A stretch of DNA of 64,000 bases. Origin: Pseudogymnoascus verrucosus. Taxonomy: Eukaryota. Within the stretch, counting starts at the first letter, position 1, and every line of letters starts with the position of its first letter. This document shows, piece after piece, positions 1 through 64,000 of the stretch. The notes beneath the pieces were generated by a model that was given only the letters and a program-made list of their open reading frames with translations, was not told the DNA's origin and made no database searches. The position numbers and the translations under genes are program-made. The stretch lies in assembly GCA_001662655.1 (NCBI GenBank), contig KV460269.1; one strand, 5' to 3'.

Positions 1-417
1 AGATTAATAGGAATAGTAAGAATAGTTAGAGAGTCTACTATTCTAACTATTCCCTTTAACATAACACTACTATATAAGTAGATAGATAGTTCTTAGATAG
101 GAGCTTCGTGCTCAACTTAATATAGTATTTGTTATATACTATAACATGTTTTACGAAAGTCTTTGTGTCTAATCCCCTACCTCCTCTGTTAAGTAAACTA
201 ACGCAACGAAACCTCTATGAGTCTTATAGTTTAAGACCTAGCGTTACAATACAGCCTTCGATTAACGGGGCGTAAAGTCAGTGCGAAGTCATCTCAGGAA
301 ATTTTCAAAAGCCACTTCTATAACAAGACGATTACGACGAGTTCGAGCGAGCAGCTTCACCGGGCTGTCTCTATGACGCAATGGCACGGATTTAGTTGCC
401 TCCTTAAGCATCTCACT

Positions 418-1070
418 TTAGTCACGAAACCCTTCGTTGTTTGCGTTAGGCAGGTTATTCAGGATAGGATGCCCTAACGAGTGCTGTGCCACAGCTAAAT
501 ACTGATACCTTAGAGTGTACTTCACCAACTCTTCCTTAGGAAAATCGGGAGCAGTCTTACCGTTAATCGGAACAACCTTATCCTTCTCGTAAAACAGCTT
601 GACGTATTGCACCTTCCACTCCTTGCCCTCCAGCTTGCAGAAGAAGATGAATCGACAGTCGCAGTTAATGTCGATGGGGATATCCTTCATTGTGAATCGC
701 TACGTGATCGTAGCCTTCATCTTGCCGATGCCTCGACCATTGCTAAGATCGACATTAGCAAGGGTGCCCGTCTCCCTATGTGCGATGAAGCCGCCATTTG
801 CACGGCCGTTAATGGAGACTTCAATGAACTTCTCAATCGGGAGTCCGCCAGACCAAGCTGTACAATCGCGTTAAACGGATGGGGGTACTGCCATTCTCGG
901 AACTTCGTCGACTTACTGGTCCAAACGTAGGCGCTATCCCTAGTGAAGAGGCTACGGTAATTGTGCCATTTAGAAAAGTCTCTGTAGACTGGCCAGCCTC
1001 TGCAAAGCTCGGTTATACATTGTCTTGCAAGTATCTCTCCCGTGCTACCATTAATAGACGTAGATCTGTT
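418..1070 (-). pseudogene. PEP2 (pea pathogenicity protein 2)-like SnoaL-fold protein, pseudogene
   Basis: Manual minus-strand translation across an intron (~858-915): INGSTGEILARQCITELCRGWPVYRDFSKWHNYRSLFT..WSGGLPIEKFIEVS..HRETGTL..RGIGKMKATIT*RF..DINCDCRFIFFCK..WKVQYVKLFYEKDKVVP. In-frame TAG at 702-700 where Q is expected. Confidence 0.75.
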
Positions 1071-2220
1071 CTAGGAGAAGAAGTAGATTAGTACACATAA
1101 GATTAGAGACCTAACAAATCACAAACCTTTTTGATAGGTACCTTTAAGCAAATGCTAAGTGCCTGGTTAGGTGGAAGGGATGCTCGTTTTACATGACGGG
1201 TTCTAGCTGTAGCAAGGTCTAGACGTCTTGTAGCCACGCAGTAAGCAGTAATTCCGCTTACTGACATTAGAGTCTTTTGCAGATTTTTCATGCTGTAGCA
1301 ATCGAATCTGGATAGTTTCAACTGTTATCTTCCTGAGGTCACGCACAACCACTCTCGCTACTGAACGAGCGAGGCGGATGCTGTGCATATTCTTTCCAAG
1401 ACGAGCATGAGGGGGCATGGTTGGTGCACAGATGACTTGCTTTGTACCAAAAATTCAATCCAGCAATCCGACTCGTGTTGTCTCTACGTCTCTACATGCC
1501 GTTGGTCTAAGGTTTTCACCAACTACCTAGTAATCAACCAGTAACCACCTAAGAACCTTCCAGAAACCGCCCAGAAACCCTGCAGTAATAGCTTTGCAAC
1601 CGCTCAGTAACCGCCCTAACGTCCAAACAGTCTAACGCTTCCTTTGGTCTCTGCCATCCTGTATCCCGCACACTTTAACTCTACATCGTTCTGTCCAACC
1701 ATCCAGCAACCACGTGAAAAACATCCAGCAATAGCTTCGCAACCCCTCCACAACTGCTCCGCAACCCGTTCCACCAGTTTTACGCAGCAGGCAAGAATGA
1801 TGGCAGACCCACCGACAGATCTAGTCCCCGTCTACGTCAGCCGGTGCATGGATCGTTCTCACCATACAGTGCCTCCCCCGCATCTGCACCGCGAGCGGAT
1901 TTCGGCGAAGACAATGACCTTGACGATGTCAGATCTTCCCAGCCTACACAATGAGACATTGGTCCGTTTCCTGAAAACTCAGACTCACTGTTCTTGCGCT
2001 ACCTCGGACTCGATTATGTCTCTCTCTTGCACTGTTGACAAAAGCGTATCCCTTCTGGCAGTTAGAGATCATGTACTTCGCAAGCATATTCTTTAAGGAT
2101 CCACGACGCTTGATGGAATTGGACAGTATCCGGGCCATTGCAACGGAATGGCGCAGAATATTTCCAAAGCTTTGAGGAATGCCCTGTCCAGCGGATATCT
2201 ACTCTCCGTATATGCAGGAA

Positions 2221-2400
2221 GATGATTTGAACGGGGAATCAGAAGGAGACAGGGCCAGTGTGAGCGCTGATGAAGAGATGTCAGATTTGAACGAAGAATT
2301 AGAAGGAGACATGGCCAGTGTGGCCGCTGATGAAGAGATGTTAGACTTAGACGAAGAATCAGAAAGAGACTGGGCCAGTGTGAGTGCTGATGAAGAGTTG
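2221..2400 (+). repeat. Three tandem 60-bp units encoding an acidic 20-aa repeat (DLNEE.EGD.ASVSADEEM)
   Basis: Lines 2221, 2281 and 2341 align column by column (gatttgaacg...agaaggagac...gccagtgtg...gctgatgaagag). Lies in ORF 2179..2472. Confidence 0.9.
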
Positions 2401-3327
2401 TCACTAAGTGAGCCCGGGCTTGACTTTGACGACTACGAGTCTGATTGGTTTATTTTACGGACGAAGCTATAGAAGGTTCTTGGTTACGCGGTCATCGATG
2501 ATAAGATCGAAAATATGTGGCAAAAGAAACTAGAAATCGAGTCAATTAGCTGGCCTGTAGTACCTTTAATGGCGTTTTCCGACCCAGACGCGCACACCCT
2601 ACTCACCTTCGCTCACCTTTGCTCACCTAGGTACCGGATTATCCATAGCCATATAAAGTCACGGTGCATCGCGTTCATCACGTCTTAATAGAAGACCTAC
2701 TTCGTGCGTGTCGACGTAGCCGCCATTAGGTAGCTGAGGGGGACAACCGGATTATCATGAGCCATCAAAAACCGAAGGGCGGCGACGCTCACCCGCTAGT
2801 CCAAATGGCACCGTCTTAAGTATAAATCCACTTTAAGCTCGCGTAACACCTGGACGATAGTCTCAATCGTGCCAATAGGCATAGCGTGGAATCCGAGCCT
2901 TAAGGGTCATCTTGGGGTGTGCCGAGAGGTGAGCAGGGTGAGCAGCGTGAGGCGAGGTTATGTTTTCGCGTCAATTTCGTGTCACTCTCGTATTAGCTTC
3001 GTAATAGTACCAGAGTACTGCCGTTTTGGCTTACGTACCTTGTATAGCTGTCTTGCTCTTATTTTCCTAATTTCTTATGTGAGCGGCATATGCTCGAATG
3101 GCGACGGCATATGAGCTGCCATTTTGGGAGAAAACTGTGATAGGGGTAAAGCATTTTCCGACCATGTTTCGGCGTAACTTAGACCCGGGTTTTGGCTTTG
3201 AAAATTCCCGTGAGCTTTTCGAAGTCCCTTCTTCTCTTAGCAAGCTAAGAAGTACCAAAGTCAATGAGTATACGTGTGTGAAGCTGATTTCGAACTCTCC
3301 TGTACCATTTAATTCCACGACTTCAAA

Positions 3328-3936
3328 ATGTCAGACCCGCACGCACACAAAGACGACCAAAGTCTTAGCCCCCACAAAGAGCACGCCAACCTTCCCCGAG
3401 GCTACCGCATACTTGCCGGTCACCCCTCCATCCCAGAATACCTCGCCCTCCGCCGCCAAGCTGGAGGTCTCTCCCCAAAGACCGCAATTCAAGCTGAAAA
3501 GGCCATGGGTGGAAGCTGGTACGCCGCCTACATCGTCTCCACTAAAGCCAATCCTGATGCCACACAGCACCTTAACGAGTCGCAAGCCGATTTGATGAAC
3601 AGAAATGAAGGGGAGACTGCCGTTGCTATGGCGAGGGTAATTGGCGATGGGGGGTGGTACTTTCACATTATTGATTTTGCTGTATTGCCAAAACATCAGA
3701 GAAAGGGGTTGGGCCAGGCACTAATGGCGGATATACTTAACAGGATTCGGAAGGAAGCGCCACCGGGGGCCTATGTCAATCTTATTGCGAATGATAAGGG
3801 ACAGGCGCTATATGGAAAGTTTGGGTTCAAGGAGCCAGTGGGAGATCTTGGCATGGAATTGAGGATGGAGTACCCAGAGGGAGCTGGGCCGGATGATGAG
3901 AAGATTCCTAGAGTGGATGAGACCCGGGCTGGTTAG
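3328..3936 (+). CDS. GNAT family N-acetyltransferase
   Basis: 202-aa ORF with MARVIGDGGWYFHIIDFAVLPKHQRKGLG (acetyl-CoA motif A) and ALYGKFGF. Confidence 0.9.
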   Translation: MSDPHAHKDDQSLSPHKEHANLPRGYRILAGHPSIPEYLALRRQAGGLSPKTAIQAEKAMGGSWYAAYIVSTKANPDATQHLNESQADLMNRNEGETAVAMARVIGDGGWYFHIIDFAVLPKHQRKGLGQALMADILNRIRKEAPPGAYVNLIANDKGQALYGKFGFKEPVGDLGMELRMEYPEGAGPDDEKIPRVDETRAG

Positions 3937-4754
3937 GGAAAAGATGATGGCAAGGATGAGAAGACGGCGAATAAGGAAGTCTAGGTGGCTATAAGTAGTA
4001 GTAGTACAGTTTTCCCCTCAACGAAAATTCTTCTAACAGCTTCGTTAAGTAGCTCGTTATGTTTTCTACTGCGATATCGAGGACGTCGATTGAGTTCGAG
4101 AACCGAAATAGAAGAACATTAACGACGACTCCATGGCCGACCGCATCGATCTCCCTTCCAAGGGTGCTTAGTGAGGAGTAGATTAGAGAAGAGTACTATA
4201 AGGCGAGAGGGTTTTGCTTAGGACTATTAGCAGGCTAGCTAGGAGACAAGAGAACAACGGAGGCCAGTATTTGCAACAGATGGTGAAAGTCGGGGAGGGA
4301 GCTACCCTTCTATAGAGCGCGAAAACGGACCTAACGGCACTGTGCTGGTAAGGTAATTGCCGGTGAGCTAATCGACGGGTGGCTTTATTACCACATGAGC
4401 TATTACCACATGAGCCAGAACATGTAAATTATAAATCGAATTTGATTTACGTCGTAACATAAACAGCACACCGTCTATGCCATTACTCCGCCAAATAGTT
4501 ATATGGCCTCTCACTATCTATCATCTACGGTACTGACTGTCCAACCAAGTGAAAAACCTATCGACTGCTGGGTTGGCGTGTAAATTTCCCCAAGTGGGAT
4601 CTAGAGCTCTTAGTCCGAGGAGATGCTTAGGTTTGTCGAGACAGTCAATCTTATTGATTGCGATCATAAAGCTGACTTTGCATCAGCATTTTGAAGCCGT
4701 CAAGGTGGTGGACGAGCCTCGATATGGATTTGCAATCCCTGATCCCTGTTGTTG

Positions 4755-7700
4755 ATGATGAAAGGCGCTTTGCCACCCACAATTGTTATTGCCATGTAAG
4801 CACCGCCTCAAATCTCATTTTAGTTGATTCTCTAACCCAGGCAATAGATCTCAAAGCGATGCAATTTCCGGAATCACATTGACAATCGGCTACCTTGCTG
4901 CGCTGATTGCAGTCACATCGCAATGTCTAATGCCACGTGCCAAATTTATGAAGATCATGTTTTTTAATCTAATCGCAGCCTGCGTAGCTGCCTCACTTTG
5001 TTGTTTGGTCAGTTATTGTGCTGTTAAGGGTAGACAGAACAGTACACCTGCAGACGCTCTAGAGAGTGTTAAATCTGGATACAACAGCGATGCTTGCGCT
5101 ATTTCTGCTGTATTCCTGATTGTCATCATATGGTATGTTATTACTCCCTCATATATTTCCCACGGCACCTTGCTAGGATAGGATTAACTCGTTACGCTAT
5201 AGGGGCGCAAATTCCCTTCGCGCCTGGCGACCTATGGAAATGCAGGATCCGATGGTTGTCTTTTCGATTTTCTCTGTTGTCACGATCACTAGGACTGGAA
5301 CCTTCCTGACAGTAAGCCAAGGGTTGGAATTCATTGCAAGACTACTCAAAGGCTTTTTAATCGGGTTTGCCGTCTCAACTGGCGTTTCATTATTGATCCT
5401 CCCTATTACTAGCAGAGACCACGTCTTTCAAGACCTCAGAGAATCTGTCGCCCAGGTCGAAGTGATACTTCAGTTACTAATCTCCTTTGTTGGAGAAAGC
5501 TCGACGACGGAGCTGTGCACGGATCATGGTCTGTTAAGTCGACCACGAACAGCTCGAAGCACGCGCGAGATAGGAAACGAGAACGATTCCACCTCATCGT
5601 CGGGCATGGAGATCGAGCAGAAGCAACTAAAAGAGTCGATGGATAAGCTGAACGCCCTGCACAGCAAGCTTCGAGAGGATCTATTTTATGCCAATGATGA
5701 AATTGCATGGGGAAAGCTATCTGCTGGGGATATCAGTACAATAGCAGACATGTTCCAAAACATTATGTTACCGCTCTCTGGAATGGCGATTTTACCGGAG
5801 ACTCTTGAGATGATTGTGCAAAACAAACCTCTTTGCGAGATCTGTACCATGGCTAGAGGGTCAGATAATGAAACTACAAAACAGATGGAAACGCGGAAAG
5901 TTGTGGATACGCTACGCAAGAGTCTGATGCACTCTACTAATATTATCACAACCGGTCTCCAGTTCTTCCTGCTTGTATTCGAATTTATCAAACCTGAGCG
6001 GTTGGACAAGCAGCGAAGGTCTCAGAATATGGGGTCGGAGGGAAGAGACGAGGAGTCAAATGGAGAATATCTTGATCCACTGCAGCCTGACTTTGCAGCT
6101 CGGTTTGAACGAGCTGTTCATGAGTTCCATTTCCGTCGCAAGCACATCCTAGAGGCGTTATCGTCATTGGAAGCATTCTCAGGAGCAGACAAGTTACCCG
6201 ATGAACTTGAGTCCTCAAGAAACCGCTCGAGCTTCATCACATCAGGTCCGGATATTCGGCAAGAATTCTTCTTAGTCCTCTACGTTGGTCACCTGCAGGA
6301 CAGCCTTCTTAACGCCACAATTGAGCTTATAACATTCGCGAGCAGTAATGTATCGCATGGGACAAAGAAACGAAACCGATTAATATTCCCTAAGCAGAAC
6401 ATCATCCGAGGATGGTTTTTTCTAGCTTCAGAAAGAAGACAGTCCGATTCAGTTCGTAGACAGTCTTATCACGTTGACCCATCTTCGGTTCGCCAGGGTC
6501 AAGAAATGGAACATTTTCCGGACCCCGAACATCTCCCACCAGCGAACGCCTGGGAAAAGGGAAGTAATGTGCTCCGTTGGATATCACATAAGGGTAGATC
6601 TGAGTTCAGCATGTTCGGCTTTCGCGTGGCTGCTGCTTCCTTCTCAGTCGCAATTCTGGCCTTTTTGCATCAAACGCAGACCTTTTTTATCCGTCAACGG
6701 TGCATCTGGGCCATGATTGTGATTGTCATCGGAATGAGCCCGACGAGCGGACAGTCGATGTTTGGATTTATAGCGCGAATTGCGGCCACAGTTATTTCAG
6801 TAGTACTCAGCATTTTCGTTTGGTATATTGTCGATGGGAAGACAATAGGAGTGATTATCTTTCTTTATCTCGCAAATATATTCGAGGTAGGATACGCATC
6901 AGCGCTGTTCAATACAAGTTATTGCTAATCTTTCTTTCACCTAAACAGTATTATTTCTACGTCAAGAAGCCACAGTTCTTTGGTCCGTCTGTGATTGCCA
7001 TTGTTACTTTGAATGTCATAATCGGATATGAGCTCCAGGTTAGTTTTAGGAGCAATACTGCCATACCACAGTAGTTGACTGACCTTTTCCATAGGTTCGA
7101 AAGCTAGGTCTTGAAGTTGCCACCTCGAACGGCCAGCCATACTATCCCATTTACCTATTTGCTCCTTATAAACTAGCAGCTGTGGCAGCAGGATGTGCCA
7201 TCTCCTTTTTCTGGGCCATTTTCCCATACCCCATCACCGCCAAGTCGAAAGTAAGAAAGCTCCTTGGACGAAGTCTCTTTGTCCTTGCAAAGTTCTATTC
7301 CGCCATGCATACTACCATCGAGTTATGGATGAGCGACGAATTAGGCGACATCCAGAACCGTCATTCACCGTCTTTTAAACTTCAAGCTGCTCGCCATGAA
7401 CTCTTCCAAGAAGAAATGCTGCTTTTGAATAGCCTTCGTGTGCACAGTCATTTTACTACATTCGAACCCGCAATCGGTGGAAAGTTCCCGAAGCAGGTCT
7501 ATGATAGCATCATCTTGGAGATACAGAGGATTCTCACCAACATGTCCTTAATGGCCCATACAACGCAAAACCTTAAAGCTTTGCCCTTCGAATCGGAGGG
7601 CGGCAATTCTATGAGCGAAGATGACAAGTGGATATCACAGCTAGCGAGGATCGCGTTAGAATCTGCTGATTTTAAGTCTCATAGTACCACGTCACTACTG

Positions 7701-8083
7701 TGTCACCTCTCTGGTTCGATCATGAGTGGTGAACCGCTGCCTCCGTATTTGTCCACATTACATTCATTCCCTCTCGCACGACAACTGCAGGAGACCGATA
7801 GCGATTTGCTCAACATCCGGCACGTGGAGGACCCTGCGTTCTCTGCTTTCGTTTCGTTGGAGGTATTACGGTCGCAAATCGGGTTCAGCTTGAAGAATAT
7901 CCTAGAGTAAGTATCGAAAGCACTTTATTTTATCGTCTCATCTGTTGACAATGTATTAGTCATGTTAAATCACTTGTTGGGGAGTTGACCTTTGACTTCC
8001 ATGTCATGCAAACGCCAGAGTACTTGGAGTCGACTCAGTTAACAACATCAAATGGGAATCTGGATGAGGATGGCCAAGAATGA
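4755..8083 (+). CDS. Multi-pass membrane protein of the fungal FUSC/ArAE (ER transporter 6TM, Bre4-like) family. Multi-exon, 5' end frameshifted or truncated.
   Basis: Spliced reading MMKGALPPTIVIA|ISQSDAISGITLTIGYL..MPRAKF..DPEHLPPANAWEK..FGFRVAAASFSVAILAFLHQTQTFFIRQRCIWAMI..EPAIGGKFPKQVYD..LVGELTFDFHV. GT-AG introns near 4796, 5133, 6887, 7038 and 7907. Confidence 0.75.
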
Positions 8084-8594
8084 AGATATATTTGTCTTCC
8101 TTAGCAGTAAATATTAGCTGAGGGAAAACGGATCGGAGGGGTCTATCTAGCCTATTTGGTCTATTTTGAAGGTGCTCAATAATTTCAATTCCGTTAATCG
8201 TCACAACTTGTCATCTAATGCATAGCGAAGGACGAAAGAGCTCTGGCTCTAAGAGGATGGTGGCTTCTTGGTTGGAAGGCCCTACGGCCATAATTTTCTT
8301 CTACCTTGATTTTCATCGTCGGTTCATATCCCGATGGAAATAGAGCGAGGGAGTATCGGCCTAAGCATCCGCGGGGGAATGCCTTGATTAGAAGGACAAA
8401 ACTAAGTATTAAAGTGTTCGATAGAAGGCGAAACTGATAGTACATAGAGACAGAGCCTTAAACCAGCGATATTAGTGAAGTCTTACAGAAAAAGCCCGTC
8501 TCCTTATAAAAGGCTAAATATATATTTTGTAATTTATTATTAGATAGTTGTTAAGATATTCAGGTACAAGATCTATGATATTGGATGTATAATG

Positions 8595-8640
8595 GGGTGG
8601 GCCATCGCTTGGGTGGGCCACTGGCATGTGAAATACGTTA
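8595..8640. mobile_element. Solo pogo/Fot1-type terminal inverted repeat relic
   Basis: Reverse complement reads TA-ACGT-atttcacatgccag-TGGCCCACCC-aagcga-TGGCCCACCC. This is the same architecture (TA, ACGT, two internal direct repeats) as the TIRs of the element at 61043. Confidence 0.45.
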
Positions 8641-8693
8641 AACACATTAGTATTTATAGTATTTTTAATGCTATCTCTATCCGCTATAAGTGT

Positions 8694-10302
8694 TTATACT
8701 CTTATATTAGCCTCCCTAGCGACCTTTCGCGTTCTATTTAACCAATGTAGGACAGCGACAGGCATCCACCCCGCCACGGCAATAATGGCACAGTACACTC
8801 CCGCCGTAGCTGCGAAATTAAGAGTCTCGAACATAACCGGGATATAAAACGGCCCAATGAACCCCCAGATCTGTCGCAACAGATTAACAAAGAGTCCCAC
8901 CTCCGACGACCTCAACGGACAGCTATCGACAGCATACGTGATTAGCGTCGTAGTGATAATCTGATTCCCGAACGACGCAATTGCCGCCCCCACCATAGGC
9001 GTGACATTCCACACGCCATCCTCCGCGTTCTGTAGCTGCACGCCCCACACGACGAGGCCGGTGACCACGGCGGCGAAGCCGGGGTAGGCGAGCCAGAGGC
9101 GCTGGGTGGCGACGCGGACGCCGGCGCGCGCGGAGTAACGTGCTAGGAACCAATCGGAGGCGGGGCCGGAGAACTGCTCGCCGAGGATGGAGCCGAGGAT
9201 GATGGCGAGGTATTGGAGGCCAACACCTTGGGCGTCGAGGTGGAATTTCTCGCCGACGGCAAGGGGCATCATGACGATGATTGCGATGTTGGCGTAGCAG
9301 AAGACGAGTGCGTATGCGATGGCTGGGATGAGGACGGAGGGGTGCAGGGCGAGGTTGAGGTAGGAGAGGAAGGATGTGAGAGTGAAGGGGGCGGGGTTAA
9401 TACGGCGGATCTTGAAGGAATCGGCCCATGAGGCAGGCTTGGCGGCTTTGATGGTTGCAGCTGGGCTTGTCGAGGTGGAGGTGCTAGTAGAAGAGGTGGG
9501 GGTTCGGAAGCCCATGGTTTCGGATCCGAGGAAGAGATAGCCTAGGAATTGGCAGAAATTGACGATGGCGAAGATACCGAACATCCATTGGTAGGGCGCG
9601 CGCTGAATGAGGAAGCCGTAGAGGAAGGGGCCGAGGGGTGTGCCGATGGTGGTCATCAGGGTCCACCATCCCATCTTTTGGGCACGCTCGTGGCGGAAGA
9701 AGATGTCGGTGACAACGCCGCTACCGATACCAAGAGGAGGACAGATGAAGATTGTGTTGAGGATACGGGTTACCATTTGGGTGGCGTAGGTGTGGCAAAA
9801 GCAGCCGCCGATGTTGCAGATGCAGGCGCCTAGGACGGAGACGAGGAATATGGGTTTGCGGCCGAAGCGGACGGCGATGGGTGACCAGATTTGGGGGAAG
9901 ATACCCATTGTAAGGATCTGGAGTGGTTAGGATGAGATGTGTGATGTATTGAGGGGGACCAACTTGGACAGATGTCAGATAGGAGGCTTGGTGGATAGAG
10001 ATGCCGTACTTTTCAGCGAAAACGGAGTAGGCGGGGATGATGGCAGCAGCGGAAAAGGTTGCCATCATGGTGTGGAAAGCGACCATTAGCATGTTCATGT
10101 TCTTCATCCACAGCGGCCAATTAAGGGGGTCTTGTGGTAAAGAGGAAGGGAGAGGGTCAAGCTCTAGAGTGCCGTGTCGTTGCACAATGTATGCTTTGAG
10201 CTCTTCGCTAATGTATGAGCCGCATGTTTGGGTGGCGTCTTCGTTATGGGTGTGTATCATCTCCTTGCCCTCAGGGCAGGGTGATTGGCGGGTTTCCTCC
10301 AT
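8694..10302 (-). CDS. MFS transporter (drug:H+ antiporter-like)
   Basis: Exon 1 MEETRQ..QRHGTLELDPLPSSLPQDPLNWP..SYLTSVQ, intron 9918-9963, exon 2 WSPIAVRFGRKPIFL..DIFFRHERAQKMGWWTLM.. with about 12 hydrophobic segments. Confidence 0.9.
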
Positions 10303-11632
10303 TGACGAGGCGTTAAAGGTTGTCAAGAACTCCAAGAGAGAAAGGGAATAACGAGAGAAAGGACAAGGAAAGCTAAGTGAGAGTAGCGGAAGAAGTTAGG
10401 GTCTTTTCACGATTCAGGAGAGGAATGGAGGAACAGGAATATGACAGCTGACGGGAGGAAGATTTTATAAGGAGCAACGAGAGTTTTATGCACGACATTG
10501 GAAAGGTCTCTCTGCTCTCCGCACTCACAAGTTGGAAATGGGGGGAGAGGGGATAGATTGTGGAGAGTTGTGAGGGGAAGATGGAGTGTGGAGGTGGAGG
10601 AAGACGGAGTGTGGAGGTGGAGGACAAGCACGGAAATGGACTTTATTGGACGTATACCCACCTTGGGTCCGTAGTGTTTGAAGATACAGTGAACTTCGAA
10701 GGCGGGAGATTCGGAATACCCCATTTCTGAACTGAGTATCTGTTTTCCTATCCCAGGGTAGTTGCCGTTTTTTTAGGGAAAGATATCGTTAGGATATTGA
10801 CACTGCGGAGAACTTCCGCGGTGGGGATGTGTGTAGTCCACGAGTCAATCGATATTAATCACCCTATCAGATGATAGACTCACATGTAGGGCCTATATAC
10901 CGCAATTTAACCTTATCCTACAGCCTTGACCCTAATTGTGATTTCCTGAGCGCAAACCAACTTTGTTGAATTCTATAGGGCTACAGCCTTTACTTATGCC
11001 GTGGCCCCGAAACCTATTCTACATACGAAGCTACACAAAAGCAGGTCACCTGACCTTTGCTTAGTGTCTCGGGAAAGCCATATCTGACGACATTAAGCTC
11101 TTGGTCCGGCATAGTAGTCTTGATTTCCCTGAAATTCAGTGATCCACGACCTAATAATCCTCCATCCACTGACCCTCCACCCAATTATCCTCACTCGATG
11201 ATTCTCAACGGGATCATCGGGTGGTGAGATATCATAGATACCATCGGGTGGTACCATGGGGTGAGAATAGTTAGATCCACCTGGTGCAGGTGCAACTATA
11301 TTGGGTATATATTGTATGAATTATATGGAGACTTTGGAACGACTTTCTTTGAGCTAATGATGTTGATGGGGTAGGTGCTCTATATATGACGCGGGCCAGA
11401 ACAGACACAACCGAAGAATAACGGGAGCTGTATGGAGAACTTAGGGAAATGGTAAGCGACTATGCTTAGTTTAGTGATAGCTTGGCACATCCCCCAGCGA
11501 TATTGTAGGAAGGCTGGGAAGTGGAGAAGTGGAACCAACCGGTACCCCGCGGTTTCTCCGTAGTGGCATGAAAATACGGCAATTGACATTACAGTGAAGG
11601 CGTAAGCCACAACCAGAATCCAAGAACCTCAG

Positions 11633-11678
11633 TTACCCCGGCTGAGAGTATGTCCGGCAATACTCTCAGCCGGGGTAA
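11633..11678. promoter_or_regulatory. Perfect 19-bp inverted repeat (8-nt loop) in the divergent MFS / monooxygenase intergenic region
   Basis: ttaccccggctgagagtat-gtccggca-atactctcagccggggtaa. Contains CCG/CGG triplets and SYGGRG-type sites. Regulatory role is inferred. Confidence 0.55.
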
Positions 11679-11871
11679 ATGTAGCCTCAAATCTCGGCAT
11701 CGGTAGTCAATCAAAAATTCGACATCTCCAACGTATAAACCTTGAATCTCTTTCAATGCTGTATACGTTTCAAGGTAGATATCTGCTGTTAAAAATAAGC
11801 CGCAGCTGGCAGATATTTGAGCACATCTTTAGTGTGTCCCTTATACACCCTTCTCCCGCCCTACAGGAAAC

Positions 11872-12156
11872 ATGACTCAGCATGTCGACGTCCTGATCTG
11901 TGGTAGCGGCTCTGCTGGGATCTGCGCAGCAACATGGCTCGCCCGATATGGGCTTCGGTGCAAAATCCCCGAATCACATGGTTACGAAGTCAAGGGAGTC
12001 CAGGTTGATAGTAAGGCAGCTGCAGATCTAGAGTCCTACCCTGTGACTGTGGTTGCTCTGAAAGATGTAGTAGAGGAAACTTTCAAGGCAAAGTATGCAC
12101 TAGTGAGTATTGCCTAGCCCTGATATAGTATTAATTCTCATCCTACTAGGCATGTA
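11872..12156 (+). pseudogene. FAD-dependent (phenol 2-monooxygenase-like) monooxygenase remnant
   Basis: MTQHVDVLICGSGSAGICAATWLARYGLRCKI (Rossmann GxGxxG) is joined directly to HGYEVKGVQVDSKAAADLESYPVTVVALKD..FKAKYAL, followed by an intron (gtgagt..ctag). There is no DG-motif continuation, indicating an internal deletion and 3' truncation. Confidence 0.75.
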
Positions 12157-12560
12157 CTGCGGCTATGACCGTGACTGCTTGTGAGAGCCTCTGGGATCAA
12201 GGATGACGTTATCAGAGGGACGAGTTTGCGAATTGACAGGAATCCTTCGAACACAACCGACGTCTATCGTCCAGGGTCGCTTCCGCGGCTAAAACCATCT
12301 GTCAGTATTCTGCTCCCGTATTCCCGCCAAAGGGTCATTGCTTTACATACACTGCCACTGGACACGACTGTCTCCATCTGTGACGATGAGAGTAATACTG
12401 GCTTGTTTGGAGAGAAAGGACTCTGACCATCGTATTTGTTATCATGTTTGCAGTTGGAGCAAGTAAGGTAAATGGAAATTTTGACGGTGACTATATAAAT
12501 TGCGAAGATGGAATTCGCCTTAAATAAGTTATGTGAAAGTAATAGATCCATCAAAACATC

Positions 12561-13697
12561 CTAAGAAGCCTCCGCTGGAAACTCAGTTGAAACTCTTTTA
12601 GCAAGCCACTCGTCTGTTGTCACCGTCTGACCCCATTCTCCAACCATATTCTGAGCCCATTTACCCTTCGCCTCACACCCAGGGAGAGTTTCAATAATAA
12701 ACTCTGGGTCAGGCATCCCAAAAAAAGCCAAGGAATATCGATCTACAACTGAGCCGGCAGCAAGTGGAACAGAATCTTTTCTGTTGCCTATCATAGATTC
12801 TCTCGGAGCCACGACTTGATGCAAAGCGCTCTTCGATCTCCCATTTGTTTGCCGGTCAAGAATATCGCCGACGTCGACAATGATCTTCCCTTGCTTTGGG
12901 ATCACGGGCCTGAAAGCCTCACCATCGTGGATTTCGAGGCCACCGATACTATCGTTAAAAACGATCGTCAGCTGTTGAAAGTCTGTGTGAGCGTTCATCC
13001 GGTGAACCTCACGGCTTTTGAGCGGGCCAACCTCCATTGAGGGAAAATAGTTGAAGCTCATGTGGCAGAAATCGCAGGTGTGCTGGTTTGAGAGATATTT
13101 CGGACTACCAAGTTTCAATAACTCCGAAATGTTCTCCAATAGCTGGTGATCCAGGCGAGTACATGCGTCCCACCACGAGTCGTAGAAGCTTCGGAATCCA
13201 GGAAAGATGTCCTCAGGGAGCCAGAGGTTTCGGCCAACATCGACTTGTAAGTCATGTGGATTGCACAGTTCAAGACCCTCGTGCCTCTCCGGTGTGGTCT
13301 TGCGTAGCTCCTCTAGCTCCGCGGTGTCCCAAACCAGCTGGCTGACCAATACCTGTCCAATTTCGAGGAATCCTAGATAGTCATTGACGGCACCACTTGG
13401 GGGATGGGCGATGCGTTTCTTTACATCATGCGGAAGCGCGAAAAAGCGTCTCGACTAGATATGTTAACAATTATTCTAAGATGAGAATCCATGGCGTCTA
13501 CTTACCCATTCAAAAGCCTCGTCGATAAGTTTTTGCGGAATACTATGATTGGAGAGGTATATGAAACCTAAAGACTGGAAGGCATCGTCCAAGTATTTGA
13601 AGGCCACTGAGCGCTCATTTTGAGTGCCATTTAACTGGCGGAAATCAATGACGGGAATGTCTGCGGGCTCATCGAGATATGTTTCGACACGATGCAT
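12561..13697 (-). CDS. 2-oxoglutarate/Fe(II)-dependent oxygenase (IPNS/DIOX-like), copy 1
   Basis: Exon 1 IPVIDF..DDAFQSLGFIYLSNHSIP..AFEW, intron ~13456-13505, exon 2 SRRFFALP..NAHTDFQQLT..GGLEI..KSALHQV..RYSLAFF. HxD..H facial triad and RxS present, open frame. Confidence 0.9.
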
Positions 13698-14554
13698 ATT
13701 TGGTGATGTTTGGCAGGTGATGTGTGGGACAGGACTAAGGTGTTGCTGGAGAATAGATATGGTCCTATAATTTTAACAATTCTAAATAGTCCATTTAAAC
13801 GGAAATTGGGTTTGATCTGGTCCGGAAGTCGAGCTAGAAACTCTGAACAGCTTTTCCTAGTTTTGGGGTCACTCACGCAATGCACGTCTCACAGCAACTG
13901 TAGCACCACAGCTAAAGTAAGACTTCTGGGCTGGATTCGAACGAAACTAGTAACCTGGAAAAAAATTGAGTCTTAGTTGACTTATTGCTGCAAATATTAC
14001 CTCATCGCCTAGAACTTCAACTGGGGTTGCGCTTCTACGGTGCAAGCTCAGCTTGTCTCAAACCCCTTTCCGGGGACTAAATTGGCCAATATAAGTGGCC
14101 ACTGCATATAAGTCTCTTACTAGACCTATGATACCACTCTCTACCACTATAATATGTAGGTGCCTATTTGTGTGGAGCCCTTTAGTAACCGCGGAGAAAT
14201 TGGGATCTATATGTCTTTTCTAAAGGCGCTGTTTGTTGTAGTGTGCGTTGTAGCACAATATGCTCCGGCCGGCATCGGAATCCTGCCCTATTGCGAATGG
14301 ACAATTCCAAGGTAAGCTGAAAACGCAAATGAGTAATATAATATTGGAAATATACTGCATTGTAAGAGAATATGAATCCACTGTAGTACCTAACGCGATA
14401 ATCCATGCGACGATCTTTGTGGCACGAGGAGCGCGGTTTTATATCTCTCACGACTAGCCGTATTATGTATGACTAGTCAGATTATACGTTATTTTGAAAA
14501 TTGTATTTTCAATGACTGCTCAAAACTTTTATTTCCTAAAAACGAAGATTTGTG

Positions 14555-15707
14555 CTAAGATGACGCAGCAACAGGACCTGGCTTCTCTTGACGTTCATAC
14601 TCAAGAGTAACTCTCTTATTCATCCAGTCACCTGCGGTCATGTTGTCCTCCCATTCCAAAGACTCCCATTTCCCCTTCTTCTCGCACCCAGGCAGTGACT
14701 CTACCAACATCTCATAATCAGGGTGCGCATAGAAAGCAATTGCATGTCTATCAACCACTGTGTCGTTGTCCACTTCCTTCCCATACATAGATTGCCGTGG
14801 ACCAGTCACATGGTGTAGAGCACTCTTCCACCTCCCATTGGACTGTTTCTCAAGCATGTCCCCAATATGCACAATTACAGTTCCTGCCTTTGGAAGCACA
14901 GGCCTATAAATGCCGGCTTCATCATCGTGAATTTCCAGGCCGCCCACCATGTCTTGGAACAGTATGGTCAATTGCCCAAAGTCGGTGTGGGCGTTCAGAC
15001 GTCTTGCTTCGCGGTTCATCAGGGGGGAGGTGGGCATGGAAAGGTAGTGCAACCAGCTCATGTGGCTGCAGTTGCGGCCGGGAGTCTGTTGCTTGGACAG
15101 AAACTCTCGGTCTTTGATTTCCAAGATTTCACAAAGGTAACCCATCAGTTGGTGTTCCTGACGAACACAATGGTCCCACCACTTTTCGATAAAGCCTCAG
15201 AACCCAGGGAAAATATCCTCGGGCAGTAGACGGTTTGGATACGGGTTTGCAGTTGGATCATTAGTGGTGTATGGGTTACCGATCTCGAGGATTTCCTTTT
15301 GTTCCGGTTTGGCGGTATTGCGGATATTTTCAACCTTTTCGGCATCCCAGATTCCTTGACTGACTAGGCCGAGACCAACCTCTGCAAACCCTCGGTGATC
15401 AGTTGCACTTCCGGGGTGGGCAATCAGTTGCTTGACGTGATGTGGGAGATCGAAGAAGCGTTTGGACTGGAAGGATTAGCGAGGGCAAAAAAACGGAGGA
15501 GGAAGATAGACTTACCTATGCGAAAGCTTCCGCGACCATTTCCTGCGGAATGCTATGGTTTGATAGGTAGATGAATGCAAAAGTTTGGAACGCATCGTCG
15601 AGCTGCTTGAGTGCTGCATTGCGCTCTTGTGGTGTTCCGCTAGAGAGCAAGTTGAAATCGACAACAGGAATGTTCGCGGGTTCAACAGTCTGAGTAGAAA
15701 CAGTCAT
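14555..15707 (-). pseudogene. 2OG/Fe(II)-dependent oxygenase, copy 2, with two nonsense codons
   Basis: Same exon structure as copy 1. TAG at 15518-15516 replaces Trp before the splice donor. TGA at 15199-15197 replaces Arg (PGFR in copy 1). NAHTDFGQLT..NGRWKSALHHV retained. Confidence 0.85.
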
Positions 15708-15974
15708 TGTGAAAATAATTTTCTGTTGTAAAGTAGGGATATAGAATTGGCTTTCCGTTTAAAACCGTCTTATGGGCGTCAATGTGAGCTTTATATATGT
15801 GTGAGTGATCTTGACACTATGGAAAGCCCTTGGTAACTGGATCATAAAGCATACCTGTCAAGTATCACGGCTACGGCAAAAGGGCTGATGGGTTATTATT
15901 ACAGTGCAAAGCTTTCAGAGAAATTATATACATAAATACTAATAACAGCGGTAAATACTGACATAGATCGGCAA

Positions 15975-16400
15975 GTGCATTGTCTTGCATTCAATTTTCA
16001 GCTTCAAACTTGCGAAATGTACTGTATTCATTGCATTTGAAACAAACATATCAATTTTTTCTAGAAATATATCGATTTTTCTGGCAACCTGCATGTCACC
16101 TGTGTCTATAGAACCCCATATTATAGCAGATGCACTGTGGTGCGTTCACCTTTCAGCTTACTCAGAACTCGTTATGGCGTGATGTGGTTATTGTATTTGA
16201 AATATATTGGTTTTTTTCTAGGAGCCCGCATACCGCCCCTGCGACTTCAGAGCCATATAGCTTAGCAACTGCATTCATTGCCTTGCATCTAATTTTCAGC
16301 TTACTCAAGACTTGCCGTGGCATGTCGTGTTCATTGCTTTGAAACGTATCGGGTTTTCGTACCAACCCGCATACCGCCCCTGCGTCTTCAGAAATCCGTT
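15975..16400. repeat. Three degenerate ~140-155 bp tandem units in the divergent oxygenase/orphan-ORF promoter
   Basis: Recurring blocks tttcagctt (~15996, 16151, 16294), attg..tttgaaa, and cccgcataccgcccctgcg (16225, 16366). Confidence 0.7.
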
Positions 16401-16541
16401 GGCAAACGTGAATGACGAAATAACATACGCCTGGCAGACCGTGGTGCAATTGAAGCCGTTTAAAACATATCAGGTAGTATTATACCACTTCCCATACTTC
16501 TCAAAATTCTCATTCTATTTTCTCATCATCTGGTCAACGAC

Positions 16542-18188
16542 ATGGACACTCATGTAGTTGTGGCCGATCTTCTACGCATGGAAGGCCAGAAGCCTTCAAT
16601 CCGATTTGAAGATGTTCAGCTATGCTCCGTTTTGCACAATCATGACGACCATCCTGTTATTGGCTTCTATAAGCTCCGCAATCGCAGTGTGAAGGCGAGA
16701 AATGACCACAACTCCGTTTCTCACGAGAAACACTGCAAAGCAATGTCAAAAAGTTTCCATACTGCCACCATATTGTCACAACTTCTCAATGGGAGGCTAC
16801 AAGTCACTACTCGCCAAGAAGAGACAGAGATCTCTACGGAAAGAAATATACCTTCTATGATTGTTGGAGATACAGTCATCATTGCGGATGAAACTTTCTC
16901 TAATCCGCAAGAAGTAGGCGCTCATAGTTGGAACATGTTCTTATCAATGAACTTTCTCTTTCCGAAGGCCCAAATCGGCTGGAAATACGGCCTCACGTCT
17001 ACGTCCACTCAGTTCATGCAAATATCTTGTCCGAATTTAAAATCCGATGACTCTCTCTTCACAAAAATGGGGACCCTAATCTACGACAATATGGATATAG
17101 TATCTGGCATGTGTCTCTTCAACGGAACAATTCTAAAAACCAGTATTTCTGAAGAAGAGGGTGGCGTGGATCCCGACAAAATCACACACATCAAGCCTAC
17201 AATTAACGAGACGGATTATATTGCTCGGTCATCATCTGCCATCGCGGATATAGCATCAATGCTTACCGCCAGGATCCGAGAACAAAACTCCAAACAACTA
17301 GTTCGCATCAAGTTGGATAATCCCAGTTTTCAGTACTATCATGAGGTTGTCGATAAGTTCGAGAAGCATCTTTGTACTGGCATAGAAGCACTAATATGGA
17401 TGGAGGCCGTTGATATTCGGCATGGCCAGATAGCCAAAGTGTTCACGAACTCTGTCCAACACCAGCTTCGACGGCGAGGCGTAAGCCCTGACAGCTATGA
17501 AATCAATATACCCTCGAGAATCACTTCCTTTGCTCTGTCAATTAGGGAGGCTTTGCAGGATCAGAAATGCCCTTCTTTGCAAACTGTTCTAGAAATACTT
17601 GATTCTGAAAAAGATGGGCTCTGGCGAGCTTTCTACCAGTTCGTTCCGGTAAAGGAGAAGCCTCAAGATTGGAAAGACTTGAGCTACCTATTCTACGTCT
17701 TTGAGGTGATCAAGTCAGCGCTTGTCGAGTCAAACACAGGATATCAAGCCGCCTCCAGACTCGATAGAACAAGCGACACCCAGCCTCCATTGAATGATCA
17801 ATTAGTTGTGAAGTCTGCGAAGAAGAGGAACTCAAAAGTTCAATCAAACTCTCGTCGATTGATCATAAACATTGATGACTCTGCAGAACGTCGAATCTAC
17901 TCCTGGTCACAGGAAATGCTGATGAAGATCCGACAATCTCATTGCAACATGTCAAATTCGACACTGGTCGAGGTATATCTGTGTAGAAGGGTTTTCGTCA
18001 ACGGCAATAAAACCAGGAACCGGCTGTACCATCAAGATCCTATGCCCATAGCTCCTATGCTATCTCGTTTATCGGAGCATGGTGGTGATGGAGGCCAGTT
18101 AATGAAGCCATTCGATATGGTTCATCAACTTTATGGATCTGATTGTGCCCAAAATCTTGAGTTGTTATTTTCTCAAGTAGGCTTGTAG
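16542..18188 (+). CDS. Intronless 548-aa protein, candidate arginine-containing cyclodipeptide synthase (RCDPS, AnkA/AvaA-like)
   Basis: No standard domain recognisable. C-terminal RRLIINIDDSAERRIY carries DDxxE (residues 445-449, nt 17874-17888). Size and tailoring-gene neighbourhood fit the RCDPS family. The CDS itself is well supported; the function is inferred. Confidence 0.65.
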   Translation: MDTHVVVADLLRMEGQKPSIRFEDVQLCSVLHNHDDHPVIGFYKLRNRSVKARNDHNSVSHEKHCKAMSKSFHTATILSQLLNGRLQVTTRQEETEISTERNIPSMIVGDTVIIADETFSNPQEVGAHSWNMFLSMNFLFPKAQIGWKYGLTSTSTQFMQISCPNLKSDDSLFTKMGTLIYDNMDIVSGMCLFNGTILKTSISEEEGGVDPDKITHIKPTINETDYIARSSSAIADIASMLTARIREQNSKQLVRIKLDNPSFQYYHEVVDKFEKHLCTGIEALIWMEAVDIRHGQIAKVFTNSVQHQLRRRGVSPDSYEINIPSRITSFALSIREALQDQKCPSLQTVLEILDSEKDGLWRAFYQFVPVKEKPQDWKDLSYLFYVFEVIKSALVESNTGYQAASRLDRTSDTQPPLNDQLVVKSAKKRNSKVQSNSRRLIINIDDSAERRIYSWSQEMLMKIRQSHCNMSNSTLVEVYLCRRVFVNGNKTRNRLYHQDPMPIAPMLSRLSEHGGDGGQLMKPFDMVHQLYGSDCAQNLELLFSQVGL

Positions 18189-18821
18189 GGATTGATTGAT
18201 ATGTGCGTTCTAATTAGAAATATGATTGCATTCAACTTTGAAAACCTCTAAAACTACCCATGCTTGCTCAAATATCCTCAACAATCATGTTAACTTCTCC
18301 ACATTTCAGCTATTATTCTAAGTTCTTGCTAATTCCTCGAGTCTGTGGTTGTATGTGGGAGGTAGGTGAATACAGGGAATATGAGGTGCTGTTGTGTTGT
18401 AGTGGGAATGTGGTGGGAAAATTTACCTCGCCACAACAACATACTAATCTCGATTCCAAAAAACTCTGACTGAGACCATGATTTAGCTGGCTTAGGTTCG
18501 GATCGAATATTACGGGATACATGAGGTAGTCACAAAAGTGTAGATCAAGTTACTTCACATTCAGCCTTGTTATTTTTCGGGCAGTTAAGGAATGACATTA
18601 TATTAGTTGATAAGAAATTAGTAAAATACAACGGTATACCCCCCCCCCCCCCTTCCTCTTTCTTCTCGACAGATGAGTCTTTGCAGGTCGCCCGCCTTCC
18701 TCCCATTTCTCGCATTTATCTCGTCTTCCCTCCTATATTTCTATTTAGCTGTCATTTCCTAGTACCTAATCCCCAACCCGCTCGAAGGTTGGTGCTAGTT
18801 GTAAAGCAAATCTTGTGCTGT

Positions 18822-19784
18822 CTAGCCAACTGTTCCCGTTGTCGTGTTTCGATACTGCTGCGTAGGATTTAGTTGTGTCGCATATTCCTGTGTTGTTGCA
18901 TACTGCTGTGACGGTTGGGAATATGTAGATGTTGCCGCCGTGCCTTGAGTCTGCTGTGGCTGGACATATGTTGCAGGTTCGGTTCGGTACTGGGCAGTTT
19001 CCGCTGGTGTGGTTCGGTACTCTCTGGTTTGGTTGAAATTCTCATGGTAAACGGGGGCTACGCCGCTGTTGACATGGGTGTCTTCCTGTCTCTTGATCCT
19101 TGGAGTCTCCTCGTGGACTTCACGGCGGGAGCGGTGTTTCGTCAAAAAGTAAAGGCCCTATGGAGATATCAGTTATTTGTTGAGATGTGAGAATACTGAA
19201 ATGAGAAATCTTACCAGTAGGAAGCTGAGGAGCCAGAAGATGCCTCCAATGAAACTCCATGCAAGAGTTGCTCTCCAGCTGCTACATCCAGCGCCATTAA
19301 AGCGATTAAATGTCCCTGCAGGTTGTAGATACCATCTTCCCCATGCCCAACTCCAGCTGGTTCTGAACCAGCTTGAGTTGCAGCCTGAGCTTCCAAGCTA
19401 TTCATATATGTTAGCTTTATGAACCAAATAAGAACTAGCGTTGGATAGGTAGTAACCCACATTTATAAGAAGTCCAAAGGCAACCATCCATAAGATGAAC
19501 ATGATGAGATCGAGAGGGAAGGCGTAGAATTGGTATTTGAGAGGTAGCATGAAGAGTAAAGAGAAGAATATAGCGATTCCAGCAATGGTGATCGCATATA
19601 TGATTCGACGGCTATTGAAACCACCTCCCTCGTGAAGGTTATGAAGGTAGCGGCCTAACAATCCAGCGACTATGGCGGCAGAGATGAGTTGCATGAGACG
19701 AAAGAATACAGATGCAAATCTTGATCCCTTAGACCCCCCATCGGAGGACCTGGACCTATTACCACCACTTGGAAAAAGACCCAT
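18822..19784 (-). CDS. MARVEL-like four-TM membrane protein with Q/T-rich tail
   Basis: FFRLMQLISAAIVAGLLGRYL..FPLDLIMFILWMVAFGLLIN|..GCSSWRATLAWSFIGGIFWLLSFLL|GLYFLTKHR.. with two GT-AG introns. Confidence 0.75.
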
Positions 19785-21199
19785 CGTTGAAAATAATGTG
19801 GTGTTTTGGACTCGGTAAGTTGTTCGAAATTTGAAGCCGCAATATTAAAGGAGAGAGCTTCCGGTAAAGTTATACATTGGGAGGCTCGCTGGCTATATAG
19901 CTACTCGCAGGCATGTTCGGCAGCGTGAGAACCTGGTATCTTCGTATTGCCAAAAGAGGAGTTGGCTAGACCGCAGAATCCTCAACTTCCAAGAAAATAT
20001 GGCGGGAGATAGACGAAATGTTTAACCTAACTAATCAGTTTGACCTCCTTGAGACTCATAAGTGGTAGATCAAGCTACCCATGACAGCATAGCTATGAAA
20101 CTTTAATGTAAGCGTGGGAATCAAAATTGTTTTGTCCTCTATCGTAGACTGCTGGCCAACTAACCAACAGCTTCTTTCATCCCATGCCTCGCCACTGCCT
20201 TGATATAAGGACTTCAGCAGCATACAAAGGCAGATTTTGTGTAGCTGTAATCGCGCCCTACAATTACGTTGTGCCATCCCGTTTGGAATCGGGGTCAAAT
20301 CAGAAGCAGAGTTAAGTTAGATGACGTTTAAGAAGTATTTTGGGTATGTATAAAAGTATACTCTTTAACTGCAGGTTTGATGAACTTGGCCAAATGAACT
20401 GATTCCTTCAGATCATCTTTTCAGACTCCACTTTAACCGCAACGCATCCTTTCATTTATATCCGCGGTGGATTTCAAACCTTATCGGCGACCCTGCAGCG
20501 GCATCCGCCCGGCCTGACAGATTCAGACTTGGGGTCTACTCGGGTCCTGGTGCTACATTGACGCTAATCGGTCCGTTTGCAGCAGCATTAAATGGCACTT
20601 TGAACATTATGACATCATTGTAACTTGGAACTGGAATTAGTCGCCATACAGCGTATAAGAACAATAAGGGAATAAGCGGGGTCATGACAGCGATTGATAT
20701 TGTACAAGTTGGTCATGTGTTGTTGCCATTGACTGACTGACGTAATCATCGGTGACATCAACCCGTTCTCACTTCAGGCTATCACTTTGTATGCGCAGGG
20801 CAAGGCACTCCAGCTAGGAACTGCATGGAGAAAAACAGAATATGTACCGTTCAAATAATATCCAATAATATCTCTGCAGTCTCCGAACTATATGTAAGCT
20901 GGCCGTTATAGCTTATTGCCGTGATTGGGGCCAACGCCGCCAAATTATCGACAAGTTAAATAATTTAATTTCAAATACGCAGCTCAAAATAGCTGAATGA
21001 AAGTACAAGTTACCTCCATCCATTCAAATAATTCACAAACAAGCCTTAAAATTCCACACATACGTGAGCTTAACTTATCTTAACTCTCGAAACCTCTTCT
21101 GGCCCGTGTAACTTGGCTTCGAGCGAGCTGACCAGCAAGACAAAGTATCGCAACTTAATTCTTCAGTTGCGTCGATATACTTTTGAACAGTAAGATTAG

Positions 21200-23413
21200 C
21201 TTGTTTCAATGCGGGAAAACGGTAACATATGGTTAATTTGTCTACTGCCACCGCATACACCACAGTCAGCTGATGGTGCAGGAACTGATCCAGAATTAAG
21301 ATCTACGTATAGGAGGTCAGCACTTGCTCTAGCTTGAACAAGTTGGAAAGCAGTGATTATACCAGAGCCACATTAGCATTCGGAGGCGTATTCGACCGCA
21401 GCATAGTTCGATCCAGCATGAAAATTAATGCAAGCCTCAGCAGTCATGTCTGTTGTGCTGGACTAGCTGTTGCCTGTCAAAGCCCGAGAAACTGTTGGCT
21501 CAGTGTAGCATCCCAGGGATTTGTATTGATTGTTTCTAGGGAAGGGCAATGGCGGTGTATTCAAAAAGTTTAGGCTACAGGCAGCTACATTTCCGCCTAG
21601 GCTATAATATTATTAGATCAAAGGCTTCTATTCCGTTGAAATATATGCTTAAAAGACGACCAAGTATTATCAGAAGGTACTACAACATGATTAAAGCCAG
21701 TTGGTGTGATGCATCCAGGAAGCTGTGAAATCCCATCCTGGACCGGTTCGCATGAATAGACTGGGCTTGTCTCTGGAAAGGTTGCCGCAAACTCGGTATC
21801 ATTGCTCACAAGCAAAGGAGGACACTCTTCGACGACTCTAAAAGGCGGTATCAGCCTAGAATTTAAGTAGCAGATAGAATTATCTCACCCATCTTCGTTA
21901 GCAAGCAAGCACTCTGAAATAGCCGATGTGAGGGTCGGGATATCCCAGCCTAAATAGAGGTCAGATAATGATTACTGTAGGAATCTTTCCATTCCACAAA
22001 CATTAATAAAGTCACCTATTTCGGATGTTAATTTGGTATTTTAAGTGGTAGATGTGACATAGACATACCGTGGAACCCGTACCCAGTCTCATCTCCGTTA
22101 GCGAAAACAAAATTTCCCCCGTCTTGGACTATGTCGCTCACTGTGTAGGGAACTTCTATGAACAAGACAGGTAGGAGTAGGTGGGCAGATTCCATTATCT
22201 ATTCCGGATAATGGAATCTGCCCACCTACTCCTATAGATAGGCCATGTGGAATTGATCGTCCTGCCGATGTGTATTAGCAACGGTATCATCAATTAAAAC
22301 TCAGCGGAGTTTTAATGGCGTCAAATCGTGGCTTTCAAGAGGCTGACCTTGTACCTAGCACGACGTTAATATTTCTTCTGTAGGCCTTTCGACTTATTTT
22401 GATAAATAACTCACAAATTAACACCATCCCAGCAGGATTAGAAGGTAATCTGCGCTCGATGCCATTGGGACTACATGGAAATTAGCCAATGCAGTAAACC
22501 TCAGGCCATCGTTGCTACTACCAGTTGGTATCCGACATGTAATGAGTCTCTGGCCTTGGATTGTTATAGTCAACGCATGCGAATGTGACTCGGTTTGCAA
22601 TAGGGATATCTGGATACATGGCATTGCCGTAGGCCATTGTACTGGCATCGTAGGATCTGGCGTTGTTATTACTAGAGAGAAATTTGAGCCCCTTTGGGAA
22701 TGGGGCTGCCAGATTGCTGCCAGCTGCGTTCTTGCCCTGTCAAAATAGATAAGCTAAGAAGTAAAACTGATACGCATCGAGGCTTACTCCTCCAAGGTAG
22801 TATACGGCCATACCTCCGTTAGGACTGATGGTAGAGTCAGCACCTTGCAATGTCCTAGCAATACAAATATAGCTTACACTTTTTCAAATTGCCCATTGGA
22901 ATGCAGATAGTATAATTGCGGATTCCAATATGCGCTCCTGAGCACCATTAGAAGCCAATATCTTGGAGTGGTTGTGCTGGATGACCCTAGTTGTCGGCTG
23001 TTTTATCATTTTTATCTGCACAAGTCATCATAACTGGGGGAAGAAAGCACCTTGAACTTGACAGCTTGTGCACGGCAAAGCTGCTAGACTGTAATGAGTA
23101 GAATTGATGTTGATATTGCTAGCTCCTGAAATTTTGTGGACATGCTGACTGACTCCACCATAGCTAATGACGGGGTCCTGGTAAACCATCATCAGCAAAT
23201 AATACGATCAGTGGATCGCATTATTTGCATGCAATCAAAACTTACAATTCGGCCCATTTGAGCAACACCACAGCTCACTGTTAGTTGTTAGTATCACTTG
23301 AACAGAATTTTGGTTAATTAATTTTGATTCTCACTTAGCCAGAAACCAAAAGCTGGCTGCACTAAGTTGAAAGCCACAGTGGAAGCTACCGCCAAAGACC
23401 ATGCTGGTGCCAT
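21200..23413 (-). pseudogene. Secreted DUF1996 + WSC domain protein, multi-exon pseudogene
   Basis: Manual splicing: MAPAWSLAVAS..FWLMSCGVAQMGRI|DPVISYGGVSQHVHKISGASNIN..CTSCQVQ..SAYWNPQLYY..PNGGMAVYYLG..PFPKGLKF..ANRVTFACVDY..CPNG(fs)RAQITF*SCWDGVNL..HMAYL..DNGICPPT..FVFANGDETGYGFHGDF..GW, then WSC LGCYTEPTVSRALTGNS*..MTAEACINF..AVEYASEC*CG. Stops at 22440, 21465 and 21375. The 3' end is approximate. Confidence 0.8.
22172..22234. repeat. Perfect 28-bp inverted repeat (7-nt loop) inside the DUF1996 pseudogene
   Basis: taggagtaggtgggcagattccattatc-tattccg-gataatggaatctgcccacctactccta. Confidence 0.95.
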
Positions 23414-24844
23414 TTATCACGGTAGGTGTAGTATATAACTTTGTTTCAAGAATGCTATAGTCATTCATAGAAAAAATGAAGCCAGATAACGAGATGGTTA
23501 ACGGGACATTAAATATTCTTATAAGTGCGCCAAAAGATTATAAATTATGAACACAGAGAAATTCTCCAATGTAGGGATGAACACAAACCAAAATCATGGA
23601 ATGTGGGTTCACAAAAAGGTCACCAGGCTGAATAATTATTAGAAGTGTCAAGCTAGCTATGCAGTTGGGCAGAAGCTCTCGAGATTTTACGCCGAATACA
23701 AAACTTGGCTTAGAAATTTAAGAAACATACTGCAAGAACATGACGCGGAATACCGGCACAGCGCAATAAAACCCACATAGAGAGGTGTTTATTAGCCTTC
23801 AATCTAAGCCATGCGTGCGGCTAGCTACTGAGGGATTCTCTAAGCTGTCGCACCTACGAAATAGTACGGCTTGGCTTCGATACTAGAACATTTGATACCC
23901 CTGTCAAGGAGAAGTTTGAATGGCTCAGCGGATTCCGGGAAAGCCCCTGTACGTTGCACATGAGATGCAACCTGTCAAAAATAAGGTGTGTGATGGGCTG
24001 GGGTAACAGTTACTCTATTCGTTAGCGTGTTAGAGCCACCCTTGCATGCCGAATATTCACGAGAAACCGCCCGACAATTGAGGGGAACCTAGTCTCATAG
24101 TATGTCCATTGTGGGATAGAACTGTGTTATATCGAATTACATTAGAGCTATGAGGTTTTGTAGAGATAACGACTGGGATTTATTCGGACGGTCCCGAGAG
24201 TAGTACTGGAGGTTGATTCTTGCCAGGCTTTCGTGAAAGACCCCTGAAGGATGTTAGAATGCCGTCCGAGCCAGCCTTGGCACTGGCCTAAAGCAATGAA
24301 CACCAGCCATTGTTTGCTGGCTGATATTTGATGGCGGCATATGTAACCATGACTCAGAAATATATGATGAATTCCTTAAGAAATTGGCGATTGCCTCTGT
24401 AAGTCATGATGGTTCTCGTGAACTACTGCCGCTACTACGGCCGCCATGGTCGCCAAAACGCGAACCCGACTCGGCCTCACAACTCAACCATGCCTATCAG
24501 CTAGTATGACAGTGCAACAGGGCCTTCTTTCTACACTTACATCACCCAAAAAATGACAGACCTAGGGGCAAGCAGATATGGGCATCGAGCTCATATTTTA
24601 GGCCACTGGCTGGTTATTTCGCTGGTCTAAATGTGGCAAAGCCCTGGTTTAGACCACATTGCTATTTCTCCTACCAATCGACAACATCGTACGATGTGCC
24701 AAATCCAAAACTTATGTATGACATAAATAGACTAAAAGTTCCCAATGACATAAATAGATTGAAAATCTCTAGCGATCAGCTAACAATATTATTGCACTCC
24801 TAAATCCGTGACTTTTCTCTTCATCTACTGTTTATTTTTTACGC

Positions 24845-26300
24845 ATGTCAAACAAGTTGATAATGGCTTCACCCCCACAATTTAAAGAGTAGGTAGTAGG
24901 CTAGTACCTATCGGGGTGTCTTGCTAAAATTTGCTATAGTGAAATAAACCCGCGCCGAGGCCATAAAGGCTCTGATATCATAGGGCCCCGGAATCCTAAT
25001 CGAGAGCACCAGGAGCCCGATTTGGTTTCTCCTCCATCAATAGATGCAGGTTAGTAACGAAGCCACTGGAGACGATACAATACTTACTGATATTTATAGG
25101 GAAGCTCGCAAATATGAAATGGTTCGTTTAACAAAACACCTTTAACATAATTCAGTGTTTTTTTAACTGTTGAAAAAGGTCGTTCGCAGATTCTCATATG
25201 CGTTTAGAAGAAGGAGGGTGGGCCCGAGAGACTACAGTTAGAGAGCTTCCTACGTCGACCGAGCTAGCCGCTGTAAATATGAGACTCGAAGAAGGTGTCT
25301 ATCGTGAGTTACACTGGCAAACAGAGGCCGAGTGGGCGTATGTTTTGGAAGGGTCTTGCCGGATCACTGTCCTCGACACAGAGGGTGGTTGTTATATTGA
25401 TGACTTGCAAAAAGGCAATCTGTGGTATTTTACAACTGGATTCCCACACAGCATTCAAGGTGCGGTTCAGGGCTTTTGATAATGACTTTCCCACAAATAT
25501 GGACTAGGAATTGGGAAAGAGGGCACAGAGTTCTTGCTTATCTTCGATGACGGCAACTTTTCTGAGGATTCGACTTTCCTTCTGACAGACTGGCTTGCCC
25601 ACTCTGATAAAAACGTTCTAGCAAAGAATTTTAATATCCCTCGAGGAGTATTCAATAACCTTTCCCAGAAGGGTGAGCATTTTTAACCCTGTAAGCAAAA
25701 CCTCGCTGATCTTTGGTAGAGAAATACATATTCCGAGGCACAATCGCACCGCCTCTAGACGAAGACAGAAAGCAAGTCAACCCCTCTAAGCACCGATTCA
25801 CACACCGTATGCTAGAGCAGGAGCCTATCAAATTCGCCGGAGGGGAAGTACGAATAGCAGACACGAAGAACTTCCCTATCTCGCAATCTGTCGCCGCTGC
25901 GCACGTACTCATTAATCCTCATGGCCTGCGAACCATGCATTGGCACCCGAATGCCTCTGAATGGTCATATTTTATTCGAGGAAAGGCGCGAGTAACTATC
26001 TTTGCCTCGAACGGGACGGCCCGCACCTTCAATTACCAAGCAGGAGATATCGGCATAGTCCCTCGAAACATGGCGCACTTTGTAGAAAATATTGGTGACG
26101 AGCCTGTCGAGATGCTGGAGGTCTTTCGCGCGTCTACATTTCAGGACTTTTCACTTGAGCAGTGGCTCGCTCAGACTCCACAGACCATGGTGGTTGAACA
26201 TCTTAATTTAGATGGAGGTAACGCGAAGAGGTTCCTCGACTCGCTCAGCAAAACGAAGGTTCCTGTCAAGCCTGGGCGACGGAGTTCTTTTTCTCTTTAA
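24845..26300 (+). CDS. oxdC: Oxalate decarboxylase family bicupin, no signal peptide
   Basis: Spliced: ..[93 protein letters not shown]. Five GT-AG introns. Start codon is tentative. Confidence 0.85.
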
Positions 26301-26897
26301 GATTAGGTATTTGTTATATTATCTGTGTTGTTTACATTTTTTCAAAGAAAAATCATTCCTGAATCCCCATCACGAAGGAGTCGGCATAAGTAAACTCTAA
26401 AGTTAGAATATATCCGCCACGGACTTAAACTTTAATAAGACCAGCTTACTCGTTTGCTGAAGTTGCATCAAATGCTTCACTCTACAACAGAGAATTTGGT
26501 ATGCCATTGTAATGAGTATTATGTGGGCCTCGAAGTTGAAGTTTGGCTGGTATTTCGAAAGAACTTGGATGGGGTTGATCGCTCCTACCCCCGCAATACC
26601 GGACCGCTGACCCACGTGTGGTTTCCACCTATCGCTTCGTGACTGCCCCAACTCCGGCGGGGGTGGGGAACATTGGTCCCTTCTCGAGATGTGTATTACC
26701 CTTTTGTGACCGGGACATGTTTCCCGACAAATGTCCAGGCATTATTTGAACCATTGGCGGGAATGTTTCAGCATGGATAGCACGATGGGGGTAGTGATTT
26801 ATCCGTGATAGTTTGTCCCTCTTTTCTACCTTTATTAGAGTACCATGTGCGGCTCCGAACATCCTGTCCTGTCCTGAAAGCGCCACAATAGAGAACG

Positions 26898-28416
26898 ATG
26901 AATGCACAACTTGAAGACCTCAAGGGAACGCTGAGGAGCGACTTCTACTGGGGCTATGCCACTGCCGCTGCACAGATCGAGGGTGGTTGGAATGCCGACG
27001 GGAAAGGCGAGTCGATCTGGGATCATTTCGCGCACACACCTGGCAAAGTGAAGGATGGTAGCACCCCCGACGACGCCGTGCTCTCCTACTACAAATATAA
27101 AGAGGATGTGGCACTGCTTAAATCCTACGGCGTAACGGCCTACCGTTTCTCCCTCTCATGGTCACGCATCATCCCTCTCGGCGGCGCTGCAGACCCTGTC
27201 AACGAAGCGGGCATCGCATACTACTCTTCTTTAGTTGACGAGCTTCTAGCTAATGGAATCACCCCATTTGTAACATTATTCCACTGGGATACGCCGCAGG
27301 CACTGGAGGAGCGCTACGGGGGCCTCCTCAACCAAGAAGCCTACACGCCTGATTTTGTCCGATACGCTCGTGTCTGTTTTGAGCGCCTCGGTGATCGAGT
27401 AAAGCACTGGATTACCTACAATGAGCCAGGCGTGTACACCCTTGCTGGATACGCAGCTGGTGTTCATGCGCCGGCGCGTTCTTCATTCCGTGACCGTAAT
27501 GCCGAGGGCGACTCATCCACTGAGCCCTTTACCGTCGGACACACAGAGCTCGTCTCCCACGGATATGTCGCAAAGATGTACCGCGAGGAATTTAAGCCGT
27601 CGCAGAAGGGCATGATTGGAATCACTCTGCATGGAAACTTCAGCGAGCCATGGGACGTAGAGGATCCCCTCGACGTTGCAGCGGCGCAGCGCGCCCTCGA
27701 ATTCGAGATTGGGTGGTTTGCTGATCCAGTGCATAAGACCGGTGACTATCCTGCCTCCATGCGCGCTCAGCTAGGTGACCGTCTACCGCGGTTCACACCT
27801 GAGGAATCGGCGCTGGTGAAGGGGTCGTCGGACTTCTACGGCATGAACAGCTACACCACTTTCTACGTCAAGCACAAGACTACCCCCCCCGACATCAACG
27901 ATCACAAAGGAAACATTGAGCAATGCGAGACAAACAAGCAAGGCGTGCCGCGCGGACCAGTTAGTGATACTTATTGGCTCCGCACATGTCCTGAGGGGTT
28001 CAGGAAACTGTTGAATTGGATTTGGACGAGATATGGGGTTCCTATTTATATTACGGAGAATGGTACAACGGCAAAGGGTGAGACGGAGCCTTCAAAAGAG
28101 GTTCTGAATGACACGTTTAGAGTTGAATTCTTTGAAGGGTATGTCGGCTCCGTTGCAAAGGCAGTGAAGGAGGATGGCGTGGATATTAGGAGCTATTTTG
28201 CATGGACGTTTACGGATAACTGGGGTGAGTGTCCTATTCTGTTTGTGGCCTATGGAATGAATGGTGATACTGACGTGCGTAGAATGGCAAGCAGGTTATT
28301 CGGATAGGTTTGGAGTTACGTTTATTGACTTCGAGTCGAAGGAGAAAACGCGCTATCCAAAACGATCCGCAACTGTGCTGAAAGAAATGTTCCAGAAGCT
28401 TATCAGTGAGAAGTAA
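26898..28416 (+). CDS. Glycoside hydrolase family 1 beta-glucosidase (intracellular)
   Basis: FYWGYATAAAQIEG, YRFSLSWSRIIP, TYNEP (acid/base), YITENG (nucleophile). Intron ~28225-28282, then EWQAGYSDRFG..RYPKRS..EK*. Confidence 0.95.
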
Positions 28417-28536
28417 ATTGGAGCATGCATCTAAGGTTATATAGACTGAATTTACACGTTTAATTTATCCTTCATAAAAAATGATTTACCATAGATGCGG
28501 AGATAAAATGAATGCGTCTATACAAGAATGTTTGTG

Positions 28537-30774
28537 TTAAACGTCTTCCGGCTCATAAACAAGATGCTCTCCCTTCCCCTCCGGGAATGAGGCTACCTTC
28601 GAACTGTTCATGAATACCACTTTCCCTCCAGACCCTTCACTCCTCACCACCACTGGTCCCTTCACCCTTCCACCCTCCCACTCAAAATCTACCTCCCAAC
28701 CCCCTCTTGCCTTAACTCCCCTCACACTACCCCTTTCCCACTCTGCGGGACATGCAGGAAGCACCCTAATAAAACCTTCGTGCGACTGTACTAGCATCTC
28801 TAGAACTCCCGCCCCGCCCCCAAAATTCCCATCAATCTGAAAAGGCGGGTGCACGTCTAGGAGATTTGGTAATGTCGAGTCTCGCAGCAGCTTCTTCACA
28901 TGTCCCAGGCATTCTGCAGCTTGCCAAAGCCGTGCATGCAGGTTAATTAACCACGCACGACTCCAACCAGTGTGGCCTCCGCCATGATCGGCGCGACGGT
29001 TTAGGACAGCTGTACACGCCGCTGCCAGATCAGGAGTGGCGGAAGGGGTTATGGCTGAGCCAGGATGAAGGGCCCAGAGATGTGAGATATGTCTGTGCCC
29101 CGGTTCGACTTCCATGTAATCTGTTCGCCACTCCTGGAGCTGACCAAAAGAGCCAATTTTGGGCGGGGGTAGGCGGGACAAGGAGGCTTTGACAGAGGGA
29201 AGCAGGTCATCGGCAGGGAGGGATAGGGTGGCGCAGGCGGATATAAAGGCATCGAAGACAGATGTAATTATCTGAATGTCAATTGTGGAGCCTTCGCATA
29301 GAGTACCACGGGTTTTGTCGGCTTCGAAAAAGGAGTTCTCAGGAGAGAGGGACGGGCATGTGACGAGGTGGTCACCTGAGATGTCCTCAATGAGAAAATC
29401 AACAAGGAACTGCACACAGCCTTTGAGGACTGGGAACATCCGCGCCAGAAACTCCGTATCCTGGTTGAAGAGATAGCTTTCCCAGACATGCACGCATAGC
29501 CAGGCACCTCCCAATGGCCAGAGGGTGGCGGGCATCCACCTGTCCTGCGGATCTGTGTCGGCCCAGATATCGGTATTGTGGTGGGCAGCCCAACCACGGC
29601 ATCCATACATCGTCATCGCTGTTTTCTTGCCCCGCTCGGCAACGCGCTCAAGTAGATCAAAAAGAGGGAGTTCACATTCAGCGAGATTGGAGACGTTCGC
29701 GGGCCAGTAATTCATCTGGAGATTGATGTTGATGGTGTACTTGCTTCCCCAGGCGGGTTGAAACGAAGGGTTCCAAAGTCCTTGAAGGGTGGCCGGGATC
29801 GGCTTGAACCCATCTCTACTGCAGGAGATAAGGAGGTAGCGGCTGTAATTGTGGTAGAGGGCGGCCAGTCCTGGATCTGGAGCCTGGGATATCCTTTGAT
29901 CTGTGGGGATGTCACACGCGTCTGGGTAGAGGTGCAAGCCCATTCGAGAGTAGAGTGACCTATAATCGGCAATGTGCCGTTCCCAAAGATTTGGCATATT
30001 CAGTGCTTTCGTGGCATCTGCTAATGCTGTAACTTCTGGGTTATCATGCCTATAGGTCGTCTGAGCTGCAATGACGACTAAAGCTTCTCGGGCTGTTACA
30101 ACCAGTGCGTTTCCGACCGCAGACACTGAGCCTTCACCATCGCACTTGATGCTGAGAATGCAACAGAGTCTATTGCTACCCTTGCCACCAGGCGTGGCAT
30201 GCATGGTGATCACCCCGTCTGTTGCGGTGACACTATCCAGAAACTCGTTGGTCTCGTATTCCCACTCGCTGACTCTTGTCAAGCGTGCCATGAATGTAAC
30301 CGGCTCAGATGCTTTAATTCGCATTGCAAGGACATTATCCGGCTGGCTAGCGGCAGTCTCGCGAACATACTGGATGCCTTGGTGCTCATACTCGACCTTG
30401 ACAATAGAAGTCTCAAGATCTAAACTCCTCTTATAGCTTTGAACATCTAGAGCTTCGTGGCCAAACTCGAGGGTAGCGGAACCCAGGGGTTCATAATGCC
30501 GTTGGGAATGGGGAGTTGAAAAGAAAGCAAGTCGCACGAGCTTCTCAGCCTCGGCGTGGTTCCCGCATCTAATGAGTTTTCTCAGCTGAGGCAGATGGCG
30601 AAATGCATCCCTGGGAGTTCGATCCAAGGGGCCACCGTACCAGACAGAGTCCTCATTGAGTTGGAGAAGCTCTGTTGAAGTACGACCATAGACCACAGCC
30701 CCAAGCCTTCCATTGCCAATTGGAAGGCTCTCAGACCATTCTTTGGCTGGGGTGCTGTACCAAAGCTTCGACAT
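28537..30774 (-). CDS. Glycoside hydrolase family 95 alpha-L-fucosidase
   Basis: 745-aa intronless ORF: LPIGNGRLGA, LQGLWN..WGSKYTININLQMNYW, EPGHRHISHLW, HTGWSRAW, PPFQIDGNFG. No signal peptide. Confidence 0.95.
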   Translation of the reverse strand: MSKLWYSTPAKEWSESLPIGNGRLGAVVYGRTSTELLQLNEDSVWYGGPLDRTPRDAFRHLPQLRKLIRCGNHAEAEKLVRLAFFSTPHSQRHYEPLGSATLEFGHEALDVQSYKRSLDLETSIVKVEYEHQGIQYVRETAASQPDNVLAMRIKASEPVTFMARLTRVSEWEYETNEFLDSVTATDGVITMHATPGGKGSNRLCCILSIKCDGEGSVSAVGNALVVTAREALVVIAAQTTYRHDNPEVTALADATKALNMPNLWERHIADYRSLYSRMGLHLYPDACDIPTDQRISQAPDPGLAALYHNYSRYLLISCSRDGFKPIPATLQGLWNPSFQPAWGSKYTININLQMNYWPANVSNLAECELPLFDLLERVAERGKKTAMTMYGCRGWAAHHNTDIWADTDPQDRWMPATLWPLGGAWLCVHVWESYLFNQDTEFLARMFPVLKGCVQFLVDFLIEDISGDHLVTCPSLSPENSFFEADKTRGTLCEGSTIDIQIITSVFDAFISACATLSLPADDLLPSVKASLSRLPPPKIGSFGQLQEWRTDYMEVEPGHRHISHLWALHPGSAITPSATPDLAAACTAVLNRRADHGGGHTGWSRAWLINLHARLWQAAECLGHVKKLLRDSTLPNLLDVHPPFQIDGNFGGGAGVLEMLVQSHEGFIRVLPACPAEWERGSVRGVKARGGWEVDFEWEGGRVKGPVVVRSEGSGGKVVFMNSSKVASFPEGKGEHLVYEPEDV

Positions 30775-31438
30775 TTATTCCCTTATCTATGTTGGGCCAT
30801 TTGACTCCTTTCACTTGATAACTTCAATAAAAGATACCGAGGTAAAACTCCCAGGTTGAGACAGTCGTCTGCTTTGCTTTACTGAGGCCACCATACAGCA
30901 TCAAGGAAATCGCGGAGCTATACGCGCCGAACTACTAGTAACGAATAGGTTCCTAGTTGCACATACCTCACTATAATCTCGGAGCTTGCATGCGGCAAAA
31001 TTCACCTCCCGCCGGAGTTTATATTGTTAGTTTGGATGGGGTGCATTCAGCCTCGACATCCCGTTTTACCCGATGGGGTATACCAGGTGGGCTCGGATCA
31101 CACTGCGACTCCTAGGTTCATTCCTTGTCGCCGCTTGTCAAGTGGACAAGCGCCACAATGACAATGTGGGGTAATTGGTGGGTTAACTACGGCCGAGGGA
31201 CTTTTTTGAAATATATCTTGACCTGTGGGGTAATGAGGGGAAACTAGAAGGCATACGCGGGCCCGTCAACAAGGATGGAGCCTCTGAAATTGTGGCACGG
31301 CGATCCAATGACCCTGCATCGCATGCAGGATAAGATCACCATGGTTGCCCAGTTCCAAAAGAGAGAGTATTCAAAGTCGTCTCCGGCTCGGATTTCCAAG
31401 ATTCGAGAGACTCAACCTACGAATCTCACACAAGCACA

Positions 31439-33184
31439 ATGGGCACCGACGACAAAGAAACGACGGTCCATGACCTGGGCCGCACTACCACCAATGATGT
31501 AGATGACCTGAAGGTTTCCGACGCCCATGTAGAGGAGGTCGCCATCGCACGCCTTACGGATGAGGATCTATACAAACTCTCTAGGGAGTCGTTTAAGTTT
31601 CGCTCTCGAGCCGGACTTCGCATCATGTTGATAATGTTCGTGCAGGGATGCAACCAGGTAAGGAAACCGACCGAGAAAAGGGCGACAGCTAATTTGTTAC
31701 AGGCTGGCTACGGAGTTGACTGGCAGGTTATCAGTGGTATCAACAATATGTCATCATGGCACGCGTATTTCAATTTTGGGACCAGCGGATCAACTTACGG
31801 AACTTTGAATGCCCTGATGAATGTTGGCACCATGTGCGGTGCGCCATTCCTGACCTTCTCGGACCATATCGGACGCCGGGGTATCAACTTCACTGGAAAC
31901 GCTATTGTAATTGTCGCCGCTATTCTCCAAGGATGCGCAACCAATATGCCAACGTTTATGGCTGGCCGCTTCATTTTAGGATTCGGATCTGCCATTATGT
32001 CTAGCCCGCAATACATGGCTGAGGTCTCACCTGCCCATTATCGTGGTCGTTTAGTTGGATTGTTTGGGGCATGTTTCCAGATCGGAAGTTTGGGCATGAC
32101 CGCTGGCTTTATCGGCTTCTCCAAGATGGAAAAAAGTAACTTGGCTTGGAGGATACCAGTACTCCTGGAAGCATTGTTCCCGGCGATTGTGTGCCTCACA
32201 ATATACTTCTTGACCCCTGAATCACCTCGATACCTTGTGATGAAAGGGAAAATAACACAGGCAAGGAGAGTGATTGCGAAGTACCAGACGAATTCCGATG
32301 ATGAAAACAGTGAATTGGTAAACGCGGTTATTGTTCAAATCGAGGATTCTTTGGAGCAAGATCGTGTTATTAATCGCCAGTGGTGGAACTTCTTAGTATT
32401 CTTTACCAAGCCAGTTCGATATCGCCTGTTGATTCTGGTTCTATACTCCGTCTTTCAACAATGGAATGGCGGCGGAATCATTACAACATATCTCGTCCCG
32501 GCACTCGAAACTGTGGGGATTACAAACCCTACCGATATTGCGGGAATCAATTTTGGACTGACAGGGGTTTACTGCGTTTTTACTGTCGCTGGAGCTTTCT
32601 TGGTGGATATTGTCAGTCGTCGAAACTTGATCTTTGCTGGGTTAATATCATTCATTATCTTACAAACTGCCGCAACAATCACAGGATGGAGGTAAGACAC
32701 AACCTCAATTACTTTCAACATAACCTTGCTAACAATGATATTTAGATATTCTGTGGACCCAACAACAGCAGCTGCCGCGTTGACCTTGCTGTGGATTTTC
32801 TCTTTCCAAATCTGCTCCGCGACCCTCATTGCAACAATGCACAACCTCTACCCCGTTGAATGCCTTTCGCTCGTTCTTCGTGCGAAGGGACTTGGTTTTT
32901 TCAGTCTTATTCAGGGAATCGCTGGCACCGTACAGAATTACGGTATCTCCCTCGGGATTGGACCATTGGGGTATAAGATCTGGGCTGTATATGTTGGATA
33001 CAACCTCCTCCAGTTGGTCATGTCGTATTTCGTATTCCCTGAGACGTCCGGGCTCTCTCTCGAGGAAATCGATGCCGTGTTTGAGACAGACGGAGTCAAT
33101 CCAGTTCCGATGTCTCTCAATATACAGAAGGCAAAGAAGGAGAGCGCAAGGCTTAATGCAGAGACAGACGCAACCCTTGCTTGA
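31439..33184 (+). CDS. MFS sugar porter (lactose permease/cellodextrin transporter-like)
   Basis: SDHIGRRG, YMAEVSPAHYRGRL, PESPRYL, QQWNGGGII, FPETSGLSLEEIDAVF. Introns 31658-31702 (in-frame, stop-free) and ~32692-32745. Confidence 0.9.
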
Positions 33185-34501
33185 GTAGCGAAGGGATCAA
33201 AGTTTCTGAGCTATTCTAGCTAGGATCAAATTTACGTATCTGCTGAAGTAAGGGTTTAACAGGAGGTGTATGGAATTGAAAGTTACTCCCCGATATGTCT
33301 ACTTCTTATGAGTTACAATGTCGTGAATCTAGAGCAGAATCTATTCTATATCGCGGGCGGCGCGGAGTTATGTGTATTGGGGTCAAGTCTGGCCATTCTC
33401 GATGTATATGCATGTGCCGTCCAACTATTTTTCCAATATAAACTTCACGAAACAGGCAAATCCCACCCAATTCTCTGTAGATAATAGAGCCAAATGCATA
33501 TAATATAATTTAAGTCTGGTATGAATGCCCCCTATGGATATTTTATAGTTACTGAACGGAGAACTATGTTCACGTCGACATTCTTTCTCATTACTGGCAA
33601 CTTATATAAGTCTTTAGTTTCTATGAGGAAGGTATATACCGCTTTCAACCTCACATGCGCCAACTCGCTTGCCCTGTGTAGAATGCTTGATGTGTTGACA
33701 GGACGGTAGACCCACATACGGCAGCCAGACAGAGAGAATATAACGCACGAATACCTTCTTCAGAAGCTGGGCTAATGATGAGGACATCTTCGTAGGATAA
33801 TAGCGCTAGCAGGGTATAGTAGACACGCGATGATGGAAAGGACAGTACGCATGGCATAGATGAAAGTTAGCGAGTAGTAGCTGCTCATACAGTTAGCATC
33901 CATAGTGTTGCACATGGACCCTTTAGGATATGTACTGAGACTAATATAGACGAATAACCTCCATGAATGCACGAACAATGCTGGTCGAACCAGCGACGGT
34001 CACAATATAGGTCCAGGTTAGAAGAAGCTGGCATTGGGCATGGTGGCGTCCTGGCCGGCCCGTAATATAGCTCCCGTCGTCCCAAGGATCAGAAGCGTCT
34101 TTGATATATTTTTGGTCGCAGGTATTATCGTCGTCTCTAGAGTTAAGAGCTTTCGATTCGCTTTGCGACGGGAATGGGTGCCGGGATTGAGGATTGAGAG
34201 GCACTAATTAAGGAAGCCATCCCTCACCACACGGCTAAAGGCCATGGCTACCAGACCACTGATGAGCATTATCCAAGCAGTGACCTGGCAGATTCGCAGG
34301 CTGTATCTTGGCATCTTAGAAATACAATAATAAGTGCCTGCGAATAAGACTTGTCCGTTAGGGAACGTGGCTCGCTGTGAAACAGAACCCATCGTAACAG
34401 AACCTCGCTCAAAAACATAGAAGTCACAGCCCAGATTAATCTTACTCCTTGCAGGAAGAATAATCATTGTATGCCTACATAACAAACTCTACACAACCCA
34501 A

Positions 34502-35294
34502 CTACTTCTTCTCTACATTATGCTTCTTCATGAACTCCTCAGCAGAAACGGCGGCATTAGTCGTCACACCATGGTATTTTGCAGGTTCTTGGATATTCTC
34601 CTCGACGTCAATTCTCTTGTGAGTGACCGATGGGTCAATGACCTCTATTTACCAAAGACGCATTAGCAAGAAAACTCTCAATACTCTTCATTCTTTGCAT
34701 GCAATCTGACTTACCCTTCTCAATGACTGGCTGCACAGTCTCATGCCAGTGGTTGTGAATATGCACATCTTCTTGCGTCCGCTCCTTGGTCTTAGTTTCA
34801 AATTGCTCCTGGTCAGTCGTGTTCTTGAATCCAGATCGACCAGCCTCGGCCTTCTTCTTCGCATCACTGTGATCGTTGTTGATGCTGCGGCGCCTGGTCT
34901 CTTGGGTGCGATCGTGCTTCTCGGGCAGCGTCTCAGAGTCTTTGAGAGGCTGGATGGTGGTATGGTAGTGATCTTGATGTTTATCTTTATGAATGAAGGT
35001 CTGCTCGCGAGTTTCGTGTTGCTTTTTGACGTGTCTGTGCTCAACGGCAGGTGAAACTTCGGAGTCAAGGGTTGTGTCTTCCTCGTTACTGGTGGTTGTA
35101 TTTCGGTTGCTGTTTGCGTTGCGGTTGATGTTGCTGTTCTCATTACGGCTGCTGTTTCCAGTGCGGCTGGTGTTTGCTTCGCGGTTGGTGGAGGTGGACG
35201 CAGAGGAATTGTATGAGTTGGTGGTGCTGCTCCCTCCTTGTGCCTGGTCGGGTCTGGCAAAGAGCCTGCCAACTGCATTTACGGCGTTATCCAT
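34502..35294 (-). CDS. Conserved fungal hydrophilic protein (often labelled allergen-like), N/S/T-rich N-terminus
   Basis: VSPAVEHRHVKKQHETREQ..HQDHYHTTIQP..HNHWHETVQPVIEK|EVIDPSVTH..EPAKYHG..VSAEEF. One intron ~34649-34713. Confidence 0.7.
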
Positions 35295-36082
35295 ATTGTT
35301 GATCTGACTCCCGAATAGATGTTGTTGAGTCTATGGCTGGGTACGTTTATTATTCGGATTATATGATTAATAAAAATGAAGGGGCCTAGTTCAAACAATA
35401 TATAACATGTCTACCTTGGTCGCCTCTTTTTTATTATCGATCAATACCTACGACGTAATAATTGCACAACCATTCAGATGTACGTGGGTATTAGCGTCAT
35501 TATATTGCGTCACGAATGCGAAAATTATGTGATTTCAATATTAAAGATATAAATTTAACATAACAGCAACAACAGAAGCAGGATTTTATAATAAACAGAG
35601 AGGCACCTATGACGTTAATATACAAATGACAGAGTCGTGGGACGGAGGAAGTCGACGTAATTGGCCTTCCAGCTCTAGAACTTGCCTTCGAGGTTGGATT
35701 CAAGTTGGTGGGGTTTCGCGCTACGGACAGTAGTTTTAACCTTAAAAAAGCCTTCCCCGCCTCCTGGGGTGCATCCCCACACGCACTAATTACAACCGCT
35801 CCAGCCCCAAGTACTAAATACGTAATGCAGCCTGAAAATTCCATCTAGCCTTCGCCATCAAAACCTCTCTCCCTACCCTGCTCTCGCACATAAGTCAACT
35901 CCTTAAATGAAGTATAACCAGAGACGGTATTGCCGTTTCAGGGCTTTCTAGCCACATTCCCTTCCAACAGTGACAGGTATTCTAGCATTATAAACAAGAT
36001 TCTCATGAAGTATGCCAAGATGAAAAATGAACGATGGCGGCATTGCCCTTATCCATTTACCTTTAAAGAACGTATTACATGG

Positions 36083-37606
36083 TCATTGCTTTGCGAAAAT
36101 ATTCCTGTTCAGACGTAACCGCGCCCAGAATATCAAGATTGAGCCAACCACAAGTGATATGCCAGTGAAAATCGACAACGAGAGATATCCGTACGAGCCG
36201 ACAAGCTTTCCGCTAATTGGAGTGCCAAAGAGAGACCTGTGGAGAACAAATTAGCAAAGAGCGATATTGAGAAGACAAAGCCAGATCCCTACGTCAGAGC
36301 GAGTGCTCCCATGAGGAAACCCATTGTGTCTGGCGCGTTGCTAAGATGCCCGCGCATGAAGCTTGTAATCTTAGGATTGCCTATCATTGCTCGGTTAGCA
36401 TAGGTCTAGATCTTGTAGTGAATACAAACCCCAGAGGTGAAGCCATAAACAAGACACCACACCACGAGTCCTGGAATGCTCGTCGCCGCGGTCCAGCATA
36501 ACGACGTTATCCCAGACGCCAGGCCTGCCAAAGCGCATAGGTTAAAATGACCATAGCGATCTGCGAGGAAACTAGGCAGGATTCTACCAAACAACGAGGA
36601 GCCATTGGTGACAGAGACAAGGTAGAAAGATATATCTATTGGGTAGCCGAGGCTACGTGCGTAAGTAGTAATGTAAAACATGGGGCTGTACATCCCCAAG
36701 ACTGATATGGCCAGACCGGCGCAGAGTATGATAAAAGTGGGGTCCTTGGCTATTGATAGATCTTGTTTTGGTCGTTTCTTTTCAATTTCCTGGACAATCG
36801 CTTGCTCGCTGTGATGTTTGATTTCCGGGGGGGGGGGGGGACAACAGTTACAATGGCTAGGATCAAGAGCGGGACCATAATAAATCCCACCGCCCGGATA
36901 GTCCAGCCAAAGCTAACGCCATGAGTGTTCAGTAACTTGTTCAGAACTATAGGCCAGATGACCCCTCCCAATGAAGAGCGGCCAATTATTACGCCCACAG
37001 TAAGTCCCTTGTTCTTGTCGAAGTAGCGTGAGACAGTGGCCATCGCCGGGCAATAGAGAAAGAACACCGAGATACCCAGAAGAAAGGGTTGGGCGAGGAA
37101 AATCTGATAGAATTCCGAGCAGAGGGAAGTCATGAAAATAGAAATTATAAAACAAATGCTACCTCCGATAAGGAGAAGCTGAGAAACATTAGAGCTTGCT
37201 ATCTTCTTCAGGGAGAGTTCACTTGCAGTAGGCCCAAATCTGTCGACAAGAACGCCAGCGATTGGAGCGCCGCCAAATATCACAAATGTAGAAAACGAAG
37301 CGATCTAGGATATGTCGAAGTTCCAGTGGTTACTGAGTTGGTGGGATCGGTACTACTGCTGAGACACTAAAGGCATTTACGAAGCCAATGCTACAAAAAA
37401 ACACCAAAAAAGATCCTGCCACTGCCAGCCATGCTCTGAATCTATTAGGCCGTTAACTTATTTACTAGTTTACGGAAGTGAATAACTCTGTTTTTTTACT
37501 GACGTGTGTTCGCTCCGTTCACCGGAGTTGAGTCGCTCGCCGTTAACGTCGAGATTTTGTTGGCCTTAGCGGAAGCCCGGGACGTACTTACTAGAGGAAT
37601 GCCCAT
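36083..37606 (-). pseudogene. MFS monocarboxylate (MCH/MCT-like) transporter pseudogene
   Basis: FRAWLAVAGSF..GFVNAF..DIS*IASF..VDRFGP..RYFDKNKGLTVG..SSLFGRILPSFLADRYG..SLFGTPISGKL..*. Several stops and frameshifts, including a 14-G run at 36827-36840. Confidence 0.8.
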
Positions 37607-38167
37607 ACTGTGTATATCATGTTCTCTCTCATAAATGATAGCAATTACAACGCATAGCGTCGCGATTTATACATGGACGGCATTGCTTTACAATTGGCCT
37701 GGGACCCACCTCGGACTATCCGCGGAGAGTCCGGACGGCTATGGGCGGCAGTTGCGCGGCTTAAGGGCACTCTGCATGTAATTAGTTCATTGACATCTCA
37801 ATGAGCCTGGTCTACTTACTCACTCCGATATACTGTGCAACCAGAGTACCCATTTTGTCCTTTTTGCAGGGTCGGGGGTTTGATGTTGGTGGCAGATTAC
37901 TGTATCGATATCTGAGGGAAGATCAGGGCTGACGCACGTGACCGTCACCACGAATTACTCCAAAGCACCCTTTGTGGCCCTTCTGCAACCAATGTAACTG
38001 TCTATCGGGTATGTGTATGATACCCATACTGGCTAAATACTGTCTGGCATTTTGCCCCAAGGTATCCTATTTGGGCTTGTTGATTTATGCCTTTATGTTT
38101 TCCTCGTGACTGATGAGTTCGTACTTACAGATGTGAGGCGGCCAACACCGCGACATTATAGACTCTG

Positions 38168-40496
38168 ATGGACCAACCAAAGTCTAATAGGCGAACCCGC
38201 TGTCCCCGGCAGGACCCTGTTTCATGTCAGTTCTGTCGGTCAAAGAAGCTCAAATGTGACCGGCGGCAACCTTGTTCCAACTGTTCCGCCCGTGGTGTTA
38301 CCTGCCAACTTGTGGCACGGCATACTCTCCAGGCACCTCGGGATGACAAGCAGCCTTCCCCATTCCCTGAAAATGTCGAAATTCTTGCACGCTTGAAAAC
38401 ATTGGAGGATAAAGTTTCGGCTATGGGCAATGCGCCTTTTCTGTCTACCCAGTCGCCTCAGCAGCTCTCTCCCTCCACGCCAATGTCGAAAACTTCTATT
38501 TCAACGCCGACAGCGAGAACCGTTGTTGATGAGGACTACAGAACAGCCTCTGAACTACTAGTCAATGTCGGTGCCTGTTATGACTCCAATGTAAGTTATA
38601 TATCAATACCTTATGTCTGTTTATTTTAGTACCTTTCTAATTCCGGTCACAAGATTTCCGACGATTCGCATGGGATATCACTGAAGGTGGAACCTGTAAA
38701 TCGGTGGGCCGCAGAGCCATATATTAGGCGTGCTGGAAATACAACGTCTTTGGGCACTATCTGGCTCCCAACCAAAGCTGAAGCTCTCAGTTTGCTCAAA
38801 TACTACATGGACAATATCCATTATCTCCACCCTGTCATAGATGCACTGGCCGTGCGGCGCATGGTGGAGACTGTATACACATATCCGAGAGGACGTGTTT
38901 ATAGAGAAGCTGCACATATTGCATTATTACTCAGCATATTTGCTAGTACAGGCTATCTCTGGAGCTCGCACGAAAATGACGAACTCGTCGTCTTTTCTAC
39001 CTCCAAAGTGGCCATCCTAGCGTCGTCGGCGTGGAGTGATGCCGCCCTTGATGTAGCGGATTACTCACGACGCACATCTTCGGGTTCGATTGAAAATATT
39101 CAGGCGACGATAATTATTGAATATCTCATATACAATAATAATGGATTTTCGGCAACTTGTCGTTTACTTCATAGCAACACAATATCGATGGCGAGAGATC
39201 TGTCATTGCACAGAATAGACATACCCCACAGAAGGAACAAGACAGACTCAGAGGCTGATATGGCTGAGGATGAGACAAAGAGGAGAATTTGGTGGTATGT
39301 TGCTTCGACGGACTGGTAAGTGCAACCAACACCTTACTCGTAATCCGGACAAATCTAATGAATAGCAAAGGCTATTGGCATTCTCTGGCGGTCCACAAGA
39401 GGGCACCTACTTAATACACCCAGCACATATGCATGTGAGATACCCACAGATTGTTAGTGGAGACCTCGTTGCCCAAAGTGATCAGTCCAATGGCTCAGAG
39501 TCGACTCCCACATCAATGTCTTATTTCCTCCAACGCATTCGTCTATCCGAGATATGTCGGACCATCGTGGATTCTATACCTCGATTTTTGGATGATATCG
39601 ACATGGTAGACTATGATAAAATAGTTGCCCTGGATGACCAATTCGAGGATCTCACTAAGAGCTTCCCGGTGTTCTTTCACCTCGACGAAGAGAGCAGGCT
39701 TATGAGCCGCGGGACTGATCATAGATTTCCTCATATAGCTACACAGCGCTATCTTATCCATCTCGGAGTTCTTAATAGACGTTGTAAGCTCCACCAACCC
39801 TATCTAATAAGGGGATTCGTTGAATCAAAATACGCCTATTCTAGAGACGTGTGCTTGCGCTCTGCACGCCAGGCGTTGGAGGTAAACCGTGTACTGGAAA
39901 AAACGAAATCCGACCTGGGTTGTGCCCCGGCGAGATTTGGGACAGTTATGCACCATGTATTCATGGCTACTGTTGTACTAGTTATGGATCTCTGTTTTAA
40001 CAAAATCGAGGGTCAAGAACAACAAAGACAGGCCGAAGTCATGCGCGCTTGCAGAATGCTGCAGGAAGCGAAACAAGACTCCGTACTGTCGAAGATGTTT
40101 CTCGATCCTCTCATGGATATCTTACAAAAACATAGGGCAATAGTACTCAGTGACCAGAAGTCATTGTCCTTTACGCCGTCAGGGGCAAGGAATTCTCATG
40201 CCTCACCGCATAAAACAAATCGCGGGTCTTCCAACACCATTCTCCAACGACCATTGCACTTCTCCACCATGACTGGTGCGAACCAATGCACTGATAACAC
40301 CAGTTCAATGGCGCCCGTTAACCGCTCTGGCCAACAATACGATATGACGCAGACATACGACCATACAGGAATTGATGAAATTATGCAAAATTATATCGAT
40401 ATTGGGCCGAACATGGATATACCCCGCTGGAACGAGTTATTTGCAGACCTCGATTCGCATCAGGCGATGGACGGAAATGATTATTTCTATGAGTAA
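38168..40496 (+). CDS. Zn(II)2Cys6 transcription factor with fungal-specific TF domain
   Basis: CQFCRSKKLKCDRRQPCSNCSARGVTC. Middle homology region MARDLSLHRID..ETKRRIWWYVASTDW. Introns ~38591-38652 and ~39316-39370. Confidence 0.93.
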
Positions 40497-41871
40497 TAAA
40501 TTCGTTTAAGAAACTTTGAAATTAGCTGCACTGCTTGGTAGAGGGAGTTCGCCAACTGCTCGTTTGGCCCCCTGAAAATTATTCGTCGATTATATGGCGT
40601 TGTCATCTTTTCAAAGGCTTATGGCGAACACCTCGTCACATGTGGAGCCTATCAATCAAATACCAATAGTCTGCAAGTACGTAGTTTTACCAACTAAAAC
40701 GATGGGGTGGACATGAAGAGTGAGGCAGATTTGCTGGGACTATTGCCGCCAAGGCTACACAAAAAATGATTCCCAATTCCAACCAACTTTGCGAAATACG
40801 ACGTGCTTTCAGAAGGCACGGGTGTAGACCCATAGATTGATTTCTTGGGATGGGGCCGGTGGATGCAGTGTCGAACGAAAAACCAACATGTGCAACTGAG
40901 GGTGCCTAAACCCGGACGATGATGCCGAAGTTATGGCAGTGGTTCGGAATCCCGACATGCACGATGCTAGCTGGTGTTGCAGCGCATGGTCGGCGCACGG
41001 GATAAACTTGCTGCAAAGTCAAATATCTGTCCGCTGTGGCGGCGAGCTATCCTTGGTCTTGCAGGTGGCTGGAGGGAGTGGGGAAATAGGGCGTGTCAGA
41101 TCGCGATTCAAACCCCCCGGCTTACTATCTTTCCTGTCATGTCACGAGGTTGAGAAGAGCCAAGCCGTTATTATTTTCTTAAGCAGATCACATTTTTCTT
41201 TAGACCTTTGAGGCACTCTTGTTGTGGACGGCTCCAATATGGTATATCACAACTTTTGTCTCTCAATCATGATGGACTCAAAAGGCTACAACTCTGCGCA
41301 GCACTTACGACGCTCGATCGATTTGTTGGTTACTTTGGAAGGACCAGTAGCTTGGTATTAGGCATCATTAATAGACTAGACATTGTACTCCAAAGTACTG
41401 CATACAAACTTCACCGTAGAAATACATGACTTTTCCATCTAACGTACCCCCCTTTCCAGCTGTCACTTCATCGTTGGGAATGGGATAGCATGTTTTTATT
41501 ATTTCCGTGGACCATTCCATTCAGTGCAGTTGTGTGGTACCAGGAATCCCACAGCCTGATGGCTGTCCAACGATGTTGTGATGAAAATGGCCGCTTGTGG
41601 GAGGAAGATAGGAGGCTAGTCGGCGCCACTCGCCGACAGGGCCTAGAGTATCCCCCCGGGGTCATGCGGTATGGCCGCGGAGTCAAGACGTGCGAGGAAT
41701 GGACGAATGAACAGTTGAAGGGTTCATATTAAGCATAATCTATGACAGGTCGTTGGCTAAGACGTAGCAAGGATTCGTCTGCCGTGATCTTCAGCTCCTC
41801 CCGCCCCAAAGCTCTGTAACCCGCATTCATCATGCGGTCAGACGGCTTCGGGGCGACACTCCTTCCGGGTT

Positions 41872-43040
41872 CTACCTCGGGAACATCTTCGCTGGGTCGA
41901 AGACATCCCTGAAAATCTCCATGTCTTCAAGATGTGTTGATGCCGCCTTCGCTTTCGTTTTCCCCTTTGAGCTACTTCCTGATGCCTTCGAGCTAGTCTT
42001 TGAGCTAGCGTCTTTCTTGGACGACTTGTCCGGACTTGGGTTTGGGTTGCTGCCATCCAGAGGATCGAAGGCAAAGACGACGTTGGAGAAGTGTCCGCGG
42101 AACTCCGCGTCGAAGTACAGGAGATCTCGCCACATCGTTGCTACTTCGCGCGTTGGGTTGCGAAAGACTGGTCCACACCCAAAGGCACCAAGTGCAAGGT
42201 CGGAATAGCCCCACCATACGGCCATGCGGAGAACTGTACGCATTTTCTCACGCATGAGCTCCTTTTCTTGCTCGAATGAGTACTTCAGCCCTGTCGGGTC
42301 GAGTTTCGGTCGACGCACTGGGGGTACAGAGATGACAGGCAGTGCTGGGAATTGTTAGTCTCGTGTCTTGAATGGTCTTACTGCTGCTATCACCCACTTT
42401 TGAATTTCTGCCATAGTTGATACCGGTCAGGACCAGATCGAAAAATTACTGATATGTTGTCAGCGCCGAAAACATAAGACTTCAACGACAAGGGCACAAA
42501 TTTCTTACCGACATAAGGAGAGTAGATGCCACCGGTTGTAGGGATGGGATAGTTCGCCGGACACAAATTGTCGTTTGGTGCGGGTCTCTTCAGGGTAGCC
42601 ACAAGGTTACTCCTCCTGCAGATACTCTCTTCCGGCGCCAGAACCCCTTTTCCGTGTTATTAGAAGTCTAAGGAGTGAGAATTGTTGACATACCTGCTTC
42701 CCAATCTCCTCCAGGCCTCTTGTCATTAGCCATATTGACAAGAGCTACCCCATCAGGCTTGTCAATAGTAATAGCTAGCTCGAGCGCCACATCAACCGGG
42801 TCGCCTTCTATCGCCGCTAAAGCACTATGAGTCTTTGTCGTAAAAATAGGGGTACTACAGCCACTTACTCATCCGGCAACGTGATGGCTGGCTTGGAGGG
42901 TCGCAGCGCATTCGAGTCGATTCAGGAACAAGATATGAGTGTGCCGGCCATTGCTCCGAAAGCTTCGACTCGATATATGGAATATAAGTCTTCTTAGCCT
43001 CTGCCGCAACGTCGGATGGTTTGACCCTTGCTGGAGGCAT
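41872..43040 (-). CDS. Microbial-type PARG catalytic domain protein (DUF2263/TIGR02452-like)
   Basis: Spliced: MPPARVKPSDVAAEAKK..GDPVDVAL..VNMANDKRPGGDWEAGVLAPEESICRRSNL..GGIYSPYV..LALGAFGCGPVFRNP..FSNVVFA. Four introns. Confidence 0.8.
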
Positions 43041-44501
43041 ATTGTCCACACTAAGATTCCGGTAGAAGGTTAACTATGCCGGAGAGGGGGTGGTTGTATG
43101 GGAATCTGTGAGGATTTTCCTGGCCAGAAGACGATTAAATTGTATCAGATCCGTGAATACGGTGGTTGGTCCGACCCATAAAATGAAATATGACAGAGTT
43201 GTGAAGAATATAACGTTTTTGCGGAGAGGGCAAGAGACACGAAAAATAAAACTCTTGTTATAAAGAGCGGAAATAATAAACATAATAACCATTTCCAACA
43301 GGAAATCTCATCTCTGCAGATCTTCCATAAGTCGCAAGGGCAGCTGGATCACGTCCCTAAGGTCGGATGACCTCCAATAAAAAAGAGACAGATCTAGAAA
43401 CTGCTTCCATGCCAGTATCCTGACCGAGGTCCCTGGCGCCTTGTAGGTTACATTATGGCCCCAACGCGCCAATACCCGTCCAGGCTGAGACCTAACGGCC
43501 ATGCAAACAACCGGTCATGCGAGATCGATCTGGTACCACTGAATCTGGTCCTACGGGACACAGGGTGAGATATTTGGCACGTCCGGATCTCAACGGGCAT
43601 CCTGCCTGTTTGCAATATTGGAAGTTCCTGTCGTGCACCGGAAATTGGGTGGGGGACGCAGCCGGAAAAAGTACAGATGCGCTGTGAAACATGAGGGAAG
43701 GGGAAATAAAGACTGAAACTATCTGATAGTGGCCGCCTATCATTATCCTGATTTGCGATTGCCGGCGGCAAGGTCCACTTCCTGAGTGACGAAGGAAAGG
43801 CGGTCAGAAATGACAAGGGAAGGGGTAATAAGAGATTCTGAATTCTGACAGGGAGAGGGATATATATTCCAAGGCGGACATATACTATTATGTGTGGGAC
43901 GACATGCGATAGGTCCAATTAAGCCACCAATGCGTTCCAGATCTGTCACTTCCCAAATCTGATTCTGATTCAGATCTCGATCTCCCCTAATTAACATGAC
44001 TCGGTTGCCGCTTGAGCCTTGCATGATGCAGCGGAGCCGCCCGCCGCCGGCTCGATACGCGAAAGTCTGTTTCGAGTATCCCAGACAGAGCCAGCCAGTA
44101 GAGAGTAGAGAACGGTAGCAAGGGGAGATATACCGGAGTGATAATATGGAATCAGGAATGCGTAAATATGCACAATTTTTTTGGGGGGTGGGTAGGACAA
44201 CATATTACAATCAGGGGAATCGAGGGTGACATGGATGGCGGCATTTGATATGAGACTGTTACGCGCAAAAACTTGACCTGTCGCTTAGCGCGAGGCTGTG
44301 ATCGCTTTTTGGCTGGACCCCAACCGCCATCCGCGTAACGCATATCCAAAGAAAAATTATTGTCGCAAAAAAGGGGTCGGAGCAGTGACTCCCAATCAGA
44401 CCTTTATTCAGCGCTTTTGTTTCTGCTGCTGCTGCTGCCGCGTACAGGTAACAGGAGCACAGCGCATCTGCCCTGTGACGTACCCAACTTGAACCCTCTG
44501 C

Positions 44502-46152
44502 ATGTCGTCCACCATCATGCCCGTGGCCCAAAGGGGGCTCCAACGGTGCCTGCGACTCGGCGCGCACGGCAGGGTACAGCAGCGATTCCACTCCTCGGCC
44601 CCCTCTCCCACCGCATCTCCGCTCTCAGTAGCCAAACTCCTCGCCACGCCGGCCGATGACGGCGAGAGACAGGTTTACGGCTTCGTTCGCTCGATACGGA
44701 AGCAGAAAACACGTGCCTTTGCCGCCATTGGGGATGGCTCCAGCCTCGAACCCCTTCAGGCGCTTTTGACGCCTGCGCAGGCCGAGAAGTCCGATTCCCA
44801 ATCTCCAATTACTCATTACGAAACTAATTACTCTATGTAGCCTCACTACCGGTGCCGCCGTACACCTCACCGGCCAGTGGACCGCCTCCCCCGCCAAAGC
44901 CACCCAGGCCAGCGAGCTACACGTGAACGCCGTTGACCTCATCGGCGCGTCAGATGCCACCGTACGCCCCTTTTTCCCCCTACCACGCAAGCAAAATGCT
45001 AACTCCTAATAGACTTACCCTCTGCAAAAGAAGTTTCAAACCGTAGAGTACCTACGCACCCTTCCGCACCTTCGCGCCCGCCTACCCTCCAACGCCCTCC
45101 TCCTCCGTCTCCGCTCCCATGCCATCGCGCACCTAACCACCTTCTTCGCCGCACGCGAGTTCACGCAGACGCACCCTCCCATTCTGACCTCGTCGGACTG
45201 TGAGGGCGCGGGTGAAGTATTCGGCATCAGCACCGCAGCAGAATCTCCCAGCGATGCTTATGACCCGGCAGCGAGCGGGGAGGCAGCAACCGCTCCTAGC
45301 AGTGCAGCGGTGCCGTTTTTCCGCACGCCAAAATACCTAACCGTCTCGTCGCAACTTCACCTCGAGGCACTCGCACAGGCGGTTGGAGGAGTATGGACGC
45401 TATCGCCTACATTCCGCGCGGAGCGTAGCGATACGGCGCGCCATTTGAGCGAGTTCTACATGCTTGAGGCGGAGGCGACGTTCGTGTCCTCGCTCGATGA
45501 GGTTATGGATCTCGCCGAGGACATGATACGCAGCGTGACGAAGGGGCTGAACGACAGCACTATCGGGGAGGAAGTGCTACGTGGACAGAGGCGCGAGGGC
45601 GAGGAAGGGATGGATCTAGAGGGGCGGTGGAAGGGGATTCTAGAGGGACCGTGGCCGCGGATCACGTATACGCAGGCCATTGATGCCCTAGTCGCGAGTG
45701 GCGAGACGTTTGAGCATGCTCCCGTCTGGGGCGCTGGTCTACAGGCAGAACATGAGCGCTTTTTGGCACGGGAAGTAGGAAAAGGGGGTCCTGTGTTCGT
45801 CACCAAGTATCCAGCTGAGATAAAGCCCTTCTACATGCTTCCTTCCTCTACCTCTGGAGTTCCAGAGGACAAGAAAACAGTCGACTGCTTCGATCTCCTC
45901 CTCCCCGACGTCTGCGAAGTAGCCGGCGGCTCGCTGCGCGAACACAGCCTCGAGCCTCTCCAGGCCGCGATGCGCAAGCACGGCGTGGCGGAGGAGGGGA
46001 TGGAGTGGTACACCGACCTTCGGCGGTGGGGCAGTGTACCACACGGCGGGTTTGGGGTCGGTTTCGATCGCCTGCTCGTGTATCTGGGGGGCGTGGGGAA
46101 TATTCGCGAGGTTGTTGCTTTTCCGCGGTGGGTGGGACGGTGTGAGTGTTAG
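44502..46152 (+). CDS. SLM5: Mitochondrial asparaginyl-tRNA synthetase
   Basis: Arg-rich presequence. OB fold GFVRSIRKQK..IGDGS. LTSSDCEGAGEVF, YLTVSSQLHLE, motif 2 FRAERSDTARHLSEFYMLEAE, motif 3 PHGGFGVGFDRLL. Two introns. Confidence 0.93.
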
Positions 46153-49100
46153 AGGATTAATAAGGGGAGGAGGGGGAGGTTTGGGTGGGAGGTGATGTCT
46201 ATACGAGCGGTGGAGGTTGGTCGCGAATCCCTCACCTCACCTCGTTCCTTCGACCATCGGCGCTGAAGGATTTCCGAACACCATTGCAACACCGGGTTTT
46301 CGATCCCTCGTCCGCGCCAATCATCTCCACTTCGCTCGGCGGCGAAGGATTGAGCTTGCAGCCCTACCAGACCGCTCATCTCTTCCTTCCTTCGTCGCTC
46401 GCTTCCTTTTCATTCATTCCTTCAGGGATCACGACAACGCACCGGCCTTACTCTATGTATAAATACACTCGACGCAGCGCATTGTCGAGCCTTATGCGGC
46501 TGCCTTCCCGGAAGGAGCGCAATAATGGCCTCATCTCATTCAACCCCTCGGCGTCTGCTCAATCTCCTCCGCGCGCACGCGATCCGTAACCATCATTCCG
46601 CTGATTATCCAGCGAGTGGTGGTTGCTTCGGTGCTTTAAGGGGGGGTGTACTTCGACTGGAAGTACTGTACAATACAACGTAACAAAACAATGTAAGCTT
46701 CAGTATTCAATAGAACCACAAACTGTAAAATAGCCAATGTAAAAATCAAATAAACTCCACCAACAAACCAACCAACCCATCCCAAAATACCAATACCAAC
46801 ACCAACACGCAACGCATCCTACTCTAATCTCCCCTCCGCAATCCCTACTCACACACTATCAAAAAAATCTAAACCCCCGTAAACCTGGAGCCTAATCCAG
46901 AAATACACCACCCCCCCCAGCTCTCGCACCTACACTCAATCACCAACACCACCCTTACCTACCCTGTTCCCACACCGCCAAGACCACGCGGCCCCCCCCC
47001 CACTCACACCCCAACCGCATCATCGTTATTCGGGAAACTCACGGAAGCGAGCTGTCAGCACAAAAAACGGTGCACCCATCTCCGAGCGAGCGTCTTACGT
47101 GCCTATGTGCGTCTTCGGCCACATTTCCCAATCCCAATACAACACCACCACCGCTTCCAGGCTAAGTAAGTAAGTAAGGTAAGTATAGTATCATAGGCGG
47201 AGGAGGAGGTCAGAGAGCTGGCCCCCGAGCGTGTGGTGGTGGCGCGGGAGATGCGCAGCGAGGGTTTAGATGGGTGGGGGGGTCCGTGAGTATCTTACAG
47301 ACAGCTGGTGAGACAAAGCCAGTAAAGTAAAGTAAGCTGTAATTGTAGGCTATTGAATGGGGTTGGACCTGGTGTGGTGTGGATAAGAGTGTGCCTATCG
47401 ACGGGTGGTGGATGGAGTTATCGAATGTGCTATACCAATATTGGGCTTGGCGGGCGTACATGCGGTACAGGATGGAATGGGAACGAGCGAGCGAGAGAGC
47501 GAGATGCGCGACTGACGAGAGAGCGAGAAGGAGGCGGGATGGGATGGATGGGATGGGATATGCCACCAAAGACGCCCTGTGCGCCTTACTTACCATACGC
47601 TTTTCTTCAGCTTCCTTCTCCCCTCCTCTCTACGCCTTCTGCACCGCTCAACGTCCAACGTGGCATGTCTACTACTGCCGTCTTTCCCATTCAATACAGC
47701 CTCGGCGTTCGCAGTCAGCCCAGCCCAGCCCGTCCCTCTTCCCAGCCTACATACATCTCCAGCCCGCCTCTATCTGTACCCCTCACTCACCTCCTATCCC
47801 ATCGCATCACCAGCACATCACGAAGAATTCCGCGATTCCACCCCTCGGTATCGCCATCCCGCCCATCTTCACCACCACCACTACCACCGCCACCACTACC
47901 ACCAGCCGGTTACCCCTCCCCCTCCCTCACCCTCCCTCGGTCACTCGGCCCTCCCCAATTCCGCGCTCGCGCGCCAAGCACATCACTACGTTATTTGGGG
48001 TCCTGGCGGCTGCACTGCGCGGCTGGACTTTCCCTGTGGGTTGCTCACCGGTTGGGGTCGCTGTTACATATATATACAATACGGACATGCGTAGTCGCGC
48101 AGGCATGGCATGGCATGGCATACAGTAGGTAGAAAAATAGATAGCCGGTCGGTCGCGGGGGATTTTCTCGGGAGGGAAAGAAATGCTGATTATCGTCCGC
48201 GCGATGCGCGCATTGGTTGCTGGGATTAAAGTATCTGCCTGGCTAGCTAGCTGTGTTGTCCCCGTATCGTATCATATCATACCAGGGATGTAGTTTGGTA
48301 TGGTATCAAGTAAGTATCCGGTATCTAGGAATCATGCTTGCCTCCTCGTCTAGTCCTATCCGCATGCGGGCATAGCAAGAGAGTGCGCGCAGGGCCCATC
48401 GCGTGCGACCAAGGGGGAGCTGTCAGATGGCCTCCCCTCGCTCCCTCGGTCTTCAGCGCTACTGCTGGGACGGCAATAAGCAGCGCTGTGTGTGTGTGCG
48501 CAGTGGCTGCGCGGGGTGCTGATTGGGCGCCACGGGATTTATGGTTAACGCGGTGTGCGCGTGGCCTTTTGGTGGGAGGGAGGGTATGGTTAGCTGTTGG
48601 CTAGGGGGGTCATACTTTTCGCATACTATACCATACCAAGCTATCGTTGGCGATAGTGTGACTGCTAGGGGGGGGGGGAGACGGATTTAGGGTGCTTGGG
48701 CGGCGGTGGTGGCCACGAGGAGTGTTTTACGATGGGTTTTAGGGTGCATGGCTGTGTTAGCGTGTTTAGACCGGAATGATGGTTGGAATGTTACGGGTTG
48801 AAGTATGTAGATAGATAGATAGGCTGGCTTGGTGGTAGGTGGTGGCGGTGGTATCGTGGCTTGGATGGATGGCGATGGACTGGGCTAGCCAGGTCGTTCG
48901 TGATGATGATGATGCCGTGGTTCCCGTCTGTGGCTTGGTTGGATCCGTTGGTCGGTCGGTCACTCCTTCCTGCCGCTTGGTCGCTCTTATCACACACACA
49001 CGGATTGCATTACATTACATTACCAACTGAAGGATGTACCAAGGGAAACGGAAGATACGGACATTACCAACGGACGGAGGAACCCATCCCATCCCATCTC

Positions 49101-52100
49101 ATCCACCCATTCCACCCCCCCAGCCACACCGTCCACGCATATCACCATCATCATCTCCGTCCGTACATATCCAACAACATACTTCTCCCCTCTCCCATGC
49201 CTATCCATACCTATCACCCTCCCTCTCCCACACATCCCCCCCCAAAACAGGTAGCCATCCCCCGCGCACACACTCTCTAAAAAGCTTGGCCTGCCAAGCA
49301 TTCTGCCGCTTGGCTAAGAATCATGCTTAAATGGGGCGAAAGGGGGTGGGGCGTGCCAAGAAAGCAGGTGTGTAAATGCGGCCTGAGAAAAAAACTGTGG
49401 TCAGGGAGGGGGAGGGGACGAGTGTGTTAGAGTGGTGCAGCTGAAACGGCGGCGCGCGGCGCTGGACTGGGCGGGTGGTTTGTGGTTCCGTCTTACACGA
49501 GGGATATGAAGTATGAAGGAGGGATTTGCGGTGATGGATGGGGATGGCGGATGGTGATTTGCTTGTGTGCCTCTTGTTGGAGTGTGGAGAAGGTGCAGAC
49601 ATCTACGTAGATGCGGATAGGTTGGTTCGGTTGATTGGGGTAGCTAGTAGGGGGGGAGGTGAACGATGGACGCCTTATTGGACCCGAGGAATAGGATTTA
49701 TTGGTGCGCGAGACAGGGTTCGTATTCCTTATTCCCTTTTTTCCCACACTCGACAAAATTACATTTTTTTTTCCTTTGTCTCTTTTTTCCCGATTCTGCC
49801 GTGTCCGTGTCCCTCTCCCTCTTCATGGCGGCTCGGCGGTAGGCTGGGCGGGCTTGGAATTTTCTCTTGGGGTTGGGGGCGGTTTTGGGGTCTTGGCTTG
49901 GCTGTGTGGGCGGCGTCAGACAGGCGCGGTGTTTCGGCGGTGATTTTTTGGGGGAGTTGCCGACGACGGCTCTAACTCTCGCTCGTTTGAGAGCGTTTTG
50001 CCGGTGATGTGCGGCTGGGCATGGATGGGCTTGGGTGCCAGGGAGAGAGGGGGAGGGCCGAATGGGTAAATGGAACCGGACTGGCGGGTTGTTGGATGTG
50101 TGGGTTTGAGTGGAGTTTGGGTGGATGCTATATTGGATGTTTCTGTGGTCGGTGGATAAGGTGAGGACGGCAGAGGGGAAGGAGAGTAGAGAGTAATGTG
50201 GGAAGTTGCGAGCTTGTTGGGTGGATTGTGACATCTGTACTGTAATAGATAGAGTATCTCCGAGGAGAGTACTCTATCCTACTCTGTTCTATTGTTTCGG
50301 AGTTAGAGTTTCTCGTATGAATGATCACCATCACCCGTACTTTATTTGCTGTAAGCTCTAAGGCGTAAGCTGTAGCATGTAATCTGTAATTTATGTACTC
50401 CGCGTATCCAACACCGCCGTATACCAAGCCCCCAACTAAAATTCCGCTTCGTGATGTCCACTCCCTCCTGTCTTGGTAAGAAAGTACTAAGATCGGGCTT
50501 ACCTCCCCCTCCCATGTCCCATACGTACAGTATACATGTACGCCCAGTACCTCCCTCCCCCAACAAGTACATCCCCTCCGATCTCCCTCTCTCCTCTTCC
50601 GAAGTCCCCTTCCGCGGACGAACAAGGATGCTGAAGCGGGCGGGCGAGACAAGGCGTTTACCTAAACCTACTGCGGGCCAGGGTTACATGCTGCTTGTCT
50701 CGGCCCTCGATAAATCATCTCAAATCTTAATCTCACCACCGACCGCGCGAGACCGGGACGCCACTGGTGGGTTGGCGAGACTAGGGGGGGTTACGCGCGA
50801 GAGAGATGAGAGGCGAGATGAGGGTGCTGCTGACGGATGGCTGATTTTCTTGAATTGATGCGATGATGCTCGCTGGGTTTCGTTTACAAGGCAGGGGGAC
50901 TTGGCTGGGTATTCTTCGGCGATGGGGAGAGCAGACGGCGGCGGCCGGTTGGCGAGGATGGGGGAATTATGGTTGGGGAGATATGGGGATTATGGGATCA
51001 TGGAGATGGTGATCGCAGATGAGAGACGGGAAATGTGAGATGCGAGATGGGGGCGGCGGCTGGATGACACAGTTCTGACTGTAGTAGTGTACATAGTTTA
51101 TTGTATTGTATAACAGTTACTCTATTTATGTATTGTACCTTATTTATGTATATTATTATACTCACAGTCTACTTGCCGTTGAAAGGAAGGAACCATGGTG
51201 CCTTGGCCCCGTTGCACGTACGTACGCACTGTTCCTCCCTATGCTGTGCCGTGCTGCTGCTGCTACTGGTTGAGTTACAAATCACTGTGGCACTCACTCA
51301 CTCGTATACCACTGGGCCTTTGTGATTACATTATTATTTGCCCATTTATTACCTCTTGAAACCCCACAGTCTGCCCGAAAGGACAGATTCCGGCCCGTCC
51401 TACGGAGAACGGCTTGCTTGGAGAAGAGAGGCCGAGAGGGATATGCGGCAAAAGACCAGGAGATGGATGGATGGGGCACGGATGGGCACGACATGTGCAA
51501 CGCTTGGATGTGGGCGGGTGTGGACGGGAACTGTGACTATTTGGGGAGATTTTCTAGGCATATCTAGGCGGAGATGAAGGCACGTTTGTGAGAAGGGAGT
51601 TGTTGGAGATGTTTTGAAAGTTGAAAGTAGAGTGAGTATTTATTGATGGTCTCTCTATCTGAGTAAGTACCTTATCTACGTCGACCGGCGGCAATCTGCG
51701 GGAGAATATACATTGAGTGCGGGTTAGAGTACGTATGTTAATTTGCAGGACAGCCTCATGCAAGCCGAAGCATCTCGATGTTGGTTGGGTTCTATGCATG
51801 AAGGAGTGAGATGCTTGGAGGGAAGAAGGCATGAAGGTGTCGTATGCAGCCACAAATAGACCATAAGGCGGAAGGGATATGCATCGGAGGGGAGTATAGT
51901 ATCTTAGGAGACACCTGCATGAGCATCTGAGGGAATATCTGAGGGAATATAAGTGAGAGGTTAGTGTTAGTTAGTAGAGAGTACGCAACTAACTGTAATT
52001 AGCTCCAAGAGGGAACAGTCGAGTACTTCGAGGATGTATTAGAGTACGAGAGTACCCTGTTGGAAGACTGTGCTCCGTTGTTAGGCGTATAGGCGTAGTT

Positions 52101-52295
52101 ATGTAGTTAGACTCGAGTACCTCGATTAGTGTATGGGGTACAAGAATAAGAGTTGTACTTGTATCTCCAACCGTGCTTGGTCCACTCTGCATGTGGCTGG
52201 CAATAGAGTGGGAATAATCAGTAGATTAGTATAGTGGGATACGCAGGGGACGACGTAAGAGAGTAAGCAGACTAGTAGCGTAGAGTGCTGTAATA

Positions 52296-52423
52296 TGGTA
52301 GTAAAGTAGGGTAGAGTAAAAGCAAAATAAAGCAAATGAAAGTAAAGTAGAGTAAAATAGAGTAATGTAAGGTAGAGTAAAGCAAACGTAAAGCAAAATA
52401 AAGTAAAGGACCGCAAAGTAAAG
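52296..52423. repeat. Degenerate pentanucleotide (GTAAA/GTAGA/GCAAA) microsatellite
   Basis: gtagtaaagtagggtagagtaaaagcaaaataaagcaaatgaaagtaaagtagagtaaaatagagtaatgtaagg... Confidence 0.75.
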
Positions 52424-53062
52424 TATATGGGGGCCTTCCCTTCCCTTCCGATCCTAATCTGCTATGTATCCGCCGTATCCATGTGGAGTTCCATTGGCTT
52501 GGCATTGTTGGCTTGGCACGTTGCTGGTTTGACTTGGAAGGCTTGGCTTGATGACCGGAGTTTAATTTGTGTTTAGTGTGTAATGTAATACTCGGCGAAG
52601 TTACAGTTACCGCTCGGCGAAGTTGTGGAAAAGTCTTCTTTGTCGGTGGAGGAGGAGTGGTGGTACTTGGTTTCGTATGGGGGCATAAGTATAGGATGTA
52701 TAGTATGGAGTATAGTATAACATAGTATAGCACATGTGGTCAAATCTGTCAGCTATGCCAACCTTCCTTCTATATAGAAAGGCGATAGGACTCTTTGATA
52801 CGGAGTCAACCGTTCTCATCTAGAGTCAGCTGTTGACAATACTCTTACTGTAAGTCAGAAATAGAGATATTACGTGTACATACGGCGCAGCAACACTATA
52901 CCATACCATACATAACCAACAGCCATTACTCTGTCTTATGCTCCTTCACAAAAATAGAGTACTACAACTAACCAACAACTACTCCACATAATGCCGGCTG
53001 CATCTGCCTTGTCCAGCCTCGTGTTCCTCCTTGTCCTCCTTCCTTCCTCGCGCCATGCCATT

Positions 53063-53138
53063 CATGCTAAGCTACTTACTAAACTGTATACTTAGCCCAT
53101 ACCATGCCATGCTAAGCTACTTACTAAACTGTATACTT
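53063..53138. repeat. 31-bp direct repeat x2 upstream of the WOPR gene
   Basis: catgctaagctacttactaaactgtatactt at 53063-53093 and 53108-53138. Confidence 0.9.
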
Positions 53139-53659
53139 CGTACCATCGTTTGTGCTCTTAGCCGTACTCTACTTTAGTTGATTGTAACTCTACTACTAGC
53201 AGATTACAGTAGACTAACAACTACTAGTCGCCCTTTCCCTTCCTAACCCCCCCTACCCCCCCTACCCTTCCCCCCTACCCCCTACCCCGTTCCACCTTCT
53301 TTATCCCCACACACCCACCTTCTTTCGCTCATTTTTACCTTTTCGCCTTTTTCCCAACCCTAAACCTTCTCGCAACGACCCAGTCCATGGCGTGCCACCA
53401 CCAAGCAAGCCACACCAAGCCTCGCCCAGCTCCGCCCAGACCCAATAGAAATCACCGAATAATCAAATATTAACGAGAATACCTAAATACCTAAAATATC
53501 CAAAATAAATCATCATTTCCCTCTCCCCTCAATGGCCGAGACCCCAAGACGAGACCCAAGACAGAGTGTGGCACTGCAAAATCCCACTATACTACACTAC
53601 CTGTGACTACTGTTGTAACAACCAACTAAACTTTCCCTTTGACGCTCTAACCCTCGACC

Positions 53660-53845
53660 TTATACCCATCTTAGCCCTTCTTAGCCCTTCTTACCCTTCT
53701 TCTTACCCATCTTACCCGTCTTTTGACCCATCCTATCCATTCTATCCCATCCTATCCCCATCTTATCCAACCTGATCCAACCTGATTCATCCTAACTTTG
53801 CCCCATCTTTTGCCCATCTTACCCATATCTTACCCATCTTCTTAC
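53660..53845. repeat. Degenerate ~10-bp tandem repeat (cttacccat-like)
   Basis: cccatcttagcccttcttagcccttcttacccttcttcttacccatcttacccgtc...cttacccatatcttacccatc. Confidence 0.7.
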
Positions 53846-55633
53846 TCGTACACAGACACGGGAGTACTACATATACATACTACATGGTACACAGATCTTA
53901 CCTTATTACACCTTCCTTCCTTCTTATTTGTACATAAACATAACATACGAAAGAAGAAAGAAGCAACAGAAGAAGAAGCACACGCCCACGGCCACCGCTC
54001 ATCCTCACCCTCACACTCATATTCACGCCCTGCATCGCGCCTTCTTTCTTCACACTAATTAATTACAATATCACACTCAAATACTCTACTCCACCCTGTA
54101 CAAGCTTCTTTCGACCTGCCCTGTACCTTACACATCTCAACTATTTCCACCTTTTTACCTCCTTCCCACCTTCCTTTCCGTCTTCCGGCTTTCTTCTTTC
54201 CACCATTCTCCCGAACCGATCTCCATCGTCACTCACCCTTCCTCCACCTTCCACCGCCGATCTTCACTAATCCTCACCGATCAACACCACCAACACCACC
54301 AACGGCAATTATCTCAAAACTTCCGTCAAACTCACCCCGGCCCTACTTCTCTGCTACTTCTCTCACTGGCTGCACATCTGCCATCGAAACAGTAACAGTG
54401 CCGTTACGCCGTTATCAACCATACTCCGCGCACGCACTCAGATCGTCCGCCGCCATCTGACTCCGTGCTTGTTCACTGGCCCTCGTCCTTGCGCTTAACG
54501 GGATTTAACTATCAACCAACCCCTCCACCCTCGCCCATTTCGAAAATAAAGCACCTGCACCTACTCGACAACCAAGACACGATTACTCGAAAAAAATAGT
54601 TGCCGACGAAACATATAGTGCTTATCCCCTTCCACGCTCATAAGCCCACTGTCCACTATCTGCCGTGATCAGAAGTGGGAACTTTCGAAATAAAGCGCCG
54701 AACAGATCCTCATATTGGGATCCACTCCAAACAGATAGGATACGACTCCAAACAGACACCCCTCATACCCATACGAACAAAGCTGCTGCTCCACCAACAC
54801 ACAGCCGTTGCCGTTTTCTCTACATGCATATATATGTATATATATTTAATTATATATACATGTAACCACACATAACACCACCCACACCAAACGAATTCGT
54901 TTTCTGACGCTACACTTAACGGCCTTGGTGTTTCATACAGTGAGTACAGCATTTTCTTTTCCCTTCGGCCAAATTTCAAAGCAAATCCACGCACACCAAA
55001 AAAAAGGATCAGCTCAAGGAATGCCCGACATACAAATCCTGTGTCGTCGCTTGTAACCTTGCGTCATCGGGAGTCTGTATCTTCGGCCAACTATCGCCTG
55101 CCGGAGCTTTCTACAATACGCGCGTGCGCCGGTCCTCGACAAAAAAAAACCCCCCATCGTTGAACAAGAGAGAGCCGCAACTCGGCCACCAAACGAAGAA
55201 TCAGCACGCCAACACGACGTTTGAAGCAACTTGCTCTACAGCGTGTCCAGCACCGACTATCGGCTTGCACAGCACTTATTCATACTATACGTGGAAGGGT
55301 CATAACTAACCACCTTCTCAAGCGAACACAGATCAAACGCCGAACGCCTGACATACTCGACAAATCTTGCGATTTGACCCTGCACAGAACTGCCGATACC
55401 CCCCACGACTATTAGCGCACCACGCAATTGCGCGGCCAGTGCGACAGACCTACAAGGAGAAGCGCTTCAGAAAGGACGCGGCTGCGTGACAACGTTCTCA
55501 ATTGGGAAAGTTGCCCTCGTTTAGCCGTCGGCAATCCTACACTACGAGCTTCCGTACTACGCTTGTGATCGAATATAAACCATAGAGAAGAGACGATACC
55601 ACGCGCTGAGATAGATACCCAGCCTATACAAAG

Positions 55634-57172
55634 ATGACGGAAACATACAGAGGACACGTTCGGAGCCCTGCGGACGCCATAAAGCTATTCGAGGCTTGCC
55701 GACTTGGCTTATTACCCCGCGTGCAACGAAGATTATCGGAGAAGGAGAGGCAATCAATAACATCTGGCTCGGTGTTCGTATGGGACGAGCGCGAGGCAGG
55801 CATGCGTCGGTGGACTGACGGCAAATCATGGAGTGCGAGCCGTGTCTCTGGCAGCTTTCTCACATACCGCGAGATGGAGGGCAAGCGCGGCGGGGGCAAC
55901 TTCGTCCCTGCACCGCGGCGACTTGGCGGAAAGACACCAGATAGTGGGCGCGGCAGCGACGAGGACGCAGATATGGACCAGGATAGCCTAGACGGATACC
56001 GTTATAAGGCAGATGGACTATTGAAGCAGTCATTCAGCATCACGACATCTAATGGCCAGCACCTTCACTTAATCAGCTACTTTGCGCGCCAGCATCCGAG
56101 CATAACAGATCTTCCACAGCCAACGACCGATCCGGCACTGCGACATATCGTCCCCGTCAAGGGCATGTATCCCGAGTCCACAGTCCACGACCAAGCGCCA
56201 CCTCCTCCCCGCGCGCAAATTCAGGGACCTTACATGTCCTCACCACAACAGATGATGCCCGGAAACGCCCCTCACTCCCGGTCACCATACCCTTATTCCC
56301 CCGGCTACGGCGCCTGGCCACCCTCTCCAGTCCCGACCCCCCCCTACAACTACCCTCCCTCAATGTACGGCTCGCAGCTTCCCCCTCCCCCACCAAACGA
56401 CAGGAGTCCACACCAGTACTCGCCTCAACACCTCCCCCCTCATATGCAGCACCACCCTGCACCACAGCCATACGACCGCTCCCCTCACCACCCGCACAGT
56501 CCACACGATAGCCTCGCTCCGCGACACCTCTCCGCCTCCGGCCCACCACCACAGATGAGCACCCTTGCATACGCGACAAATGCTGCCCGCGACGCCCAGC
56601 ACGCTCTCGCACAGGCGCAGGCCATGCAGGCGCAACAACTGGGACAGATGCATTCGGGAGCTCGTGGGCCGCCGTCTGTAGATCCAAGGTTAGGACCAAG
56701 AGTGCCACCACTTCACCACCAGCAGTCGAACGGGCACGCGCCGCCGCCTCTGCACCACCTCTCTTCGCCCACTGGAAGCAGGGACGGTTCGCTGGGACAG
56801 GATAGGCCACAACAGAGGAGTCCCCTATCGAATGGTGCACCGCCTCACCAGCCGAGAAGCGGAGAGGCCCAGAGCATTCCCAGCATTTCGAATATGGTGC
56901 ACGGCACCCCCTCCTCAGGCCCGCCACCCTCCTCCGCCCCATTATCCGCGTCCTCGTCGCAACAGCGCAGCCCCGGCGGCGCACCGCAGCAACCGAGCCC
57001 GTCGAGCAGAATGCCCGATAAGGGCGTCAGCCCCGCCAGGAACGACGAGGACGAGGCTAAGGGCGCGAATGGCATCCCGAGAGAGATTCCGCATGCGAAT
57101 ATCACGGGTCCTGGGTTTGGAGGAGAGGATATGCGCGCGTTGAGGGTGCTGGATCGGAAGTTTTGTATCTGA
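55634..57172 (+). CDS. pac2: Gti1/Pac2 (WOPR domain) transcriptional regulator, Pac2 clade
   Basis: ETYRGHVRSPADAIKLFEACRLGLLPRVQRRLSEKER..GSVFVWDEREAGMRRWTDGKSWSASRVSGSFLTYREMEG..GLLKQSFS..HLISY. P/Q-rich tail ending EDMRALRVLDRKF. Confidence 0.92.
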   Translation: MTETYRGHVRSPADAIKLFEACRLGLLPRVQRRLSEKERQSITSGSVFVWDEREAGMRRWTDGKSWSASRVSGSFLTYREMEGKRGGGNFVPAPRRLGGKTPDSGRGSDEDADMDQDSLDGYRYKADGLLKQSFSITTSNGQHLHLISYFARQHPSITDLPQPTTDPALRHIVPVKGMYPESTVHDQAPPPPRAQIQGPYMSSPQQMMPGNAPHSRSPYPYSPGYGAWPPSPVPTPPYNYPPSMYGSQLPPPPPNDRSPHQYSPQHLPPHMQHHPAPQPYDRSPHHPHSPHDSLAPRHLSASGPPPQMSTLAYATNAARDAQHALAQAQAMQAQQLGQMHSGARGPPSVDPRLGPRVPPLHHQQSNGHAPPPLHHLSSPTGSRDGSLGQDRPQQRSPLSNGAPPHQPRSGEAQSIPSISNMVHGTPSSGPPPSSAPLSASSSQQRSPGGAPQQPSPSSRMPDKGVSPARNDEDEAKGANGIPREIPHANITGPGFGGEDMRALRVLDRKFCI

Positions 57173-58165
57173 GAGAGATTTCTTCCACCTTGCATGGCGG
57201 TTTTTAATATTGACTCGGATTTTCTACCGGAGGGAGGGATGGGAAGTAATCGGGGTGGATGGAGAGGCCATGTGACTTTGACAAAAGTTTGGGAGGAGCG
57301 CTCATTGCGTTTTGTTTTTTTCTGCGGCAAAGATCTTTTTTCTTTGCGTCGCTTTTTCGAGGGGGGATTCCGCAGTTTCCTATCAGGAGCAAATGCGCGG
57401 ATAGGGAGACTGGAGACGGGGGAATGGACATGGATATGACTGCTTTGCTAGAGGGACCTACTCACACGAATGGACCGGAGCAGGGGGATATGAATACCTT
57501 TTTTTTTTAGGACTCGTTATGTTTTTCCTAGGAGTTGCTGGGGCCGCAAGGCATGGCAGGGCAAGGTGGATGGACGGACGGGACGGGGAGAGGCTGAGGG
57601 GCTATTGGCATCGCTCTTTGCTTTTGATAACCTCTTTTTTTGTGCTTGGTTTTTTTTGGTAGTGGCTTTTGGGGTTTGCTTTGAGGCATTGTTTTGCGTT
57701 TGTTTTTTCTATTTGCTTAGACTGTTCACGAGGGGGGAGAGTGGGGTGGGATGGGATGGGTATATAGGTGGTTGGTGACGAGGAGGGGAGATAAATGGTG
57801 GTAGATCAGGTTAATGGAATCAATCAATATTTCGTGACTATTCTATTCATTGGGTTTTTTCTGTTATATGTTGTGAGGGTATGCTACGTGTGTATCGCCT
57901 TGCTTCGAGTCATATAGTAGGTATTATCGACAGTCGGCCGACTTGGTTTTAGTTAAGTCATATAATTTTGGTGGCACTTTTGGTCGTCTGTAGTAGATTT
58001 ATTTCTAAGGTAATCATTATATTGAGTGCGAATTTGCATATAACACGCTCTACTCCCGCCAACTACCTACACTCGCGAGCTGATTTGGAGACTAGAGAAT
58101 GGCAATACCTAAATCTCACAACTGTCCGAAAAATATCCAATTCCGCCAGGCAACAACAATACTAC

Positions 58166-60670
58166 CTACTTCGACAGCACCGTCACTGACCCCTCACCCT
58201 TCAAATCCCTACTACTGAACCCAACACTCACCTTAATCTCCCCCCTCGGTATCCTCCATGTCTGCGCAATCACATCCCAATAACTAACATCCCGTCTCGT
58301 TAAAGTAAACTTAACATCCTTGCTCTCTCCCGGTTTCAGCGCTACCTTCTCAAACCCCCGAAGAACCCTCAATGGCGTGCCAGCGGGAACGGAATCTTGC
58401 GGGAGCGATATGTATAACTGAACTACTGTGCTCCCAGCCAGCGATCCGGTGTTTGAAACCTTTGTCGACGCGGTGAGGAGGGGGGAGTAGAGGTCCGGGT
58501 TTCCCCCTGGAAGGATGGCTTTTGATGCATCTGGGATTGCTGGGGGGTTCTTGACTAGTTTGGAGACGGAGAACGAGGAGAGGGAGAAGGTTGTGTAGCT
58601 GAGGCCATACCCGAATTCATATAGGGGAGTAATGTTTTTAGAGTCAAAATGGCGGTAGTCGATCATCAATCCCTCTGTGAAATCGGCCTGCCATTCATCC
58701 ACAGCAGTCACGGATGAGAGGTTCGTAACTGGGATGTCATAATCGGACTCGTGTTCTGAGATGGTGTAGGGGAGCTTGCCGGAGGGATTCACGTCCCCCC
58801 AGAGGATATCGACGATTGAATTCCCGCTTTCTTGCCCGGGGTAGTGCGCCGCGAGGATGGCTTTCACGTTTGGATTCTTAGCCCAAGGCATGGTGTTCAC
58901 GCCGCCGGAGTGCGTTACCACGATGGTGTTTGGGCATTTCCGAGCTACGTTGTTGACCACCGCCGTTGAGTTCCAGTCGTTCTCGAAGGATGTTCTGTCG
59001 CGCCCCTCGGAAGCGAAGGTCTTGAGGAAAACGATGCAGACGTCGGGGGTGGGGAAGATACTGCGGAAGTCGTTGGAGGCGAGGCGGGAATTGCTTGTGA
59101 TATACTGCACGCGGGCGCCGATTTCTTGGGCTTTGGATTTGATGGCCGAAAGAGGCGAGATGAGAGAGGAGTGCCGACCTGTACCGGATCCTCCGCCGAC
59201 ATCCAGGGTGCCGATGTCGTAACCGTATGTCTCGGACTCGAAGGAGCCGTCGGAGATGATTGTGAGGCCGTCAGTTGGATCAGGTGCGTCGTTTCCGAAG
59301 ACCCCGATGTTTTTGGGAGACTTGAGGGGGAGAGTCGAGTTGAGGTTCTTGAGGAGTACTGTTCCTGCTGCGCCTAGCTTGCGGATGATTTTCGCATGAT
59401 CCTTTCGGACATCTCGAGCTGGGATCTCAGGCACCCCGAGAGATGCGCCGTACTGGGCTGCTAGGACATGCATAGCTGATGGATCAGTCGTTGGGAAGTT
59501 CTTGTCCTGGCCGAGAAAGTAATATGGCATCATGATGCGGCGGACCATGTCATCGAGGCGGGTCATGGGTACACTTCCATTATTCACGGCGGTGGTGAGG
59601 TTTGCCCCGAAATAAGAAAGTCCTGTTCCTGCAGACAAAGATTCTACATCGATGGTTCCTGGCATGGTCATGTCTAGGCCAGCGTTGGCTGATTTCACAC
59701 CAGAGTGCGTTGCGAACCAGTCAGAGACAACGTATCCTTGAAACCCCAGCTCTTTCTTCAAGATCCCATTAAGAAGTTCAGAGTTCTCGCAAGCGTAGGT
59801 CTGGTTGACACGATTATAGCTGCACATGATCGAAGTTGTCCCGGCTTTAACGGCATCGGCGAAAGGCCAGAGGTAGAGCTCATGCAGCGTGCGGTCGTCT
59901 ATGTTGGAAGATACTGCTTCGATGTTTGTTCCATCAGCAAAAACGGTGTTGCTTCTCTGAGTCTCCTGCTCGTTTCCGATGAAATGCTTAGAGCAGGACT
60001 GAACACCTGCATCGTGAAAACCTCGAACAGAGGAGGCCATTGCGACTCCAGTTAAGTAAGGATCAGCGGAGAATCCTTCCCAGTTACGACCACCTAAAGG
60101 ATGTCTCCCCAGAGGCCCACCAACAGGGCTGCATTATCATTGTTAGTTAAAGGGCAAAACAAATGGGTGGGAGTCATACCCCAGTCCGACATGACTTCCT
60201 TTAGCTCTGAATTCGGACCCGAGAGCAAGGGCTCGCTGGTAGATGAGATCCCTATCCCAGCTTGCAGCAGCTGTCAACCCCGCTGGGAAGATGCTAACCA
60301 AATCGGCACGATTGAATGCGGTTGGACCGTCGGACATGCAGATTCCTGAGAACCCAAGACGTTCAATTGGTGCTATGTTACCAATACAGGGCCCGTTATC
60401 ACCGGTGACCATGCTCACTTTCTCTGTCAGGTTTAGCCGCGCGATAAAGGCATTTGCCTTAACTAGTGCATGCTCCCATCCACCAGTCCCTGTGGAATAT
60501 GCTAATCAGGATTTATTAGAATTAGAGGCAATTGTGTTTCATTGGTTATCCTTACATATCGCAGGGGGGTTATTGTTGATACTATGGGACTGAGAGCTGG
60601 CTCGTCCCTCAACAACGGTCAAGAGGTGATTTCTGATGAAGAAGGCAATAACATTTGATAGAAGGACCAT
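58166..60670 (-). CDS. Glycoside hydrolase family 3 beta-glucosidase
   Basis: Three exons: MVLLSNVIAFF..|..LNLTEKVSMVTG..SDGP..FPAGLTAAASWDRDL..|GPLGRHPLGGRNWEGFSADPYL..KHFIGNEQE..MCSYN..VVSDWFAT..PSGKLPYT..EFGYGLSYTTF..LRGFEKV. Confidence 0.93.
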
Positions 60671-61042
60671 CTTGAGAGTATTAAGGAGGAAAGACTTGAG
60701 TAATATCGATGCTGTGAACTCTTATTTCTTGGGGAACTATCTAGGTATTTGTAACCCACAACTCCTTTTTTGAATATAGCAACTCATGAGGGGTAGACGT
60801 GAATGCCCTCATAAGGCGCAAAATATTGTATAGAATTGACCGAGAGATCGACCGGCACTAGAATACCAGCTCATAAGGACCGTGATAATGCCGAAGAGAA
60901 GATATACCTAGGTTAATCGTCTTCTCTGGCTTGTTTGCTTTGTTCAGCCGGTAACTGCGAGTTGGCACCATTCGCAAAAACAGGTCATGCTACGTAGTTA
61001 CTTATATTGTAGTTCTATCGACTGCAAATACACTTTCCTATA

Positions 61043-62903
61043 ACGTACATGTATAGCGAATGTGCAAAACAAGCGAATGTGCAAAAATATCGCGACCACC
61101 CTACCCCCTAACTAAACTCGATAATTCCACCACAACATAACATGCCTTTTAAAAATGACGAGAGAGAGTTGACCTTAGCTATCCAAGCTATTCAAAGAGA
61201 CCCTACGCTACGCCTTTACGCTGTAGCTAAGACCTATTCTGTAGACCACCGCAAGCTTGCTCGCCGTCTACATGGTATGCAACCACGACGTGATATTATA
61301 GCCAATTCACGGAAATTGTCAAACCTAGAGGAATCAGTCCTTGTTCAACACATACTCAACCTAGCTGCTAAAGGATTTCCTCCGCGGATGTCTATTGTTG
61401 AAGATATGGCAAATCGACTACTTGCAACACGCGACGCGCCACGCGTTGGGTCGCGTTGGGCTTCAAACTTTGTAAAGCGCCACATAGAGCTCCAGACACG
61501 CTTCCAGCGCAAATACGACTACCAGAGGGCTAAGTGTGAAGACCTAGAGGTTATCCGTGGTTAGTTTGAGCTTGTACAGAATACAATTGCGAAGTATGGA
61601 ATCAACGATGCAGATATCTACAACTTTGATGAGACTGGGTTTATAATGGGTGTTATCTCAACTGCTATGGTTGTAACAAGCTCAGACGGGTGGGCAAAAG
61701 CAAAGAAAGTACAGCCTAGCAATCAGGAATGGGTTACAGTAATCTAAGGCGTTAGTTCTTAAGGCTAGGCAGTACCGCCATTCATCGTTGTTGCTGGCAA
61801 AAACCACCTTGCATCTTGGTATAAGAATAGTAGATTTCCAAGCGATTGGGTAATTGCTGTTACGGAAAATGGCTGGACTACAAACGAGAGAGGCATGGAT
61901 TGGATTCAGCATTTCGAGAAGCATACAAAGGCCCGGAGTGTTGGTGGTTATCGCCTCTTAGTCCTTGATGGTCATGAGAGCCACCATTCAGATGAGTTTG
62001 AGGAGTACTGCAAGGAACACAACATTATAACTCTCTGCATGCCTGCTCATTCTTCCCATATACTCCAACCGCTTGATATTAGCTGTTTTGGCCCTTTAAA
62101 AAAGGCTTACGGTCGGCAAATTGAAGATATGATGCGAGCTCATATTTCTCACATTACTAAGGATGACTTCTTTCCTGCCTTCCACGCTGCATTTAACATT
62201 GCAATGACAGAAAGTAACATTCAAGGAGGCTTCTGAGGTGCTGGACTTCTTCCATTCGACCTAAATAGAGTGATCTCTACACTTGATCTTAAGTTAAAGA
62301 CACCAACACCTCCAAGCTCCCGCCCTAGTACCGCTCAACCTTGGGTTTCCCAGACGCCAAACAACCTAATTAAAGCTATGTTACAGTCTACATTTATTAA
62401 AACTCGGATTTCACGCCATCAAAATAGCTCTCCAACCTCAATCTATGCAGCTATTGACCAGTTTACAAAGGGCGCATCGCAAATAATGCATCAATTAGCA
62501 TTATTAAAGGCAGAGAACCAAAACCTACGACAGGCAAATGAAGTACTAAGCAAGCGCCGGAGGGCAAAAAAAACACGCCTACGGCAAGGAGGATCACTTA
62601 GTCAACAGGATGCGCGGGATCTACAGGATGAGAGGGACGTTATGCAGCAAGTAGAGCAGGAAATAAGGGCAAGTGGTCGTCGCAAGCCGAGGGAAGAAAC
62701 CCGTGCTCGTCGCTGTGGAAAATGTGGTGGGACTAAGCATAATGCGCGCACTTGTCAGATTGAAATAGACACGTCTGAGGAAGAGGTCTCCGAGTAGTTT
62801 TAATTGATTTCTAGTATTGTGGTAGATTTATCACAATTCATATGGGGTAGTTGCGATATTTTTGCACATTCGCTTGTTTTGCACATTCGCTATACATGTA
62901 CGT
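61043..62903 (+). mobile_element. Full-length pogo/Fot1 (Tc1-mariner, DDE_1) DNA transposon, 1861 bp
   Basis: Perfect 51-bp TIRs (61043-61093 / 62853-62903) starting ACGT, each with internal agcgaatgtgcaaaa x2. TA target duplication at 61041-61042 and 62904-62905. Confidence 0.97.
61142..62797 (+). pseudogene. Fot1-type transposase with five in-frame stops
   Basis: Single frame: HTH, YNFDETGF, LVLDGHESH, HSSHILQPLD, C-terminal CGKCGGTKHNARTC. Stops at 61562, 61745, 61760, 61766 and 62234. Confidence 0.93.
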
Positions 62904-63018
62904 TAATTAAAGTTCATAGATATAAATGAAGCAAGATAGAATTTACCACCTTTTATCCATGGCAACCGAGGGTAGCTGTACTGAGATGAGCATCGTAGCA
63001 TGGCTTCTGAAAGATCTG

Positions 63019-63052
63019 CCGGGGTTTGCGGGGATCTGGGGATATTGCGGGG
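63019..63052. promoter_or_regulatory. Cluster of four SYGGRG (CreA/Cre1 consensus) motifs
   Basis: ccgggg 63019, gcgggg 63028, ctgggg 63036, gcgggg 63047. Confidence 0.4.
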
Positions 63053-64000
63053 GATCTTCGGGGTTCTAGGTTCTAGCACACGGCTGCCAAAGGTGTCATG
63101 AGATAGGCTTTATCCCCGCACCAATTTCTTTAAGGGTAAAGTAAGTCCTGCATATGGGTATTGACTATACGCGTATTTAAAGCTATACGCGTATTTAAGC
63201 TTGTAAGTTATAACAAAATAGTCATTACTAGCGGGGTAAAAGTGATCCGTCCATAAGCGTATTTGTTGTAAATTAAACTTCCATCCTACCACATCACCGC
63301 GCCAGTGATACAGATTCTCTCGTAGATTGTAGTCAGAATACATCAGGGGCTGCCTTCTTTGAATTTCCAGATATTTTTTTATTCTTTGACCAAGTCTGCT
63401 GTGGCCGGTGCTGAAGGGAGTCTACTCGTACTTGAAGTGGGAGCGGAGCTGGCAATGATACTCTCGTTCTCGATAGGAGACACAGAAAAGAATGAGGGTG
63501 AGTGGTGATGGTATAATGCGGCACCAGCTAGCTCCATCACACCGCCATTCCCAGAACTCATTGGTTTCCTTCTGTTGTATGACATGGTGGTGTGTGAGTG
63601 TTGCTGGTCCTCCCCTCCCCTTTTTCAAAGTGAAAAGGGTAGACTACCTGCAATCGAATCCGGCAAGAAAAAGGCAAAAAGACAGATAACATGTAGATAT
63701 TCGCTAGTATTCATCCAACACTACCAATTTAAGCAATCACTTCCTTTTTCTTTGCTTGGTAATATCTAGCTGTGTGGGTGAGCTCCCTCAGTTATGAGCC
63801 TAGATTCTCAGGCCACAGGGACCCGCGAAAGCCCCATATCGGCCCCATATCGGCTGTGCCCATGAAACTAGTAACGTTCAACACACTGTTACTAACACCG
63901 ACTCGATTTCAGCTGCAATCAACCCTAGTTTTCGGTTCCTAGGAGCTAGTAGCAAGACATTTTTGCTATGATCTCGCCGGAGTCTTTATGTCTAAGCGGG

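Follow-up and report, generated by a model that had tools for sequence, protein, structure and literature searches.

Arginine-containing cyclodipeptide synthases (RCDPSs) convert Arg-tRNA and a second aminoacyl-tRNA to cyclo(Arg-Xaa), according to the family literature, and the RCDPS clusters of AnkA, AvaA and EshA became known in 2023 (Yee et al. 2023, Nat Chem Biol). A review of the family states that these enzymes have no Pfam family. A rule for arginine-containing cyclodipeptide clusters is described for antiSMASH 7 (2023), and RCDPS clusters detected by means of that rule appear in a genome paper of 2025. The Fe/2OG oxygenase LolO, of Epichloe loline biosynthesis, is described in a review as an oxacyclase. 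Here we describe an RCDPS locus in the window, a 64,000-nucleotide stretch of Pseudogymnoascus verrucosus contig KV460269.1 (GCA_001662655.1). An earlier note on this DNA called the pathway invisible to NRPS/PKS-based mining, which is literally true but dated, given the antiSMASH rule. The locus is probably a small Pseudogymnoascus-type RCDPS cluster that is partly degraded; we read it as a known type of pathway in decay, because the usual partner oxygenase of the synthase is broken by two stops.

The synthase gene (16542..18188, plus strand) is a single-exon, open frame encoding 548 amino acids. A Pfam scan of the protein matched no family, and a homology search found 40 homologues. EshA, named by its source "Arginine-containing cyclodipeptide synthase eshA", is 41% identical to it at 94% coverage (E 6.2e-102), and A. 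versicolor ASPVEDRAFT_32121 is 40% identical. Across an alignment of 34 sequences, Cys191, within an SGxC motif, is invariant (34/34), as are four tyrosines (Y265, Y385, Y453 and Y479); the DDXXE motif reads D445-D446-S-A-E449, with D445 and E449 invariant and D446 at least 90% conserved. The family review gives C193, Y392 and Y515 as the catalytic residues of AvaA, a numbering that cannot be matched to the public protein from A. versicolor, where the Cys is residue 170; the equivalence of catalytic residues is therefore argued from conservation alone. The fold is class-Ic aminoacyl-tRNA-synthetase-like/CDPS-like, structurally similar to TyrRS/TrpRS and to bacterial CDPSs, and a profile search of PDB sequences with the synthase gave no match at E ≤ 1. 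Full-length homology to EshA, together with the conserved Cys, DDxxE and Tyr residues, shows this ORF to encode a member of the AnkA/AvaA/EshA family, as had been proposed. Within the synthase tree, the protein falls in a separate clade of eight rows (SH-aLRT 98) with no characterised member.

Every gene named in the earlier note is present, at or near the place where it had put them. Oxygenase 2 (14555..15707, minus strand; exon 1 15707-15516, intron 15515-15467, exon 2 15466-14555), an Fe/2OG oxygenase with DIOX_N and 2OG-FeII_Oxy domains, is divergent from the synthase; the 834 bp between their ATGs (15708..16541), presumably a shared promoter, agree with the gap of ~830 bp previously noted. 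A further 857 bp separate it from oxygenase 1 (12561..13697, minus strand; exon 1 13697-13506, intron 13505-13455, exon 2 13454-12561), an intact Fe/2OG oxygenase of 361 amino acids with PF14226 and PF03171 domains (E 6.4e-15 and 9.7e-12) that is identical letter for letter to the public protein P0124. Its open frame keeps the HxD...H triad (H220, D222 and H276) and the 2OG-binding R303, all in invariant alignment columns. The two oxygenases are, to judge from 49% protein identity (E 1e-99) and ~63% DNA identity over 423 nt, paralogues, as supposed. The MFS transporter (8694..10302, minus strand; 520 amino acids; PF07690, MFS_1, E 5.6e-29) is an open two-exon gene (exon 1 10302-9964, intron 9963-9918 of 46 nt, exon 2 9917-8694). 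The FAD-monooxygenase (FMO; 11833..12117, plus strand) is indeed a remnant: it matches PF01494 (FAD_binding_3) at profile positions 2-36 of 349 only, with 21.8 bits against a cut-off of 22, and has a GxGxxG N-terminus and ~50 further residues, with a stop after 94 codons. The fragment is made up of two segments (11839-11978 and 11978-12109) that resemble another gene of the genome at ~80-88%, and ~280 nt between them are missing. To the left lie a single-exon GNAT acetyltransferase of 202 amino acids (3328..3936, plus strand; Acetyltransf_10/1/7) and a multi-exon membrane protein with ArAE_2_N, FUSC_2 and BRE4 domains (~4828..7910, plus strand). A short dispersed repeat (8505..8640) just downstream of the MFS gene is marked by depth spikes, loose ends and extra records, and numerous further contigs from these genomes lie on it as well; a second repeat of the same sort lies at 10937-11036.

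In other fungi, the synthase is repeatedly accompanied by an oxygenase of the oxygenase-2 clade, the neighbourhoods being read from accession or locus-tag order and equal contig sizes rather than from DNA. In 11 named genomes, the accessions or locus tags of the two follow directly on one another (A. carlsbadensis, A. versicolor, A. tubingensis, A. vadensis, A. luchuensis, A. brasiliensis, P. griseofulvum, P. coprophilum, P. concentricum, Calogaya cf. arnoldii and Pseudogymnoascus VKM F-4519), and in six others they are three apart (P. paradoxum, T. mentagrophytes, T. tonsurans, T. benhamiae, T. verrucosum and N. gypsea); two genes thus separate them in Trichophyton and P. paradoxum. Four further cases place both on one contig of at most 26 kb (10895, 11307, 16633 and 25731). 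Equal contig size tied 10 of the 40 synthase matches to an oxygenase match, the oxygenase search having scored 74 candidates. All RCDPS-linked oxygenases fall in one clade of 27 rows (SH-aLRT 100), which includes Epichloe LolO, and the synthase tree repeats the groupings of the oxygenase tree. Clusters with two oxygenases recur: a pair flanks the synthase in both P. concentricum and P. coprophilum, and the 25.7-kb contig that carries P0019 also has two. In all of these, both oxygenases belong to the partner clade. Because the partner clade adjoins an RCDPS or lies three genes from it in 17 named genomes, we regard the pairing as real and conserved, with an Fe/2OG oxygenase of the oxygenase-2 type as the conserved genomic partner of RCDPS across many fungi. 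The pairing does not extend to the whole superfamily, since 10 metagenome loci with distant RCDPS-like genes (28-32% identity) all lacked a neighbouring oxygenase or MFS gene, and scanning 42 ORFs from four of them against Pfam likewise found neither.

In the window, the partner gene is a predicted pseudogene, in which two nonsense codons precede the iron-binding residues. An in-frame TAG (15518-15516) closes exon 1 at a conserved Trp codon and an in-frame TGA (15199-15197) lies within exon 2 at a conserved Arg codon, sites at which oxygenase 1, V501_01466, P0067, P0072, P0074 and P0076 have Trp and Arg. The "twin oxygenases" of the earlier note are consequently one intact gene and one pseudogene. 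It is highly improbable that the cluster is instead fully functional, with both oxygenases acting on cyclo-Arg-Xaa and the stops being sequencing errors, read through or spliced out. All catalytic residues of oxygenase 2, including the HTD...H iron site, are still encoded downstream of both stops, and the gene is little diverged from its intact close relative V501_01466. However, the two nonsense codons are independent and fall on conserved residues, and four more conserved residues are replaced relative to V501_01466 and the consensus (G->A, M->I, D->N and R->M). The Logan contigs of run X1 are letter-identical to the window across oxygenase 2, and over 3000-20000 except for a 2-nt insertion at 18638, outside genes, although X1 may be the window's own source; run X2 has no listed difference at either stop, with nine of the ten differing letters of its main contig listed. 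The public 146-residue model of two named strains (V499_00866, identical to VE01_09376) ends exactly at the TGA and drops seven conserved residues to avoid the TAG. Directly after the TAG codon comes a consensus GTAAGT donor, which oxygenase 1 uses at the same position. We also consider it unlikely that oxygenase 1, as a recruited paralogue, took over the tailoring, in the same or a new step, such that an oxidised Arg-diketopiperazine is still made. Being intact at H220, D222, H276 and R303, oxygenase 1 could keep the pathway oxidative, and it sits inside the cluster, close to oxygenase 2, in an arrangement with parallels among the two-oxygenase clusters. Yet it falls outside the partner clade to which both oxygenases belong elsewhere, on a long branch (0.6), with orthologues found in Pseudogymnoascus only, and it has Ser at the W271 site, which is Trp in 9 of 10 aligned sequences. 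Moreover, run X2 carries a 4-nt insertion within oxygenase 1 at 13341, and the public V499_00868 is without 16 residues at the same place; these lesions argue against strong selection for keeping oxygenase 1.

That the strain makes no product, the entire cluster being dead or silent and the synthase also impaired, is a minor though appreciable prospect. The synthase carries N260 (codon 17319-17321) in its LD[IV]PS motif, a change private to the window and run X1; runs X2 and X3 and V499_00865 have Ile, and the site, beside the invariant Asp259 in the invariant L-D-x-P motif, is I or V in 20/20 other aligned sequences. The cluster has already lost its partner oxygenase and its FMO, and every close strain has a lesion of its own. 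Against this, the synthase frame runs uninterrupted for 548 codons and thus does not itself show the core gene to be decaying, and the protein differs from V499_00865 by one residue; the near relative V501_01465 is also altered at invariant positions (F133M and R293W), which suggests that single changes at invariant sites are tolerated or common in Pseudogymnoascus. The extent of the cluster is a more evenly balanced matter: we give about equal weight to the view that the synthase-oxygenase pair alone is the unit, with the MFS, GNAT, ArAE/FUSC and FMO-fragment genes as unrelated neighbours and no 10-kb cluster, and to its negation. No evidence links those genes with RCDPSs in other genomes, the genes to the right belong to ordinary carbohydrate metabolism (MARVEL, cupin, GH1, GH95 and a sugar transporter by Pfam), dispersed repeats and a gene fragment intervene between the MFS gene and oxygenase 1, and the GNAT gene is ~4.8 kb beyond the MFS gene, behind the large membrane-protein gene. 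Conversely, MFS exporters are common in fungal clusters, and the two genes that separate synthase from oxygenase in P. paradoxum and Trichophyton may belong to the same categories.

We thus favor a small RCDPS cluster in decay, in which the FMO fragment, the X2 insertion in oxygenase 1, the V499_00868 gap and the synthase N260 mark further decay in the lineage. In the proposed mechanism, the invariant Cys of the synthase would probably, like Ser37 in bacterial CDPSs, serve as the nucleophile that carries the acyl group, within a class-Ic aminoacyl-tRNA-synthetase-like scaffold. Within intact relatives, the partner oxygenase may then hydroxylate and/or oxidatively cyclise the diketopiperazine, given that the oxacyclase LolO belongs to its clade. 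This strain would have lost that step, and its locus would yield at most unmodified cyclo(Arg-Xaa), or else a product of oxygenase 1, which is specific to the lineage; the neighboring MFS pump might export it. The oxidatively tailored cyclo-Arg-Xaa envisaged in the earlier note is thus sound for the ancestral cluster, given that the oxygenase-2 type is the conserved partner of RCDPS, but not for this genome, where the partner oxygenase is stopped before its HxD...H, the FMO is fragmentary and oxygenase 1 lies outside the partner clade.

Compared with known systems, the synthase has, by the profile search of PDB sequences, no detectable sequence similarity to bacterial CDPSs (NYH and XYP) or class-Ic aminoacyl-tRNA synthetases, and it is twice as long as the bacterial CDPSs, with Cys in place of Ser. 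It resembles the AnkA, AvaA and EshA systems in full-length homology to EshA and the A. versicolor protein, in the lack of a Pfam domain and in its conserved Cys, DDxxE and Tyr residues; unlike the named RCDPSs, with which it shares 40-41% identity, it stands in a separate clade, and its partner oxygenase is a pseudogene. The ank cluster, which according to the review holds an NIS synthetase, an ABC transporter, a PLP enzyme, an FMO, a methyltransferase and an ATP-grasp enzyme, differs in gene set from the window. An adjoining tailoring oxygenase of the same clade is a feature shared with the A. versicolor and Penicillium synthase loci. LolO is nested within the clade of oxygenase 2 and shares its DIOX_N and 2OG-FeII_Oxy domains and HxD...H...R residues, but the two are ~50% identical, the predicted substrate is a diketopiperazine rather than a pyrrolizidine, and the window copy is truncated. 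The title of Niwa et al. implies oxidative cyclisation of RCDPS products, as would be expected of a LolO-like partner oxygenase.

The window is fungal in character: introns are short with GTAAGT-type donors, and its top protein matches are named Pseudogymnoascus proteins at 95-100% identity. Using Pfam scans of stop-to-stop ORFs and direct strand reading, we mapped a GNAT gene (3328-3936, + strand), an ArAE_2_N/FUSC_2/BRE4 membrane protein (about 4828-7910, +), a 520-aa MFS transporter with one 46-nt intron (10302-8694, -), an FAD-binding fragment (11833-12117, +), the 361-aa oxygenase 1 with a 51-nt intron (13697-12561, -), its paralogue oxygenase 2 (15707-14555, -), and a 548-aa ORF matching no Pfam family (16542-18188, +), which is the candidate RCDPS. 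The divergent layout described in the earlier note holds: oxygenase 2 points away from the 548-aa ORF, with 834 bp between the two start codons. To the right, Pfam identifies a MARVEL-domain gene and, after ~5 kb without a recognisable gene, cupin, GH1, GH95 and sugar-transporter genes; given these carbohydrate-type genes and the gene-poor stretch, the cluster, if it is one, ends at 18188.

Several features of the surrounding sequence were also recorded. A carbohydrate-use run (bicupin, GH1 beta-glucosidase-type, GH95 fucosidase-type and sugar-transporter genes) occupies 25174-33184, and G+C rises to 0.55-0.59 at 44000-50000, compared with 0.43-0.51 in the rest of the window, while skew swings strongly up to 56000. 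At 2224-2403 a 60-nt unit is repeated three times in tandem (85-100% alike), and probably encodes a D/E-rich repeat in a left-flank gene. Short dispersed repeats at 8505-8640, 10937-11036, 3002-3066 and 19205-19291 coincide with depth spikes, loose ends and many other contigs in all four sequencing runs compared with the window (X1-X4, as Logan contigs); a repeat search found no second copy of them within 1-24000. No tRNA genes or Rfam families were found in 1-26000. In the long ArAE/FUSC exon, run X2 is one base short at 6767; barring a contig error, this would shift the gene's frame in that strain.

The 548-aa protein belongs to the AnkA/AvaA/EshA family and has 40 homologues in a large protein collection. 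Among them are a Penicillium shearii protein that carries the source name 'Arginine-containing cyclodipeptide synthase eshA' (41% identity, 94% coverage, E 6.2e-102) and A. versicolor ASPVEDRAFT_32121 (40% identity). According to a review, RCDPSs were earlier annotated as hypothetical proteins, are tRNA-dependent, and in AvaA depend on C193, a DDXXE motif, Y392 and Y515; a preprint describes AvaA of A. versicolor as the only characterised cyclo-Arg-Trp synthase. Within a 34-sequence alignment, the window synthase keeps the invariant Cys (C191, in SGxC), reads DDSAE with the invariant D445 and E449, and retains all four invariant Tyr residues. The conserved Cys lies at 170 in the public A. versicolor protein, versus C193 in published AvaA, and the numbering does not map between the two. 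The predicted fold is class-Ic synthetase-like, as in bacterial CDPSs, which have no detectable sequence similarity to the window synthase. A PDB sequence search with the synthase gave no match, and an ESM Atlas search no usable match. The predicted fold supports the idea of fungal RCDPSs working like bacterial CDPSs despite this lack of sequence similarity.

The synthase tree places the window protein in an 8-row clade (SH-aLRT 98) with a lichen-fungus protein. This clade has no characterised member, so the second amino acid, Xaa, is not assignable. The window synthase differs from the public model V499_00865 by a single residue, N260 for I260. The underlying nucleotide, 17320, is A in the window and X1 and T in X2 and X3, and the substitution falls inside an L-D-[IV]-P-S motif with I or V in 20/20 other aligned sequences. 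A relative of the 83% type, P0135, lies on a 23-kb Logan contig and carries an unrelated C-terminal tail without the conserved PLDVVRxLYG end; it may be another damaged synthase copy or an ORF-calling artefact.

Partner genes were found by searching with each oxygenase and then listing cluster members, with gene order taken from accession or locus-tag order rather than from fungal DNA. In 11 named genomes the synthase and partner oxygenase stand side by side in this order: A. carlsbadensis (KAJ0419630/31), A. versicolor (OJJ05765/66), A. tubingensis (GAQ41672/73), A. vadensis (PYH68219/20), A. luchuensis (OJZ88659/60), A. brasiliensis (011238/011239), P. griseofulvum (KXG49264/65), P. coprophilum (KAJ5170828/29/30), P. 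concentricum (KAJ5365369/70/71), Calogaya cf. arnoldii (KAL8654638/39) and Pseudogymnoascus VKM F-4519 (KFZ17957/58). They lie three apart in six more (P. paradoxum, T. mentagrophytes, T. tonsurans, T. benhamiae, T. verrucosum and N. gypsea). Four contigs of at most 26 kb (10895, 11307, 16633 and 25731), paired by identical size alone, also hold both genes, and a fifth (14339), likewise paired by size alone, holds a synthase and an oxygenase outside the partner clade. In a 61-row oxygenase tree, built without the window's fragment P0070, all co-located oxygenases except row P0060 form one 27-row clade (SH-aLRT 100) that includes oxygenase 2 and within which Epichloe LolO is nested. Moreover, the synthase tree recovers the same groupings as the oxygenase tree. 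This comparison shows oxygenase-2-type oxygenases travelling with RCDPS genes. The synthase has an oxygenase on either side in P. coprophilum and P. concentricum; 'twin oxygenase' clusters therefore recur, but with two copies of the partner clade in these cases.

A metagenome scan with the synthase alignment yielded distant relatives only, at ten loci (28-32% identity). Counting against a family-wide pairing, a tblastn search of these ten loci found an oxygenase, MFS, GNAT, ArAE or FMO gene near none of them, and 42 ORFs from four of the ten contained only HET, DDE transposase, cupin and sugar-transporter domains by Pfam. At three of these loci (L004, L007 and L009) the RCDPS-like gene lies a few kb from HET-domain genes, and at L001 a DDE transposase is near; none of the four has an oxygenase nearby. 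Among the partner oxygenases, one 90%-identity cluster unites Trichophyton spp., P. concentricum, A. versicolor and P. griseofulvum, and another unites Nannizzia, black aspergilli and P. coprophilum. Such conservation across Onygenales and Eurotiales is unusually high, and suggests horizontal transfer of an ava/esh-type cluster.

The earlier note described the window's oxygenases as twins. Both genes are present and oxygenase 1 is intact, but oxygenase 2 is broken by a TAG and a TGA. The two are old paralogues, with 49% protein identity and ~63% DNA identity over 423 nt. Exon 1 of oxygenase 2 reads ...EMVAEAFA and then TAG, directly 5' of the GTAAGT donor, where oxygenase 1 reads ...EAFEW at the same splice site and homologues have W. 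Exon 2 reads ...DIFPGF, TGA, GFIEKWW, and the TGA occupies the place of an R in oxygenase 1, in V501_01466 (the open oxygenase 2 of the Pseudogymnoascus relative V501) and in rows P0067, P0072 and P0074. The HTD...H iron site lies downstream of both stops. Relative to V501_01466, oxygenase 2 differs at four further residues (a conserved G replaced by A, M by I, D by N and R by M), V501 having the family residue each time.

An assembly slip as the source of the stops was rejected on the X1 and X2 contigs and a public gene model. The X1 contigs are identical to the window over 3000-20000 save for a 2-nt insertion at 18638, outside genes, and X1 may itself be the source of the window's DNA; the near-identical run X2 has no difference at either stop among the nine of ten differing letters of its main contig that are listed. 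The public 146-aa model V499_00866 (= VE01_09376), common to two named strains, ends at the TGA and bypasses the TAG only through loss of the seven residues VAEAFAW. Both stop-making changes are C:G to T:A transitions. RIP was rejected as their cause, since the composition indices are non-RIP in all the genes (TpA/ApT 0.53-0.63) and the paralogues share only ~63% of their DNA letters. In the public annotation a 146-aa 'N-terminal domain' protein stands in for the truncated oxygenase 2, masking the damage.

Further signs of decay surround this gene. The FAD-monooxygenase is reduced to its GxGxxG N-terminus plus ~50 residues, with a stop at the end. In each of the four runs, one other contig matches its halves (11839-11978 and 11978-12109) at ~80-88% identity, with ~280 nt missing between them; what remains here is therefore part of a gene present elsewhere in the genome. 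Oxygenase 1, intact in the window with H220, D222, H276 and R303 kept, sits on a 0.6 branch that is not part of the partner clade, and all the orthologues found are from Pseudogymnoascus. Within it, run X2 carries four extra nucleotides at 13341, and the public model V499_00868 lacks 16 residues at exactly this place; the gap is a spurious intron over the insertion site. In run X4 no contig covers ~12155-17674 and none bridges it, from which we read neither presence nor absence of the core genes in that strain.

Around the observed family membership, fold class, conserved LolO-clade pairing and truncation of oxygenase 2, a pathway can be sketched. RCDPSs convert Arg-tRNA and a second aminoacyl-tRNA to cyclo(Arg-Xaa), according to a review and a second paper. 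The invariant Cys would serve as acyl carrier, as Ser37 does in bacterial CDPSs. In intact relatives the partner oxygenase may hydroxylate or oxidatively cyclise the diketopiperazine; LolO is described in a review as an oxacyclase, and Niwa et al. 2025 refer to aza-polycyclic products in their title. In the window strain the oxygenase step would be lost. The parts played by the MFS pump, GNAT and ArAE/FUSC protein are guesses.

Taken jointly, we consider it possible rather than probable that the RCDPS and LolO-clade oxygenase have long been inherited together as a two-gene module across Leotiomycetes, lichen-forming Lecanoromycetes and Eurotiomycetes, that LolO arose within it, that the Pseudogymnoascus/Calogaya clade makes an undescribed oxidatively cyclised Arg-diketopiperazine, and that close strains form a natural knock-out series. 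If so, strains with oxygenase 2 intact (V501-type), dead (the window) or both oxygenases broken would be a ready series for finding the product and reaction. An RCDPS cluster can be spotted from raw sequence alone, its dependable mark being the pairing of the synthase with a LolO-like Fe/2OG oxygenase rather than nearby transporter or acetyltransferase genes. For any search of this genome for the product, it matters that its tailoring oxygenase is dead and that a close relative has an open copy; public gene models mask the lesions with a spurious intron and a truncated model of 146 aa.

Knowledge of RCDPS clusters dates from 2023; antiSMASH 7 detects them and genome papers now count them. A 2026 paper counts RCDPSs as a third CDPS subfamily, which the predicted class-Ic-like fold of the window synthase fits. 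The locus belongs to this known kind of cluster, in an uncharacterised clade, and is distinguished by decay in progress with strain-specific lesions; it is therefore of modest use as a natural knock-out series and is not a new type of pathway.
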